A stretch of DNA of 64,000 bases from Acidobacteriota bacterium (lineage in GTDB: Bacteria; Acidobacteriota; Terriglobia; Bryobacterales; Bryobacteraceae). The DNA is taken from contig CANIVU010000029.1 of the NCBI GenBank assembly GCA_947470805.1, forward strand, positions 1,583-65,582, read 5' to 3'. Below, piece by piece: positions 1 through 64,000 of this stretch; position 1 is the stretch's first letter, and each line of letters starts with the position of its first letter. Position numbers and translations under genes: made by a program. The notes beneath the pieces are model-generated. The model did not search any database. It was not told the DNA's origin and saw nothing but the letters and a program-made list of their open reading frames with translations.

Positions 1-153
1 GGACTCAACCATCCGCTGCACCTCCCGTCCCTTGGCCAATGCCGTCGCCACCGTCAGAGGTCCATCCGACTTGGCGGCAACAGGGGCCTCCTGCTTTTGG
101 CAGCCAACCAACACCACGAAAAGCGCAAACAAGAAAGCGCGAAATGATTGCAT
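1..153 (-). CDS. Lipoprotein N-terminus (gene runs off the window); possibly an efflux-pump periplasmic adaptor
   Basis: Reverse-strand ATG at 153-151 reads MQSFRAFLFALFVVLVGCQKQEAPVAAKSDGPLTVATALAKGREVQRMVES... It has a hydrophobic h-region followed by an LVGC lipobox and stays open to the window edge. It is absent from the ORF track because it is truncated. Confidence 0.45.
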   Translation of the reverse strand, partial: MQSFRAFLFALFVVLVGCQKQEAPVAAKSDGPLTVATALAKGREVQRMVES

Positions 154-323
154 TATGAGAATTCCGTAATTTCCGAACTATTGTAGGCGATCTGCGAACA
201 CAGCAGGTTACACTCGGCCGACGAGCGTAGAAATATAGAATATAACAGTGACCGCAACTTTCCAGGAAACCGCCGCTTGAACCTTTCCCTCATCCCGCTC
301 CAACGTCAGGACGGCCGCGCACA

Positions 324-2303
324 ATGAACCCTCGGGTCTGGGTCGGTGCCATCTTCGTCTTCCTCGTCAACCTCGTCATCAACTGGCGCATCGTTCTCCC
401 CGGCGTCTCTCCCTATCGCGGCTCCATCGAACGCGGCTACGCCTACATGGCCCGGCTCTTCGCCGACAATCCGGACTACCTCTCCTGGAATCCGCTGCAG
501 TACGGCGGCATTCCCATGCACTACGTCTATCTGCCGCTGCTGCCCTACTTCAATGCCCTGTTTCTCTGGGCCGATCCCTCCCTCGACGCCACCTACGTCC
601 ACCGCGCCGTCTGCGCCATCGCCCTCTTCCTCTCCCCCGCCGCCGCCTTCCTCCTCATTCGCGATTGGACCGGACGCGTCTGGCCCGCCTTCTACTCCGC
701 CCTCGCCGTCACGCTCTACTCCCCGCTCTACTACTTCATCGACCCCATCAATACCGACCGCGGCATCATGCCCGTCCCCTGGCGCATCCAGGTGCTCATC
801 AAGTACGGCGAAGGCCCGCACACCGTGGGCATGGTCTTCCTCTTCGCCGCCCTCTTACTGGTCCGCCGCGCCGCCACACGCCCGGGCTTCCCCGTCCTGC
901 TCGCCGCCGCGCTCGCCCTCGTCGCCACCGTGCTTACCAACTGGGTCGCCGGTCTCGCCCTCGCCTTCGGCGTGCTCATGCTGATGTTCGTCCACGTCGA
1001 TGACAAGGAATTCCAACAACGCCGCGTCATCCACGCCTGCCTGCTCGGCTACCTGCTCGCCGCCTTCTGGCTCACGCCGTCCTTCATTGCCCAAATAGCC
1101 TACAACTGGCCCCAGGACGCCTTCGGCTTCCAGTTCCAACGCATGGAGCGCCTCTCCATGCTCGGCTGGGCCGCCGGCCTGCTGCTGATTCGGTTCCTCT
1201 TCCGCAAACTCCCCGAACACCGCTACACGTGCTGGCTCATCCTCTGCGTCTTCGGCTACGGCCTGCCCGTCATTCTCTTCTACCGCTACGGCATCAACGC
1301 CTTTCCGGAAGCCCGCCGCTACGCTCTCGAATTCGAGTTCTGCCTCCTGCTGCTGATCATCGATTTCCTCCGCCTGCTCCTGAACAACCGCCGTTTCCCC
1401 GTCCGTGCCGTCACCGCGATCGGACTTCTCGTTCTGCTGCTCCAACAAACCCCCACCGTCTCCCGCTTCATCGCCCACCGCTATCAGAAGTGGCAACTCC
1501 TGGCCAAGGAGGATACGACGGAATTCCGCGTCGCCAACGAACTCAACACGCTCCACCCCACCGGCCGCGTCTTCGCCTCCGGCGGCACACGCTTCCGCCT
1601 CAACTCCTGGTTCCCCATCCCGCAAGTCGGCGGCGTCTTTGAAACCGGCCTGAAGTCCCGCATCCCGCTCATCATCGGCTACCAGGTCCGCACGGATTTG
1701 GGCCTCGCCAAAACGCGCGAAGCCGAAGAGTCCATCATGCTCCTCCGCGCCATGGCCGTCGAATACATCGTCGTCCACGGCCCCAACTCCGAAGAGTATT
1801 ACCGCGACTACAAAAACCCGCGCAAGTTCGAAGGCGTCCTCGAAAAGGTCTGGGAGGAGAAGGATGACGCCATCTACCGCATGGGCCCCGTCCGCTACGC
1901 CCACCTGGTGAAGACGAACGAAATCCCCACCATCACCATCCAATACGGCTATCAAAAACCCTGGTATCCCTACATCAACGCCATGCTGGACCCCGCCCGG
2001 CCATTGCTCAACTTCCAATGGGAAAACGCCCGCCACGCCCGCATTGATGGCGCCCTCCCCAAAGGCATGCACGTCGCCTTCGCCATCCCCTGGGACCCGA
2101 ACTTCCACGCCTATCAAAACGGCCAATCCGTCCCCCTCCGCGCCAATTCCACCGGCCTCATGGTCTCCGACCCTCTCCCCACCGATTCCGCCTCACTCGA
2201 CCTCCGCTTCGAGGCGTCCTGGGAAGAACGCGGCTTCGCCCTCATCAGCCTCCTCACCGCCCTCGGCTGCGTCGTCTTTCTCTTCCGTCAACGAAAGGCC
2301 TGA
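324..2303 (+). CDS. Large polytopic membrane protein, function unknown (GT-C-like architecture)
   Basis: 659-aa ORF with the C-ending codon style of plus-strand genes in this flank. It has many hydrophobic helices in the first ~380 aa, a ~270-aa soluble part, and a terminal TM (FALISLLTALGCVVFLF). No family motif recognised. Confidence 0.7.
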   Translation: MNPRVWVGAIFVFLVNLVINWRIVLPGVSPYRGSIERGYAYMARLFADNPDYLSWNPLQYGGIPMHYVYLPLLPYFNALFLWADPSLDATYVHRAVCAIALFLSPAAAFLLIRDWTGRVWPAFYSALAVTLYSPLYYFIDPINTDRGIMPVPWRIQVLIKYGEGPHTVGMVFLFAALLLVRRAATRPGFPVLLAAALALVATVLTNWVAGLALAFGVLMLMFVHVDDKEFQQRRVIHACLLGYLLAAFWLTPSFIAQIAYNWPQDAFGFQFQRMERLSMLGWAAGLLLIRFLFRKLPEHRYTCWLILCVFGYGLPVILFYRYGINAFPEARRYALEFEFCLLLLIIDFLRLLLNNRRFPVRAVTAIGLLVLLLQQTPTVSRFIAHRYQKWQLLAKEDTTEFRVANELNTLHPTGRVFASGGTRFRLNSWFPIPQVGGVFETGLKSRIPLIIGYQVRTDLGLAKTREAEESIMLLRAMAVEYIVVHGPNSEEYYRDYKNPRKFEGVLEKVWEEKDDAIYRMGPVRYAHLVKTNEIPTITIQYGYQKPWYPYINAMLDPARPLLNFQWENARHARIDGALPKGMHVAFAIPWDPNFHAYQNGQSVPLRANSTGLMVSDPLPTDSASLDLRFEASWEERGFALISLLTALGCVVFLFRQRKA

Positions 2304-2307
2304 CCCC

Positions 2308-3168
2308 ATGCGGACGTTCCTCATCCTCCTCCGCCGCGCCTTCATCAACTCCTTCCTCGATGGCTGCTGGGGCATCGCCAAAGGCGCCGCCTACTCCGGC
2401 CTGTTGAGCCTCTTCCCGGTCCTCTCCTCTCTTGCCGCCATCCTCGTCCAGGCCAATGCCGACCGTGTCTCGGAATACCTCGCCCGCTTCGTCTTCGAAG
2501 TCGTCCCGCCCGGCACCGCCGAAATCATCGGCCGCCAATTCCGCGAACGCGGCCAGCAACCGCTCTCGCTGATCGTCGTCGCCGCGCTCCTCTCCGCCTG
2601 GGCCGCGTCCTCGCTCATGGCCACGCTCATGGAGGGCTTTCGCGCCGCCTATCGTCTCCCCGGCGGCCGCGGCATCGTCCAGGACCGCATCGTCGCCTTT
2701 GTCCTCGTCTTCATCTCCGCCATGCCGGCCATCGCCGCCTCCGTTATGCTCGTCTTCGGCGACAAACTGGAACAACAACTCCTCCAAATGGCCGGCTGGA
2801 TTGACGTTGGCGGTAACGTCGCCGCCGGCGTCCTGTTCGCCAGCAAACTCATCCGCTGGTTCATCTCGCTCGGCGCCGTCGTCATCACCACCGGCCTGCT
2901 CTACTACGTCGCACCCAACCGCCCCCAACAGTGGAGCAACGTGTGGCCCGGGGCCTTCGTCGCCACCACCCTCTGGCTCGGCGTCACTGTCATCTTCGCC
3001 TGGTACGTCCGCAATCTGGCCAATTACAACGTCATGTACGGCAGTATCGGCGGCGTCATCGCCCTCATCGTCTGGATGTACCTGCTCGCCGCCATCGCCC
3101 TCTACGGCTGCGAATTCAATGCCGAACGCGAACGTATCCGCGCCCGCTTCGCACCCTCTACACTGTAA
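2308..3168 (+). CDS. YihY/BrkB family membrane protein
   Basis: ORF 2044..3168 trimmed to ATG 2308, which lies 4 nt after the upstream stop. [39 protein letters not shown]..., multiple TM helices, and a C-terminal LYGCEFNAE fit the YihY (former RNase BN) family pattern. Confidence 0.82.
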
Positions 3169-3170
3169 GA

Positions 3171-5150
3171 ATGCAATTTCAGATCGGTGTCTCCTACAGC
3201 CCTCGCGGCGATCAGGAAACCGCCATTGAAGGACTCCTCGAAGGCGTCGACAACGGCGCCCAGCACCAGGTCCTGCTCGGCGTCACCGGCTCCGGAAAAA
3301 CGTTCACCATGGCCAAGGTCATCGAAGCCTCCGGCCGCCCCTCCATCGTCTTAGCCCACAACAAAACCCTCGCCGCCCAGCTCTACCACGAGTTCAAAAC
3401 CTTCTTCCCCAATAACGCCGTCGAATACTTCGTCAGCTACTACGACTACTATCAGCCCGAAGCCTACATCCCCAACTCCGACGTCTACATCGAAAAAGAA
3501 TCCACCGTCAACGACGAACTCGACCGCCTTCGCCTCTCCGCCACCCGCTCCCTCTTCGAACGCCGCGATTGCGTCATCATCGCCAGCGTCAGTTGCATCT
3601 ACGGCATCGGCTCGCCGGAAGCCTACTACGGCATGCTCCTCATGCTCGAAAAGGGCATGCGCGTCTCCCGCAAGGAACTCCTCGGCCGCCTCGTCGAACT
3701 CCTCTACGAACGCAACGATCACGACTTCAAACGCGGCACATTCCGCGTCCGCGGCGACGTCGTCGAGGTCTTCCCCTCCTACGACGAATACGCCCTCCGC
3801 ATCGAACTCTGGGGCGACGAAGTCGAATCGCTCCATCACATCGACCCGCTCACCGGCGCCATCCGCCAATCCCACAACCGCCTGCCTCTCTATCCCAAAA
3901 CTCACTACGTCCTAAGTGAAGACATGAAGGAAAAGGCCATGGGAACTATCAAGGAGGAATTGGAGTGGTGGCGCACGGAGTTAGAGAAGAACGGTAAGTT
4001 AATAGAGGCCCAGCGCATTCACCAGCGCACCATGTTTGATCTGGAAATGATCAAGACAATCGGCTACTGCCACGGCATCGAAAATTACTCACGCCACTTC
4101 TCCGGCCGCCTCCCCGGTGAAGCCCCGCCAACCCTCCTCGATTACCTCCCGGCCGATCACCTCATCTTCATCGACGAAAGCCACCAGACCATGCCCCAAA
4201 TTCGCGGCATGTGGCACGGCGACCGCTCCCGCAAAGAGAACCTGGTCAACCACGGCTTCCGCCTCCCCAGCGCCCTCGACAACCGCCCGCTCACCTTCGA
4301 AGAGTTCCAAAACCGAGTCAATCAGGTCATCTACGTCTCCGCCACCCCCGGCCCCTACGAACTCGAAATCGCCCATGGCGTCACCGTCGAACAGATCATC
4401 CGCCCCACCGGCCTCATCGACCCGCCCGTCGAAGTCCGCCCCATCCGCGGCCAGGTCGACGACCTCCTCAACGAAATCCGCATCCGCGTCGAAAAGAACG
4501 AACGCGTACTCATTACAACGCTCACAAAACGCATGTCGGAGGACCTGGCCAGTTACTACTCCGAAGTCGGCGTAAAATGTCAGTATCTCCACTCCGAAGT
4601 AAGTACGCTCGATCGCATTAAATTACTCCGCGACCTGCGCAAAGGAGAGCTCGACGTACTAATCGGCGTCAACTTACTTCGCGAAGGTCTCGACCTCCCC
4701 GAAGTCTCCCTCGTCGCCATTCTCGACGCCGATAAAGAAGGCTTCCTCCGCTCCTTCGGATCCCTCATTCAGACCATCGGCCGCGCCGCCCGCAACCTCA
4801 ATGGACGCGCTATCCTATACGCGGATGTTCTCACGGACAGCATGAAACAAGCCATGGGAGAGACCGACCGCCGCCGCCGCATCCAGACCGATTACAACGT
4901 CGCCAATGGCATCACGCCGCAGTCGATCATCAAGCCCATCGACATGAGCCTCATCCGCATCGCGGAATCCGATTACGTCACTATCCCCCTCGAACCCGAA
5001 TCAAACGAATCCGAACTCGATCCCAAGGAAAAAATCCAGCTCATCGCCGATCTCGAACTCCGTATGCGCGAGGCCGCTCGCCAGTTCGAATTTGAAAAGG
5101 CCGCACAGTTCCGCGACCGGATAAAAGCCCTCAAATCCCCAGCGCCATGA
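3171..5150 (+). CDS. uvrB: Excinuclease ABC subunit B
   Basis: ORF trimmed to ATG 3171. Motifs: Walker [29 protein letters not shown], helicase C motifs, and a C-terminal UVR domain ([19 protein letters not shown]). Confidence 0.97.
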
Positions 5151-6694
5151 AAAGCCAACCTTGGCTTGGCCTCCTCGTCGCCGGGCCCATGAGTCCCGCT
5201 CTCTTCCGGCTCCCCAATCTCGCCGCCCATCTCGGCCCCGTCGTCTCTGCCTCCCTCCGCGTCGCCTCCCGCCTCGCCAATCGCCTCAAAGCCGGGACCG
5301 CCGTCCTCCCCGGTCAACTCGGTGAAGCCGACCTCATCCTCGTCACCGGCCCCGAAGCCGACTTCGACGATCTCCTCGCCCTCGCCCTGCACCCGGACAT
5401 CAACTGGGCCGGCCGCACCGTCCTCTTCCTCGACTTCCACCACGACTCTTCCGACCTCGCCCCCCTCCGTCAACGCGGCGCAAATGTCGGCACGCTCGAC
5501 TGCCTCGAAGCCTTCCCCGAACCCCGCTTCGTCGCCGATATCGACGCCCCCTCGCACCGTCTCCTCCAACGCTTCGCCGCCGCCACCAATTCCGGCATCT
5601 TCTTCATCACCCCTGGCCGCAAGCAGTTCTTCGCCGCCGGCTCCGCCTTCACAGGAACGCTCCTCACCCCTCTAGTCGCCGCCACCGTCGACTGCCTCAA
5701 AAAGTCCGGCCTCACCCAGGCCGAAGCCATCCAGATCACCGAACGCAATACGCAACAAACCCTCCGCTCTTTCGTAAAAGCCGGCCGCAAAGGCTGGACC
5801 GGCACCCTCCCCGATGGCGACCTGGAAGCCACCCGCCGCCACCTGCAAGCACTGCAAGCCGAAAACGAACTGCTCTCGGACTACTTCGCCTCCACCGCCC
5901 ACATGGCCCTACTCCTGTTCGGCGAAGACGCCGGCTGGCTGCACGGTTTGGATCCTGCCGCCGCCGCACCCATAATAGAAACGATGGACGATTCCCAAAC
6001 GCGGCGCCTCGTCGCTGCGGGCCGCCTGGCGGCCAATCTGGCGCACGATTGGAACAATCTGCTCACCCTCCTCGCCGCCCAAGCCGGCGAAATCGCCCAT
6101 GTCCTCCCGACGGATCACCCCGCCCGCGCCCTCGCCGACGACCTCGCCACCTCCATCGATCAGGCCTCCGACTCTCCCCGCCGCCTCCTCAATTGGCTCC
6201 GCGAAGAACCCGGCAGCCTCACCCCGGCCAATGTCAATGACGTCATCCGCGCCGCCCTCCCCCTCGTCCAACTCGCCCTCGGCCGCGGCGTCCTCTGCCA
6301 GGTCGAACTCGCCGATGATCTCCCCCAAATCCCCCTCGACGCGCCCCTCCTCCGCGGCGCCCTGCTCAACCTCGCCACCAACGCGGCCGCCGCCATGAAC
6401 AGCCGCGGCACCTTCACCATCCGCTCCGCCGCCACCACCAACTTCATCCACCTCACCATTGCCGACACCGGCTGTGGCATGGACGCGGAGACCCGTCAGC
6501 GCGTCTTCGAACCATTCTTCAGCACGCGCCAAGCCAACGGCGGCACCGGGCTCGGCCTGGAAACGGTGAAGTCCATGGCCGAAACCCATAACGCCACCGT
6601 CGATCTCGAAACCGCCCCGGGCCAAGGTGCCCGGTTCACCATCGGCTTCCCGCTCCAGGCCCTTACAATGGCGGCTTCGGCAGCTTCGCGCTAA
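5147..6694 (+). CDS. Sensor histidine kinase with a degenerate Rossmann/DUF2520-like N-terminal domain
   Basis: The start overlaps the uvrB stop (ATGA). Kinase motifs: H-box [11 protein letters not shown]-box [13 protein letters not shown]1 DTGCGMD, G2 GGTGLGLE. The N-terminal ~250 aa has no TM and contains [20 protein letters not shown], which resembles DUF2520. Confidence 0.85.
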
Positions 6695-8246
6695 CCCCAC
6701 CCTGCACCTTCACCGGCCGCCGGAACAGCCCCGCGTCCGTCGCCACGTAAAGATACGCGCCACCAAACGCCACGCCCTTCAATGGCCCAGCCGGCGAATG
6801 CAGAATCGCCGCCACACGCCCGTTCGCCTCGCAAACCTGCACGCCCAGCGCCGTCGCAAAATACACCTGACCGATCGTGTCCATCGCCGCCCCGCGCACC
6901 CCGCTCATCCATCCAGTCTCCGGCACTTCCAACCGGAAAAACGGCTCCCCGTTCCGCAGCCCGCCATCCGGCCCAATCTGGTACGACCACGCAAACCGCC
7001 CGCCCGCATCGGTGATCACCGCCATCCCATCGTCGGGCGAAATGGCAATGCCCGAAGGCGCCGCCATCTCCAGCGCCACGCCCGCCGTGCCCGCCAGCCC
7101 GGCCCGCGTCTTCACCGCGTCCACCGTGTACACCGCGCCCTTGCTCGTCACCGCCGTCGGCATCGCCGCGCTCGCGCCAATCGCCTCCGCCCCGCCCACC
7201 TTATACAACTTCCCGCCCTTGGCGTAGGTAACGGTCCCATCCCGGCCAGCCACACCATCAATCGCCCCTTCCTGCACCTTTTCCCAACCCGTGTCCGCCG
7301 CCACAATCGATGACACCTTTCCCCGCGGATCCCAACCCGGCCCATTCAACGCCGCCGGCTCCTTCACCGCCAACGGTGCCGGATGCCCCGCCCAAAGCCA
7401 CCGCAACGCGTCGGGCAGAATCGCCGCGCCGTGCTTCATGTTGTGCCCCTCATCGCCCAGTTCCAACTTCGCCTCATACCCGGCAAACCGCAGCGCGTCC
7501 AGCATCACCTGATTATTCACCGGCCAACTGCCCGCATAAAACGTCCCCTGCGGCTGGTTCGGCACAATGTGATCGTTCTTCCCTGCCTGCAAAAATACGC
7601 GAATCGGCTTCGCCTCACTCCGCCGGATCAGCGCCGCGAACCCATCCCCGCCCTTCATCGCCACAAACGTGCCAATGAAACTCAACACCCGCCGGAACTG
7701 GTCCGGCCGGTGCCACGCCGCCACCAGCGCCCCAACGGCCCCGGTACTCACGCCATACAGCCCCCGCTCATTCGGGTCCTTCGACAGGTTATGCGTCTTC
7801 GCCACCGCCGGAATCAGTTCCTCCACCAGGAACTTCGCATACCGGTCGCTCAACGAGTCGTACTCAAAAACCCGCTCATACCGGCTCTGCACGTTTGGCG
7901 AAACGGCCGGCAATATGCCCGGGTCCACAAAGATCCCGATCATCACCGGCAATTCTTTCTTGTGGATCAGATTGTCGAACACCACTGGCACCCGCACGCC
8001 ATTCCCCATCGCCCCGCTCCCATCCAGGAACACCATGAACGCCGTCGGCTTCGTCTTGTCGTACTGCGCCGGCACGTAGACCGCATAGTTATGCGGCGTC
8101 CCCGGAAAGTGCTTCCCCGGCGCAAGAACGTGTTTGGTCACCGTGCCCTTCGGCACACCCGTCTGCGGCTGCGAATCCGGCCCCAGCGTATACTCCACGG
8201 CCCCCAGGCCGGTCATCATCAAGGCAAACAATACCAGTCGAATCAT
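6663..8246 (-). CDS. Secreted esterase (esterase-D/enterochelin-esterase-like) fused to a beta-propeller-like C-terminal domain
   Basis: Signal peptide MIRLVLFALMMTGLGAVE. Esterase block PHNYAVYVPAQYDKTKPTAFMVFLDG with nucleophile elbow GVSTGAVGA. The C-terminal ~230 aa is repeat-rich and reminiscent of SMP-30/NHL. Confidence 0.72.
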   Translation of the reverse strand: MIRLVLFALMMTGLGAVEYTLGPDSQPQTGVPKGTVTKHVLAPGKHFPGTPHNYAVYVPAQYDKTKPTAFMVFLDGSGAMGNGVRVPVVFDNLIHKKELPVMIGIFVDPGILPAVSPNVQSRYERVFEYDSLSDRYAKFLVEELIPAVAKTHNLSKDPNERGLYGVSTGAVGALVAAWHRPDQFRRVLSFIGTFVAMKGGDGFAALIRRSEAKPIRVFLQAGKNDHIVPNQPQGTFYAGSWPVNNQVMLDALRFAGYEAKLELGDEGHNMKHGAAILPDALRWLWAGHPAPLAVKEPAALNGPGWDPRGKVSSIVAADTGWEKVQEGAIDGVAGRDGTVTYAKGGKLYKVGGAEAIGASAAMPTAVTSKGAVYTVDAVKTRAGLAGTAGVALEMAAPSGIAISPDDGMAVITDAGGRFAWSYQIGPDGGLRNGEPFFRLEVPETGWMSGVRGAAMDTIGQVYFATALGVQVCEANGRVAAILHSPAGPLKGVAFGGAYLYVATDAGLFRRPVKVQGGVSAKLPKPPL

Positions 8247-8311
8247 GCTCCCGGCAGTCTATCAAATCTCGCCAATGCCGCCCTTCACGCCCTCTGGCCT
8301 CAATACTACTA

Positions 8312-9385
8312 TTGCATGACAGCTGCGTTACACACCCCAAAGGTTCGCTTATCCCCCACGGCCTCAAAATCTCCGCTCTCCTGCTAACCGTCCCTTTGGC
8401 CTTCGCCCAAACCGAAGCCCCACACGTGCAAATCGGCAACCTGCTCGTCAAACCCTCCGCCTTCTTCGAATCCGCCGGCGTCTTCCGCTCCACCACCACC
8501 ACCGACGACATGAACACCCGCTTCGGCAGCCTCCCCACCGGCGAAGCCAACCCCCAAGCCCTCGGCACCGTACGCCATTCCCGTGTCCAGCTCAAAACGG
8601 TGTATACCGTAAACAAAACCTGGAAGCTCTCCGCCTACCTCGAATCCGACTTCATGAACCGAACCGGCAACCCCTACCGTTGGCGCCAGTATTGGGGCAA
8701 AGTCGAAATGGGAAAGTGGGAACTCCTCGCCGGCCGCGGCTGGAGCCTCCTCCGCCCCAACCGCATCGGCATCGATTCGGAAACCGAGCTCATGAACACC
8801 CGCGTCATCGACGCCGCCTACCACATCGGCCTCGTCGGCAACCGAGAACGCCACCTCCGCCTCGTTCGTCATGAAGGCTCCTGGCACTTCGCCCTCTCCT
8901 ACGAGCGCGGCCGGGATTTCGTCCCCAAGGTCGTCCGCGACCTGAAGCGAGTCCACCTCGAAGCCATGGCCATCAAAGGCGCCGGCCGCCACCTCGGCGC
9001 CAGCACCGCCGCCGTCGTCCACGTGACGCCTAAAGTTGACATCGTCACCCAGCTCTACCGCGCCCGCGCCGCCGGCCGCGATGTCTTAAATACCCTCCCC
9101 CAAACCGCCGGGACATTTTCCAACATCAACGGCGTCGAAATCCAACCCCGCCCCGGCCTCCGGATCTACGCCTACACCGGCCTCGTCAACGGCGCCCGCT
9201 CCGCCGGCAACAACCTCGTCCGCGAAGACTCCGTCGGCTTCTCGCACCAGTTCTACAACAACGCCAAATACGGCCGTACGCTCTTCTCCCTGCAGTTCTC
9301 CCACCTCTCCCGCCACACCTGGTCCAATGCCGATGGCCGCCAAACCCTCGGCATGGTCTCCATCCGCCACACCATCGGCGAATAG
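8312..9385 (+). CDS. Putative outer-membrane beta-barrel (porin-like) protein
   Basis: Signal-like KISALLLTVPLAFAQ. Alternating amphipathic strands rich in Y/G/N/R. Consistent C-ending codon bias. No specific family motif recognised. Confidence 0.5.
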   Translation: MHDSCVTHPKGSLIPHGLKISALLLTVPLAFAQTEAPHVQIGNLLVKPSAFFESAGVFRSTTTTDDMNTRFGSLPTGEANPQALGTVRHSRVQLKTVYTVNKTWKLSAYLESDFMNRTGNPYRWRQYWGKVEMGKWELLAGRGWSLLRPNRIGIDSETELMNTRVIDAAYHIGLVGNRERHLRLVRHEGSWHFALSYERGRDFVPKVVRDLKRVHLEAMAIKGAGRHLGASTAAVVHVTPKVDIVTQLYRARAAGRDVLNTLPQTAGTFSNINGVEIQPRPGLRIYAYTGLVNGARSAGNNLVREDSVGFSHQFYNNAKYGRTLFSLQFSHLSRHTWSNADGRQTLGMVSIRHTIGE

Positions 9386-9386
9386 C

Positions 9387-10748
9387 CTATTTCACCCGCC
9401 CCTTCGGTCCCGCATACGGCGCCCGGTCCCAGAAATCCGTCGTCCCCTTCGCCCGCGGATCGCCCGACGCCCGCATCCACGCCTCCACCTTCGCCGCCAA
9501 CTTCTTCTTCACCGAAGCATAAGCCGCCTCCCCTGCCAGGTTCCGCACCTGTCCCGGATCCTTCGCGCAGTCATACAGCTCCTCCGCCGGCCGCTTCCCA
9601 AAACACAGCCGCCACGGCTCGCTCTCCGGAGTGCCCATAATCAACCGTTTCGACGGCGTCTCGTCCACATCCCCAAACTCCCCAACCACCCAGTAATACT
9701 CCGGATCCCCCGCCGGCCAGCGCTCCGGCTCATAGTTCCGCAGATACAAGAACTCCCGCGTTCGCACGCCCCGCACCGGGTACGAAAGGTCGCCCTTTCG
9801 AACATTGGCATGCCGCTCCCGCTCCAGGAAAACATCCACCCGCGCCGGTGGCCGCAGCAGACTCTTCGCCGTCACCGCCGCCGGAATCGCCACGCCCGCC
9901 GCCTCCATGAAGGTCGGGCACAAATCCCCCAGCGTCACAAACCCATCGTGCCGCTTCCCCGCCCCCACGCGCCCCGGCCATCGCAGCGCCAGCGGCACCC
10001 GCACGCCCAGGTCGTAACAATTCGCCAGCCCGCGCGGCATCTGCCAGCCGTTGTCCCCCGTCATCGCGACCAGCGTTCGTTCCCTCTCCCCGGCCCGGTC
10101 CAATGCACCCAACAGCTCTCCACACTCCGCATCAAACTGCATCACCTCGGCATAGTAATTCCGAATATCCCCCCGCACCGTCGCATGATCGGGCAAATGC
10201 GCCGGCACGCCAATCGCGCCCAAATCAATCTGCTCCCGGAACTTCACTCCCCGGTCCCAAGGCACATGCGGGTCATGCGATCCAAACCAGAAACAGAACG
10301 GCCGGTCCTTCGGCCGCGCCGCCAAAAACGCTTCAAAGCTGGCAAAAGAGCGCCCCGCCGGATTTCCACCCTTCGGAGCCCCTGGAGCCCACCCCTTCCC
10401 CGCAAAGCCCACAAAGTATCCAGCCTTTTCCAACGTCGATACATAGGTCGGAATCTCGGAAGCCAACGGGCCATACAAACTAGCCGCCTCCCCCAAACGG
10501 TGCGTATCCTGCCCGGTAAGCAGCCACGACCGCGACGGCGAGCACGACGGGTTCGGCGCAAAGGCGTGAGTAAACAGCGTCCCTTCCCGTGCCAAGGTGT
10601 CGAACACCGGCGTCTTCACCACCCGGTCGCCATAGACGCCCGCATGCGGGAACGCCCAGTTATCCGCCAGTAACAAAACAACATTCGGCCGCGCATTCGC
10701 CGCCAGCATGGACGCCATAAACGTGCGCCGCGAAAAGAGGGTTCCCAT
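9387..10748 (-). CDS. Formylglycine-dependent sulfatase (arylsulfatase-like)
   Basis: ORF 9387..11027 trimmed to ATG 10748 (MGTLFSRRTFMASMLAANA, a Tat-like RR signal). Motifs: LLLADNW and the sulfatase signature NPSCSPSRSWLLTG. The upstream 93 codons are only the translation of an intergenic DNA repeat. Confidence 0.9.
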   Translation of the reverse strand: MGTLFSRRTFMASMLAANARPNVVLLLADNWAFPHAGVYGDRVVKTPVFDTLAREGTLFTHAFAPNPSCSPSRSWLLTGQDTHRLGEAASLYGPLASEIPTYVSTLEKAGYFVGFAGKGWAPGAPKGGNPAGRSFASFEAFLAARPKDRPFCFWFGSHDPHVPWDRGVKFREQIDLGAIGVPAHLPDHATVRGDIRNYYAEVMQFDAECGELLGALDRAGERERTLVAMTGDNGWQMPRGLANCYDLGVRVPLALRWPGRVGAGKRHDGFVTLGDLCPTFMEAAGVAIPAAVTAKSLLRPPARVDVFLERERHANVRKGDLSYPVRGVRTREFLYLRNYEPERWPAGDPEYYWVVGEFGDVDETPSKRLIMGTPESEPWRLCFGKRPAEELYDCAKDPGQVRNLAGEAAYASVKKKLAAKVEAWMRASGDPRAKGTTDFWDRAPYAGPKGRVK

Positions 10749-10765
10749 ACCAGCACCCATCCTAC

Positions 10766-10985
10766 CCCAGACTTCCCCTGGAGCCGTGCTACCGGAAATC
10801 CCCGCAATCACAGATTCCCCCGACCAACCCAAACCGCCCACCCCGAGCTCCCTTTGGAGCCGGGCTACCAGAAATCGCCGAAATTTCAGAATCCCGATCC
10901 CAACCCAGCCCAACTCGCCCCAGATTTCCCCTGGAGCCGTGCTACCGGAAAATTCCGCAAATACCGAATCTCCCGACCAAATCTT
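10766..10985. repeat. Three tandem ~76-77-bp repeat units (REP/MITE-like intergenic element)
   Basis: Core ggagccgtgctaccggaaat at 10780-10799. A degenerate core ggagccgggctaccagaaat at 10856-10875. A third core ggagccgtgctaccggaaaa at 10933-10952. Flanks are also similar (cccagacttcccctgg / cccagatttcccctgg; ...tcccccgaccaa / ...tctcccgaccaa). Confidence 0.75.
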
Positions 10986-11051
10986 CAGCCACCACCCATA
11001 ACAAAACCGACCCGCCAATTCCCACACCCGCCCCGGATTCCCCCTAAGACC

Positions 11052-13109
11052 CTACCCGCCCAACTCCCCCCGCGCCTTCCGCAACTCCTCCACCGCCTCC
11101 CCCTTCAACCCCTCCGCCGCCCGCTCCGCCTCCCGCACCATCTCCCGCGCCGCCCCCGCCCGCCCCAACTTCACCTCCACCTGCCCAGCCAGCAACAGGT
11201 TATGCACCAAACTCCCCCGCGCCCGAACGTCCTTAACATCCGCCGCGCAATGCGCCCGCAGCACCCCCAACGCCAATCCCAACTCCCGCTCAGCCACCGC
11301 AAACTTCCCCGCCCGCATCGCCAGCGCGCCCAAATAACTATGATCCGCCGCCACATTCAACTTCGCCGGCGTATCCTTCGGCGCCAACGCCGCCAGCTTC
11401 TCATCCGCCTCCAACGCCCGCGCCACCCCCGCCTCCGTACCCAACCGCCGCGACGCATTCGCCAGCAACCGCAACGGCTCCCGGTTCGCTGGATCTTTCG
11501 CCACCAACCCCGCGAATATCGAAATCGCCTCCTCCCGCGCCGCCGTCGATTCCGCCTTCCGCCCCAACCGCAAATACGCCTCCGCCCGCCCGAAATGCGC
11601 CATCCCCTTCCCCAACTGCGCCCGCCAGTGCGGCATCCACAACAGCCCCAACGCCCGTTCGCACAACCGCAGCGCCTCCTCCGGCCGCCCGCCCGCATTC
11701 TCCGTAGTCGCCAATCGCAACAACGCCTGCGCCAACTCCGCCTTCACCATCACCTCCAACGGCTGCCGCTTCGCCACCCCCTCCAACAAAACCACCGCCT
11801 TCGCAAAACTCGCATGCGCATCCCCCACCTGCCCCAAATTGGCCTCAAAATAGGAGCCCTGCACCTGCCCCAACTTCAAATACGATTGCGCCAACTCCCG
11901 CTGCAAATCGGCGTCATCCCCCGCCTCACTCGCCAACTGGTCCAAATACCGGATCGCCTTCCCCACCACCAGCGCCCGCGCCTCCGTCGACCCCTCCAAC
12001 GGCGCAATCGCGTCATGCAACTCAAACAACAACGAATTCGCCAACTGCCGGACTTCCTTAAACCGCCGCTCCGCCCGCCGCCCCTCCCGGATCGCCGTCC
12101 CCCCCGTAAACAACAGCGCGCCCCCCACAACCGCCGCCACCGCCACGCTCTTCCACCGCCGCCGCACAAACTTCCTCGCCCGATACACAACCCCGCCCGC
12201 CCGCGCCCGCACCGGTTCCCCCGCCAAATACCGCGCCAAATCCTCCCGCAAAAGCGCCGCCGTCGCGTACCGCTCCTCCACCGCCCCCGCCGTCGCCCGC
12301 GCCACAATCAACCCCAAATCCCCCGCCGCCCCGCCGTCCAATTTCCCCAATAATTTCCCCAGCGAATACACATCCGAAGCGGTCGTCAGCGGTCCTCCCG
12401 CCATCTGCTCCGGGCTCGCTACCTCCGGCGTCAGCGCCCGCCACCCCACCTGCGTCAACCCCGTCTCCGAATCCAACGCCTTGGCAATCCCAAAGTCCAA
12501 CAACTTCGGCCGCCCCTCCCGGTCCACCAACACATTCGCCGCCTTCAAATCCCGATGCAAAATCAGGTTCCGGTGCGCAAAATCCACCGCGTCGCAAACC
12601 GTCAAAAACAGCCCCAACCGCGCCCGCAAATCCAACGCCGAACAGTACTCATCCAACGCCTGCCCGTCCACGTACTCCATCACAAAATACGGCAGCCCGC
12701 TCTCCGTCACACCCCCATCCAGCAGCCGCACAATGTTTGGATGATTCAGCCGCGCCTGCAGCCGCCGCTCCTCCCGGAACCGCCCCAAAATCGCATCGGT
12801 GTCCATCCCCCGCTTGATCAGCTTAATCGCCACCGCCTGCTCAAAATCCCCGCCCGTCCGCTCGCCCAGATACACCGCGCCCATCCCGCCCCGCCCCAGT
12901 TCCCGCACAATCCGGTACGGCCCGATCGCCGCCGGCATCGCCCCCGGCAACGGCAAAAACGCAGGGTCCTCCGCCGCCAATAACGACCGCGCCTCCGCCC
13001 GAATCTCCGCGTCGACCTCCCCTGCCAATAGCGCCTCCCGCGCCGCCCCGTCCAACTCCAGCGCCGCCGCCACCAGCTCCTTCACCCGCTCCCACCGTTC
13101 CCCCGTCAC
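11052..13109 (-). CDS. Ser/Thr protein kinase with TM segment and C-terminal TPR-like repeats
   Basis: Motifs: HRDLKAANVLV, DFGIAKAL, and GGMGAVYLGER...AIKLIK. TM at VAVAAVVGGALLF, followed by a long helical-repeat tail. The longest ORF starts at 13154. I prefer GTG 13109, which forms a GTGA overlap with the stop of the upstream sigma-factor gene. Confidence 0.9.
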   Translation of the reverse strand: MTGERWERVKELVAAALELDGAAREALLAGEVDAEIRAEARSLLAAEDPAFLPLPGAMPAAIGPYRIVRELGRGGMGAVYLGERTGGDFEQAVAIKLIKRGMDTDAILGRFREERRLQARLNHPNIVRLLDGGVTESGLPYFVMEYVDGQALDEYCSALDLRARLGLFLTVCDAVDFAHRNLILHRDLKAANVLVDREGRPKLLDFGIAKALDSETGLTQVGWRALTPEVASPEQMAGGPLTTASDVYSLGKLLGKLDGGAAGDLGLIVARATAGAVEERYATAALLREDLARYLAGEPVRARAGGVVYRARKFVRRRWKSVAVAAVVGGALLFTGGTAIREGRRAERRFKEVRQLANSLLFELHDAIAPLEGSTEARALVVGKAIRYLDQLASEAGDDADLQRELAQSYLKLGQVQGSYFEANLGQVGDAHASFAKAVVLLEGVAKRQPLEVMVKAELAQALLRLATTENAGGRPEEALRLCERALGLLWMPHWRAQLGKGMAHFGRAEAYLRLGRKAESTAAREEAISIFAGLVAKDPANREPLRLLANASRRLGTEAGVARALEADEKLAALAPKDTPAKLNVAADHSYLGALAMRAGKFAVAERELGLALGVLRAHCAADVKDVRARGSLVHNLLLAGQVEVKLGRAGAAREMVREAERAAEGLKGEAVEELRKARGELGG

Positions 13110-13627
13110 CCGCCCCCCAGTTCCCGCTTCAGCCACAGGCGCGCCACCTGCCACTCCCGCTTCACCGTCGCCACGGAAAGCTCCATCGCCTCCGCCGTCT
13201 CCTCAATCGTCAACCCGCCAAAGCATCGCAACTCCACCACCTGCGCCTGACGCGGGTCCATTACCGCCAGCCGCTCTAAAGCCTCGTGTAAATCCGCAAA
13301 CGGCACCGCCGCCTGCGCCTCCAACCCGTCAATCGCCGTGTCCAGCGACAGCACCGCCGCTGGGCCGCCCCGCTTCTCCGCCCCCCGCGCCTCGGCATGG
13401 TGCAGCAGCACCCGCCGCATCAGCCGCGCCGCCACCCCCACAAACTGCGCCCGATTGGAAAAGTCCACCGCATACTGCTTCTGCAGCTCCAAAAACGCCT
13501 CGTGCACCAGCGCCGTCGGCTGCAAAGTATGGCCCTCCCGCTCCCGGCTCATGTACCGCGCCGCCACCATCCGCAGCTCGTCATAAACCAGGGGCAGCAT
13601 CGCCTCCAGCGATTTTTCCGCGCCCAT
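13106..13627 (-). CDS. ECF-type RNA polymerase sigma factor (TIGR02999-like, kinase-associated group)
   Basis: MLPLVYDELRMVAARYMSREREGHTLQPTALVHEAFLEL (region 2) and LTIEETAEAMELSVATVKREWQVARLWL (region 4 HTH). It lies immediately upstream of the kinase. Confidence 0.9.
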   Translation of the reverse strand: MGAEKSLEAMLPLVYDELRMVAARYMSREREGHTLQPTALVHEAFLELQKQYAVDFSNRAQFVGVAARLMRRVLLHHAEARGAEKRGGPAAVLSLDTAIDGLEAQAAVPFADLHEALERLAVMDPRQAQVVELRCFGGLTIEETAEAMELSVATVKREWQVARLWLKRELGGG

Positions 13628-13666
13628 GAGCCAATTACATCACTTTTCCGGCGTTCCCTTGTAGCA

Positions 13667-15136
13667 ATGCAAAAACTGTTCACAATCCTCGCCCTGGCCC
13701 TCGCCGCCTTCCCCCAAACTCCCACCGGCCTCGCCGTCCTCCAAGCCACCAGCAAACAGGTGCAGCTCTCCTGGACCGGCGGCCAGCCCGCATACGTCGT
13801 GGAACGCAAACCCCTCGGCGGCGTCTACTCCGCCCTCCCCTCCAATACCGATCCTGCCACCAGCACCTATACCGACAGCGCCATCGCCCCCTACGAAACC
13901 TACACCTACCGCGTCCGCACCCGCCTCTCCCCCACCACCCTCTCGGACCCTTCCGACGAATTCACCGTCGGCCCCCCGCCCACCGGCCTCTCCCTCGCCT
14001 CGCCCCTCAACCCCGCCATCACCGCCTACTCCCTCACCACCCCCGCCAACTTCGGCGCCCGCCTCCGCATCGCCCTCGATTCCAATGGCGACCCCGCCAT
14101 CGCCTACTACATCTACTCTCCCCAGGAGGACCCCGCCAAAAGCTTCGTCGAATTCGTCTCCTGGAACCGCGTCACCTACAAGTGGAACACCCCGCGCAAA
14201 GTAGCCATGACCGGCGACATGCTCGGCGCCCCCATCCTCGCCCGCGACGCCGCCTCCAACACCTGGGGCGTCGCCTACGGCAAGTACGGCGGTAACCCGC
14301 GCATCGCCCTCAGCCGCGACAACGGCGACACCTGGTCCGACAATGACTTCCTCGATTGCGCTGACTCGAGTTGCGGCGCCCCCGCCCTCGCCATGGGCGC
14401 CGGCAAGCTGCACTTGGCCGTTCTCCGCTCCCCCGAAGGCGTCCGCTACGTCACCGGCTCTATCAACGAGCCGGCCTCGGCCTGGCAATCCCAACTCGTA
14501 CCCAAGCCCATTGGCGGCTTCGAAGCCATCGGCCCCGTCGACCTCGCCGTCGACTCCGCCAACCAGCCCGCCGTCGCCTTCTGGTCGAATACCGACAGCT
14601 ACAACTTAATCCTCGGCGTCTGGCGACCCGGCCAGCAAACCCAAATCGCCATGGACACCGCCGGCTACCAGACGGACGCCCCGGAGGTGGACCTGAAATT
14701 CGCCGGTGCCAGTGCCCGCCTGCTCGCCGTCGCCCGCCGCACCGAGGAGTTCTACAACCGTTACGACCAGAATCTCTGGCTCCTCCGCGACCTGGGTGGT
14801 GCGTTCTCCGTACCCCAGAATCTGCCCACTGACGGAGAAGTCACCCTCGGCGTCCCGTCTCTCGCAGTGGGCTCCGCTGGCCAGATATCAGTCGCCGCCA
14901 CTGAAGTCGGCGGCAGCGGCATCGATGTCCGTTGTGGCAGCATGAAGCTCATCGACCAGCCCTCCGAATCCGGCCCCTGGCAGGCCTGCTCCCCCATCGC
15001 CCGCGACGGCCAGCCGTTCTACGACGTCAACTTCCCCCGTGTCATCTACGCCCCCAACGACGCCCGTTACATCATCTTCACCAACACCGGCGCCGACACC
15101 CAATACCCCGGCGTAGTCGTCTGGCGCGAACGCTAA
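13667..15136 (+). CDS. Secreted FN3 + BNR/Asp-box (sialidase-like beta-propeller) protein
   Basis: ORF trimmed to ATG 13667 (MQKLFTILALALAAFPQ signal). FN3-like segment LQATSKQVQLSWTGG...YTYRVRT. Asp-box SRDNGDTWS. Confidence 0.7.
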   Translation: MQKLFTILALALAAFPQTPTGLAVLQATSKQVQLSWTGGQPAYVVERKPLGGVYSALPSNTDPATSTYTDSAIAPYETYTYRVRTRLSPTTLSDPSDEFTVGPPPTGLSLASPLNPAITAYSLTTPANFGARLRIALDSNGDPAIAYYIYSPQEDPAKSFVEFVSWNRVTYKWNTPRKVAMTGDMLGAPILARDAASNTWGVAYGKYGGNPRIALSRDNGDTWSDNDFLDCADSSCGAPALAMGAGKLHLAVLRSPEGVRYVTGSINEPASAWQSQLVPKPIGGFEAIGPVDLAVDSANQPAVAFWSNTDSYNLILGVWRPGQQTQIAMDTAGYQTDAPEVDLKFAGASARLLAVARRTEEFYNRYDQNLWLLRDLGGAFSVPQNLPTDGEVTLGVPSLAVGSAGQISVAATEVGGSGIDVRCGSMKLIDQPSESGPWQACSPIARDGQPFYDVNFPRVIYAPNDARYIIFTNTGADTQYPGVVVWRER

Positions 15137-15141
15137 CCCCA

Positions 15142-15176
15142 GACAAATCCTGGGTGACTGTCACCCAGGATTTGTC
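15142..15176. terminator. Perfect 17-bp-arm palindrome between convergent genes (putative bidirectional terminator hairpin)
   Basis: The palindrome is gacaaatcctgggtgac t gtcacccaggatttgtc. It sits 6 nt after the stop at 15136 and 14 nt before the stop of the minus-strand gene at 15190. There is no strong U-tract. Confidence 0.55.
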
Positions 15177-15189
15177 CGATCCATTTCAT

Positions 15190-15699
15190 TCACCGCCCCA
15201 CCACCGCCACCGTCCCATCCCGCTCCACCCTCACAAAGAACGCAAACTTCCCCACATTCTTCGAATTCGTGAAATACACATGCGACCCCGAATACCGCCC
15301 CTCCCAAACCCCGTCTTTCTCCGTGACCGCCTCCAAACAAACGGTGCTCTCCAAGTGCCAGTAGGTCCGGATCACCCCGGCCTCAATCAATGGCCGCACG
15401 CTTTTCAACCCCACCAGTTTCCCCACCACCGCCCGCTCCCCGGCCCGCAGCTTCGTCACATCCACAACGGTCAAATCCGAAACCAACCCCGCATCGGCCA
15501 CTACCCGCTGCCCGTCCACCCATAACAACCCGCCAAGATTCCCCAACGGCCGCATCCGCGCCTGATCAATCGGCGCCGCCGCGAACGCCACCGGAAAATC
15601 ATCCGCCGGCAACCCCAGCTTCCGCATCTCGGTCAACGGCGAAGCGGAATGCAAAACCCCAAACGTCTCGATACACAGTGCCACCAGCAGTACCCCCAT
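15190..15699 (-). CDS. Hypothetical protein with N-terminal hydrophobic segment
   Basis: 169-aa ORF with the G-ending codon style expected for minus-strand genes in this flank. Its start abuts the stop of the upstream membrane-protein gene. No motif recognised. Confidence 0.5.
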   Translation of the reverse strand: MGVLLVALCIETFGVLHSASPLTEMRKLGLPADDFPVAFAAAPIDQARMRPLGNLGGLLWVDGQRVVADAGLVSDLTVVDVTKLRAGERAVVGKLVGLKSVRPLIEAGVIRTYWHLESTVCLEAVTEKDGVWEGRYSGSHVYFTNSKNVGKFAFFVRVERDGTVAVVGR

Positions 15700-16290
15700 C
15701 TAGAAAATCTCCGACGCCCGCAAGTTCCGCACAACCCCAACAACCCCCAGCCCCACCCCGCCCGCCCGCAACACCGGCCCCAGCCACCCGCCACCTGCCA
15801 ACTCCACCTGCTGCCACCAGGCAACCTCCCCCACCACGCCCGGCAGCAAAATACAGAAGAAAGTAGCCACCAACGCCATCACCACGCCCCCCTCCATCGA
15901 CTCTCCAAACCCCGCCTGCAACAACAAAAACGCCACCGCCAGCGCCACGCAGGTCGAAACATAGCTGAACACATCCGCCACCAGATACACCCGCGAATCC
16001 CCCTCCAACCCCCAACTCAACACCGGATACGCCAATTCAAACAGAAAGAACAACCCCCAGCCCCGCATCCGCTCCCGAAACGCCGCCCGGATCGGCGGCA
16101 GGAACGCCCAGGAGAAATAGATCAAGAACGCCCACGAAAGATACACCCCGTTCAGCCAGACACTCCCCAACCAGCCCCCCGCGTTCGGCAGCGACAACAA
16201 CAACAAATGCGCCACCATCGGCGCCACCGCGATGACGCCACACAGCAGGCAAAACACCACCCATTCCAATCTGCGGCCCCAGATGCTCAC
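15700..16290 (-). CDS. Hypothetical integral membrane protein (about 6 TM)
   Basis: 196 aa. Hydrophobic helices include VVFCLLCGVIAVAPMVAHLLLL and GLFFLFELAYPVLSW. Codon style fits the strand. Directly followed by 15190..15699. Confidence 0.6.
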   Translation of the reverse strand: MSIWGRRLEWVVFCLLCGVIAVAPMVAHLLLLSLPNAGGWLGSVWLNGVYLSWAFLIYFSWAFLPPIRAAFRERMRGWGLFFLFELAYPVLSWGLEGDSRVYLVADVFSYVSTCVALAVAFLLLQAGFGESMEGGVVMALVATFFCILLPGVVGEVAWWQQVELAGGGWLGPVLRAGGVGLGVVGVVRNLRASEIF

Positions 16291-16326
16291 TCCGGTATCT
16301 TATCGGCAAAACGTAGACGACATACG

Positions 16327-16949
16327 ATGGCGCATGCTCGGTGGCAACTCCTCCAGCGAAATCCGCCGCTACCCCGAGGTCTCCACCAACCACGGCATCT
16401 GCAGCACATCCTCGAACAGCGCCACGACGAAGAACGCGTCCGCAACCACGAGCCCTACATCGAAGGCTTCAGGAACGCCATCTGGGATCTGGGGCTCTAC
16501 GAATGGGGTCGTCCGCGAACCCAATTTCACCCTGTTCCTCAACACCACCATTCGCGAAGTGGAAAGGCGCGCTCCAAACGCAGTCCTCGGCGTCCACGCC
16601 TACCAACTCGGCACAGAAAAGAAGTACTTGATCTCCGCCCCGCTATTCGTTGATTCCAGAAGAGATGGCATCCCTTTAAGAAGTTGCTACACCCGCTACA
16701 GAACAAACATTCTCCTCGACCCGGGTCCGCCACATTGGCACCAGCACCGCCGCGAGCTCCAGGGCCCTCGAATTCCCAGTGGGCAATCCCTGGACACCGC
16801 CGCCAACACCCTTCGTGCAATTGTTCCTCATTTCGACAGATCATGTTGAATCGGTGACGCTTGGCTTCCCCGCCGCCGAAACTGTCTCCGATTTCCGCTC
16901 CACCACCGATCTCGCGCGCAACATGATCAAAGCAACAGACGAAGAATAA
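16327..16949 (+). pseudogene. Decayed fragment of a FAD-dependent oxidoreductase (PF12831-like)
   Basis: Family-typical blocks are split over two frames. LGGNSSSEIR and VREPNFTLFLNTTIREVE...AYQLGTEKKYLISAPLFVDSRRDG are in one frame. AIWDLGLYEW, which lies between them, is in another frame. The N-terminal GxGxxG Rossmann part is missing. Confidence 0.5.
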
Positions 16950-17140
16950 CGCACCATCCCGTTGAATTTAAAGGCGACACTGAACCGACTGCATTGGATT
17001 TACCTGGAAAATGCACAGGGAGCGGAATGGGTCCGCCCCCCAGCGGATCGGAACGGTATGACTGACGTTTGGCACCGACAGGAACCGTCATACCCGCCCG
17101 CCGCTACGAATTCCGCGCCCACCCCTAACCTTTTTCCACA

Positions 17141-17181
17141 GGGCCGTGCTACCGGAAATCACTGAGGTCGGATTTCCCCGG
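17141..17181. repeat. Dispersed copy of the 10.8-kb repeat core with hairpin
   Basis: gccgtgctaccggaaat (17143-17159) is identical to the core at 10783-10799 and 10936-10952. It is followed by a 7-bp inverted repeat, ggaaatc (17154-17160) / gatttcc (17171-17177). Confidence 0.7.
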
Positions 17182-17205
17182 CGGCTACGGATACACTAGA
17201 TAATC

Positions 17206-18276
17206 GTGTCCCGCCTACTCTCCCTCGACGCCTTCCGCGGCCTGACGATCGCGCTGATGATCCTCGTCAACACGCCCGGCGACGGCCGCACCACCTACGC
17301 TCCACTCCAACACGCCGAATGGCACGGCTGGACCCTCACCGATTGCGTCTTCCCCAGCTTCGTCTGGATCGTCGGCGTCGCCATCACCCTCTCCCTCGGC
17401 CGCAAGCTCGGCCAACCCCGCTCCCAACTCTACAAAGACATCTTCCGCCGCGCCGCCATCCTCTTCGGCCTCGGTCTGCTCATCTACGCCTTCCCCACCT
17501 TCCCGCTCGACACCTTCCGCATCCTCGGCGTCCTGCAGCGAATCGCCATATGCTATGCCATCGCGGCCTTCCTGTTTCTCAACACCTCCGTCCGCGGCCA
17601 GATCATCGCAACGCTCGGCTTGCTCGGCGGCTACTGGGCCATCATGAGCTTCATCCCCGCCCCCGGCTTCGCCGCCGGCGACCTCTCCGTGGAAGGCAAC
17701 ATCGCCCACTACATCGACAAAATCGTACTCGGCGCCCACAACTACGGCGAAACCAAAACCTGGGATCCCGAAGGCATCGTTAGCACCCTGCCCGCCATCG
17801 CCACCTGCCTGCTCGGCGTGCTGGCCGGACACATCCTCCAGTCCTCCAACGACGTCCAGAAACGCGCCCTGCGCCTGGTCGTCATCGGCATCATCCTGAT
17901 CGCCGCCGGCCTCGCTCTCAACACCGTCCTGCCCATCAACAAAAAGCTTTGGACCTCGTCCTTCACCCTCCTCATGGCCGGCCTCGATTGCAGCGTCTTC
18001 GCCTTCCTGCTCTGGCTCATCGATGGAATGAAAGTCGTGAAGCCATTCCAGCCCGCAATGGTCATGGGCATGAACGCCATCGCCCTCTATATGGCCAGCG
18101 AGTTCATCGAGATCATCCTGCACATGCTGCACTGGAAAACGGCCATTTATCAGGCCGTTTTCGTGCCGCTCGCCTCGCCCATGAACGCGAGCCTGCTCTA
18201 CGCGTTAACCTACGTAGCCCTGCACCTGGCCCTGGCCTACTGGCTATATGCCCGCAAACTTTTCCTTCGCGCTTGA
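17206..18276 (+). CDS. Membrane acyltransferase, heparan-alpha-glucosaminide N-acetyltransferase-like (DUF5009/DUF1624)
   Basis: GTG start. LLSLDAFRGLTIALMILVNTPG...HAEWHGWTLTDCVFPSFVWIVGVA, with about 10 TM helices. Confidence 0.8.
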   Translation: MSRLLSLDAFRGLTIALMILVNTPGDGRTTYAPLQHAEWHGWTLTDCVFPSFVWIVGVAITLSLGRKLGQPRSQLYKDIFRRAAILFGLGLLIYAFPTFPLDTFRILGVLQRIAICYAIAAFLFLNTSVRGQIIATLGLLGGYWAIMSFIPAPGFAAGDLSVEGNIAHYIDKIVLGAHNYGETKTWDPEGIVSTLPAIATCLLGVLAGHILQSSNDVQKRALRLVVIGIILIAAGLALNTVLPINKKLWTSSFTLLMAGLDCSVFAFLLWLIDGMKVVKPFQPAMVMGMNAIALYMASEFIEIILHMLHWKTAIYQAVFVPLASPMNASLLYALTYVALHLALAYWLYARKLFLRA

Positions 18277-18612
18277 GCCCAGGCCCAGCACATCGCGCAC
18301 CTCGCGACGCCGCACGACCTCCGCCGGACCGCCCGCCGTCCGCCCGGCCCACTCCACCAACTTCCGGTAGGAAACGGCATGGGACACCTCCCGGTTCTCG
18401 TGAATCAAAACCTGAATCACGTTGATCCCGGAGGCGATCTCCCCCACCCACCCGTGGCGTCGCAGTTCGGCCAGCCCGCGCGCCGCCGCCAGGTACACCG
18501 AATCGCCCTCCACCGTCACCGTGTGGTCGATCCCATTCATGTCTGTCACCGTAACCCGGCACTGTTTTTGCGCCATGCGAAGAGCATACCACTTTCGCCG
18601 TTTGTTCGCCAT
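18244..18612 (-). CDS. Small hypothetical protein
   Basis: 122-aa ORF with G-ending codons like the other minus-strand genes of the left flank. Its 3' end overlaps the convergent gene by 33 nt. No motif recognised. An alternative start exists at Met13 (18576). Confidence 0.45.
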   Translation of the reverse strand: MANKRRKWYALRMAQKQCRVTVTDMNGIDHTVTVEGDSVYLAAARGLAELRRHGWVGEIASGINVIQVLIHENREVSHAVSYRKLVEWAGRTAGGPAEVVRRREVRDVLGLGSSAKEKFAGI

Positions 18613-18633
18613 GAAAATAGGTACAATCGGGGT

Positions 18634-19545
18634 ATGTTTGCGCGATTTTTGGTACCTTTTGTATGCATTTCGACGCTCTTTTCACAAGGGTGGAAGGATC
18701 CATCGACGCATAAGACCCAGATGGTGCCCGTCGCCACCGGGGTCCAGTTGGAGGTCCTCGACTGGGGCGGCACCGGCCGGCCGCTGGTCCTTTTGGCCGG
18801 CTACCTCTCCGCGCACACCTATGACGACCTGGCTCCGAAGCTGACCGGGAGCTTCCATGTTTATGGGATTTCGCGCCGCGGCTACGGCGCCTCCACGCGG
18901 ACCGAAGAGGGCCATACGGCCGACTGGTCGGCCGCCGATGTCCTGAAGGTATTGGAAACGTTGAACTTGAACAACGTGATACTGGCCGGCCACTCCTGGG
19001 GCGGACAGGACGCCTCGACCATCGGCGCGCAGGGCTCGCCGCGGGTGACCGGACTGGTCTACATCAACTCCGCCGAAGACCCGACGCTGACCATGCCGGA
19101 CTACAAGATCCCGCCGGGCACCGTCCCTCCGACCGCCACCAAGCCGGTGCCGGTGGACCGCTCCTCCTTCGCCGCCTACATGGCTTGGCAGAAGAAAACA
19201 CAGGGGATGACGTTCCCGGAATCGGAATTGCGGCAGATCTACGAAGAGAAGCCGGACGGGAGCCTGGGCGCGGCGAAGTCGTCGCTGCAGATTCGCGACG
19301 CGATCTTCGCCGGCCGGAAGAAGCCGGAATACGCCAAGATCCAGGTGCCGGTGCTGGCGCTCTTCGCCAAAACCGACACGAAGAACCCGATCGATATCAT
19401 CATCCGCAAGCGGCACCGGGACGACTTTATTCAGGGCGTGCCGAAGGCGAAGGTGGTGGACATCGAAGGCGGGAACTTCTACCTGTTCGCGTCGCACCCG
19501 GACGAAGTGGCCAAAGAGATCATCGCCTTCGGCGCGGCCAAGTAA
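18634..19545 (+). CDS. Secreted alpha/beta hydrolase
   Basis: ORF trimmed to ATG 18634 (MFARFLVPFVCISTLFSQG signal). Motifs: LVLLAGY and nucleophile elbow GHSWGG. C-terminal region GGNFYLFASHPDEV. Confidence 0.85.
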   Translation: MFARFLVPFVCISTLFSQGWKDPSTHKTQMVPVATGVQLEVLDWGGTGRPLVLLAGYLSAHTYDDLAPKLTGSFHVYGISRRGYGASTRTEEGHTADWSAADVLKVLETLNLNNVILAGHSWGGQDASTIGAQGSPRVTGLVYINSAEDPTLTMPDYKIPPGTVPPTATKPVPVDRSSFAAYMAWQKKTQGMTFPESELRQIYEEKPDGSLGAAKSSLQIRDAIFAGRKKPEYAKIQVPVLALFAKTDTKNPIDIIIRKRHRDDFIQGVPKAKVVDIEGGNFYLFASHPDEVAKEIIAFGAAK

Positions 19546-19546
19546 G

Positions 19547-21604
19547 CTAGAGCGATTTCAGGTACTCGACCAGATCCCAGCGCTGGTCGTCGGTCATCTT
19601 CGTGCCGTACTCGTGACCGGCGTTCGAGTTGGTGAATTGAGAGGTATCGAAGAGGAAGCCGTCGTATTCGGATTCGCCGTGCTTGAGGCCCACCTTCTTC
19701 ACGTCGAGTTCGCGGGAGCCGACGCGGAACTTCTTCGGCCGGTCCGCGGCTGGCAGGAGCAGATCATATAGCGTCGGCACGGAGCCGTTGTGGAGGTAGG
19801 GCGCGGTGGCCCAGATGCCGTTGAGCGCCCGGCCCTTATAGGCCTGGAGCGATTGAAACGGAGCGGCGGTAGTGTCGGGGGTGTAATTACCCGCCTTGAC
19901 GCTGGGCTTGATGTCGTTGCCGGTGTATTCGTTGAACAGATCGACGGCCCATTCGGCGGCGCGGGTGAACCACCATTTATCGGGACTGGGGGTGGCGACG
20001 ACGTTTTCGGTGGCGGTGGTGAGGATGGCGGCGACGGGGGCCTTGGTGTTCAGCAGTACGGCGCCAACGCCGGCCTTCATGTACATGTTGCGCAGGATGC
20101 CGCTGAAGCCGTTGTACTGGACGCTGTTGTTGGCCATCGTCGGATCGGTCCCGGCGGCGGAGACCTTGTCCATGTGGGCAACGATGCGGCGACTGGAGCT
20201 GCTGCGATCGATGTTGGCGTGGCATGCAGCGCAGTGTTCGACGAAGAGCTTTTCGCCGCCGTCGCGCTTGGCGGGGTCGATGGCGGGCAGACCGGCGGCG
20301 GGGTCCTCCCAGCGGGGGGACTGGAGGCTCCAGAGACGGTCTTCCAACTGGCGCAGATTGTGGACGTTGACGGAGGACTGGAAACTGATGTGGGTGTCGC
20401 CGAAACCCTGGCCGCCGAGAACGGAGGAGACGGTCCAGCCTTTCTTCTGCTGCCAGTCGAGGGTGCCGAAGACGCCGATGACTTCGCCGGCGTTGCGACC
20501 GATGGGGCCGACGCCGCCGTTGGCGCCGATGCCGTTCCACTGCACGTAATCGTGTTGCGGAATGTCCCAAAGGAAGGGGTAGCTGACGGGGGCGTTGGGG
20601 GGATTGAAGACGCGGTCGCGGAGAGCGCGACGCTGCTCGATGGAGAGCAAGGCGACGAGGCGCTCCATGAGGTGGTCGCGATTTTCGCTGGTCAAGACTG
20701 GCTTCATTTTCTCCAGGAGCGCCTGGGACTGATCGAGAGGGAGGGCGCCGGTCAGAATCTCGCGGAGCGCTTCCGGATTGAGGACGTGTTCGAGAACGCG
20801 GTTGTAGATGCGGCCAAAGGCGTCGAGCCGCGCGTAGCCATAGGGCACGGGGGTCACGGAACCGTCGTCGTTGTGTTTGAAGCTGTCGTTGAAGAAGCTG
20901 TAGGCTTCCATGCGGAGGGTGTAGATGTCGAGGTCGAGGAGAATCTCGGCCTCGTCGTTGTAGTTACCGCTGTTCTTGACGGCGGCGACGAAGCGCTGGC
21001 GTTTGGCGGGGTCGGTCTTGGTGGCGGCGAGGGCGCGCCAGAGATCGTTCATGAAGCCGTCCATGTCGGCGGCGCCGGGGCCGCCATCGATGCGGATTCC
21101 GACGCCCTGGTAGTTAACCTGAGTGGTGTGGCAGGCGGCGCAGGTGAAGCCCATGTACTTCTTGCCACGATAGGTATCGGCGACCATGCCGAGCGGGAGG
21201 CCATCGGGGTTGCTCTTAGTGGGGCGCTGCGGGAGGTAACGGTAGCGGTTGACGTTTTCAGGGGCGCGGAAGGGCTGGTGCGCCTTTTCCTGTTCGACGT
21301 GGAGGAAGAAGTCGTAGGGGAGGAGGTTGGAGCCCTGGGTGGTGGAGTAGAACCAGAGGCTATCGGAGGCGGTCCAGCCTTGTTCGAGGTATTTCACCTG
21401 TTGGAACTTGTCGCCGAAGACGTCGGCGGAGACGGTGGCGGCGCCGCGGCCGGGGTCGCTGTCGGTGAACTTCTGGTAGAGGCTGCCGTACCAGGCGGTG
21501 GCGCGGACGAGGATGATCGCGACGAGTAGTGCGGCGGCGAGCCAGAGGGCGCGACGGCCGAGGGCGCCGATTTTGTGTATGAGATACACGAATGCCTTTT
21601 GCAT
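19547..21604 (-). CDS. Membrane-anchored di-haem cytochrome c, peroxidase/MauG-like
   Basis: N-terminal TM at LWLAAALLVAIILV. Two CxxCH motifs (FTCAACHTT, EHCAACHAN). CCP/MauG-like block GIWATAPYLHNGSVPTLYDLL. Confidence 0.78.
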   Translation of the reverse strand: MQKAFVYLIHKIGALGRRALWLAAALLVAIILVRATAWYGSLYQKFTDSDPGRGAATVSADVFGDKFQQVKYLEQGWTASDSLWFYSTTQGSNLLPYDFFLHVEQEKAHQPFRAPENVNRYRYLPQRPTKSNPDGLPLGMVADTYRGKKYMGFTCAACHTTQVNYQGVGIRIDGGPGAADMDGFMNDLWRALAATKTDPAKRQRFVAAVKNSGNYNDEAEILLDLDIYTLRMEAYSFFNDSFKHNDDGSVTPVPYGYARLDAFGRIYNRVLEHVLNPEALREILTGALPLDQSQALLEKMKPVLTSENRDHLMERLVALLSIEQRRALRDRVFNPPNAPVSYPFLWDIPQHDYVQWNGIGANGGVGPIGRNAGEVIGVFGTLDWQQKKGWTVSSVLGGQGFGDTHISFQSSVNVHNLRQLEDRLWSLQSPRWEDPAAGLPAIDPAKRDGGEKLFVEHCAACHANIDRSSSSRRIVAHMDKVSAAGTDPTMANNSVQYNGFSGILRNMYMKAGVGAVLLNTKAPVAAILTTATENVVATPSPDKWWFTRAAEWAVDLFNEYTGNDIKPSVKAGNYTPDTTAAPFQSLQAYKGRALNGIWATAPYLHNGSVPTLYDLLLPAADRPKKFRVGSRELDVKKVGLKHGESEYDGFLFDTSQFTNSNAGHEYGTKMTDDQRWDLVEYLKSL

Positions 21605-21773
21605 GGAGGCGGTCCTTGGATTGGAATAGGGCGGACTAGTAAGTCAAGACCGAGTAACTCGGGTGAATGCGCGCTCAATTACAACACAGGCGGGAAAGGG
21701 TGTCAACCCAAAACCATCCATTCGTTTTTGTTTCTTGTGTCACCAAATTCGCGAGGATATCGCTTGGGTGTTC

Positions 21774-23066
21774 ATGCGATTCTTTTTGCTCACTTTGATT
21801 CTGATAGCAGGCCTACGTCCAACGTGCCAGGCCGCGAAGACACGGATCTTTACGATGGAGGTGACGGTACGGGACGTCGCGGGAAACCCGATCCTGGGAG
21901 CCGGCGGAGTGCGGGTGGAGTTGAAGCAGTTTCCATCGGGAAAACAGGCTGCGTCTGGCGGCGCGGTGGAGTCAGGAGCGGCGCCGGGCGTGTACCGGGC
22001 TACGTTCCGGGAGGCGACAGGGATTTCGGCGGATTCTGCGGTACTGGAGAACCAGAGCTGGCAGGTGCGGGTCAGCGCGTCCGGCTACAAGGAGCGTTCG
22101 TTTGGACCACTGCGACTGAAGGAGCAGGACGGCCAAATTGTACCCGCCGAGGAAACGGCCAGGCTCGAAACGACACTGCTGCGGAACGGGCGGGAGTGGC
22201 AGGCTCAGTTTTCGTGTCCGCTGCCGGAGGCGCCATTGCCGGCGGCGTTTGTGCGACTGAACAACATCCTGGATGGCAAACAAGACAAATGCGCTCCGGT
22301 GCCGCAGGATGTCTACCTGCAGGTGCTTCGCGCCCCATTGCGAAGCCTGTTCAGAAAGAACCCGTCCATCAACGTTGGAACGTTATCGAAAAGCGGGTTT
22401 TACCAACTAGAGACCGAGAAGCACCCGGAGCAGGCGGCGCGGGCACGGGCGGCGATGCTGAACATCGCCCACGCGCTGAACACGGAAGCCGAAGCGGGCT
22501 GCATGGCACCCGCGCAGCCGGACTGGCTGGCGGAGATCCAACGTGTGCTGGTGATCAGCGAAGAGCGGATGATTGCACGGGTGAAGAAAGAGCTTTACCT
22601 GCGCGTACTGGAAATGGCGAATAACGCTCAGGTGTATACGTGCCAGTCGACGGTGACGGCGAGTGTGGCGCTGCACCTGTTTGACGATCCGGTGCTGTGG
22701 AAGACAACGGGTACCCGCGCGCGCGCCAGAGACACGCACAGCATCAAGACGCCATTATGCCAGGGGAATGTACAGATTACGGCGGCCAAGTTCGGCGATG
22801 GTGAGAACGCGGTCTATTTGGCCGATTTCGACATCGACGAAAATCTGGCGGCTGGGGCCCACTTGCTGGACGTGGTGCGTCACGCGGTGACAGGCCGGGG
22901 TACGGACGCCTACGAAGTGTACGAGATGCTGGTGGCACGGGGGCGGCACACCGAGGTAGAGATGGGTTACCGACTGGCGCAGCAAGGCAAGCCCGTAAAT
23001 CAGAGTTGCCCGGAAGCGAGGCGTCCGCTGATTACCGCGGATGGAACAGCAGCAGGTCCAAACTGA
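21774..23066 (+). CDS. Hypothetical secreted protein
   Basis: ORF trimmed to ATG 21774 (MRFFLLTLILIAGLRPTCQA signal). The N-terminal beta-sandwich-like segment TMEVTVRDVAGNPILGAGGVRVEL is carboxypeptidase-regulatory-like. The rest is unrecognised. Confidence 0.6.
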   Translation: MRFFLLTLILIAGLRPTCQAAKTRIFTMEVTVRDVAGNPILGAGGVRVELKQFPSGKQAASGGAVESGAAPGVYRATFREATGISADSAVLENQSWQVRVSASGYKERSFGPLRLKEQDGQIVPAEETARLETTLLRNGREWQAQFSCPLPEAPLPAAFVRLNNILDGKQDKCAPVPQDVYLQVLRAPLRSLFRKNPSINVGTLSKSGFYQLETEKHPEQAARARAAMLNIAHALNTEAEAGCMAPAQPDWLAEIQRVLVISEERMIARVKKELYLRVLEMANNAQVYTCQSTVTASVALHLFDDPVLWKTTGTRARARDTHSIKTPLCQGNVQITAAKFGDGENAVYLADFDIDENLAAGAHLLDVVRHAVTGRGTDAYEVYEMLVARGRHTEVEMGYRLAQQGKPVNQSCPEARRPLITADGTAAGPN

Positions 23067-23832
23067 ATGTCACCGGCTGGGCTTCCGGCGGACGTGGCTG
23101 CAGGGGCCGGTAGATGGCGAGCAGGACGTCGGCCACGCCGGCGGCGTCGAGGGCGGCGGTGGTGGTGACACGTTCGCGGGCAGCGAGGGTGAAGTCGCTG
23201 GCGAAGGTTTCGATGGTGCGGTCGATGCGGTCACGGCCGGCGCCGCGGAGTTCGATGAGATCTTCCGGGGCTGGGATGGCGACCAGGAGCCGGCCGCCGG
23301 AATGCAGCACGCGGCGGAACTCGGCCGGGTTCATGCGGGCGGTAATGGAGACGACGGCGGAGAAGGCGCCATCGGCATAGGGAATGGCGCGGTCGGCATT
23401 GGCAACGACCCAGGAGCAGGCGGGGTACTTCTTCGCCGCGGCGTCGATGGCGGGGATGGAGATATCGACGCCGTGGGCGGCAAAGCCGGTTTGGGAGGCG
23501 AGCGAACCGAGATAGAAGCCTTCGCCGCAGCCGGCGTCGAGGATGGATTCCTCGGCCTGGGGGGCGAGCATGGAGGCGATGCCGGCCAGAAGAGGCGCGG
23601 TGACGCCACGGGCGTGCAGGCGGCGGCGGGCGGCGACGGCATCGGCGGAGTCGCCGGGGTGTTTGGATTTCTTGTCCTGGGGCTGAAGGAGGTTAACGTA
23701 GCCGCTGCGGGCGACGTCGAACGAATGGCCGCTGCCGCAGACCCAGAGGCGGGCGTCGCGGAGGAGCGGTTTCTGGCAGTCGCGAACGGGGCAAAGGAGC
23801 ATGGGGGAAGTTCGCGGAAGCGCTCCTTTCAT
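23032..23832 (-). CDS. rlmA: 23S rRNA (guanine-N1)-methyltransferase RlmA-like
   Basis: Zn-finger-like CPVRDC...CGSGHSFDVARSGYVNLLQPQDKKSKHPGDS. SAM motif ILDAGCGEGFY. Met11 (23802) is an alternative start. Confidence 0.82.
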   Translation of the reverse strand: MKGALPRTSPMLLCPVRDCQKPLLRDARLWVCGSGHSFDVARSGYVNLLQPQDKKSKHPGDSADAVAARRRLHARGVTAPLLAGIASMLAPQAEESILDAGCGEGFYLGSLASQTGFAAHGVDISIPAIDAAAKKYPACSWVVANADRAIPYADGAFSAVVSITARMNPAEFRRVLHSGGRLLVAIPAPEDLIELRGAGRDRIDRTIETFASDFTLAARERVTTTAALDAAGVADVLLAIYRPLQPRPPEAQPVTFSLDLLLFHPR

Positions 23833-23858
23833 TATAATTCGGGGCTTATCATCAAAAC

Positions 23859-24311
23859 ATGAAGGTCGCCGAGATCATGAACCGCGCTCCGCTTTCGCTG
23901 CGCGACGACGAGACGTTTGGCAGCGCGTTCGAACGGCTGCGGGACGCGCAGGTGACGACGATCCCAGTGGTGGACGCTGACGGTGTCTACGAGGGCATTT
24001 TCGATCTGAAAGACATCTGGCGGCTGCTGTTGCCGCGGGCGGCGCATCTGAACCGGAATTCGATTGAAGATCTTTCGTTCGTATCGAGTTCGCTGGATAG
24101 AATGAAAGACGAGATCAGCGAGGCGGCTCCGTTGCCGATCCGACAGTTTCTGACCGCCGACGACCTGCCCGTGGTGTACGCCGATAGTCCGGTTCAACAG
24201 GCCATTCTCCTCATCGACAAGTACGGCGAGACGGTGGCGGTGGTGGACCGGCAGACGCGAAAACTGGTGGGCACCGTGTCGGCATGGCAGATCCTGGACG
24301 CGCTCCGGTAA
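23859..24311 (+). CDS. CBS domain pair protein
   Basis: 150 aa. MKVAEIMNRAPLSLRDDETFGSAFERLRDAQVTTIPVVD and a second CBS repeat, ...AILLIDKYGETVAVVD. Confidence 0.85.
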   Translation: MKVAEIMNRAPLSLRDDETFGSAFERLRDAQVTTIPVVDADGVYEGIFDLKDIWRLLLPRAAHLNRNSIEDLSFVSSSLDRMKDEISEAAPLPIRQFLTADDLPVVYADSPVQQAILLIDKYGETVAVVDRQTRKLVGTVSAWQILDALR

Positions 24312-24338
24312 CTACCCTTTTAGGAGACACACGCCCGC

Positions 24339-25664
24339 ATGCATGGAGAGACCGCCTATGGATGGAGCGCGGCGTGGTTGGCCACCGGTGTTTTTGTTGG
24401 CACTTATGCGCTGGTGATCAGCGACAAATTGAACCGGGCGGTGCTGGCGCTGCTGGGCGCGGCGCTGTTGATTCTATGTGGTGTGCTGAACCAGGAGGCG
24501 GCGATCCGAGGGATCGATTTCAACACCATCGGCCTGCTACTGGGGATGATGCTGATCGTTAACATCACGGCGAAGTCGGGCGTGTTTCAGTATGTGGCGA
24601 TCTGGTCGGCGAAGCGGGTGAACGCGCAGCCGTTGGGGGTGCTGTTCATGCTGTCGATGGTGACGGCGCTGCTGTCGGCATTGCTGGATAACGTGACGAC
24701 GGTATTGCTGGTGGTGCCGGTGACGCTGCTGATCACCGAGGAATTGAAAGTGAAGGCGTATCCGTATCTGATCGCCGAGGTGCTTTGCTCCAATATTGGC
24801 GGCACAGCGACGCTAATTGGCGACCCGCCGAACATCATGATCGGCTCGCTGGTGGGGATTCCATTTAACGACTTCATCTACCATCTGACGCCGGTGGTGA
24901 TTGTGGTTCTGCTGGTGTCGGCTGTGCCGTTCTATTTCCTTTGGCGGACGGAGCTGGTGGCAAGCGAGAAGGCGCGGCGGCGCGTGATGGAGTTCGAAGA
25001 GCGGGAGGCGATTCACGACTGGCGACTGCTGCGGCAGGCGCTGTTCGTGCTGGCGCTGGTGCTGACGGGCTTCTTCACTTCGCGGTTAACGCACCTGGAA
25101 CCGGCGACGGTTTCGATGGGCGGGGCGGCGTTGTTGTTACTGCTGGATAATTTCCGGAAGAGCGCCGAGGAGCAGGGGGCGAGCGTGCAGAAGGCGTTCG
25201 CGGAGGTGGAGTGGGTGACGCTGATGTTCTTCGCCGGGCTGTTCATTCTGGTGCACGGGCTGGAGGCGTCGGGCGTGATCCGGGCGATGGCGGAGAAGTT
25301 GCTGGCGGCGACGCAGGGGGACCGGACGGTGACGGTGTTGGCAGTGTTGTGGGGGTCGGCGTTTCTGTCGGCGTTCATCGACAATATTCCGTTTGTGGCG
25401 GCGATGATTCCGCTGATCAAAAGCATGGCGCCGGCGTTCGGCGGGGAGCAGGGACTTATGCCGTTGTGGTGGGCGTTATCGCTGGGCGCATGTTTGGGAG
25501 GGAATGGGACGTTGGTGGGAGCGTCAGCGAATCTGGTGGTTGCCGGGCTTGCCGAACGCGCCGGGCAGCCGATCAAGTTCGTCCCGTATTTGAAGTCGTG
25601 CTTCGGGCTGATGATTCTTTCGATCCTCGTTTGCCACGTTTATATCTATTGGCGCTACCTGTAG
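24339..25664 (+). CDS. ArsB/NhaD-superfamily anion permease (citrate-transporter-like)
   Basis: 441 aa with about 11 TM helices. Motifs: LLSALLDNVTTVLLVVP, NIGGTATLIGDPPNIMIG, FLSAFIDNIPFVAAMIPL. Confidence 0.85.
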   Translation: MHGETAYGWSAAWLATGVFVGTYALVISDKLNRAVLALLGAALLILCGVLNQEAAIRGIDFNTIGLLLGMMLIVNITAKSGVFQYVAIWSAKRVNAQPLGVLFMLSMVTALLSALLDNVTTVLLVVPVTLLITEELKVKAYPYLIAEVLCSNIGGTATLIGDPPNIMIGSLVGIPFNDFIYHLTPVVIVVLLVSAVPFYFLWRTELVASEKARRRVMEFEEREAIHDWRLLRQALFVLALVLTGFFTSRLTHLEPATVSMGGAALLLLLDNFRKSAEEQGASVQKAFAEVEWVTLMFFAGLFILVHGLEASGVIRAMAEKLLAATQGDRTVTVLAVLWGSAFLSAFIDNIPFVAAMIPLIKSMAPAFGGEQGLMPLWWALSLGACLGGNGTLVGASANLVVAGLAERAGQPIKFVPYLKSCFGLMILSILVCHVYIYWRYL

Positions 25665-25917
25665 GACGGGCGAAAAATATTTTCATGCCGTGATCAAATC
25701 CGGCCGTACCTGTCGCTGAGTGTCACAGAGAACGCAACATGACGATTATTGCCACGCTTCATTCCTTCTTCCAGCCCGCGACACGCACGGCAGAGACCCC
25801 GGCGCTGAAATGGCAGGCGCCGCCGCCGATGACCGATGACGCCCTGCACGGCGGGCGGGCGCGGACAGTACGCAAGGTGGCCTGTCCGGCGCCCACGTTC
25901 TTACCGGCGCGGGGAGT

Positions 25918-26781
25918 TCAATCGTAGAGCAGCTCGGCATAGCGGCCGTCGGCGTTGAGCTTTGACTTCAGATCGAGCCACGGCTCCTTACCGCCAGCCA
26001 TCTCCTCCATCGCCACTTCGAACTTCGTTTCGGCGGCGGTGAGCCCGGCGACGTAGACGAAGGTCTTGGAGTCCTGCAGCATCTCCCAGATTTCGGCGGA
26101 GTTTTCGAGCAGCACGCGGTCGAGCGCGGGCGGCGCGTCGTAGTGCGGGCGGGGACTGATGGCTTCGAAGGCGCGGAAGGAACTCTGATCGTAGTAGAGC
26201 GCCAGATCCTTGCGGAAATCGTTCATGTAGAGCAGTTCCATGCCGCTCTTGGCACCGAAGAAGAGCCGTACTTTTCCCTGCCAGGCGCCGTGGCGCTGAT
26301 AGATGTGCTTGACGAAGGCACGGAAGGGGGCGATGCCGGTGCCGGCACCGACCATAAGGAGATTGGCATCGTCGTTCTGCGGCACTTCGAACTGCACGCC
26401 GTAGGGGCCGGTGATTTGAATGGGATCGCCTGGATTGGCATCGCACAGGAAGTTGGAAGCGCGCCCCGGGTAGCGCTCGCCGCTGATGTCATCGATGGAG
26501 AAGCAGCGGCGAACGCAGATGGAGATGGTATCGCCGCGGCCATCGTCGCCGCCGCGGGGGCTGGCGATGGAGTACAGGCGCAGATGGTGCTCGTTGCCGA
26601 ACTCGTGGGGGCCGGGGGCGAGAACACCGATGCTCTGGCCCTCGACGTAATCGAACGGCGTGTCGGGCAACCGGAGCACCAAGTGGCGCACCTCCGCCTC
26701 CCAACCCAGGGGCGTAATCCGCTCGCTACTGACAAGCGTTGTCGTGTAGGAGTGATTCAGATCGTATTCATTCAGTCTCAT
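25918..26781 (-). CDS. Plant-type ferredoxin-NADP+ reductase
   Basis: YVEGQSIGVLAPG...LRLYSIASPRGGDD...ISICVRR...ITGPYG...LLMVGAGTGIAPFRAF matches the FNR FAD/NADP signature. The start overlaps the upstream stop (ATGA at 26778-26781). Confidence 0.87.
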   Translation of the reverse strand: MRLNEYDLNHSYTTTLVSSERITPLGWEAEVRHLVLRLPDTPFDYVEGQSIGVLAPGPHEFGNEHHLRLYSIASPRGGDDGRGDTISICVRRCFSIDDISGERYPGRASNFLCDANPGDPIQITGPYGVQFEVPQNDDANLLMVGAGTGIAPFRAFVKHIYQRHGAWQGKVRLFFGAKSGMELLYMNDFRKDLALYYDQSSFRAFEAISPRPHYDAPPALDRVLLENSAEIWEMLQDSKTFVYVAGLTAAETKFEVAMEEMAGGKEPWLDLKSKLNADGRYAELLYD

Positions 26782-26990
26782 CTTGCCTCTCCCAATTCCG
26801 CCTTATCCGTGTGGCAACTGCCTTTGTTGGCGCAACCACCGCCGCAGCCGTGGAGCATAAAGTCCAGAACGTCCTTGTCCGGGTTCCGGCACCCGGAGCG
26901 CCGGCGAACCACGTTCTGTAGAAAGACCCAGAAACAGAGGACGGCAAATAATCCGCCCACCGCACGCAGTAGATTCCAGAGTTCGCTCAT
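26778..26990 (-). CDS. 70-aa Cys-rich single-TM micro-protein
   Basis: MSELWNLLRAVGGLFAVLCFWVFLQNVVRRRSGCRNPDKDVLDFMLHGCGGGCANKGSCHTDKAELGEAR. In the track it is hidden as the tail of the spurious 238-aa ORF 26778..27494. ATGA overlaps at both ends, with rnfA and with FNR. Confidence 0.6.
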   Translation of the reverse strand: MSELWNLLRAVGGLFAVLCFWVFLQNVVRRRSGCRNPDKDVLDFMLHGCGGGCANKGSCHTDKAELGEAR

Positions 26991-27571
26991 CCGCCACCTC
27001 CCATACCGGCGAAGCCCATGAAGGCCATCGAAAGCACGCTGGCCAGCACTAGCGTGAGGGCGGTGCCGCGGGCGAGGCTGGAAATGTCGGAAAGTTCCGT
27101 GCGTTCCCGGACCAGCGCGAGCAGGCACATGGCCATGCAGTAACCGCCGCTGGCCGACAGCGCAAAGACGGTGCTTTGTACGAAGTTGTAGTTGCGTGCC
27201 GTTTGAAAGAGCGGCACGGCGAGCACGGCGCAATTGGTGGTGATCAGCGGCAGGTAGACGCCGAGTTCGCGGAACAGCGCCGGGCTGTTCTTCTTGATGA
27301 ACATCTCCGTCAACTGCACAGTGGCGGCGATGATGACGATGTAGACGATTAACCGCAGATATTCGACGTGGAGCATGACCAGCACGATGTTCATGCCGTA
27401 GGAAAGAATGCCGCTGACGGTGATGACGAACATGACCGAGACGCCCATGCGCCATGCAGTGGAGAACTTCGCCGACAGGCCCAGGAACGAACACATCCCG
27501 AGAAAAACGCAGAGAACGAAGTTATTGATGAGGAACGAGTCGACGAATATGTGACCTAGTGATTCATTCAT
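26987..27571 (-). CDS. rnfA: Rnf complex subunit A
   Basis: ORF trimmed to ATG 27571. MNESLGHIFVDSFLINNFVLCVFLGMCSFLG..., a six-TM RnfA/NqrE-type protein. Confidence 0.92.
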   Translation of the reverse strand: MNESLGHIFVDSFLINNFVLCVFLGMCSFLGLSAKFSTAWRMGVSVMFVITVSGILSYGMNIVLVMLHVEYLRLIVYIVIIAATVQLTEMFIKKNSPALFRELGVYLPLITTNCAVLAVPLFQTARNYNFVQSTVFALSASGGYCMAMCLLALVRERTELSDISSLARGTALTLVLASVLSMAFMGFAGMGGGG

Positions 27572-28224
27572 GAGCGCACCTCGGCGGGCTGGATTTCCGT
27601 GAGACCGGCTTGCAGTTGCCGTTGCTTCCGTTCCCGGAAGGTGGCGAAGACGAGCAGCCAGATGGCGAGCGAAATGAAGCCTCCGGGAGGGAGGAGGAAC
27701 AGCACCCACGGCTCAAAGTTGGGGCCAAACAGCGGGATGCTGAGGAACGTGCCGGCGCCCAGAACTTCGCGCACCGTACCCAGGCAGGTGAGGCCGAAGG
27801 CGAAGCCCAGGCCCATACCGGCGCCGTCCATCATGGAGGGGATAACGGGCTTCTTGGCGGCGAAGGCTTCGGCGCGTTCGAGTACCAGGCAGTTGGCGAC
27901 GATCAATGGGATGAACGGCCCGAGCGCCTTGTACACCGGGATGCTGATGGCTTTGACGAGATAATCCGTCACCGTGACGGCAGTGGCGATGATGGCGATA
28001 TAAGTCGCGATGCGCACCTGTTTGGGGACGTGTTTGCGGATGGCGGCGATGAGGCCGTTGGAGATCACCAGAACGAAGGCGGTGGCCAGGCCCATGGCGA
28101 TGGCGTTGCGCACGCTATTGGTGATGGCGAGCGTCGGGCACATGCCGAGGATCTGGACGAATGTCGGGTTCTGACGCCAGAGGCCGTTCAGAAAGGGGTT
28201 CGGAGGTGTGGTGGTGGTGCTCAT
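27568..28224 (-). CDS. rnfE: Rnf complex subunit E
   Basis: GLWRQNPTFVQILGMCPTLAITNSVRNAIAMG, an RnfE/NqrD-type protein. Confidence 0.92.
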   Translation of the reverse strand: MSTTTTPPNPFLNGLWRQNPTFVQILGMCPTLAITNSVRNAIAMGLATAFVLVISNGLIAAIRKHVPKQVRIATYIAIIATAVTVTDYLVKAISIPVYKALGPFIPLIVANCLVLERAEAFAAKKPVIPSMMDGAGMGLGFAFGLTCLGTVREVLGAGTFLSIPLFGPNFEPWVLFLLPPGGFISLAIWLLVFATFRERKQRQLQAGLTEIQPAEVRS

Positions 28225-28847
28225 CAGTTTCCTCGCTCAATGCGCTCTTTGTTGCGCTGAATGACGGGCTCCATTTCGCGGATGCTGTTGGCCAGCAGGC
28301 GGCCGACGGCGCGGGAGGAGATGGTGGCGCCGGAGATGGCGTCGATCTCCCAGGGGTTCTTTTTGGTGCCGTGCTTGACGGCGGTGATGGGGTGGCTGGC
28401 GTCGAGCGCCTTGAAGTTGGCCAGGAAGTCCGGATCGGTACCGATCTTGTTGCCGAGGCCGGGCGTTTCCCGCATTTCGACGACGGTGAAGCCGGTGACG
28501 GTTTTGGCCGAGGGCGAGTAGGCGTACATGGCCGAGATGATGTCAGCGTAGCCGCGTTCATTGGCTTCGAGCACGACGCCGAGCAGTTTGCCGCCTTTGT
28601 CGTAACCGGCAAAGAGGCGTTTGGCGGTAGTCTCGCCGCCGGTGTGAACGGCGAGTTCGCCGGAGGGCTCGATGACGTAGACCGTCTGGTGATCCATGCC
28701 GGGGAGCAGTTGGATGAGCGACTCACGGAGGATGGTTTCCTGATTGATCTGGATGCGGCCGTGGGTGACGATGTTGACGCCGACGATCAGCATGCCGCAG
28801 ATCAGGGAGAGCACACCGAGAAATCGAATCATGACGACGCTGTTCAT
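28224..28847 (-). CDS. rnfG: Rnf complex subunit G (FMN-binding)
   Basis: ORF trimmed to ATG 28847. N-terminal TM anchor. Flavinylation motif AISGATISSRAV. Confidence 0.88.
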   Translation of the reverse strand: MNSVVMIRFLGVLSLICGMLIVGVNIVTHGRIQINQETILRESLIQLLPGMDHQTVYVIEPSGELAVHTGGETTAKRLFAGYDKGGKLLGVVLEANERGYADIISAMYAYSPSAKTVTGFTVVEMRETPGLGNKIGTDPDFLANFKALDASHPITAVKHGTKKNPWEIDAISGATISSRAVGRLLANSIREMEPVIQRNKERIERGN

Positions 28848-29902
28848 ATGGCACCTTCCGGTTTGCGCGCGCCGTAGGGGCGGGGCGGCGTCAGGCGGTC
28901 GATCAGCGGGGACAGCGCGTTGCCGAGAAGGATGGCGCACATGACGCCTTCGGCGAGGCCGCCGAGGTTGCGGATGAGGATGGTCAACACGCCCATCAGC
29001 ACGCCGTAGATCCACATGCCGCGCGGGGTGACCGGGGAGGCCACCGGGTCCGTCGCCATGAAGGTGGCGCCGAGGAGCAGGCCGCCGGTGAAGAGCATGA
29101 AGAGCGGGTCGGGGTAGCGGGCAGGGTCAAGGAGATGGAACCCCGCCGCCGCTGCCACCGCCCCGCTCAGCATCGCTACGGGGATGCGCCAATCCATCAT
29201 GTGGCGGAAGACCAGGTAGGCGCCGCAGAGGAGAATCAGGAACCCCGGGATTTCGCCCGATGAGCCCGCGCGCTGGCCCCAGAACATGGGCCAGGGGTCG
29301 GTGTAGATGTGGTCGAATTTTTGGAGGACTAATGGAGTGGCGCCGGTGAAGCCGTCGACGCGGACCTGCGAGATCCAGTCGGCGATGGGCGGCGGTTTCA
29401 TCAGCGGCATGGTCCAGGTGGTGGGGACGAATTCGGCGAAGCGCGCTTTGGCTAGGGTCGGCGTGTAGGTGGTGATGGCCACCGGGAAAGCCGCTTGCAG
29501 AAAGGCGCGGCCGACGAGGGCCGGATTGAAGACATTAGACCCGAGACCGCCGAAGAGCAGTTTGCCGGGGGCGATGGCGACCAGGCTGCCGAGCAACGCC
29601 ATCCACAGCGGGAAGCCGGGAGGGAGAGTGAGCCCGAGCAACAGGCCGGTGATGGCGGCGCTGTAGTCGTTGACGGTGGAGGCATTGCCATTGGCGCGGC
29701 AGAGAATATGTTCGGCCAGCACGCAACCGGCGGTGGTTGTCGCGAGCAGCACCAGGGCGCTGAGGCCGAACTGCCAAACGGAGAACGCGGCCAGCGGCAG
29801 CATGGCGTAGACCACGTTCCGCATGATCATGTCCACGGAAAGCGGCCCGTGAAGATGCGGGGACGTGCGGACTTCGATGATGGTCGTGGTGACACCGCTC
29901 AT
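28844..29902 (-). CDS. rnfD: Rnf complex subunit D
   Basis: ORF trimmed to ATG 29902. SPHLHGPLSVDMIMRNVVYAMLP and FTGATPL (flavinylation-type motif). Polytopic. Confidence 0.92.
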   Translation of the reverse strand: MSGVTTTIIEVRTSPHLHGPLSVDMIMRNVVYAMLPLAAFSVWQFGLSALVLLATTTAGCVLAEHILCRANGNASTVNDYSAAITGLLLGLTLPPGFPLWMALLGSLVAIAPGKLLFGGLGSNVFNPALVGRAFLQAAFPVAITTYTPTLAKARFAEFVPTTWTMPLMKPPPIADWISQVRVDGFTGATPLVLQKFDHIYTDPWPMFWGQRAGSSGEIPGFLILLCGAYLVFRHMMDWRIPVAMLSGAVAAAAGFHLLDPARYPDPLFMLFTGGLLLGATFMATDPVASPVTPRGMWIYGVLMGVLTILIRNLGGLAEGVMCAILLGNALSPLIDRLTPPRPYGARKPEGAI

Positions 29903-31224
29903 GCGCGCGCCTTCCTTTCCCGGTTCATCTGCTTGGCGACTCGGAAATACTGCACCAGCGGGATGTGCGCCGGACAGACATAGCTGCAACAGGCGCATTC
30001 AAAACAGTCGTTCAAGTGGTAGATCTCTTCCATCTCTTCGTAGCGATCCTTGCGCGCCAGCAGGCCCAGGTGGGAGGGGTCCAGATGCAGCGGGCAGACA
30101 TCGACGCAGGCCGCGCAGTGGATGCAGGGGTAGATAGTTTCGGCCTTCTTCGCGGGCATCACCAGGACGCCGGTAACGCCTTTGGTGAGGGGGATGTCGA
30201 AGGAGCCGACGGCCGGGCCCATCATGGGGCCGCCGAGGATGATCGACGCCGCCTGGTCGGTGCAACCGGCTTGTTCCAGCACCCAGCGCAACGGCGTGCC
30301 GAGGGGGATGAGGTAGTTGCCGGGCTTGCTGACGGCGGGTCCGGTGACGGTGACGACGCGCTCAATGAGCCCGTGGCGGTGCGGCAGCAGTTCGCCGATC
30401 TGGGCGAGCGTGGCGACGTTGAAGACGGCGAGGCCGACATCGGCGGGCAGACCACCGGTGGGGATTTCGCGGCCGAGCAACACTTTGACCAGCATCTTCT
30501 CGGCGCCTTGCGGGTACTTGGCGGCGACGGCTTCGATGGTGATATCAGGCCGGTCCGCATTGGCTTTGCGGAGCGCGGCGATGGCGTCCGGCTTGTTGTC
30601 TTCGACGCCGATGACGGCGCGTTCGACACCGAGCGCCCGCATCACCACACGCGTGCCGTGTAGCACCTGTTTGGGGTACTCCACCATCACGCGATGATCA
30701 GTGGTGAGATACGGTTCGCACTCGCAACCATTGACGACGACGGTATCGATATGCCGTCCCTGCGGGGGCTTCAATTTGACGTGTGTCGGGAATGCCGCGC
30801 CGCCCAGACCCACGACGCCGGTCGCCTGCACGGCGGCGATGACTTCAGCCGGCGACATCTGTGTGATGTCCTGATCGGAGCCGTAGAGCACCTCCTGGCT
30901 GGCGCTGGGATACGGCTTGATGTAGATGGCCATGGTCAACTCGCCGCGGGCGCTGGGCGCCGGGGCGATGCGTTCCACGCGGCCGGTGGCGGGGGCGTGC
31001 ATGGGGACGCTCATGAAGCCATCGGCTTCAGCGATCGGTTCACCTCGCACCACTTCCTGACCCTCGCGAACGATGGCCTTGGCCGGTTTGCCGGCGTGTT
31101 GCAACAGCGGGACGACGAGCAATGGCGGGAACGGCAGACGCCGAATCGGCAGATGCGCGGTCTGCTCCTTGTTTTCCGGGACATGTACGCCCCGCCATAA
31201 CCGTTTTGTTCCGAAGAGGTTCAT
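29899..31224 (-). CDS. rnfC: Rnf complex subunit C
   Basis: VPLLQHAGKPAKAIVREGQEVVRGEPIA. NADH-site-like GLGGAAFPTHVKL. Two 4Fe-4S motifs, CIHCAACVDVCP and CFECACCSYVCP. Confidence 0.92.
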   Translation of the reverse strand: MNLFGTKRLWRGVHVPENKEQTAHLPIRRLPFPPLLVVPLLQHAGKPAKAIVREGQEVVRGEPIAEADGFMSVPMHAPATGRVERIAPAPSARGELTMAIYIKPYPSASQEVLYGSDQDITQMSPAEVIAAVQATGVVGLGGAAFPTHVKLKPPQGRHIDTVVVNGCECEPYLTTDHRVMVEYPKQVLHGTRVVMRALGVERAVIGVEDNKPDAIAALRKANADRPDITIEAVAAKYPQGAEKMLVKVLLGREIPTGGLPADVGLAVFNVATLAQIGELLPHRHGLIERVVTVTGPAVSKPGNYLIPLGTPLRWVLEQAGCTDQAASIILGGPMMGPAVGSFDIPLTKGVTGVLVMPAKKAETIYPCIHCAACVDVCPLHLDPSHLGLLARKDRYEEMEEIYHLNDCFECACCSYVCPAHIPLVQYFRVAKQMNRERKARA

Positions 31225-31243
31225 GCGAGTGACTCCTGCGGCA

Positions 31244-34200
31244 CTAGTTGTACTTCGCCGCGCGCTTCACGAGCTTCTCCAAATCCTTCTCCGACGGGTC
31301 CATGGGCTGCCCGGGGTGAATGACCTGCGCCGTGCACTTTTCGGCCGCTTTCACCAGATCGCGATACGGTCCGCCCTTCGCGTTCTTGATAATGGCCTGT
31401 TTGTTCTCGTTGTAGGCGAAGATGCGGTTGTTGATCCGCATGCACTCGTCGCAAGAGGTGCACATGGAGGATTCGATCCAAGGTGCGCTGGAGGCCGCGG
31501 CGGGGGCGGCGGGAGCCGGGGCGGGGGCGACCGATGTCGCTGTAGGGACCGGGGCGGCGACGGCCTTGACGGCCATCGGCGCCGGAGCCGCGCCGTCACC
31601 GAGCAGGCTGCCATTGGCAACCATCTCCAGCAACTGCGCCGCAATGGACTGCGCGAATTCGCTGCGCGCCTGTTCGGCGATCGCCGTTGTGTCGACGGCG
31701 GGCCGGACGCCTGCCAGCGACTTCAAGAGCCGCCAGAAGTGGCGTCGATCCTCGCAGGAGTGAACCAACGGTTCGGCGGGAATCACGCGGATCAGCTTGT
31801 TCTTCTTGTTCACCGCCCAGATGTAGGGGAACTTCCCTTCCCTGTCGTCGGCTTCGAACTCTAGATACTCGGCGAGCGGGACCATGTTGTCGTTCCAGGC
31901 GTCGCGCGGTACCGTGCGGAACTGTTTGCGGAAGCGGCCTTCGGTCATGGCGAAGTCGGCGAAGGTCATCGGGACCTCCATTTCGCCGGGCGCGCCGTTC
32001 TCGTCCTGATACTTCAGGGTATAGGTCGGCCAGTCGTCGTCGAGCGAGGGATTGCCGTCGAGGTTCAAGCACTCTTCCGGCAGGTTTCCCTTGTCGGGGT
32101 TGTAGCGGAGGATGGGGTAGGCCCGCGATTCGACGGCGAGCTTGCTCTGGAATTCCGCCAGATCGTCGGCGATTCCGTGCTCCGGCATGCAGGGGCTGTA
32201 GATGTTGAACAGCGCTGGCCGGCGAGCGTTCAGGCCTTCGACGAACGATTCGATCAGGTGCGACGTATTCGCCGTCGTGCCCTGGGCGATGAAGGTCGTT
32301 CGGTGCGCCATGCCGATGAGCGCGATCTCCTTTCGGATCTCTTCCTTGCCGTGGAACGCTTTGCCGTACTGAGCCATATCGGAAACCTGACCCGTAAAGC
32401 CGGACGTGCATGCCTGGCCGCCGGTGTTCGAATAGACCTGCGTATCGAGCACCAACACCTTGATCGGCTTACCGGACATCATCATGCGCGACAGGTTTTG
32501 GAAGCCGATATCGTACATCGCGCCATCGCCGCCGATGGAGACGACAGGCGGGCAGAGGTGGAACTCCTCGTCGGTGAACTGCTTCCAGTTGAAGTAGGTG
32601 AAGAACTCGCCGTGCTTCTCTTTGCGGTAACCGCCGTCGAGTTCCATCTCGGCCATCCGGATGGCGACGAAGCCTTCGGCCATGCGGGCCATGTGGCCTT
32701 CAAAGATACCCATCGCCATGGACGGCGAATCCTGGAAGAGGTGGTTCGTCCACGGGAACGGGTAGGGGTTGAAGGGGTAGGTCGACGCCCATACGGACGT
32801 GCAACCGGTGGAGTTGACGATGCCCATGCTGGCGCGGCCGCGGCGGCCGGCACCGTCGGTGTACTGCCAGCGCAGGTGCTTCAACTTGGCGATTAGCTGC
32901 GACACCCAGCGGAGCCATTCCGGATCGATGGTCTTGCCGGCGTGGCGGGCGTCGAGTTGTTCAGAGAAACTCGCCAGCGTGACATCGGCGTTGTGCAGAT
33001 GGTCGAGCGCGTTGGCCACACGGGCGTCGTCACTGAGATCGATCGTGGCCGCGAGCTTCAACCGCGTGTGCTGGTCGAGCCGGGCAATCAGATCGTCGAT
33101 CTTCTCAATCTGCCGGGCCACGCGCGGTTGCATCAGCGCTTCCGCGGTCGCAACAAAGAGGTGCACCACGGTCTTCTCACCACAGCCCAGGCAGGCGCCG
33201 TCGCCGCCCACCATGCCCATGTAGTTCTTCCTGTCGAGCAGCAGCGTATGCAGCGCGCCGATGCCCTCGTCGAGGCTATCGATGCGTATGAACTCGGGGG
33301 CCGTTGTCGGCAGGGACTGCCACAGATCCCAGTTACGCCGCAGCTTCTCCGTCGATTCCGGCGTCTGCGTCACCGGCTTCAGCGCGTTGTCGTTACAGAC
33401 CTTGACACACTCCATGCAGCCCTTACAGGCGAACGGATTGACGGTAATCGACAACAGACCGCCGGATCCCTGCTGCTTTTTCTCGCGCGCCGTCCAGAAG
33501 GGCTGCGGCGTGGCAAAGGCAAAGTCACCGACCGCGGCGCGCAGGTTGTGCAGTTCCTCGGTGAGTTCCTTCTTCTCGGTGTTTTCGAGCGGATAGGCCG
33601 CCAGCAAATCTTCCATCGCGGCGTCGAGCATCTTGCCGACGTCGGGCCTGCTCATGCCGTCGCCGAGCTTCGCGCGCAGCTTCTGGTCCAAGGTACGAAT
33701 GGCTCGGGGCAACTGCCTGGCTGGCTGGCCGTTGGCGATCACTTTCTTCATCGCCGTTTCCAACACGGCCAGCACAGAGTGCACGAGGCCGGGAATCGCG
33801 CTGTCGGGACAAATCGTGTAGCAGGCGCCGCACGCCGTGCAGTTCTCCGGCAGCCATTCGGGATGCTCGAACCGCACGCCGGTCATGTCGCGGAACAGAG
33901 CCGTGGTGGCGGGGATGAAGCTGAGGCCGATAAACGGGTCGGCCAGATTGTCGTTCCCGCGGCCGGTGGCGTAAAAGGTGCCGGTCTGCTCCCAGAAGCG
34001 GTGGATGTCGGTGGTCGCCGTCGCCGCGGCCACTTGCCGCTGCAGCACCATCGGCACATCCGGCGCCTTGCGAACGGCGAGCGGAGTGGCGTTGATTTTT
34101 TTGTCTTTAATCTCCTTCACCTCGTCGAATCCGCGGCGCACGACGCGCACGTTGTCTTCTACCACTCGCGCGCCCTTGGTGCCGAACTTGTGCTCGAGTT

Positions 34201-36184
34201 GCAAGCGGATGGCCTGGAACAGATTCTGATCGGTCAACTTCGCCTGGCCCATCAACGGCGAGGCCGCAAAGAAGGCGCCCTGGAAGGCGTTGCCCTGCAT
34301 GCGGAACTGCAGTTCGACGTCAGTGGCCTCTTCGCGGGCGATTTTAAAGGCGTCCAGGTAGTAGAGGTGAATCTCGTTGTCGATCAGAATCCGCTGGAAC
34401 TTCTCAGGAATCTGTTGCCAGACGTCGGCCGGATCGGTATGCGCGCTCTGCAAAATGAACACGCCGCCGCGCTTCAAACCAGCCAGAGGATTGGAGTGCA
34501 GGAACACGTTCGGATCGGGCGAGAGCACCACGTCCACGTAGAAGTAGTCGCAGTTGACGCGAATCGGCTCGGGCGCCGCGGCCAGGTAGTAGGTGGTCGG
34601 TTGCCCCTTCTTTTCGGAACCGTATTTCGGGTTGGCTTTGATGTGATAGCCCAACAGGTCAAACAGCGTCATCGCCAGGTTTTTGCCTGTCGTGATCGCG
34701 CCCCAGCCGCCCACCGAATGGAACCGCACAGTGATGCTGTTTTTCGGCATCAGGTTCGGATTCTCGCTGCCATGGACGGCCAGCGCCTTCAGCCCCGGAT
34801 AGGCGTCGGCCACCTGGATCTGATGGATCTCCTGTTTCGGTGTGAACGGCTTGTCGTGCACGAAGTCGATCGACAGGTAGAAAAACCTCCGTTTGCCGCC
34901 GTTCGGCAACATGTTTTCAATCGCGCCAATCAGCCCTTCCGGCTGTAAGTCGCGGCTGCCCAGGCCGAACGAACCGGAATACAGCGGCGGCATATCTTCG
35001 GCTTTTTTATAGCTCGCGTAGCCTTCGTGCACCACGCCGGAGCGGCCATTCTCCACGCAGCGGCCCAGCGCCGCGCGCACTTCACGGATCAGCGGCAAAT
35101 CTTCGGCCAGCGGTTGATCCACGCGTTCCAGTACGGTCACGCCCTTGCGGCCCTGCAGCAAGGCGCCCAGCACATCGCCGGGGAACGGGCGGAACATCGT
35201 AAGGTTCACGACGCCCACTTTCAGCTTCCGGGTCTCGCGCAGATAGTCGGCCACAACCTCGGCCGTCACCAGCATGCTGCCCATTCCAAGGATCAGGTAT
35301 TCAGCGTCTTCGGCGCGATAGGTGGACACGCGCTGATAGCGGCGCCCGGTCAGCGCGTAGAACTCCTCCATCGCCTGATCGGTGATCCCTGCAATATGGG
35401 CGAAGAAGTAGGGCCGTTGCGCGGCCACGCTCTGCATGTAGGCGTCCTGGTTTTGCACCGTCCCGATCATCACGGGATTGTCCACCGTCCACAGCTCCGG
35501 AATGCGGCGCCGTTGCGGCCCGTAGAGGAGCCGTTGCGCCGGGGTCGGCGTGTCGATGATGTCGTCCGGCCGGCCCAGGTATTCCTGAATCAACTCGCGC
35601 TCCGGTAGCAGCAGCGATTCGATCAAGTGCGTGGTAAGAAACCCGTCCTGCGCGCAGATGCCCGGCGTCAACGACAGTTCGGCGATCCGGTGCGAGATGA
35701 TGTTCAAATCGCACACTTCCTGCGCGCTCTTGCCAAAGAGTTGGAAGAACCCGGTGTCATCAATGCAGTGATAGTCGTCGTGGCCGGCGTGCACATTCAG
35801 CGTCGATTTCGTCATCGCGCGGCAGCCCATGTTCAGTACATAAGTGAGCCGCTTGCCGACGGCCGCGTACAGCGACTCGTGCATGTAGGCAATGCCCTGC
35901 CCCGACGAAAAATTGGTCGCGCGCAGCCCGGTCATCGAAAGCCCGGCCGTCACGGCGGCGGCGGCATGTTCGCCTTCCGGTTCAATGAAAATCAACGGGC
36001 GGCCGGAGATGTTGATGTGGCCTTTGGCCGACTCTTCAGCCCAGTATTCGCCCATCTGCGTGGAGGGAGTGATCGGGTATGCACCCGCGGCGTCGCTCGA
36101 CTCCCGTTCGCACATAACGACGGCGGTGTTCCCATCCATCGCCTGCCGCACGCCGGGGTAACGGAAGCTCTGTTTGCCATTCAT
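31244..36184 (-). CDS. Giant (1646 aa) pyruvate/2-oxoacid:ferredoxin oxidoreductase-like protein with C-terminal ferredoxin-like domain
   Basis: Core motifs: AYPITPSTQMGEYW; VRFHSVGGWGAITTGKNLA; CTACGACYTICP and CKGCMECVKVCN; GDGACLGCGEKT; STGCTSVWAS; GGDGAMYDIGFQNL...LDTQVYSNTGGQ. These are followed by an Ala/Pro linker and then CTSCDECMRINN...AAEKCTAQVIHPG. Confidence 0.9.
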   Translation of the reverse strand: MNGKQSFRYPGVRQAMDGNTAVVMCERESSDAAGAYPITPSTQMGEYWAEESAKGHINISGRPLIFIEPEGEHAAAAVTAGLSMTGLRATNFSSGQGIAYMHESLYAAVGKRLTYVLNMGCRAMTKSTLNVHAGHDDYHCIDDTGFFQLFGKSAQEVCDLNIISHRIAELSLTPGICAQDGFLTTHLIESLLLPERELIQEYLGRPDDIIDTPTPAQRLLYGPQRRRIPELWTVDNPVMIGTVQNQDAYMQSVAAQRPYFFAHIAGITDQAMEEFYALTGRRYQRVSTYRAEDAEYLILGMGSMLVTAEVVADYLRETRKLKVGVVNLTMFRPFPGDVLGALLQGRKGVTVLERVDQPLAEDLPLIREVRAALGRCVENGRSGVVHEGYASYKKAEDMPPLYSGSFGLGSRDLQPEGLIGAIENMLPNGGKRRFFYLSIDFVHDKPFTPKQEIHQIQVADAYPGLKALAVHGSENPNLMPKNSITVRFHSVGGWGAITTGKNLAMTLFDLLGYHIKANPKYGSEKKGQPTTYYLAAAPEPIRVNCDYFYVDVVLSPDPNVFLHSNPLAGLKRGGVFILQSAHTDPADVWQQIPEKFQRILIDNEIHLYYLDAFKIAREEATDVELQFRMQGNAFQGAFFAASPLMGQAKLTDQNLFQAIRLQLEHKFGTKGARVVEDNVRVVRRGFDEVKEIKDKKINATPLAVRKAPDVPMVLQRQVAAATATTDIHRFWEQTGTFYATGRGNDNLADPFIGLSFIPATTALFRDMTGVRFEHPEWLPENCTACGACYTICPDSAIPGLVHSVLAVLETAMKKVIANGQPARQLPRAIRTLDQKLRAKLGDGMSRPDVGKMLDAAMEDLLAAYPLENTEKKELTEELHNLRAAVGDFAFATPQPFWTAREKKQQGSGGLLSITVNPFACKGCMECVKVCNDNALKPVTQTPESTEKLRRNWDLWQSLPTTAPEFIRIDSLDEGIGALHTLLLDRKNYMGMVGGDGACLGCGEKTVVHLFVATAEALMQPRVARQIEKIDDLIARLDQHTRLKLAATIDLSDDARVANALDHLHNADVTLASFSEQLDARHAGKTIDPEWLRWVSQLIAKLKHLRWQYTDGAGRRGRASMGIVNSTGCTSVWASTYPFNPYPFPWTNHLFQDSPSMAMGIFEGHMARMAEGFVAIRMAEMELDGGYRKEKHGEFFTYFNWKQFTDEEFHLCPPVVSIGGDGAMYDIGFQNLSRMMMSGKPIKVLVLDTQVYSNTGGQACTSGFTGQVSDMAQYGKAFHGKEEIRKEIALIGMAHRTTFIAQGTTANTSHLIESFVEGLNARRPALFNIYSPCMPEHGIADDLAEFQSKLAVESRAYPILRYNPDKGNLPEECLNLDGNPSLDDDWPTYTLKYQDENGAPGEMEVPMTFADFAMTEGRFRKQFRTVPRDAWNDNMVPLAEYLEFEADDREGKFPYIWAVNKKNKLIRVIPAEPLVHSCEDRRHFWRLLKSLAGVRPAVDTTAIAEQARSEFAQSIAAQLLEMVANGSLLGDGAAPAPMAVKAVAAPVPTATSVAPAPAPAAPAAASSAPWIESSMCTSCDECMRINNRIFAYNENKQAIIKNAKGGPYRDLVKAAEKCTAQVIHPGQPMDPSEKDLEKLVKRAAKYN

Positions 36185-37101
36185 GAGTGCACTCCTTGAG
36201 TTGAACTATTTGCCCGCTGCAGAGGCAGGTCCGCCTCGGCCACAGGTAACGGCGATTGCCGTGTAATTCGCTTTGCGTCCAGGCCGCGCATGGGCGGCTT
36301 GTCCTTTTCCATCCACACGATTGCCCCGGTCGGGCAGCGCTGGATGGGCGTTGGTGTCGCCAGCGCGTTTCGCGCATAGTCGACCACCGCCAGATTGTTG
36401 ACAATTTGAATCAGCCCCGCAGGCGCATCCGCGGCGCAACGTCCGCACGCCGTGCAGGCAACTTCGCAATCCAACTCCGACTGCTGCCCGTCGGCTAGAT
36501 TCTTACAGGCTACCCACAGGCGGTGGCTCACCAGATGCAAAGAAAACAGTTGTTTCGGGCAGATGTCGACACAATCGCCACACGCGGTGCACATGGAAGG
36601 CATCACGACGGGCAGGCTGTGACGATCCATCGTGATCGCCTTGAAATCGCAGACCCGCTCGCAATCCCCCAGGCCCAGGCACCCCCAACTGCAACCCTTG
36701 CCACCACCGTTGACCAATGCTGCCGCACGGCAGGTCTGCAAACCCACGTATTGAGCCCGGTGGCGCGCCACATGGGGCCCGCCAGCACAGGCTAATCGCG
36801 CCACCCGGCGTTCTTCGGTCCCGGCGTCGATCTGCAATAACGCGGCGATCGCCTGCACCCCATCCGGCGTGCTAACCGTGCACTTGCCCGGCGCGATTTC
36901 GCCCTTTACCGCCTTCTCCGCGAACGCCCGGCAACCCGCGCAGCCGCAGGCGCCGCAGTTGGCCTTCGGCAGCATCCCCTCGACTTCATCGATTCGAGGA
37001 TCCTCATACACATACAACTTCCTGTCGGCATAAGCGAGCATCGCCGCCAGTGCGACCCCGATCCCGCCCATCACCCCGCCGGCAACCAGGAACTCATTCA
37101 T
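36181..37101 (-). CDS. rnfB: Rnf complex subunit B (polyferredoxin)
   Basis: N-terminal TM at VAGGVMGGIGVALAAMLAY. Motifs: CGACGCAGCRAFAEKA, then CSWGCLGLGDCERVC, CTACGDCVDICP and CTACGRCAADAP. The stop overlaps the PFOR start (ATGA 36181-36184). Confidence 0.88.
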   Translation of the reverse strand: MNEFLVAGGVMGGIGVALAAMLAYADRKLYVYEDPRIDEVEGMLPKANCGACGCAGCRAFAEKAVKGEIAPGKCTVSTPDGVQAIAALLQIDAGTEERRVARLACAGGPHVARHRAQYVGLQTCRAAALVNGGGKGCSWGCLGLGDCERVCDFKAITMDRHSLPVVMPSMCTACGDCVDICPKQLFSLHLVSHRLWVACKNLADGQQSELDCEVACTACGRCAADAPAGLIQIVNNLAVVDYARNALATPTPIQRCPTGAIVWMEKDKPPMRGLDAKRITRQSPLPVAEADLPLQRANSSTQGVHS

Positions 37102-37344
37102 ACTTTCACCCTCCTCGTCGCGCCATCCCGCCCGGAGACGGTGGGGGATATGCCCCGGTGGCCGGGGGCCCCATCGGCCCGCTCACCCGAAAGGGCGCCG
37201 GAAACGATAGAAAAAGTCCTGATTTCGGCCTTTTTTGTGGTTATCCATGTCCTCATAGTGGCTCTGTCCGCAGCTTTTCCTTCGCAAGATCAGGGCCAAA
37301 CCGGCGATTCCGTTTGGCATTCAACTTGCACCCCACCCCACCGT
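37102..37344. promoter_or_regulatory. Divergent control region between rnfB operon and apbE-kor operon
   Basis: 243-bp non-coding gap between two outward-facing start codons. It contains the only AT-rich stretch nearby (gatagaaaaagtcctgatttcggccttttttgtggttatcc). No specific operator recognised. Confidence 0.3.
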
Positions 37345-38370
37345 ATGGTCAACATCTGGCGACGTACCGCGCTCTCCCTCGCCATCGCCGGCGGCCTCTT
37401 CGGCCTCCGGTTTGTTCCCTGGGAAAAGCCGGTCTCCACCATCCGCCTCAGCCGCCCGCTCATGGGCACGCTATGGACCATTGAAGTGTTCGACGAGGCC
37501 CGCCCCGCCGCCGCCCGCGCGGCCATTGATCAGGCCTACGCCGAACTGAACCGCATCGATCGCTTGATGAGCGAGTGGAAGCCCGAGTCCCCTATCTCAC
37601 AGGTCAACGCCGCGGCCGGCCGCCATCCCGTCGAGGTCCCCGCCGAACTCCGGGAATTGATCGAACGCAGCATCCGCTACAGCCGCATCACCGAGGGCGC
37701 CTTTGACATTACATGGCGCGGCATGGGATCTATCTGGAAATTCGACGATACCTTCCGACCGCCCACCAAACAAGCCGTCGAAACAGCCCGCCGCAACGTG
37801 GACTACCGTGCCATTCAAATCCACGGCAACCGCGTTTTCCTTCCGAAATCCACGATGAGCATCGGCCTTGGCGGCATTGCCAAAGGCTACGCGGTGGACC
37901 GCGCCGCGGCCGTTCTCGCGCAAGCCGGCTTTACCAATACGATGATCGATGGCGGTGGCGACGTCCGCGTGTCCGGCGCCCGCAACGGCCAACCCTGGCG
38001 GCTGGGCATTCAACATCCCCGCCGCGAACACGGCCAACTGCTCGCCGCCGTCCAACCGCGCAATCAGTCGCTGGTTACCTCCGGCGATTATGAACGCTTC
38101 CGTATCGTCAACAACGTCCGGTACCACCACATTATCGACGTCCGCACCGGCTGGCCCGCCAACGCCGCCAGTTCCGTCAGCGTGCTCGCCCCCACCGCCG
38201 AACAGGGCGTCGTACTCGCCAAAGGCATCTTTATCCTGGGCCCGGAAAAGGGCCTCGCCCTCGCCCATACCGAAGGGGTGGAGGCGCTCCTCATCGATCC
38301 AGGCGGCCGCCTCTTCGCCACCTCCGGATTCCAGAAAGTTCTCGAATTCCCCCAACAGGAAGACAAATAG
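37345..38370 (+). CDS. apbE: FAD:protein FMN transferase (flavin transferase ApbE)
   Basis: ORF trimmed to ATG 37345. TM anchor followed by RPLMGTLWTIEV...AELNRIDRLMSEW.PESPISQVN and GGIAKGYAVD. Confidence 0.88.
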   Translation: MVNIWRRTALSLAIAGGLFGLRFVPWEKPVSTIRLSRPLMGTLWTIEVFDEARPAAARAAIDQAYAELNRIDRLMSEWKPESPISQVNAAAGRHPVEVPAELRELIERSIRYSRITEGAFDITWRGMGSIWKFDDTFRPPTKQAVETARRNVDYRAIQIHGNRVFLPKSTMSIGLGGIAKGYAVDRAAAVLAQAGFTNTMIDGGGDVRVSGARNGQPWRLGIQHPRREHGQLLAAVQPRNQSLVTSGDYERFRIVNNVRYHHIIDVRTGWPANAASSVSVLAPTAEQGVVLAKGIFILGPEKGLALAHTEGVEALLIDPGGRLFATSGFQKVLEFPQQEDK

Positions 38371-38372
38371 AC

Positions 38373-40271
38373 ATGTCCACATCCACCGTCGACGCCGATA
38401 TCGCCACACCCGCCAGCGCCGTCCAGATTGTCGATCAACACATCGTCGAGATCGTCAGTGATTCCGGCGAAGGCGCGCAAACCTGCGGCCAGATGTTTGC
38501 CGACCTTTGCGCGCGCAACGGCAACGGCATTTGGACCGTCGAGATCATCCCGGCCGAAATCGAACCCCCCAGCCGTTCCCGCGCCGGCGCCAGCGGCAAC
38601 CGCATCCGCCTTGGTTCCAAGCCAGTCACCAACGCCGGCGATTGCGCCGATATCGTCGTCGCGCTGAACGAACAGGTTCTCTACAGCCGGATCGACGCCG
38701 GAGCACTCCGCCCAGGCACCACCGTCTTCGTCGACAAAACATGGGCCGAAAGTCCCGACGAGGACATCCGCCGCCGCTACGCCGAAGCCATCACCGACTT
38801 CAACGCCCGGTCCTACTTTGTCGTCGAATCACCCATCGAAGCCGAGTGCCGCAAACACACCGACGACCCGAAAAAGGGCAAAAACATGTGGGTTCTCGGC
38901 TTGTTGTGCGCCATCTATGATCTGGACCGCTCCAGCGTCGGTGCCAATATCGCCAAGCGCTTCGCTAAGAAGGGCGAAGCCGTCATCAACAAAAACCTCG
39001 CTCTTTTCACCGACGGCTACGACTGGGCCCTCGCTCACGTCCGCCAGCGCTACCGGATCCCCGCGCAGAAACACACGCAGCCAATGGTTGTCATGAATGG
39101 CAATCAGGCAATCGGCCTCGGCATCATGGCGGCCGGCATCGAAGTCTGCTCCATGTATCCCATCACCCCGGCAACCTCCGCCTCCCACTTCCTGGCGCAA
39201 GCCCTCCAGGACGCCGGCGGCTTCGTCCACCAGGCCGAGGATGAGATCGCCGCCATCGGGTTCGCCATCGGCGCCTCCTACGCCGGCAAGACTGCGGTCA
39301 CGATCACCTCCGGCCCCGGCCTCGCACTCAAGACCGAGTTCCTCGGCTACGCCGGAATGGCCGAAGTCCCGTTGGTCATCGTCGTGGTTCAACGCGGCGG
39401 CCCCTCCACCGGGCTGCCCACCAAGATCGAACAGGGCGACCTGCTCGCCGCGCTCTACGCATCCCCCGGCGACAGCCCGAAGATCATCCTCGCCCCGGCC
39501 ACCATTGAAGAGTGTTTCCACTTCATGATCACCGCCCGCAAGCTCGCCGAAGACTTCCGCGGGCCAGTCATGGTGCTCTCCGATGCCAATCTCGCCACCG
39601 GCCAGCAGCCCTTCCCAAAACCCCAACTGCAAACCGATTGGCTCGCGGCTCCCATCGACCAGGCCGCCTGGGATCAAACGGTCCCGCCCTTCGCCTGGGA
39701 CGCGGAGACCGGTCTCTCCAAACGCCCCATTCCCGGCCAGCGCGGCGGCGAATACGTGTTGACAGGCCTCGCGCACGACGAGGAAAGCCACGTCGCCTAC
39801 GAATCGGCCATCAACCAAAAAACTATGGAAATGCGCAGCCGCAAACTCGCGGTGCTGCAAAGCGTGCTGCGGCCGCCCAAGGTCTACGGCGACCCCGAAG
39901 GCGACCTGCTTGTCATCGGCTGGGGCTCCACGCTTGGCTGTATTGAAGAGGCCGTCGACCAGTTGCGTGCCGAAGGCAAGCGCGTCTCCTCCATCCACCT
40001 GCGCTTCCTCTCGCCCATGGAACCGGGGCTCAAACAGATCTTCCAGAAGTTTCGCCGCGTCATGACCGTGGAGGTGAATTATAGCGACCCTGTCGGGGCA
40101 CCCTACATCACCCCCGAATCCCGGCGCTATTCGCAACTGGCGCAACTGCTGCGCTCCCAAACCCTCGTCGACATCGATTGCTGGGGGCAAGTCCCCGGCA
40201 GCCCCATCCCCCCGTCGAAGATCGCCGCCGAACTTCGCCGCCGCCTCGACGCGATCACCAAGGAGAACTAA
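38373..40271 (+). CDS. korA: 2-oxoacid (2-oxoglutarate):ferredoxin oxidoreductase alpha subunit (gamma-alpha fusion type)
   Basis: Gamma-like segment IVSDSGEGAQTCGQMF...IVVALNEQ, then alpha segment MNGNQAIGLGIMAAGIEVCSMYPITPATSASHFL. It starts 2 nt after the apbE stop. Confidence 0.9.
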   Translation: MSTSTVDADIATPASAVQIVDQHIVEIVSDSGEGAQTCGQMFADLCARNGNGIWTVEIIPAEIEPPSRSRAGASGNRIRLGSKPVTNAGDCADIVVALNEQVLYSRIDAGALRPGTTVFVDKTWAESPDEDIRRRYAEAITDFNARSYFVVESPIEAECRKHTDDPKKGKNMWVLGLLCAIYDLDRSSVGANIAKRFAKKGEAVINKNLALFTDGYDWALAHVRQRYRIPAQKHTQPMVVMNGNQAIGLGIMAAGIEVCSMYPITPATSASHFLAQALQDAGGFVHQAEDEIAAIGFAIGASYAGKTAVTITSGPGLALKTEFLGYAGMAEVPLVIVVVQRGGPSTGLPTKIEQGDLLAALYASPGDSPKIILAPATIEECFHFMITARKLAEDFRGPVMVLSDANLATGQQPFPKPQLQTDWLAAPIDQAAWDQTVPPFAWDAETGLSKRPIPGQRGGEYVLTGLAHDEESHVAYESAINQKTMEMRSRKLAVLQSVLRPPKVYGDPEGDLLVIGWGSTLGCIEEAVDQLRAEGKRVSSIHLRFLSPMEPGLKQIFQKFRRVMTVEVNYSDPVGAPYITPESRRYSQLAQLLRSQTLVDIDCWGQVPGSPIPPSKIAAELRRRLDAITKEN

Positions 40272-40273
40272 CC

Positions 40274-41227
40274 ATGCAAGGTCTACACAAAGAGTGGGAA
40301 GCCGAAGCCGCCCCCCGTACCTGCGCCATCGAAGACTACCAGGGCGCCGCGGCCCGCTGGTGCCCCGGCTGCGGGGATCATGCCGTTCTCAACGCCGTCC
40401 AGCGTTTGGCGCGTGATAAACAGCTCCCGCCGGAGAAGACCGTCTGCGTCTCCGGTATCGGCTGCTCCAGCCGCTTCCCCCACTACATGAGCACCTACGG
40501 GTTCCACGGTCTTCATGGCCGGGCGTTTCCCGTGGCCTGCGGCGTCCGCTCCCGCCGTCCGGATCTGCACATGTTCGTTGTTACCGGCGATGGCGACTGC
40601 TGCGCCATCGGCACAGCGCACTGGATCCACACCATTCGCTACAACATGGATCTCACCATCCTGCTGCTCGACAACAACATCTACGGTCTCACCAAGAACC
40701 AAACCTCACCCACCACGCGCACCGGTGAGAAATCCAACACCCACCCGCGCGGCAACGTCCTGCCACCGCTCAATCCGCTATCGGTTACTCTCGGCGTCAC
40801 CAACGCCTCCTTCGTCGCCCAAACAGTGGACTGGAACCCGCCGCATCTCTACAACACCATTCGCGCCGCCTACGAACACAAAGGCACCTCCTTCGTGCGC
40901 GTCCTGCAACGCTGCCCGCACTTCACCTCCCACATCTTCGCCGAAGCGCAGAGCGACATGAGCCAGTGCCTGCTGCTGCTCGATGACGCCGGCATTCCGC
41001 TCGACCCCGGCCTGCAGAGACTCTTCCCCAATCGCGCCGCGCACAATCCGTGCGATCTCGCCTCCGCGCGGGCCATCGCCAGCCGCGAGGATGTCTATCC
41101 CGTCGGCCTGCTCTACCGTGACGAAAACGCCGCCCGCTACGACCTCCAAACGTCGCAGGGACTCGGCAAATCGCAGGCCGAAAAAGTCGCCGCCACCGAA
41201 AAGTGGCTCAGCAAGTACGAACTGTAG
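40274..41227 (+). CDS. korB: 2-oxoacid:ferredoxin oxidoreductase beta (TPP-binding) subunit
   Basis: ORF trimmed to ATG 40274. Motifs: WCPGCGDHAVL, GIGCSSRF, and VVTGDGDCCAIG...LLLDNNIYGLTKNQ. Confidence 0.9.
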   Translation: MQGLHKEWEAEAAPRTCAIEDYQGAAARWCPGCGDHAVLNAVQRLARDKQLPPEKTVCVSGIGCSSRFPHYMSTYGFHGLHGRAFPVACGVRSRRPDLHMFVVTGDGDCCAIGTAHWIHTIRYNMDLTILLLDNNIYGLTKNQTSPTTRTGEKSNTHPRGNVLPPLNPLSVTLGVTNASFVAQTVDWNPPHLYNTIRAAYEHKGTSFVRVLQRCPHFTSHIFAEAQSDMSQCLLLLDDAGIPLDPGLQRLFPNRAAHNPCDLASARAIASREDVYPVGLLYRDENAARYDLQTSQGLGKSQAEKVAATEKWLSKYEL

Positions 41228-41235
41228 AGGATGCC

Positions 41236-42762
41236 ATGACAGCCACCATCCCCGAACAACTGCGCACCTTCCACATCACCGGCCACGGCATGGACGAATC
41301 CGTCCCGGCGCTCTCCGTCGAAGGGGTCACCAACGCCCACGCCTTGCCCAGCCTCGAAGCCACCTACCCCATTCGCCTCGCCTCCGGCCTGCTCGTCCCT
41401 TTCAACGCCGAAGCCGCGATCACCCTTCCCATCGCCGCCCTCCTCGAAACGCGAGCCCCACTTCACGCGGCCTTCATCGAGACGGTGCGCCGCACCGCGG
41501 AACGGCTGGAGGACCTGCTCGCTCTCGATACCAGCCACGCCGACGACGCTGTATCCCCGGCCACGCTCACCAACGCGCTTGGTGCCGGAGGCCAGTATCT
41601 CAACACCGCCGGCCTCACCGCCGCCCTGCGTCGCCGCACCACTTCCGTGCACCGCATGACACCGGAACGCCGCGACCGCTGCAGCCACGCGCTCCTCGCG
41701 CTCCTGCAAGCTCTCGCCGTCGTCCCGCCTCCCTTCGCACTCTTCCACACCAGCCCGGTGCCCAACCCGTTCAACGGCCAACTGCACCACTCCGCCGATC
41801 CCTGCTCGGCCGCCGTCGATCACGCCCGCAGCCAGTTGACCGCCATGCAGTCCACGCTTCGCGCCCTGCGTCTGGCGCGTCTGGAACTGGACGACGCCTA
41901 CGACCCCGCCCACCACGACGCCATCCTCGAACGCTTCCGCTGGGAAGCAGCCGACCCGGCCGAGGTCGCCGCCCAACCGCCCGTCATCGCCGTCCTTTCC
42001 GCCGACGAAGCCGCCGCCCTCCCGCTCCAATCGCTCTCGCGCGCGCTCCACTCCGGCTGCCCGATTCTCATCATCGTCACCAAGCCGGCCCTCACCGCCG
42101 CCGACATCAAATCCACCAGCCCCGATCTGGCGCAGATCGCCTTGGCGCATCGTGACGCCTACGTCCTGCAGGCATCTCTCGGGCACCCAGCACATCTACA
42201 GTCGGCTCTCGCCGCACTCACCCAATGCGTCCGCCCGGCGTTGGCGGTAATCGCCGTGCCCTCCGCCGGCGGGTGGCCCGAAGCCGTCCTGCTACCGCTC
42301 GCCAAGGCCTTCGCGCTGTTCTCCTACAATCCCGCCCGCGGCCCGGCCTGGCGCGATAGTCTCGACCTTTTCCCCATCGAACCCAACCCCTGGACCGCGG
42401 CCCACGCCGCCGCCTGCAACGCCTCTTTCCGCTACCACTTCCGAATGTTGCCCGCCGAAGCCGATGAACATGACCCCATCGAACTCGGCAAGTACCTCGA
42501 ACAGTTCCGGAACCAGCCTCCGCTGGCAGTCCCGTTTCTCGCCATTGCGGAGGATGCGAAGGTTGCGGTCTCTCGCGATCTCGCCGAGTTCTGCCACGAC
42601 CGCCTACAGGCATATCAACTTTTGGAGCAAGCGCTCCAGAAACCCCAGCCTCCCTCGGAACCCATGCCCGCTTCCAGGGAAGCCACCGAACTAGCCATGC
42701 GTCAGGGCGCCGAGATCGCCGTCGCTCGCGTGGTGGCACTACTAACCGGCACTCAATCATAA
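41236..42762 (+). CDS. Degenerate paralogue of the PFOR TPP-binding domain (probable pseudoenzyme), function unknown
   Basis: Collinear hand alignment to the C-terminal third of the 1646-aa PFOR (blocks given in the findings). The GDG...NTGGQ TPP/Mg motif is replaced by SAD...AADIK. The gene starts 8 nt after the korB stop. Confidence 0.7.
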   Translation: MTATIPEQLRTFHITGHGMDESVPALSVEGVTNAHALPSLEATYPIRLASGLLVPFNAEAAITLPIAALLETRAPLHAAFIETVRRTAERLEDLLALDTSHADDAVSPATLTNALGAGGQYLNTAGLTAALRRRTTSVHRMTPERRDRCSHALLALLQALAVVPPPFALFHTSPVPNPFNGQLHHSADPCSAAVDHARSQLTAMQSTLRALRLARLELDDAYDPAHHDAILERFRWEAADPAEVAAQPPVIAVLSADEAAALPLQSLSRALHSGCPILIIVTKPALTAADIKSTSPDLAQIALAHRDAYVLQASLGHPAHLQSALAALTQCVRPALAVIAVPSAGGWPEAVLLPLAKAFALFSYNPARGPAWRDSLDLFPIEPNPWTAAHAAACNASFRYHFRMLPAEADEHDPIELGKYLEQFRNQPPLAVPFLAIAEDAKVAVSRDLAEFCHDRLQAYQLLEQALQKPQPPSEPMPASREATELAMRQGAEIAVARVVALLTGTQS

Positions 42763-42782
42763 GGCACGGAAGGCGGAATACC

Positions 42783-43169
42783 ATGACTCAGAAGACGCAG
42801 TCCCTTTACGATCGTATCGGTGGCGAGGAAGCAGTCGCCGGCCTCGTCGACCACTTCTATGATCGTGTCCTCGACGACCCGGAACTCGAACCTTTCTTCC
42901 GCTACACGCCGATGGAGAAACTCCGCTCCATGCAGTTGGAGTTTTTCGCCGCCGCCCTCGATGGGCCGGTCAAATACACCGGCCAACCCATCGACTACAT
43001 CCATCAGGGTCGAGGTATCACCACCAAGCACTTGACCCGCTTCATGGGACACCTGCTCATGACCATCCGCGAATTCCACCCGAATGAGAAGGAAGTCGAC
43101 GAGATGATCCAGCGCATCAGCACCTATGCCGACGATGTACTCGACGGCGCCCCCGGCGACTCCGAATAG
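42783..43169 (+). CDS. glbN: Group I truncated haemoglobin
   Basis: 128 aa. SLYDRIGGEEAVAGLVDHFYDRVLDDPELEPFF...MQLEFFAAALDGPVKYTG, typical of trHbN. Confidence 0.85.
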   Translation: MTQKTQSLYDRIGGEEAVAGLVDHFYDRVLDDPELEPFFRYTPMEKLRSMQLEFFAAALDGPVKYTGQPIDYIHQGRGITTKHLTRFMGHLLMTIREFHPNEKEVDEMIQRISTYADDVLDGAPGDSE

Positions 43170-43190
43170 AAAACTGCGATAATCGCGTGC

Positions 43191-43751
43191 ATGCTCCGCC
43201 GCACGCTTCTCGCCTCGTTCGCCGCCGCCAGTGTCTTAGCGCAAAACGCGAAAAAGAAACCGCTCGACGTCCCCTACGTGCCCACGACGGAAGCGGCCGT
43301 GCGGGAGATGTTGAAGCTTGCCAAGGTACAGAAAAGTGATGTCGTCTATGACCTTGGCTGCGGTGATGGTCGCATCGTCATCACCGCGGCGAAAGAGTAC
43401 GGCACTCGCGGCGTGGGCTTCGACATCGACCCGCAGCGCATCAAAGAAGCTCGCGAGAACGCCAAAAAGGCCGGCGTCGAACACCTCGTCCGCTTCGAGG
43501 AAAAGGATCTCTTCCTGGCCGACTTCCGCGAAGCCACGGTCGTCACCATCTTCCTGCTCCCGCAAATCAATCTGCGGCTCCGCCCCAAGCTGTTGAAAGA
43601 CCTGAAACCCGGCTCCCGCGTCGTGTCCAATACCTTCGACATGGGCGATTGGAAGGCCGAAAAACAGGCCAGCCTCGCCGAGTCCGACGACGAGTACACC
43701 GGACTCAGCCAGAACTTCTTCCTCTGGGTCATTCCCCAATCCGGGAAGTAG
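43191..43751 (+). CDS. Exported class I SAM-dependent methyltransferase
   Basis: Signal MLRRTLLASFAAASVLAQ. SAM motif I VVYDLGCGDGRIV. GFDIDPQRIKEARENA. Confidence 0.8.
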   Translation: MLRRTLLASFAAASVLAQNAKKKPLDVPYVPTTEAAVREMLKLAKVQKSDVVYDLGCGDGRIVITAAKEYGTRGVGFDIDPQRIKEARENAKKAGVEHLVRFEEKDLFLADFREATVVTIFLLPQINLRLRPKLLKDLKPGSRVVSNTFDMGDWKAEKQASLAESDDEYTGLSQNFFLWVIPQSGK

Positions 43752-44879
43752 CTACCGCTTAAAGAAACTCGAAGCCGTATTCTTCCACTGGTCCACGGCC
43801 GACGCTTCCGGCGCGTCCGCCGCCGCCTGCTTCGCCCCGCACTTCGGACAGAACCGCGTCCCCGGCGGCAGCGGCGTCTCGCACTGGTGGCACGCCGAAG
43901 CCACCGCCACCGCCGTCACCGGCCGGCCACACTGCGGGCAGAACGACAGCTTCGAATTCACCAGCGTCCCGCAGGCGCACTTCAGCCGTTCCCCGCCCTC
44001 GTGCAGTCCCAGCACGTCGCGCTTGTAATCCCCGGCCAGCACGCGCCTGTATTCTTCCCCGCCCGCCCATTCGCGCAGCGTCTTCAGCCGCACCGGAATG
44101 AACGGATGTGTGTTCGTCGCGTTCTCCAGAATCGAAACCAACAGCACCAGCTTGTTCACATCCTTGTGAGCCTGTACCTGCGAAATCGCCGACTCCAGGT
44201 TCACCTCATCCTCGTACCCATCCACCGTCCCGGCCAGCTTCGATAGTGCCCGCAAACTCGGCTCCAGATCCTGCACGCAAAGCAGCGCCGCCCGGTCGCA
44301 GGTGAACTCCGCTCGCCGGTACCACTCCCAATACGCCAGCAAAAGCGGTATACGCAGCAGCCCCAAGCCCGGAATCGGCACCACCGACGCCAACAGATCC
44401 CAATAGCGAATCAGCAGGTCGCCCAACTGCCGGTACAGCCCGTGGGCGCACTTGATATGGCCGATCTCGTGGCCAATCACGAAGCACAACTCGTCCGGCG
44501 TCAGCGTCTCAATCAGTCCGCTGTGCAACACAATGCATGTCCGCCGCTGCCCCGCCGTGTAGGCGTTCAACACCGGGTTCGTCGTGATGTACAACTCCGG
44601 CACCGGGCACGACAAAATCTCCGCGCACCGCACCACCAGCGCATGCAGCGACGGAAAGCATTCGGCATTCGCCCGGATCATCTGCTCGTTATTTGTTAGA
44701 TAGGTGATCTGCTCGGTGAAGTTCTCCTGCAGCCACGTCAGCAACGGCCCCGCGCCCGGCACGGACTTCAACGCCGCCAGCGCCTCTTCGTCTCCCGGAT
44801 AGGTGAACGTCTGATGCGAAATCTCCGGAAACAGGTTCTGCGTCGGTGAATAGACCTTGGCGTCGGTGTGCTTGATCAT
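43752..44879 (-). CDS. M48-family Zn metallopeptidase with C-terminal double zinc ribbon
   Basis: HExxH at VIGHEIGHIKCAH. C-terminal CACGTLVNSKLSFCPQCG and CHQCETPLPPGTRFCPKCG. Confidence 0.85.
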   Translation of the reverse strand: MIKHTDAKVYSPTQNLFPEISHQTFTYPGDEEALAALKSVPGAGPLLTWLQENFTEQITYLTNNEQMIRANAECFPSLHALVVRCAEILSCPVPELYITTNPVLNAYTAGQRRTCIVLHSGLIETLTPDELCFVIGHEIGHIKCAHGLYRQLGDLLIRYWDLLASVVPIPGLGLLRIPLLLAYWEWYRRAEFTCDRAALLCVQDLEPSLRALSKLAGTVDGYEDEVNLESAISQVQAHKDVNKLVLLVSILENATNTHPFIPVRLKTLREWAGGEEYRRVLAGDYKRDVLGLHEGGERLKCACGTLVNSKLSFCPQCGRPVTAVAVASACHQCETPLPPGTRFCPKCGAKQAAADAPEASAVDQWKNTASSFFKR

Positions 44880-44900
44880 CCTTTCAGTTATAGCCCAACA

Positions 44901-45761
44901 CTACCCGTAGCGCTGTAGCAGATAGGAGACGTAGCCCGAGTGCTCGCCAGTGGCCGGCAGCGATGCAAATACCTCCTGGTAACGCCGCGCCACGAAGGGA
45001 ATCCCGTCCTGGGCGGCCAACGCGCTAAACCGCCGCACCTCTTCGCCATGCGCGGCCGCCTCGGAATCCCCCGGAACATCGAAGCACAAGTAGATCAGCA
45101 CAAAACGGCCGCCATACTGCCGCCGCAAACCCAGCAGATGTTGCATCAACTGCGCCGCGTGCAGATGCTTGTGCTGATCGTCCTCAGGCGAAATCGCGCC
45201 CGCCAGCGTCCGCAACGCCGGCCACCCATTCCACAACTACGTCTCCCGCAGATACGCCCCATGCAGTCCCGCCGCCGGCTTCCCCATATACAGTTCACAG
45301 AACTTGGACTCAATCGCCACCACCCCATCGCGCACACGCATCTGCACATCCAGATGCGGCGCCGTGTGGAACCGGGGGTTCACCACGTTCGTCACTTCAA
45401 AATCGATTCGCTCGATCGGCATCGGCGCCACCCCGCAGGCCGGCAGTAACGGTGCCAACGCCGCCTCCCGCTCCGCCCCGTACGCCATCGCCAGAAACCG
45501 TCGCCAGTACTGAAACACATTCACGCAGAGCGCCGCCGAAGAGTGCGTCGCGCACAACTTGCCACTTGCCAACTCCCCGCCCGCTCCGGCCAGAAACTGC
45601 GCTCGGGATTCGGCGTCCAAAGGCGCAAACAGGTTCTGCTCCAGCACTGGCAGATACCCGCTCGCCGTGCTCCCCGGTCTGCCCACTGGCGGCCCTGGCA
45701 CCAAGCCCCTCGCCTGCGCCCATCGCTCCTGTTGCTCCATAATCTGTCGCCGTAAACTCAT
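44901..45761 (-). pseudogene. PD-(D/E)XK nuclease-like gene (resembles the PGN_0703-type putative restriction endonuclease family) interrupted by one in-frame TAG
   Basis: ORFs 45237..45980 (true ATG 45761) and 44901..45236 are in the same frame and are separated only by TAG at 45239-45237. Motifs: CATHSSAALCVNVFQYW, HLDVQM...VVAIESKF (D...ExK), and AAQLMQHLLGL. Confidence 0.6.
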
Positions 45762-46516
45762 GTCGAATAGGTGAACTCCGGCCGGAACTGCACACTGTGC
45801 GCATCGGCCTGCTGAAGGTGGAGCGCCGCCACCCGGCGCAGATAGGGCCGAACCGCCGGGCACGCCACAAGCTCCGAAGCAATCCGCTGCGTCTCTCGCA
45901 GAATCTCTACCTTTACACCACTCTGCACCGGGAAATTCACGAATACCAGGTAGAGGTCCACCCGCGGATCGTCCGGCCACGGCAGGCGATTTCCGTATTG
46001 CTTGTACAACCGCTGGCGCTGGCTGGGCGTCACCAACTCCGCCGCCGCCGTAAGCAGTTGCGCCAACGCCGAAAACGCCGTCGAATCTCCCGCAATTTTC
46101 ACCTCAGCCAGAATCGGAACGTCACTCGACAGCAGCAGGTCAAACCGGACAAACTGCGTCCTGCTCTGACCATTCGAATAAAGGACCGACTGAAACGTCC
46201 GCGCCGGCACCACCTCCCGGTCCACATATCGGAACCCCAACGCGGGCGCCGCCGGAACGGACGCCTCGCCGGCCCGCTCCAACAAACACGCCAGATTCTC
46301 CGTCCGTGATAAATCCCCCGGTACCAGCGGCGGACGCTCGGCAGGATAAAACGGTTCGTCATTCACGTACGAACTGAACTGCGCCACACTCTCCGCAAAC
46401 GCATGCCCCACGGCCGCGCCACTCGCCCCGCGCGCCATCCGCAAATGCTCCGCCGCCGGCAACTTCTTCACCGCCGCAAACCGCCCTCGCAGCGTCGTGT
46501 ACGGAATCGTCAACAC
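45758..46516 (-). CDS. Hypothetical protein with PD-(D/E)XK-like motif
   Basis: 252 aa. RFDLLLSSDVPILAEVKIAGD gives D-x12-E-x-K spacing. The stop overlaps the downstream start (ATGA 45758-45761). The start abuts the M81 peptidase stop. Confidence 0.55.
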   Translation of the reverse strand: MLTIPYTTLRGRFAAVKKLPAAEHLRMARGASGAAVGHAFAESVAQFSSYVNDEPFYPAERPPLVPGDLSRTENLACLLERAGEASVPAAPALGFRYVDREVVPARTFQSVLYSNGQSRTQFVRFDLLLSSDVPILAEVKIAGDSTAFSALAQLLTAAAELVTPSQRQRLYKQYGNRLPWPDDPRVDLYLVFVNFPVQSGVKVEILRETQRIASELVACPAVRPYLRRVAALHLQQADAHSVQFRPEFTYST

Positions 46517-48079
46517 CTACTTCACCCCAAACAGCCCCGGTCGGATTCGCTTATATTCGAACCGCGCAGGATTCACACCCGTCACCCCGCCTGAATCCAC
46601 TTCAATGATCTTCGCCGCCACGGGCTCATACGCCGCCCGCGGCGCAATCGTTCCCTTCGCCACCAATATCTTCATCCGCTCGGGATAAATCCCCACACTG
46701 ATCAGCTGATTCAGACTGAACGGAATGATCCGTTTCGGCGTCAACAGCAACAAATTCGGCATATCCGGCGTAGAACCCTCCACCTCGATCACCACCGAAA
46801 TCCCCATGTCCCAATACCGTCCGCCTCCGTGCCGCACCGCCGTCTCCACAAACCGCCCATCGTGGATCCCCTTCACCCGCCCCTTCACGCGCACCGAATC
46901 GCCGTGCAGGTTATCCGTCTTCCCGCCCACCGGCATGTCGAACGTGCCACCCACGCCCGCCCGGATCGCCGCTTGCACCGCCGAAGGATCGGAGATCGTC
47001 ACCGACCACCCTTCCGCCTTCTGCTTCAACAGCTCCGCCAAAATAAACGTGCTATCGCCCGCCGAACCGCCGCCGATATTGTCGCCGGCGTCCATCAGCG
47101 CCACCGGCCACTGCCCGTTGGTCATCGCCATACGCACCGCCTCCGCCGCCGTCGGCGCCTTCAGCAATAGCTGCGATCGCATGCCCCACAACATGTCCCC
47201 CAACCGCTCCGCCTCCCGCTTCGCCAGTGCCGCGTCGTTGTTGGTCACCACCACCACGCTCGGCCCCATCGCCGGAATATCGGCGTATTGATACCCGCCT
47301 GCCACCGAGGCAACAATCACGCCCGGCTGCTTCTCCAGCTTCTTACTCGCATCCGTAATTGGCAGCATCGGCGGCGCGTAGGTGTTGTGGTAGAGGATGT
47401 TCAACAGCATCGGCGGCTTCACCAGCGCCTGGGTCGGCTTCACCTTGCCGGACACAATATCGGCCATGATCCGCGCCGCCGTCACCCCGGCATCGCGCGC
47501 GTCCAAATGCGGGCACTCCTTGTAGGCCAGCAGCACCGTCGTCAGCTTCACAATCTCCTCGGAGATATTGGCGTGAAAGTCGTGCACGACGACAATCGGG
47601 ATCGAATCGCCAAACACCTTTCGCACCCGCCGCACCACCTCGGCATCGGCGTGCGGATAACTCTCCGTCACCATCGTCCCGTGCAGAAACAGCAAAATCC
47701 CATCCAGCTTCGGCGCCGCGCGAAGCCCGTCGACCAGCTCCTTTGTCAGCGTTTCAAACGCCGAATCCAGCACCGTCCCCATCGTCTGCGGCCCGGCCAG
47801 CATCGTCGGGTACAAATCGAAACCATACTTCGAGGCCCCGTAAATAAAGCCCGCCGTCGTATTGTTCGCCTTTGCCGACTGGGTGATCAGATCCTTCCCG
47901 CGCAGAATCCCATCCACCCCGCCAATGCCCTGCTCGAACTCCGCCAGCCCGGTCTTCTTCGGATTGAATGTGTTTGTCTCATGAACAATCCCGCCCACCC
48001 CAATCAGCGGCCGCGTCTGTCCAAACACCAACGATCCAAGGAAAAGCGCAATGGCAATGCGGTTCATGAGCCGCATCAT
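46517..48079 (-). CDS. M81-family metallopeptidase (MlrC-like)
   Basis: Signal peptide, then IGVGGIVHETNTFNP. The length of 520 aa and overall pattern fit MlrC N- and C-terminal domains. Confidence 0.82.
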   Translation of the reverse strand: MMRLMNRIAIALFLGSLVFGQTRPLIGVGGIVHETNTFNPKKTGLAEFEQGIGGVDGILRGKDLITQSAKANNTTAGFIYGASKYGFDLYPTMLAGPQTMGTVLDSAFETLTKELVDGLRAAPKLDGILLFLHGTMVTESYPHADAEVVRRVRKVFGDSIPIVVVHDFHANISEEIVKLTTVLLAYKECPHLDARDAGVTAARIMADIVSGKVKPTQALVKPPMLLNILYHNTYAPPMLPITDASKKLEKQPGVIVASVAGGYQYADIPAMGPSVVVVTNNDAALAKREAERLGDMLWGMRSQLLLKAPTAAEAVRMAMTNGQWPVALMDAGDNIGGGSAGDSTFILAELLKQKAEGWSVTISDPSAVQAAIRAGVGGTFDMPVGGKTDNLHGDSVRVKGRVKGIHDGRFVETAVRHGGGRYWDMGISVVIEVEGSTPDMPNLLLLTPKRIIPFSLNQLISVGIYPERMKILVAKGTIAPRAAYEPVAAKIIEVDSGGVTGVNPARFEYKRIRPGLFGVK

Positions 48080-48089
48080 ATCAGCCCCG

Positions 48090-49223
48090 CTACTTCAGCC
48101 ACCGGTCGAACCACGCAAACGCGTCGCGCTGCATGTCGGCGTCGAACTTGTGCGGCCCCGGATAGAACCCGCACTTATACTTCTCCGGCGCCCCGGCTTT
48201 CTTGTAGATCTCACCCAGCATCCGGTCGGCCCGTTCCATCTCGGAAAGAGTAAACAGCCGGTCCTGGCTGTTGTTCAGAACCATCGCCGCGGCCGGCACG
48301 TTTAACCCCAGAATCTCCGGATAGTCCAGGTCCAACGGCAACCCCGGCACGTAGCACATCCACGTGTGCGTATAGCACTTATTCAGTAGATAGTCCCGCC
48401 ACGTGGTCATCATCCCCGCCGCGCAGGACACCTTAATCCGCGGGTCCAACCCCGACAACATCACCGCCCGCAATCCGCCGCCCGACAACCCGCAACACCC
48501 CACGCGCTCCGCATCCACGTCCGGCCGCGCGCACAGATAATCCAATGCCCGCTGGTCTTCGTAGCTGAACACGCCCGGCCACGTCAGCCCCGCGCTGAAC
48601 AGGCTCTTGGCCATGATGTGCTCATGCTGCGCCGCAAACTGGTTGTACTTCTCAATCTCTTCGTTGGACTCCGGGTCGCGCTCCGCCAGGTTCCCCTTCA
48701 CGCCATCCGCCAGGTCCGCCGCCCGCACGCGCCGGCTACCGAAGCCAAACGAATCGTGCACCAGCACCGCATACCCACGGCGCGCCAACTCATTCACCCA
48801 CGCCTTCCCGCTGTAGTAAAGCGCCTGATGCTTGACCATCAGCGGGTGCGGATCCTTGGTCGACATCGTGATCTTCCGCACGCCGAAATACTTGTTCCCG
48901 CCGTGATCGTGCAGGCCCACCACGCCCGGCAACTTCCCCTTCGCGCCCAGCGGCTTCAACAGCACCGCCTCCGTCGGCGGCCCATAGGACAACTGCCAAC
49001 TCAAATGTTCAATCGATAACCCGTCAAACTCCTGCGCATGCTGCACCGTCACCTGCGGCACACCCGCCGGCCCCGGCGGCAGCAATAGCTCGGTAAACCG
49101 AGCCCGAGCCCGCCGCTTCCACGCAGCCACGTCCTTGAACTCCGGCCGCCGGAACGACAGCCGCGGCGGGTCCGCCGCAATCCGCGACGCCCAGTCGCCG
49201 TAAGCTCCAATCATCGATGGCAT
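48090..49223 (-). CDS. Alpha/beta hydrolase (acetyl-xylan-esterase/dienelactone-hydrolase-like)
   Basis: ORF trimmed to ATG 49223 (MPSMIGAYGDW). GVVGLHDHGG, and nucleophile elbow GCCGLSGGG. Confidence 0.8.
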   Translation of the reverse strand: MPSMIGAYGDWASRIAADPPRLSFRRPEFKDVAAWKRRARARFTELLLPPGPAGVPQVTVQHAQEFDGLSIEHLSWQLSYGPPTEAVLLKPLGAKGKLPGVVGLHDHGGNKYFGVRKITMSTKDPHPLMVKHQALYYSGKAWVNELARRGYAVLVHDSFGFGSRRVRAADLADGVKGNLAERDPESNEEIEKYNQFAAQHEHIMAKSLFSAGLTWPGVFSYEDQRALDYLCARPDVDAERVGCCGLSGGGLRAVMLSGLDPRIKVSCAAGMMTTWRDYLLNKCYTHTWMCYVPGLPLDLDYPEILGLNVPAAAMVLNNSQDRLFTLSEMERADRMLGEIYKKAGAPEKYKCGFYPGPHKFDADMQRDAFAWFDRWLK

Positions 49224-49232
49224 GCCAACAAT

Positions 49233-49288
49233 CTTAATCCCCGGCGGGCGCCAGCGCAGGCTTAATCCCCGGCGGGCGCCAGCGCAGG
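49233..49288. repeat. Perfect 28-bp tandem duplication spanning the 3' end of the RND gene
   Basis: cttaatccccggcgggcgccagcgcagg occurs at 49233-49260 and again at 49261-49288. The second copy holds the last 8 codons plus the stop of the RND permease gene. Confidence 0.95.
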
Positions 49289-52200
49289 TTGCCCCGCCCC
49301 GGGCCGCGACGAAGGCCGCGCGCCGGCAAGCCGCGTCTGCACCTTCGCCAGATACAAATACACCACCGGCGTCAGATACAAAGTAATGAACTGGGAAAAC
49401 ACCAATCCACCGACCACGCACAACCCCAGCGGCCGCCGCGCTTCTCCGCCCGCGCCTTGTCCCAGCGCAATCGGCAACGCACCCAGCAAGGCGCACATCG
49501 TCGTCATCATGATCGGCCGGAACCGGATCAAACAGCCCTGATAAATCGCATCGTACGGCGATTGCCCCTGCACACGCTCCGCCTCCAGCGCGAAGTCGAT
49601 CTGCATAATCGCGTTCTTCTTCACAATCCCGATCAGCAAAATCAAACCTACGAAAGAGTAGATGTTCAGATCCAGGTTGAACAGATACAGCGTCAGCAGC
49701 GCCCCAAACCCGGCCGAGGGCAACCCCGACAGAATCGTCAACGGGTGAATAAAGCTCTCATACAGAATCCCCAGCACCAGATACACCACAAAAATGGCCA
49801 CAAACAGCAGCAGCATCAGGTTCTTCGATGACTGCTGAAACGCCTGCGCTGTGCCCTGGAACGTTCGGCTCACCGTCGCCGGCAACGTTCGGTCCGCCAG
49901 GTCTTCAATCTGCTTCACCGCATCGCCCAACGAAGCCCCGGGGCTCAAATTAAACGCCAGCGTCACCGCCGTCAACTGCCCGTAGTGATTAATCGCCTGC
50001 GGCCCGGCCTTCGGCTCCATCTTCGCTACGGCGTCAATCGGCACCAGATTCCCATCCGTCGAACGCACATACAAATTCGACACCTCGCTCGGATCGGACT
50101 GGAATCCACGCTCCACTTCCAACAGCACGCGGTACTGGTTGTCCGGCGCGTAGATCGTAGAAATCCACCGCGGCCCGTAGGCGTCAAACAGCGCGTTCTC
50201 AATCTGCTCCGGAGTAACATGCAGCGTCGCGGCCTTATCCCGGTCGATCTCCACATGTAGCTCCGGATTCTTGATCTGCAAATCCGTAGTTACATCGACG
50301 ACACCCGGAATCTTCGCCATCTCTTTTTCCATCTCCGGAATGCTCTTGTACAACGTCGCCGTATCGCCGCTCAGCAGCGTGTACTGGTACAGGCTTTTCG
50401 TCAGCGATCCACCAATGCGAATGCTGGGCGGGTTCTGCAAAAACGCCCGCAGATTCGGGTCGCTGTTCAGCTTCGGCCGCAGCCGCGCCATCACCGCGTC
50501 CACGCTCTCCTTACGCTCGTGAATCGGCTTCAAATGGAAGAACAGACGTCCAAAGTTCGGCCCGTTATTCGACACCGCGCCCGAAGTTCCACCCATGCCG
50601 CTGAAGAACGCCTCCACCGCCGGATCTTTCTTCGCGATCTCGGCCATCTTCTGCACGTTGGCCATCATCTGTGAGTGCGAAGTGCCCTGCGGCGCCTCAA
50701 TGATCGTCAGAATCTGCCCGGTATCTTCGCTCGGAATGAATCCTTTCGGCACTAACTGGAACAAGTAAACAGTCCCGCCCAGAATCGCGAAGGAAAACAG
50801 TAACATCGCAAACCGGTGCCGTAGCGTCCACAACAGGCTCCGGTCGTACACTCGCAGCATCCAGTCAAAAATGCCCTCGGTGAAGTTATACAGCTTCCCG
50901 TGTTCGCCATGATGCGCCTGCAGGAACCGGGCCGAGAGCATCGGCGTCAAAGTTACCGACACAAAGCCCGACACCAGAATCGCCACCACAATCGTCACAG
51001 AGAACTCCCGGAACAGCCGGCCCAGAATCCCGCCCATGAACAACAGCGGAATAAATACGGCCGCCAGCGAAATCGTCATCGAAACAATCGTGAAGCTCAC
51101 CTCACGTGCGCCCTCGTAGGCGGCCCGCATTGGCGGCACGCCGTCTTCCATGTGCCGCACGATATTCTCAAGCACCACAATGGCATCGTCCACAACGAAC
51201 CCGATTGCCAGAATCAGCGCCATCATCGACAGATTGTCCAGGCTGTAGTTGCACAGATACATTACCGAAAATGTGCCCAGCACCGCAATCGGCAGGGCCA
51301 GCGACGGAATCACCGTGGCCGAGAAATTCCGCAGGAACAGGAAGATCACCATGATCACCAGCCCCAGCGTCAGGAACATCGTGAACTGCACGTCTTCAAA
51401 CGATTCGCGAATCGTCGCCGCACGGTCGGTCAGGATCCCCAACTTCACCGTCGGCGGCAGCGCCGCATTGAACTGCGGGAACAGCGCCTTCACGCCGTCG
51501 GCCACCTCCACCGCATTCGTACCCGGCTGCCGCAACACCGCCAGCACCAACGCCCGCTGGCTCTCGGTCGGCGTGTTGAACCACGACGCGGCCTTGTCAT
51601 CTTCCACGCTGTCGATCACCGTAGCGATCTCATCCAGCCGTACCGGCGCCCCGCCGGAATAGGCCACAATCATCGGCTTGTACGACTCGGCGTCCACCAG
51701 TTGGCCCGTCGCGTGGATCGTCACCATCTGGTCTTTCCCATACAGCGTACCCGTCGGAATGTTCACGTTGTGCTTCCGGATCGCCGTCTCAACTTCGTCA
51801 ATCCCAATATGGCGCGACGCCAGCGCATCCGGGTTCACCTGAATCCGCACAGCGTACTTCTGCGCACCCATTACCTGCACCTGCGCCACGCCCGGCACCA
51901 TCGACATCCGCTGCGCCATCATCGTGTCGGCATACTCGTGCAGCTTATAGAGCGGCATAGATTTCGACGTGATGGTCATGTACAGCACCGGCTGGTCGGC
52001 CGGATTCACTTTCTTGAACGTCGGCGGATTCGGCATCCCCGGCGGCAACAACGGCGAGGCCTGCGTAATCGCCGCCTGCACGTCCTGTGCCGCCGCATCC
52101 AAATCACGGCTCAACGCAAACTGCAGCGTCACCGACGTCGAACCCAGCGCGCTCACCGAGTTCATCGAATCCAGACCTTCAATGGTCGAAAACTGCCTTT

Positions 52201-52429
52201 CCAACGGCGTTGCCACCGCCGATGCCATCGTCTCGGGATTTGCGCCCGGCACGCTCGCGCTCACCACCAGCGTAGGCAAGTCCACATTCGGCAAATCGCT
52301 CACTGGTAGAAACTTGTACGCTACCAAACCGAAAATCGTAATCGCCGTCATGATCAGCGTCGTCGCCACCGACCGCTGAATGAACAACCCCGTAAAACCG
52401 CCGCCCTTATATGAGGATCCTAAGTTCAC
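49262..52429 (-). CDS. RND efflux transporter permease (AcrB/MdtB-like)
   Basis: 1055 aa. FIQRSVATTLIMTAITIFG..., 12-TM two-lobe architecture, and LAIGFVVDDAIVVLENI. Confidence 0.95.
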   Translation of the reverse strand: MNLGSSYKGGGFTGLFIQRSVATTLIMTAITIFGLVAYKFLPVSDLPNVDLPTLVVSASVPGANPETMASAVATPLERQFSTIEGLDSMNSVSALGSTSVTLQFALSRDLDAAAQDVQAAITQASPLLPPGMPNPPTFKKVNPADQPVLYMTITSKSMPLYKLHEYADTMMAQRMSMVPGVAQVQVMGAQKYAVRIQVNPDALASRHIGIDEVETAIRKHNVNIPTGTLYGKDQMVTIHATGQLVDAESYKPMIVAYSGGAPVRLDEIATVIDSVEDDKAASWFNTPTESQRALVLAVLRQPGTNAVEVADGVKALFPQFNAALPPTVKLGILTDRAATIRESFEDVQFTMFLTLGLVIMVIFLFLRNFSATVIPSLALPIAVLGTFSVMYLCNYSLDNLSMMALILAIGFVVDDAIVVLENIVRHMEDGVPPMRAAYEGAREVSFTIVSMTISLAAVFIPLLFMGGILGRLFREFSVTIVVAILVSGFVSVTLTPMLSARFLQAHHGEHGKLYNFTEGIFDWMLRVYDRSLLWTLRHRFAMLLFSFAILGGTVYLFQLVPKGFIPSEDTGQILTIIEAPQGTSHSQMMANVQKMAEIAKKDPAVEAFFSGMGGTSGAVSNNGPNFGRLFFHLKPIHERKESVDAVMARLRPKLNSDPNLRAFLQNPPSIRIGGSLTKSLYQYTLLSGDTATLYKSIPEMEKEMAKIPGVVDVTTDLQIKNPELHVEIDRDKAATLHVTPEQIENALFDAYGPRWISTIYAPDNQYRVLLEVERGFQSDPSEVSNLYVRSTDGNLVPIDAVAKMEPKAGPQAINHYGQLTAVTLAFNLSPGASLGDAVKQIEDLADRTLPATVSRTFQGTAQAFQQSSKNLMLLLFVAIFVVYLVLGILYESFIHPLTILSGLPSAGFGALLTLYLFNLDLNIYSFVGLILLIGIVKKNAIMQIDFALEAERVQGQSPYDAIYQGCLIRFRPIMMTTMCALLGALPIALGQGAGGEARRPLGLCVVGGLVFSQFITLYLTPVVYLYLAKVQTRLAGARPSSRPGAGQPALAPAGD

Positions 52430-53613
52430 GATGCGGCCTTCACTTTCATCCCCGGCGCCAAACGCAACTGCCCTTCCACCACCACCTGCTCCCCGCTCTT
52501 CAACCCGGACTCGATCGCCACATCCCTGTCCGCCCTCGTGCCGATCTTCACCGGCCGCATTTCCACTGTCTGCTGCGGCGTCAACACATACACGTAGTTG
52601 CCGGTTTGGCTATTCTGCAACGCCGCCGCCGGGATTACCACCGCGCCCTCCTGCTGCTCCAGCAGCACCTTCACATGCACAAACTGCCCCGGCCACAACC
52701 GCGTCTCCGCATTCGGAAAGGTGGCCTTCAACTTAATCGTTCCCGTCGCCGCCTCCACCGAGTTATCCATAAACGTAATCGTCCCGCGCGAATCCGGCAA
52801 CGTGTCGCCAGGGATCGAGGCACTCACAGCCAAACCGCCCCGCTTCATCCGCTCCCGCAGAACAATCAGTTTTGCTTCCGGAACCGTGAACGCCACATAC
52901 GCCGGCTGCACCTGGTGAATCGTCACCATGTCGGAATCCCCGGCCTTCACCACGTTCCCCACCTTGATCCGCACATCGCCCGTCCGCCCCGTAATCTGCG
53001 CCTTCATGCTGCAATAGCTCAACTGCAACCGCGCATTGTCCAGCGCCGCAATGTCCGATTGAATCGTGGCCTTAATGCTGTCAATCGCCGCCGTCACCGC
53101 CCGCACATTCGTCCGTCGCGCCCGCGCTTCCACCGCCGCCTGGTCGGCCTGCTCCTGCGAAACAATGCCCTCTTTGGCCAGCTTCTCGTAGCGCGTCGCC
53201 TGCATTCCGTAGAACGCTTCCTGCGCCTGCGCGCTTGCCAACTGCGCCTCCGATTGCGCCTGCAACGCCCGGTCCCGCGCCAGCGTCGCCTCCCACTGCT
53301 TCACCGACTCCTGGTGCGTCCGCGGGTCGATCTCAAACAACGGATCCCCCTTCTTCACCGTATCGCCTTCTGTGAAATAGGCCTTGATCACCGTCCCGCC
53401 AATGATCGGCTTCACCTGCACCGAATTCATCGACTCCACTTTGCCGATGGTCTTAATCTCCACCGGCACGCTCCGCACCGTTGCCGTTGCGAACTTCACC
53501 GCTGTTGCCGGCGGCGCGGGGTTACCCGCCGCCGCGGCCGTCGGCTCCGTCTTCGTACAACCTGCCAGCGCCAGCACGCCCGCCGCCAACGCGGTGTTCT
53601 TCCAGAATCTCAT
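52426..53613 (-). CDS. RND efflux periplasmic adaptor (MFP) lipoprotein
   Basis: Lipobox LALAGC. Coiled-coil hairpin region. A 4-nt overlap with the permease gene. Confidence 0.9.
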   Translation of the reverse strand: MRFWKNTALAAGVLALAGCTKTEPTAAAAGNPAPPATAVKFATATVRSVPVEIKTIGKVESMNSVQVKPIIGGTVIKAYFTEGDTVKKGDPLFEIDPRTHQESVKQWEATLARDRALQAQSEAQLASAQAQEAFYGMQATRYEKLAKEGIVSQEQADQAAVEARARRTNVRAVTAAIDSIKATIQSDIAALDNARLQLSYCSMKAQITGRTGDVRIKVGNVVKAGDSDMVTIHQVQPAYVAFTVPEAKLIVLRERMKRGGLAVSASIPGDTLPDSRGTITFMDNSVEAATGTIKLKATFPNAETRLWPGQFVHVKVLLEQQEGAVVIPAAALQNSQTGNYVYVLTPQQTVEMRPVKIGTRADRDVAIESGLKSGEQVVVEGQLRLAPGMKVKAAS

Positions 53614-54227
53614 TTGCTTCCGATGCCTTTCCAGACAAACTCATACAATGTCGCAATAGGAACTTCCGGCGCCTCCCCGGCCCCGTGAAGAATATTTTGC
53701 GCCAACGCGGCGCGGATCAGGTCGTAGATCATTCGTGCGGTGCGCGGCACGTCGAACGGTCGTAATTGCCCCTGCGCAATCCCGTCAGCCAGGACGGATT
53801 CCAGCAACTTGGCCTGCTGCTCATACAGATCCTGAAATTCGGGCTGGCTGTTGGCCGTCCCCGCAATCAGGTGCGAAAACTCAGTGTAATAGATTCGGAA
53901 GAACTCCCGGTTGCGCGAAAAATATTGGAACCGTCCGGCGATAAAGGAGTGCAACTTTCCCTCACACGAATCGGCCGCCTCCATCTCCGCCACAACCTCG
54001 GCGTGCAGAGCTAAAACGCCTTCCCGTAGCGATGCCAGAAACAGTTCCCGCTTCGATTCGAAGTACAGGTAAACCGTCCCTTTTGCCACTCCCGCCGCCA
54101 GCGCGATCGCATCGATCGTCGCCCCCGAAAAGCCCCGCTGCGCAAACACTGTCCGCGCCGCGTCCAGAATCTCCGCCGTTCGGAATTCCAGCAATACATC
54201 TTTCTTGGTCTTCCCGGCTATTGCCAT
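53610..54227 (-). CDS. TetR/AcrR family transcriptional regulator
   Basis: ORF trimmed to ATG 54227. HTH at ILDAARTVFAQRGFSGATIDAIALAAGVAKGTVYLYF. A 4-nt overlap with the MFP start. Confidence 0.9.
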   Translation of the reverse strand: MAIAGKTKKDVLLEFRTAEILDAARTVFAQRGFSGATIDAIALAAGVAKGTVYLYFESKRELFLASLREGVLALHAEVVAEMEAADSCEGKLHSFIAGRFQYFSRNREFFRIYYTEFSHLIAGTANSQPEFQDLYEQQAKLLESVLADGIAQGQLRPFDVPRTARMIYDLIRAALAQNILHGAGEAPEVPIATLYEFVWKGIGSK

Positions 54228-54269
54228 TGACCAAGAATACAGTCCACTGACCGGCCAGTCAACTCGCAA

Positions 54270-54860
54270 ATGTCACATACTAGCCCTGTGCCGCAGACCG
54301 ACACCAATGTCACCCAACTCCTCAGCCGCTGGAGCGCCGGCGACCCCGCCGCCCTGCAAGCACTCATCCCCCTCGTCTACGCCGAACTTCGCCGCCTCGC
54401 CGCCGGCAACCTCGCCCGCGAACGCGCTGGCCACACCCTCCAACCCACCGCCCTCGTCCACGAAGCCTACCTCCGCCTCGTCCAGCAGCATTCCGTCGAT
54501 TTCGACAGCCGCCTGAAATTCTATGCCGCCGCCGCCCAGATGATGCGCCGTGTCCTCTGCGACCGTGCCCGTCACCGCAACGCCAAGAAGCGCGGGGACG
54601 GCGCCACCCATCTCACCATCGATCTCGAAATTCCAGACCATCCTCAACCGGAAACCGTCGACCTCGAACGCCTCGACGCCGCCCTCTCCCAGCTCGAACA
54701 ACTCGATCCCCGCAAGGTCCGCATCGTCGAACTCCGCTACTTCGCCGGCCTCTCCATTGCCGACGCCGCCGTCACTCTCGCGCTCTCCCTGGCCACCATC
54801 AAACGCGAATGGTCCGTCGCCCGCGCCTGGCTCGCCAGCCGCCTCCGCGCCGAATCGTGA
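54270..54860 (+). CDS. ECF-type sigma factor (TIGR02999-like)
   Basis: VTQLLSRWSAGDPAALQALIPLVYAELRRLAAGNLARERAGHTLQPTALVHEAYLRL. Region 4 at LSIADAAVTLALSLATIKREWSVARAWL. Confidence 0.9.
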   Translation: MSHTSPVPQTDTNVTQLLSRWSAGDPAALQALIPLVYAELRRLAAGNLARERAGHTLQPTALVHEAYLRLVQQHSVDFDSRLKFYAAAAQMMRRVLCDRARHRNAKKRGDGATHLTIDLEIPDHPQPETVDLERLDAALSQLEQLDPRKVRIVELRYFAGLSIADAAVTLALSLATIKREWSVARAWLASRLRAES

Positions 54861-54892
54861 GCCACTTCTGAACTTCTTTCGCGATAAGAGAT

Positions 54893-55945
54893 ATGAGAAA
54901 TCTAATCCTGATCGCCATCGCCGCCGCCACCCTCCAAGCCGCTCCCACTTTCCAAGGCCAGATCACCTCCAACGTCACCAATTTCGGCGGATCGGTGGCC
55001 ACCGACGGCTCCACTCTCGCCGTCGGTTCTTTCTCCAGCGTCGATTTCTATCGGTGGGATGGAAAGACATGGATCTTCAATTCCCGCGTAGCCGTCCCCG
55101 CCTTCACCGTTGGGTTGGCCGTGTACAAAACCTCAGCCGTCGGCAAGCACGCCAATGGCGCCTACGCCTTCGAGTTCAACGGCACTACCTGGTCCCTCAC
55201 ACAATCGCTCGCCCTCGCCGACGGCTTCGGCACCTACGGCGGCACAATTATCTCGCTCCTTAACAACACCGCCGTCATCGGCGCGCCCAATATCTCTAAT
55301 GGCCGCGGCCAGGCTTACGTCCTAGCCCGCGCCACCCCGGGCACGCCCTGGAGCCTCGTTCAAACCCTCTTCGCCCAGACGTCCAACCCTGACAACTACG
55401 GCATCTCCGTGGCGTTAGGCGCCGTTGGAACAACACGGTATCTCCTCGTCGGCGCCAGCATGTTCAATAATGCCAGTGGCGTCGTATACGCCTACCTGCA
55501 GAACGGCTCGACGTTCACGATCGCCGGCGTCATCCCCAGCCCCGCCTCGGGGACGGCCCGTTTTGGTCAAACCATCGCCGCCGCGGGAACCAACACGCTG
55601 GTTGGCGCCCCGGCCAATCTCGGCTTCTCCGGCTCGGCCCACCTCTACTCGATTGCCTTCCCGAGCGGGCAACTGGCCGCGACAGCCACTTCCTACCTCA
55701 CCTCGCCCGGATTGACGTTATACGGGACCGGACTCGCCCTCACCAGCACCTACGCCCTCATCGCCAGTCGCGACACGCTCGACTGGCATCCAGTCATCAG
55801 CGGCTCGCTCGGAATCGCCACCCATCTCCAAGTCCCGGCTCATAGCTCCGGCTGGGGCGTAGCGCTCGCCTCCGCCTCCGGCCAGACCTTCGTCGCCGAC
55901 TACGGAGCCTTCAACAATGCCGGCGCAGTAAGTTGGTACAGATAA
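54893..55945 (+). CDS. Secreted beta-propeller protein with FG-GAP-like repeats
   Basis: Signal MRNLILIAIAAATLQA. About 6 repeats of the pattern G.SVA..G.TL.VGAP...G.AYV. The Ca-binding DxDxDG motif is not seen. Confidence 0.55.
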   Translation: MRNLILIAIAAATLQAAPTFQGQITSNVTNFGGSVATDGSTLAVGSFSSVDFYRWDGKTWIFNSRVAVPAFTVGLAVYKTSAVGKHANGAYAFEFNGTTWSLTQSLALADGFGTYGGTIISLLNNTAVIGAPNISNGRGQAYVLARATPGTPWSLVQTLFAQTSNPDNYGISVALGAVGTTRYLLVGASMFNNASGVVYAYLQNGSTFTIAGVIPSPASGTARFGQTIAAAGTNTLVGAPANLGFSGSAHLYSIAFPSGQLAATATSYLTSPGLTLYGTGLALTSTYALIASRDTLDWHPVISGSLGIATHLQVPAHSSGWGVALASASGQTFVADYGAFNNAGAVSWYR

Positions 55946-56004
55946 TCACCACTAACTCGTTGCATCAGCTATCCTGACATTCAACTGTCAGTCGGAGGGA
56001 TTCG

Positions 56005-58356
56005 TTGGCCGCAAACGAAGGAACGAACAACACCTGGAACCAGGTAGAAGATTTGTTTGCCGAAGCGGTCACAATGCCGGTGGCCGCCAGAGGCCCCTGG
56101 TTGAACGAGCAGTGCGCCCAGGATAGCGACACCCACTCCCAGGTACTCGCCCTCCTTGCCGCCCACGAACAACAGGGAGACTTCCTCCAGGCCCCCATGC
56201 TCGACTTCCGCGGCCAGTCCTTCGGCGCCTACAAAGCCACCGACGAGATCGGCCGCGGCGGTATGAGCGTCGTCTACAAGGGCGAACGCTCCGATGGCGA
56301 CTTCCAAAAACACGTCGCCATCAAAGTCGTCCTGGTCCAGTCCCACGCCTCTATCCAATTCGGCGAAACCCAAATCCTCGCCGCCCTCGAACACCACAAC
56401 ATCGCCCGCCTCATGGACGCCGGCTCCACGCCGCTCGGCTTCCGCTACCTGCTCATGGAGTACGTCGAAGGCCAGCCCTGCACCGCCTTCGCCTCCGCCC
56501 TCAACGAAAAACAGAAGCTCCGCCTCTTCCTCCAAATGTGCGCCGGCGTCCAATACGCCCATCGCTCCCTCGTCGTCCATCGCGATCTCAAACCCGACAA
56601 CATCCTCGTCACCCCCGACGGCACCGTCAAACTCCTCGACTTCGGCATCGCCAAACTCCTCACCCCCGACGCCACGGACGCCCAAACGAAAGGCGTGCAA
56701 GCTTACACGCCCGATTACGCCAGCCCCGAACAGATCCTGGGCCAACCCGTCACCACCGCCACCGATATCTACTCCCTCGGCGTCCTGCTCTGCGAACTCC
56801 TCTCCTCCCGCCGCCCCCGCTCCCTCACCGGCCTAACTAACGAAGAAATCGTCACCCGCGCCAAGACCGAAGAAATCACCCAACTCCCCCTCTCCGGCGA
56901 CCTCGCCATCATCGCCCGCAAAGCTCTCCGCCGCGATCCTGCCGAACGCTATGAATCCGCCGGCGCCCTCGCCCGCGACGTCGAACGCTACCTCGACGGC
57001 ATGCCCATCGAAGCCCGCGAACCCTCATGGTCCTACCGCGCCTCAAAGTTCATCTCCCGCAATAAAATTGCCGTCTTTGCCGCCACCCTCGCCGTCGCCG
57101 GCCTGGCCATCGCCACCGGCGTCGCCATCTGGCAGGCCCGCCTTGCCGCTACCCGCTTTGAACAGGTCCGCACCCTCGCCCGCTCGGTCATGTTCGATCT
57201 CCACGACGCCGTCAAGCCCCTCCCCGGTTCCCTGCCCGCCCGCAAGATCATTGTCGATCGCTCCCTCGTATACCTCGAAGCCCTCGCCAACGACACCAAT
57301 GCCGCGGACGATGTTCAACTCGACGTCGCCCGCGGCTTCCTCCGCCTCTCCGACATCCAGGGCAAGGACTACGGCGGCGCCAGCCTCGGCCAATCCGGCG
57401 AGGCAGTGACCATGGCCGCCCGTGCCGTCGAAGTCGCCAACCGCGTCGCCACCCGTAGCCCCAAAAACATCGCCGCACGCCAACTCCTGGTCGATGCCCT
57501 CGACTACAACACCACCGCCCACAACATCCGCGGCGAAACCGACAAAGCCCTCGCCCTCGCCCAAACCAACCTGCAGATCGCCACCAACCTCCCCCCCGCC
57601 CTCGAAAACAAAGACCGCCTCGCCACCACCTACAAGCAACTCGCCGCCGTCTACGAGGAAAAGCGCGACTTCCCCAACGCCATCCCCAAATACCTTCAGG
57701 CCCTCCAACTCCGCCAGGAACTCTACAACACCACCCCCGACGACCTGCCCCGCCTCCAGCGCCTCGCCGAAGCCAATCAGTGGCTCGGCAGCTCCTACGG
57801 CCGCCAGAAAGACTACCCCAACGCCGGCATCTACGCCAAAGAAGCCCTCCGCCTCGATGAACTCCGTTACCAGAAGGATCCCCGCGGCGCCCGGCCCAAC
57901 ATCGCCAGCGACGCCGTTCTCTACTCCCTCTCCGAACGCCGCGCCGGCCGTATCGACCAATCCGTCGCCCTCCTTCGCCGCGCTCTGGCAGTGCGCCAGG
58001 AAATCGCCGCCGAAGACCCATCCAGCGTCATCGCCACCTTGCGCGTTGCCTCCAGCAAGGAACGCCTCGCCGACGCGCTTCGCGAAGCCAAACAGTACCC
58101 CGAAGCCATCCACCTCGGCGAAGAATCCCTCAAATTAACCCGTCAAATCCATGAAAAGGACCTCAACAACGTCGCCGTCAACCGCGAGATGGTCTACGCC
58201 CACCTCGACCTCGCCCTCGCCTACACCGCCGTAAACAACAAGCCCCGCGCCTGCGCCATCGTCGCCGATCTCGTCCGCTTCGACCAACCCTCCGTCAAAG
58301 GCATCCACCCCGCTACCGATAAGGAAATCGCCAAAGCCCGCGCTCTCTGTAAGTAG
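56005..58356 (+). CDS. Ser/Thr protein kinase with TM and TPR-like tail
   Basis: TTG start. Motifs: GRGGMSVVYKG, VVHRDLKPDNILV, DFGIAKLL. TM at IAVFAATLAVAGLAIATGVAI, followed by a long helical-repeat region. Confidence 0.9.
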   Translation: MAANEGTNNTWNQVEDLFAEAVTMPVAARGPWLNEQCAQDSDTHSQVLALLAAHEQQGDFLQAPMLDFRGQSFGAYKATDEIGRGGMSVVYKGERSDGDFQKHVAIKVVLVQSHASIQFGETQILAALEHHNIARLMDAGSTPLGFRYLLMEYVEGQPCTAFASALNEKQKLRLFLQMCAGVQYAHRSLVVHRDLKPDNILVTPDGTVKLLDFGIAKLLTPDATDAQTKGVQAYTPDYASPEQILGQPVTTATDIYSLGVLLCELLSSRRPRSLTGLTNEEIVTRAKTEEITQLPLSGDLAIIARKALRRDPAERYESAGALARDVERYLDGMPIEAREPSWSYRASKFISRNKIAVFAATLAVAGLAIATGVAIWQARLAATRFEQVRTLARSVMFDLHDAVKPLPGSLPARKIIVDRSLVYLEALANDTNAADDVQLDVARGFLRLSDIQGKDYGGASLGQSGEAVTMAARAVEVANRVATRSPKNIAARQLLVDALDYNTTAHNIRGETDKALALAQTNLQIATNLPPALENKDRLATTYKQLAAVYEEKRDFPNAIPKYLQALQLRQELYNTTPDDLPRLQRLAEANQWLGSSYGRQKDYPNAGIYAKEALRLDELRYQKDPRGARPNIASDAVLYSLSERRAGRIDQSVALLRRALAVRQEIAAEDPSSVIATLRVASSKERLADALREAKQYPEAIHLGEESLKLTRQIHEKDLNNVAVNREMVYAHLDLALAYTAVNNKPRACAIVADLVRFDQPSVKGIHPATDKEIAKARALCK

Positions 58357-58362
58357 TCCGGC

Positions 58363-58872
58363 CTACCTCCCCGCCAGCCGCCCAAACAGCCACGCCCGCG
58401 AAAACTCCCAATCCCGCTTCGCCGTCGACAACGATATCTCCAGCGCCTCGGCGATCTCCGGAAACTCCAGCCCCCCGAAAAACCGCATCTCCACCACTCG
58501 CGCCTTCCGCTCATCCTTCAACGCGAGCTCGTCCAGCGCCCGGTCAATTTCGATCACCTGCTCCACCTGCACCGACACGCCCGCCCCCGCCATCTCCACC
58601 CCCGGCGTCCACTCCAACCGCTCCCACTCCCCATCCCGCTTCTGCGCCATCCGCGCCCGCACCGCGTCGATCAAAACCATCCGCATCGTCCGCGACGCCA
58701 GCGCCAGAAAGTGCGTCCGGCTCTTCCACCCGTGCCCAGCCAACCGCAACCACGCCTCGTGCACCAACTGGGTCGCCTGCAAACTCGGCTGCTTCCCGCC
58801 CCGGCTCAGATGGATCACCGCAATCTTATGTAACTCGCCGTACACCGCGGCAACGTCGGCTTCCTGGCTCAC
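58363..58872 (-). CDS. ECF-type sigma factor (TIGR02999-like)
   Basis: SLQATQLVHEAWLRL. Region 4 at LEFPEIAEALEISLSTAKRDWEFSRAWL. Convergent with the kinase, with 6 nt between the stops. Confidence 0.9.
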   Translation of the reverse strand: MSQEADVAAVYGELHKIAVIHLSRGGKQPSLQATQLVHEAWLRLAGHGWKSRTHFLALASRTMRMVLIDAVRARMAQKRDGEWERLEWTPGVEMAGAGVSVQVEQVIEIDRALDELALKDERKARVVEMRFFGGLEFPEIAEALEISLSTAKRDWEFSRAWLFGRLAGR

Positions 58873-58977
58873 ACCTCATCTTACCAATGCCATATCCCCC
58901 ACCGCCCGAATAGCATAAGGCTTCTTCTTTCAGCATTTTGACTAGGAAGAACCGCCGCCGCACCGATATAGATTATT

Positions 58978-59331
58978 GTGAGACAACGACCCAAGACTCT
59001 CCTGCTCTGTGCTGATATCGTCCAAGTGGAATGGTCCGACGACCGCGGAGTTCCCCGTCGTTCCCCCGCCATTCTCGAAGAGATCCAACCCTCCGGCGCC
59101 CTCCTCCTGCTCGATACCGACCACCCGCCCCACAAGGCCAACGCCGTCAAACTCTCCCCCTGCGGCTACCGCGGCAAAGCCCGCCGCTCCACCGAATCTC
59201 CCTCCGGCTTCCACATCGAAATCGCCTTCGACAAAGGGGTGCGCTGGCATCCCGCCGACTACCAGCCCACCCACTCGTTCAATCCCAATTCCCGCCCTAC
59301 TCCTCCTTCCGCAACCGGTCCACACCACTGA
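58978..59331 (+). CDS. Small hypothetical protein, possibly PilZ-like
   Basis: GTG start. C-ending codon style fits plus-strand genes. The pattern ...RSPAILEEIQPSGALLLLD...GFHIEIAF is loosely PilZ-like. It overlaps the convergent LamG gene by 35 nt. Confidence 0.4.
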   Translation: MRQRPKTLLLCADIVQVEWSDDRGVPRRSPAILEEIQPSGALLLLDTDHPPHKANAVKLSPCGYRGKARRSTESPSGFHIEIAFDKGVRWHPADYQPTHSFNPNSRPTPPSATGPHH

Positions 59332-60442
59332 TCCCGCGCAACCCGCCGGGCGTCTGCAAGAGACCCTTTACATACAGCAGGTGGTCGTCGGCCGTCTTGG
59401 CATCGTGCGTGTAGAACTGGCAGAAAAGGTCCGGATACCCGTCCGCGTTCGCCGGCTTGCCATCCTGACACGAGTACTTCTTCTCATTCGACACCCGGCA
59501 GCTCTTCACCGGACTCCCGCCCAGCGTCAAACTGAACAAGTCCACCTGCGCCACCGGCACCATCGCCGACCCGTAAATCACCACCGGCACCACGCCCTCC
59601 CGCTCAAACCCATCGTCATCTCCCTCCAAACAACGCCCCGGCTGAATATCGATCTCCACACCCAGGCACTGCCCCAACGGCAACGTCCAGAACTTCTGGA
59701 TCTCCGCCTCCGTCAACGCGCGGCTGAATAACTCCACCTCGTCCAACTGGCCCACCAGCGGCAAAGTGCCATCAAAATTCGTGCAAACACTGGCCCCAAT
59801 CTGCAACGGCGCCGCATTCGATAACCGCAACACATTCGCCGTCGTCTGTGTGTCCCGCAAGATCCCGTCCACATACAACTTCGCCGTCGTCCCCGCCCGC
59901 GTCAGCGCCACGTGATGATATGCCCCGTCATTCACCGGCACCTGGGAATACAACAACGCATACCCCGCCCCCCCCGGGTCCGACGTATTGTCCAACTCCA
60001 CCACCACCTGCCCCAGCCGCGTCACCGCCGACGGATTCGCCGAACCCACCATCCGGAAACTCCAGAAGTCCGAAAACGCACACACCGCCCGCTTCTCCAC
60101 CAGCGCCGTCCCCGTCCCCGCCGAAGCCGTCGTCTTCATCCAGAAACTAACCGTAAAATCGGCCACTCCGAAGTTCCCCGCCGTGGTCCCAAAGTCCACG
60201 CTCCCAGCCCCGTTAAACGTAAATCCGGAACCGACACGCCCCGGCCCAAACGTCACAGCCCCGTGCGCCGTCCCCTGCGCCGACCCCACCAAATCATTGG
60301 CGTTCCCATCTCCGGGCCACCAATTCGTCATCCCCGCCGGCGGCGTCATACACGGCGCCTCCCCGGCAAACATCCGCCCCGCCAGCAGGGCCACTACGCA
60401 TAACTTCGTAATTCCTGTATAAGTCATCAAACGCTCCTGCAC
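59297..60442 (-). CDS. Secreted LamG (concanavalin-A-like lectin) domain protein
   Basis: Signal peptide, then NWWPGDGNANDLVGSAQGTAHGAVTFGPGRVGSGFTFNG...FTVSFWMKT and LDEVELFSRALTEAEI. Confidence 0.75.
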   Translation of the reverse strand: MQERLMTYTGITKLCVVALLAGRMFAGEAPCMTPPAGMTNWWPGDGNANDLVGSAQGTAHGAVTFGPGRVGSGFTFNGAGSVDFGTTAGNFGVADFTVSFWMKTTASAGTGTALVEKRAVCAFSDFWSFRMVGSANPSAVTRLGQVVVELDNTSDPGGAGYALLYSQVPVNDGAYHHVALTRAGTTAKLYVDGILRDTQTTANVLRLSNAAPLQIGASVCTNFDGTLPLVGQLDEVELFSRALTEAEIQKFWTLPLGQCLGVEIDIQPGRCLEGDDDGFEREGVVPVVIYGSAMVPVAQVDLFSLTLGGSPVKSCRVSNEKKYSCQDGKPANADGYPDLFCQFYTHDAKTADDHLLYVKGLLQTPGGLRGISGVDRLRKEE

Positions 60443-60535
60443 CCAATACGAAAAAGCATCCAGACATTTTTCATCCCTAAAACAAACTCTCCACGCCCCA
60501 CGCCCCGCATGCGTCTAACCACCTAGGGCCAACTT

Positions 60536-61219
60536 ATGAAACTCACGCTCCTCCTCTCCCTCCTCCTCCCCCTCTCCGCCCAAACCCTCACCCTCCCCCC
60601 GCACCTCATCCGCCTGTTCCAGTTCCCCTCCCCCGAACCGCCCCCGCTCGCCGCCGCCCCGTCCGCAGGCATCTTCCTCTTCGCCATGTCCGCCATCACA
60701 GGCCAATCGGAATCCTGGACCCTCGAAACCCACAACTCCTTCCAATCCCTCGAAGACTTCGACGCCGCCCAACCCCGCTCTCCCAAACCCGACGCTCGCA
60801 CCCTCCTCGCCCTCCACCGCCAAAACTGGTCCTACCGCCCCGACGAAGCCATCCTCGCCCTCCGCAAAGCCCGCTACTTCCAGGTCTCCTACTACCGCAC
60901 CGGCCTCGGTTCGGAATCCGAATTCGCCGAACTCCTCAATGCCCGCCGCGCCAGCCTCGACAATCTCAACATCGATCGCCCCTTTCTCGTCTACCAGGTC
61001 ATCGCCGGCGCCCCCTCCGGCACCTACATCGTCTTCTCCCCACTGCCCTCCCTCAAAACCTTCGACGAAGTCCCCCGCCGCGTCAACAACCCACGCCCCG
61101 CCGCCCGTCCCGGCGCCGACGTCACCCACGAGAACATCCTCTTCCGCCTCGACCCCGCCCGCTCCCACGTCTCCCCCGAATTCGCCGAGTCCGATCCCGC
61201 GTTTTGGCGCGCCAAATAA
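60536..61219 (+). CDS. Hypothetical secreted protein
   Basis: Signal MKLTLLLSLLLPLSAQ. 227 aa. Codon style is consistent. No motif recognised. Confidence 0.55.
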   Translation: MKLTLLLSLLLPLSAQTLTLPPHLIRLFQFPSPEPPPLAAAPSAGIFLFAMSAITGQSESWTLETHNSFQSLEDFDAAQPRSPKPDARTLLALHRQNWSYRPDEAILALRKARYFQVSYYRTGLGSESEFAELLNARRASLDNLNIDRPFLVYQVIAGAPSGTYIVFSPLPSLKTFDEVPRRVNNPRPAARPGADVTHENILFRLDPARSHVSPEFAESDPAFWRAK

Positions 61220-61238
61220 GCACGCAACCCGATATCAT

Positions 61239-62684
61239 ATGTGGGCAATGGCCCCCATCCGCCTGCTCGCCCTCGCCCTAGCCGCCCTCCCCTGCCTCGC
61301 CCAATACTCGATCCAACGGGCAACTTCCCCCATCACCATCGACGCCAAACTCGATGAACCCGCCTGGCGCAACGCCCCCTCCATGGGCGACCTGACGTTC
61401 AACTGGTACGAATCCGGCGAAAAAGAACAGACCATCGCCAAAATCCTCTACGACGACGAAAATCTCTACGTCTCCTGGTACGCCAAAGACAAAAACATCT
61501 CCGCCTACGAAAAACGTCGCCACGGCCCAGTCTCCAAAGACGATTGCGTCGAAATCTTCATCTCGCCCAACCCCGCCAAACCCGCCAACTACTACACCTG
61601 GGAAATCAACGCCATCGGCACCGTCCTCAATCGCAACAAATCGGACTGGTACACCGGCGGCCCCACCTGGGAGCCCGAAGGCGTCGAATTCAAGGCCACC
61701 TTCCAGGGCGCGGAGAAGAAGGACGAATCCCCCGACGACGATCACTGGATCGTCGAGCTGAAAATCCCCCTCCGCAACTTCGCCCGCGACGCCGCCCACA
61801 CCCCGCCCCTCGATGGCGATGAATGGCGCCTGAACATCAGCCGAATCGGCGGCAAAACCAACCCCCAACTCTCCACCTGGTCGCCCATCCCCCCGCCCTC
61901 AAAAACCTTCCACACCCCCACCGCCTTCGGCAAAGTCGTCTTCTCCAATCCCCCCACCCAGCAACCCCGCGCCCGCGGCCCCCGCCGCGTCCGCTTCAAT
62001 CCCGCCGAAGCCAAAGCCGGCGCCGAACTCTACAACCGCTCCTGCACCATGTGCCACGGTCTCAACGGCGCCGCCGGCGACCGCGCCCCCGCCCTCGGCG
62101 CCCAACGCCGCTACCTCCGCGGAACATCGGAAGAACTCTACGACGCCATCAAAAACGGAATTAAAGGTACCGGCATGCCCGGCTCCGCCCTCCCCGAAGC
62201 CGACGTTCGCAAGATGATCGCCTACATCCACTCCCTCCGCGCCACCGCCGTCGATGTCGACACGCCCGGCAACCCAGCCCGCGGCGCCGAACTCTTCCAA
62301 ACCTCCGCCAATTGCGCAAAATGCCACATGGTCGCCGGCCGCGGCGGCGTCCTCGGCCCCGATCTCTCCAACATCGGCGCCGAACGCAGCCTCGCCGCCC
62401 TCCGGGAAGCCGTCACCGTCGCCAAGCCCCTCCCGCCCCGCGGCTACCAGCCCGTCAAAGTCGTTACCACCAAGGGCCAAACCATCATTGGCCTGCTAAA
62501 GAACCAACACAACTCCAGCTACCAAATCTTAGGCACCGACGAAAAGCTGCACTTACTGCTAACCTCCGAAATCAAATCCATCGACTTCCAAAAGAAATCC
62601 CTCATGCCCATCCCCGCCCTGCCCGCCGCCGATCTCGACGACATCATCGCCTACCTCAGCCGCCAGGCCCGGAGCCGGAGATAA
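61239..62684 (+). CDS. Secreted CBM9-like domain protein fused to two c-type cytochrome domains
   Basis: ORF trimmed to ATG 61239 (signal LLALALAALPCLAQ). ITIDAKLDEPAWRNAP...DDCVEIFISP...WEINAIG. Haem motifs CTMCHGLNG and CAKCHMVAG. Confidence 0.8.
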   Translation: MWAMAPIRLLALALAALPCLAQYSIQRATSPITIDAKLDEPAWRNAPSMGDLTFNWYESGEKEQTIAKILYDDENLYVSWYAKDKNISAYEKRRHGPVSKDDCVEIFISPNPAKPANYYTWEINAIGTVLNRNKSDWYTGGPTWEPEGVEFKATFQGAEKKDESPDDDHWIVELKIPLRNFARDAAHTPPLDGDEWRLNISRIGGKTNPQLSTWSPIPPPSKTFHTPTAFGKVVFSNPPTQQPRARGPRRVRFNPAEAKAGAELYNRSCTMCHGLNGAAGDRAPALGAQRRYLRGTSEELYDAIKNGIKGTGMPGSALPEADVRKMIAYIHSLRATAVDVDTPGNPARGAELFQTSANCAKCHMVAGRGGVLGPDLSNIGAERSLAALREAVTVAKPLPPRGYQPVKVVTTKGQTIIGLLKNQHNSSYQILGTDEKLHLLLTSEIKSIDFQKKSLMPIPALPAADLDDIIAYLSRQARSRR

Positions 62685-62687
62685 CCC

Positions 62688-64000
62688 ATGCGCCTCTTCT
62701 TACTCACTTCCTCCCTCGCCTTCGCCCAGGTCACTTACCCGGACTTACTCAAGCCCAACCCCGCCAACTGGCTCCACTACAACGGCCAGTATCATTCCCA
62801 ACGCCATTCGCCCCTGCAACAAGTAACAACCGCCAACGTCAAGAAACTCGTCCCCCAGTGGATGTACCACGTCGAATCGGCCCGCCGCCTCGAGTCAGTC
62901 CCCCTGGTCGTCGATGGCGTCATGTACTTCACCAATCCCAATGAGGTCTACGCTCTCGACGCCCGAACGGGGCGCGAAATCTGGCGTTACGAGCGCCAAC
63001 CGGCGCTCCAAAAAGGGCCCAACCGCGGCGTCGCCGTCTACGGCAACAAGGTGTACATCGGCACGCCCGACGCCCATCTCGTCGCCCTCGACGCCCGCAA
63101 CGGTTCCATGCTCTGGGAAACCAAAATCGCCGAAGCCAGCGAAGGCTACTGGTCCCCCGCCGCCCCCATGGTCATCAAGGACAAAGTCATCATGGGCATC
63201 GCCCCCAGTGACCACGGCCTGAACGGCTTCCTCGACGCCTACGACGCCAACACCGGCGAACGCCTCTGGCGCTGGCACGCCATCCCCAAACCCGGCGAAC
63301 CCGGCAACGAAACCTGGGCCGGCGACTCCTGGAAAACCGGCGGCGGCGGCACCTGGCTCACTGGCTCCTACGACCCCGAATTGAACCTCCTCTACTGGGG
63401 CACCGGCAACCCCGCCCCCGACTTCGACGGCGACGTGCGCAAAGGCGATAACCTCTACACCGAATGCATCGTCGCCCTCGATGCCGACACCGGCAAAATG
63501 AAGTGGTACTTCCAAACCACCCCCTGGGACGTCCACGATTGGGACGCCGTCGAAATCCCCATCCTCGTCGACACGCCCTACAAAGGAAAACCCCGCAAAC
63601 TCCTCGTCCAGGGCAATCGCAACGGCTACTACTACGTGCTGGACCGTGTCACCGGCGAATTCCTCCACGGCACCCCGTTCCTCAAGGAAATCAACTGGGC
63701 CAGCGGCCTCACGGACAAAGGGCGCCCCATCCGCGTCGAAGGCGTTATCCCCAGCCTCAAAGGCACCAAAACCTGCCCGGCCACCTCCGGTGCGACGAAC
63801 TGGATGTCCCCCGCCTACAACCCTTCCACCAACTGGTTCTATCTGGTGGCGCAGGAAGGCTGCGGTATCAACACCAAAAGCCGCGACACCTTCCGCCCCG
63901 GCGGCAATTCGTTCATGGGCACCGGCTACATCGAAAGCCCGGAAGAGCCATGGCAAATGTACATCCGCGCCCTCGACGTAACTACCGGCAAATTGATGTG
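62688..64000 (+). CDS. PQQ-dependent dehydrogenase (quinoprotein alcohol/sugar dehydrogenase family), 3' end outside window
   Basis: ATG 62688, which lies 3 nt after the upstream stop. Open to the window end and not in the ORF track. Motifs: NWLHYNGQYHSQRHSPL, PLVVDGVMYFTNPNEVYALDARTGREIW, YDPELNLLYWGTGNPAPD, DVHDWD. Confidence 0.88.
   Translation, partial: MRLFLLTSSLAFAQVTYPDLLKPNPANWLHYNGQYHSQRHSPLQQVTTANVKKLVPQWMYHVESARRLESVPLVVDGVMYFTNPNEVYALDARTGREIWRYERQPALQKGPNRGVAVYGNKVYIGTPDAHLVALDARNGSMLWETKIAEASEGYWSPAAPMVIKDKVIMGIAPSDHGLNGFLDAYDANTGERLWRWHAIPKPGEPGNETWAGDSWKTGGGGTWLTGSYDPELNLLYWGTGNPAPDFDGDVRKGDNLYTECIVALDADTGKMKWYFQTTPWDVHDWDAVEIPILVDTPYKGKPRKLLVQGNRNGYYYVLDRVTGEFLHGTPFLKEINWASGLTDKGRPIRVEGVIPSLKGTKTCPATSGATNWMSPAYNPSTNWFYLVAQEGCGINTKSRDTFRPGGNSFMGTGYIESPEEPWQMYIRALDVTTGKLM

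Follow-up and report, generated by a model that had tools for sequence, protein, structure and literature searches.

Two-subunit, KorAB-type 2-oxoacid:ferredoxin oxidoreductases (OFORs) carry a single Fe-S cluster, and to our knowledge the way in which they hand off electrons in oxygen-exposed soil bacteria remains poorly understood. In Azoarcus evansii, the KorABC 2-oxoglutarate:NADP+ oxidoreductase offers a precedent for a third gene beside korAB whose product routes electrons to pyridine nucleotide; this KorC, a flavoprotein reductase, is not known to be related to domain VI of the pyruvate-ferredoxin oxidoreductases (PFORs). The protein analyzed here, X, is encoded directly after korAB and, unlike KorC, has no cofactor motif. 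It shares fold and descent instead with PFOR domain VI and the OFOR beta subunits (PorB, KorB and oxalate oxidoreductase beta; TPP_enzyme_C, PF02775; solved structures 6cin/6cip, 1b0p, 5exe and 9bt4_C), and also has the 'YNP...G' and 'F/HFR' post-domain segments of PFOR C-termini. It differs from these enzymes in lacking both the GDG...N motif and the four proximal-cluster cysteines, in falling below Pfam and NCBIfam thresholds (no family at E ≤ 0.01), and in standing alone, without the PYR domain, domain II and domain III of PFOR. Its closest catalytic relatives are long, Rnf-linked PFOR-like proteins (~1560-1700 aa; e.g., in Cohaesibacter intestini), annotated as 'pyruvate-ferredoxin/flavodoxin oxidoreductase' or '2-oxoacid:acceptor oxidoreductase family protein'. 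X corresponds to their residues ~960-1530, including a lineage-specific helical insertion and a C-terminal helix; the long PFORs keep catalytic and Fe-S motifs as well as domains I-III and V, whereas X has none of these, and the two fall into separate clades.

The window, a 64,000-nucleotide stretch of a Bryobacteraceae contig, encodes both X and such a long PFOR. On the forward strand, an apbE flavin transferase gene (37345-38370) lies directly upstream of korA (38373-40271), which encodes the alpha subunit (gamma, PYR and domain II) of a two-subunit OFOR (Pfam POR and POR_N; TIGR03710 at 531 bits, above cut-off; PDB 6n2n_A at 6e-87), followed by korB (40274-41227), whose product is an intact beta subunit with CPGCGD, GIGCS, GDGD...N and CP motifs; no ferredoxin domain is detected by Pfam in either KorA or KorB. 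On the reverse strand, the catalytic counterpart of X, a 1646-residue PFOR-like protein (31244-36184) whose thiamine-diphosphate (TPP) and Fe-S motifs are intact and which ends in a Fer4_13 domain behind an Ala/Pro-rich linker, is encoded between rnfB (36181-37101; Pfam FeS and Fer4) and a run of rnfC, rnfD, rnfG, rnfE and rnfA (26987-31224; exact starts not refined). The X gene itself spans positions 41236-42762 of the forward strand and encodes 508 residues, starting 8 nt after the korB stop codon (41225-41227), and both its extent and this gap are as a sequence-only reading of the locus had placed them. In the printed sequence a Shine-Dalgarno-like GAGGA (41227-41231, forward strand) overlaps the korB stop and lies 4 nt before the X start codon, and an MTAT... 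N-terminus common to 15 homologues supports the ATG at 41236 over a GTG at 41203. No terminator-like site was found on the forward strand between korA and the methyltransferase gene.

The same reading had aligned X by hand, collinearly, with the C-terminal third of the 1646-residue PFOR encoded 5 kb away and had taken it for a pseudoenzyme derived from PFOR domain VI, a derivation that an absence of significant similarity to PFOR TPP domains would have refuted. Such similarity is present: BLASTP aligns X residues 145-464 with PFOR residues 1114-1488 (84.3 bits, E = 7e-21, identity 89/383), a span that includes every block pair of the manual alignment, and hhalign of the 16-member X family against six long-PFOR orthologues yields a probability of 99.1% (E = 1.1e-18, 293 columns). 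The homologous region comprises domain VI and the C-terminal extension specific to long PFORs, and places the core of X (residues 145-468; 41668-42639, forward strand) against long-PFOR residues ~1114-1492. The N-terminal 144 residues (41236-41667, forward strand), which feature a conserved EQLRTFHITGHG motif and a long helix according to model and conservation, are collinear with long-PFOR residues ~960-1113; we claim no homology there, as hhalign of X residues 1-185 against long-PFOR 800-1180 is collinear without being significant (E = 0.22, probability 0.3%). At the opposite end, a conserved amphipathic helix (residues 481-504; 42676-42747, forward strand), again defined by model and conservation, leads into the linker and Fer4_13 domain of the long PFOR and of most relatives, and X ends just past it.

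Structure prediction agrees with this assignment at the level of fold. The AlphaFold2 model of X (pLDDT 85.4, pTM 0.80) retrieves Moorella PFOR 6cip as a top Foldseek match in the PDB (E = 2e-7) together with oxalate oxidoreductase beta and PorB (E from 2e-7 to 6e-5 for the set), and both rank and probability clearly favor the PFOR match, although global superposition is poor (rmsd ~10 Å; TM 0.35 normalized by query, 0.46-0.53 by the beta-subunit targets). A search of PDB chains with the X-family sequence profile returned no PFOR, its sole match being a chance-level acetolactate synthase (E = 0.2), so that the link from X to solved PFORs rests on the long-PFOR intermediate and the fold search. 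X shows no similarity to KorB (hhalign E = 0.12), and we therefore reject the possibility that it is a duplicate of the adjacent korB. On the combined evidence of homology and ligand loss at the sequence level, X is assigned as a non-catalytic descendant of the long Rnf-linked PFOR class, derived from its PP (thiamine-diphosphate) domain and its C-terminal extension.

The ligand loss itself is extensive. Residues 254-256 of X, SAD (41995-42003, forward strand), occupy the position of the GDG in the thiamine-diphosphate/Mg motif, PFOR IGGDGAM being aligned opposite X VLSADEA, and PFOR LDTQVYSNTGGQ faces a non-matching, shortened stretch. The motif GDG-X(24-30)-N is consequently absent from X; the claim that the TPP/Mg2+ signature is destroyed, with GDG turned to SAD and DTQVYSNTGGQ to TKPALTAADIK, agrees with our alignments, in which the latter segment is replaced and shortened, and no intact cofactor residues were found in them that a misalignment might have hidden. 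GDG at the TPP position is absent from all 60 sampled family members. Similarly, no cysteine of X aligns to any of the four that ligate the proximal [4Fe-4S] cluster (CxxC, (S/A)TGC and xPC): those of STGC and SPC have no counterpart, as had been noticed from the sequence alone, and neither does the CxxC (DGACLGCGE), but the alignment there is weaker and of low confidence. X contains six cysteines in total without a CxxCxxC motif, and although annotation pipelines name its homologues 'ferredoxin', it has no cysteine motif that could ligate an Fe-S cluster. Nearly all residues invariant across the family (R212, E217, H227, W236, E243, S273/P276, R306, P334, Y364/P366/G369 and R447) are also found in the catalytic long PFOR, which points to conserved fold and surfaces rather than a new active site. 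It nonetheless remains conceivable, if very improbable in our estimate and without data on three-dimensional proximity, that X has acquired a redox or ligand-binding function of its own, with Cys149, Cys190 and Cys453 of the Bryobacterales subfamily, plus His454 or another invariant histidine, serving as a new site for a metal or cluster. The 16-member subfamily shows no variation at C149 or C453, almost none at C190 and several invariant histidines, and the alignment puts C149 and C190 in the stretch that encloses the PFOR proximal cluster; however, the cysteines are not kept in the wider family, which mostly has I/V/L/M at position 149 and F/L/A at position 190, and X has no CxxC-type motif. 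As a pseudoenzyme, X would add a clear case to the thiamine-diphosphate enzyme superfamily.

The wider family proved far larger than first apparent. A word-indexed search had suggested a Bryobacterales-only group of 16 proteins, and repeating it with a 60-sequence alignment recovered few extra members; an exhaustive search with the X profile overturned that limit, with 1494 cluster representatives at E ≤ 1e-3 and 386 at E ≤ 1e-30, the latter covering profile positions ~50-508. The matches come from Acidobacteriota (including Bryobacteraceae), Myxococcota and unclassified bacteria, and are annotated only as 'ferredoxin' or 'hypothetical', so that recognition of the family would correct a systematic misannotation ('ferredoxin' / 'hypothetical protein'). 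X aligns with its counterparts at two of the loci compared below, L015 and L014, at 8e-58 and 3e-45, respectively. By profile similarity, then, X is no local oddity but a member of a large, undescribed family; an incomplete literature search found no description of this family or of PFOR-like genes inside rnf operons, which does not prove their absence.

X is the ferredoxin-less short form of this korAB-linked pseudo-PFOR family. Among 60 sampled members, scored by a regular-expression count of the cysteine motif plus Fer4_13 matches, 40 have a C-terminal CxxCxxC...C[PT] motif or Fer4_13 match; the remaining 20, all but one of them ≤640 aa, do not, which makes Fer4_13 a subclass rather than a universal feature. 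X itself has no such C-terminal single-cluster domain, stopping after the conserved helix, whereas a locus with a window-like layout (L018) encodes a 737-residue X with Fer4_13. In a neighbor-joining tree the ferredoxin-less ~500-residue forms constitute a derived clade within the ferredoxin-bearing family, apart from the catalytic long PFORs; the 'GDG' labels on that tree derive from a crude tripeptide search and are not evidence of intact motifs. The topology tentatively suggests an order of events in which catalytic motifs were lost first, N-terminal domains next and the ferredoxin domain last. X did not arise by recent local duplication of the window's PFOR; it belongs, in reduced form, to a family that is old and large.

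Gene order ties this family to korAB. In all eight non-orthologous contexts sampled, a two-subunit korA-korB pair (~632 and ~317 aa) directly precedes the family member, as it does in seven Bryobacterales genomes with strict rnfB-PFOR <-> (apbE) korA korB X trHb synteny; the check proposed from the sequence alone, conservation of the korB-adjacent position in related genomes, is thereby satisfied. In half of the eight contexts (L014, L015, L019 and L021) rnfB follows immediately downstream of the X member, and in L014, L015 and L021 it is succeeded by a full-length PFOR-like protein and then rnfC/D/G, the run extending through rnfA in L021 and cut short by contig ends in L014 and L015; in L019 only a 568-residue N-terminal PFOR fragment comes after rnfB. 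The window's own rnfB-PFOR-rnfCDGEA cluster is divergent, 4 kb upstream, and the same or a collinear layout is found in L014, L015, L018, L019 and L021. No rnf or PFOR-like genes were found in the sampled flanks of L016, L017 and L020, so the Rnf link is frequent without being universal. What emerges is that dead PFOR copies fixed beside korAB form a large, unannotated family, many of its members with a tethered ferredoxin and many within rnf operons.

This distribution also bears on whether X partners the long PFOR/Rnf module rather than KorAB, for instance by modulating or capping that complex through pairing with RnfB or with the homologous domain VI region of the long PFOR. PFORs dimerize via homologous domains, the closest catalytic relative of X is encoded only 5 kb away, rnfB adjoins the PFOR gene in the window, in L018 and in every Bryobacterales locus, and in L014, L015 and L021 the family member is flanked by korB and rnfB. 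Yet korAB, and not rnf, is the invariant neighbor: L016, L017 and L020 retain korA-korB-X with neither rnf nor a PFOR-like gene nearby, and X is on the korAB strand and translationally close to korB. We regard a PFOR/Rnf partnership as unlikely.

Fixed beside KorAB and often beside Rnf, X and its relatives are more probably structural adaptors than enzymes, and our working model, to which we give about even odds, is that X is a non-catalytic accessory subunit docking KorAB to electron-accepting partners, either the tethered ferredoxin of the long PFOR or RnfB. The sequence-only reading had already suggested that X may serve KorAB or PFOR/Rnf as a scaffold or docking protein; the conserved korA-korB-X order fits such a role, while the role itself is still inferred, with gene order as the sole link between X and KorAB and no physical interaction data. 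In this proposal the family would provide a structural third subunit of KorAB, whose PFOR-like body would bind the enzyme and, in the ancestral form, present a tethered ferredoxin. That ferredoxin would carry electrons from the single cluster of KorB towards RnfB, linking 2-oxoacid oxidation with NAD+ reduction and with ion pumping independently of a free ferredoxin. The family would in effect supply a tethered carrier to a delta-less KorAB, comparable to the built-in or subunit ferredoxins of other OFORs (domain V; delta subunits PorD/KorD) and distinct from the 2x[4Fe-4S] delta subunits in being a single-cluster Fer4_13 on a pseudo-PFOR body. The window's X, which has no Fe-S domain, has lost the ferredoxin domain, the N-terminal pseudo-domains having disappeared earlier in the family's history; with both gone, it would keep only a docking or stabilizing role, holding KorAB beside RnfB and the long PFOR, which has kept its tethered ferredoxin. 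Without an Fe-S motif X cannot relay electrons itself, and what a ferredoxin-less scaffold would contribute is unexplained.

More speculatively, and with clearly less confidence than in docking as such, the two sets of genes could be parts of an unrecognized respiratory module in which a two-subunit 2-oxoacid:ferredoxin oxidoreductase is physically connected to Rnf by pseudoenzymes of PFOR descent, one encoded after korB with a tethered ferredoxin and a second, between rnfB and rnfC, keeping only ferredoxin-type clusters. Acidobacteriota, Myxococcota and relatives would then possess an ion-pumping, free-ferredoxin-independent 2-oxoacid:NAD+ oxidoreductase with X and its ~1500-cluster family as the signature, and the Bryobacterales would represent a variant with a working PFOR embedded in Rnf and X as a bare docking piece. 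Taken together, the family's position beside korAB, its tethered ferredoxins and its place in rnf operons raise the testable hypothesis that abundant soil phyla may couple TCA-cycle 2-oxoacid oxidation directly to the Rnf ion pump.

Selection on X differs in strength from that on its neighbors. Relative to L007, dN/dS is 0.215 for X as opposed to 0.039 for korA, 0.073 for korB and 0.048 for trHb, and at unsaturated dS the X values fall between 0.2 and 0.26; X is under purifying selection, 3-5 times weaker than that on korA/korB, and is the fastest-evolving gene of the cluster (47-79% identity vs 84-97% for neighbors). Such fast evolution would not be typical of a tightly packed core subunit and counts against the docking model. 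Relaxed selection compared with the enzyme subunits fits a non-stoichiometric assembly, stabilization, oxygen-protection or regulatory factor for KorAB, which might, for example, shield the exposed [4Fe-4S] cluster of KorB in an oxygen-exposed organism. Genes for O2-binding proteins are conserved neighbors, namely a truncated (bacterial-like) globin (trHb; 42783-43169, forward strand) 3' of X in L018 and all Bryobacterales loci, and a hemerythrin before korA in L014 and L021, and in Desulfovibrio africanus PFOR a C-terminal domain VII protects the enzyme from O2. We nevertheless consider this an outside chance: there is no direct evidence for it, and the ancestral tethered-ferredoxin architecture points to electron transfer, not protection, as the original role of the family. 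That X is merely what remains of a duplicated PFOR gene, decaying and without function, could be argued from the loss of every catalytic motif, the evolutionary rate and the missing Pfam match, and is the least credible of the readings weighed here. Purifying selection and conservation lead us to reject a pseudogene: 16 clusters, with identities as low as 50%, retain an intact, full-length ORF, the family counts more than 1000 representatives at a fixed genomic position, the predicted model is confident (pLDDT 85), and 68 columns are invariant across the 16-member subfamily.

X, the 508-aa product of an ORF at 41236-42762 (+), is encoded immediately after korB, whose stop codon (41225-41227, +) lies 8 nt upstream of the X start. 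A GAGGA stretch overlaps that stop, and the ATG at 41236 is favored as the start codon because the N-terminus MTAT..EQLRTFHITGHG is common to the homologues. In BLASTP, X residues 145-464 align with residues 1114-1488 of the long PFOR, a 1646-aa PFOR-like protein encoded at 31244-36184 (-) (E=7e-21, 23% identity over 383 columns), and this single alignment contains all the collinear blocks from which the sequence-only reading had inferred kinship with the C-terminal part of PFOR. When the 16 closest homologues of X and six long-PFOR orthologues are compared profile to profile, the match is likewise significant (hhalign, probability 99.1%, E=1.1e-18, 293 columns), so the proposed similarity to the TPP-binding domain withstands statistical evaluation by both methods. 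An AlphaFold2 model built from the 16-sequence alignment (pLDDT 85.4, pTM 0.80) finds its best PDB matches in Moorella PFOR, Desulfovibrio PFOR, the oxalate oxidoreductase beta subunit and Methanosarcina PorB (E from 2e-7 to 9e-5, probability 1.0), with global superposition only moderate (TM 0.35 when query-normalized, 0.46-0.53 by the beta subunits). Together, the BLASTP, hhalign and model-based matches therefore establish that the X-PFOR similarity is real and far beyond chance.

The long PFOR retains all expected catalytic elements (DGACLGCGE, NSTGCTS, GGDGAMYD...LDTQVYSNTGGQ and SPC) as well as the two domain-V ferredoxin motifs. In the alignment with X, its IGGDGAM corresponds to VLSADEA, the Asn-containing half of the TPP/Mg motif faces an unrelated, shortened stretch, and X offers no cysteine at the positions of the four cluster ligands. 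The loss of both sites, read initially by eye, is thus borne out, and no intact but misaligned cofactor residues were found that would refute it. X derives from the PP (TPP-binding) domain of OFORs and works like it, but lacks the TPP/Mg motif and the cluster cysteines and falls below model thresholds, being recognized by neither Pfam nor NCBIfam models. As it fails the defining catalytic features, it should not be classed as an OFOR beta subunit or a ferredoxin; it is a new, non-catalytic form of a known fold. Among catalytic proteins, X is most closely related to the long PFOR-like proteins of about 1560-1700 aa that carry the annotation pyruvate-ferredoxin/flavodoxin oxidoreductase or 2-oxoacid:acceptor oxidoreductase family protein.

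An initial search returned 16 X homologues (50-100% identity), seven of which were located by genome scan in Acidobacteriota MAGs of the order Bryobacterales (Bryobacteraceae, Solibacteraceae and Ca. Sulfopaludibacter). All seven genomes share one strict gene order: rnfC, long PFOR and rnfB run divergently from (apbE), korA, korB, X and a truncated globin gene. Among these cluster genes X evolves fastest by far, with 47-79% identity to the window versus 84-97% for korA, 85-96% for korB and 84-97% for the long PFOR; the globin stands at 60-92%. With a Bryobacterales orthologue locus (L007) as reference and dS of 0.43-0.71, dN/dS is 0.215 for X, 0.039 for korA, 0.073 for korB and 0.048 for the globin. 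These values show that X is functional and subject to purifying selection, though with constraint 3-5 times below that of the enzyme subunits, which fits a non-catalytic protein.

The main new result is the wider family to which X belongs. The X profile, run exhaustively as an HMM against 1.84 billion cluster representatives, matched 1494 proteins at E<=1e-3, of which 1036 reached E<=1e-10 and 386 reached E<=1e-30. These proteins originate from Acidobacteriota, Bryobacteraceae, Myxococcota and unclassified bacteria and are named by their sources only 'ferredoxin' or 'hypothetical protein'. That X is a functionless relic is scarcely tenable, contradicted as it is by this family size, homologue conservation, the confident model and dN/dS. 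Members fall into three length classes: X-like proteins of about 500-620 aa; proteins of about 700-870 aa, in which the X core is followed by a C-terminal single-cluster ferredoxin domain (Fer4_13); and proteins of about 1200-1430 aa, in which vestiges of PFOR domains I-III (weak matches to POR_N and PFOR_II) precede the X core and Fer4_13. None of 60 sampled members carries GDG at the TPP/Mg motif position; a C-terminal CxxCxxC...C[PT] motif is present in 40 of the 60, and of the 20 that lack it, 19 are no longer than 640 aa. The catalytic long PFOR has nearly all of the residues conserved across the family, which argues, at the level of sequence, for retention of fold and surfaces without the emergence of a new active site. 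A new metal site formed by the subfamily-specific Cys149, Cys190 and Cys453 is hard to credit, these residues not being conserved family-wide. In an approximate neighbor-joining tree of the core region, the entire degenerate family separates from the catalytic long PFORs and the ferredoxin-less forms of ~500 aa, including X, constitute a derived nested clade. Likely, a long PFOR bearing a tethered ferredoxin lost first its catalytic sites, then its N-terminal domains and finally the ferredoxin domain. The idea that X is a domain VI pseudoenzyme is not only supported but considerably extended.

The adjacent korB (40274-41227, +) encodes an intact beta subunit with CPGCGD, GIGCS, GDGD...N and CP motifs, its nearest solved relatives being Sulfolobus OFOR beta and Magnetococcus OGOR beta; neither KorA nor KorB contains a ferredoxin domain, and the window's KorAB is of the two-subunit, single-cluster OFOR type. 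X as a korB duplicate was ruled out, its profile lacking similarity to KorB (E=0.12). Outside the orthologue group, a family member lies directly 3' of korA-korB (631-644 and 317-318 aa) in 8/8 sampled contexts. In L014, L015 and L021 these genes are followed on one strand by rnfB, a second PFOR-like protein of 1238-1424 aa (7996-11712, 8345-12604 and 14845-19119, respectively) and rnfC/D/G, reaching rnfA in L021, the L014 and L015 contigs stopping earlier; L019 continues with rnfB and a PFOR N-terminal fragment, L018 has the window's divergent layout with a 737-aa, Fer4_13-bearing X, and the flanks of L016, L017 and L020 contain no rnf genes. We consider it unlikely that the partner of X is the long PFOR/Rnf instead of KorAB. 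In L014 and L015 the Rnf-embedded protein has lost CxxC, TGC, GDG and PC and kept both domain-V [4Fe-4S] motifs; KorAB is therefore the sole catalytic OFOR of the cluster there, and two Fe-S-bearing pseudoenzymes of PFOR origin, together with Rnf, flank it. Such Rnf-embedded degenerate proteins, among which that of L021 is also counted, are a second, distinct family of PFOR-derived pseudoenzymes in rnf operons. The window's counterpart is a complete PFOR with all catalytic motifs intact, featuring an Ala/Pro-rich linker, a C-terminal Fer4_13 and an extra ~300-aa insertion, and scoring only 428 bits against an NCBIfam PFOR equivalog cut-off of 911 bits. It sits between rnfB and rnfC in an operon (25918-37101, -) with the full rnfB...rnfCDGEA set and, after rnfA, an FNR-like NAD-binding oxidoreductase gene (25918-26781, -).

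Homology, cofactor-ligand loss, selection, invariant korAB linkage and frequent Rnf linkage are observed; by inference, we propose that the X family is a structural third subunit of KorAB, and the window's X a docking or stabilizing remnant, an inference about equally likely to be right or wrong. The PFOR-like body would bind KorAB; in most members the ferredoxin domain, on a flexible linker, would take electrons from KorB's single cluster and pass them to RnfB, so that the oxidation of 2-oxoacids would be coupled to reduction of NAD+ and to ion translocation with no need for free ferredoxin. The window's X lacks an Fe-S site, so only the docking or stabilizing role would remain there, possibly placing KorAB close to RnfB and to the ferredoxin tethered to the long PFOR. 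The scaffold or docking role first suggested for X fits the gene linkage; the role itself remains inferred. Neither the X family nor the presence of PFOR-like genes within rnf operons was found described in the literature, including a 2025 Rnf/Nqr review, although our coverage is incomplete and prior description elsewhere is possible. The KorAB, pseudo-PFOR and Rnf system appears undescribed and is open to direct test.

O2-binding proteins are conserved neighbors of X-linked korAB. A truncated (bacterial-like) globin gene follows X in all Bryobacterales loci (42783-43169, +, in the window) and in L018, and a hemerythrin gene precedes korA in L014 (1257-1724) and L021 (6529-6969), an arrangement suggestive of a role in sensing O2 or NO, or in protecting the oxygen-sensitive enzyme. 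These neighbors add plausibility to X being a non-stoichiometric assembly, O2-protection or regulatory factor, a reading we still regard as doubtful beside that of a KorAB subunit. An apbE flavin-transferase gene (37345-38370, +) lies between the divergent rnfB and korA; in known systems RnfG/RnfD flavinylation requires ApbE. With no terminator-like site detected on the + strand, apbE may be co-transcribed with korAB-X. Downstream of the globin lie a small SAM-methyltransferase gene (43191-43751, +), syntenic in most Bryobacterales loci, and, further on, genes for an M48 peptidase with a double zinc ribbon (43752-44879, -) and a protein with a REase-ARP domain match (45237-45980, -). Just past the rnf operon, a CitMHS-family citrate/di-tricarboxylate transporter gene (24339-25664, +) could bear on a role for the cluster connected with the TCA cycle.
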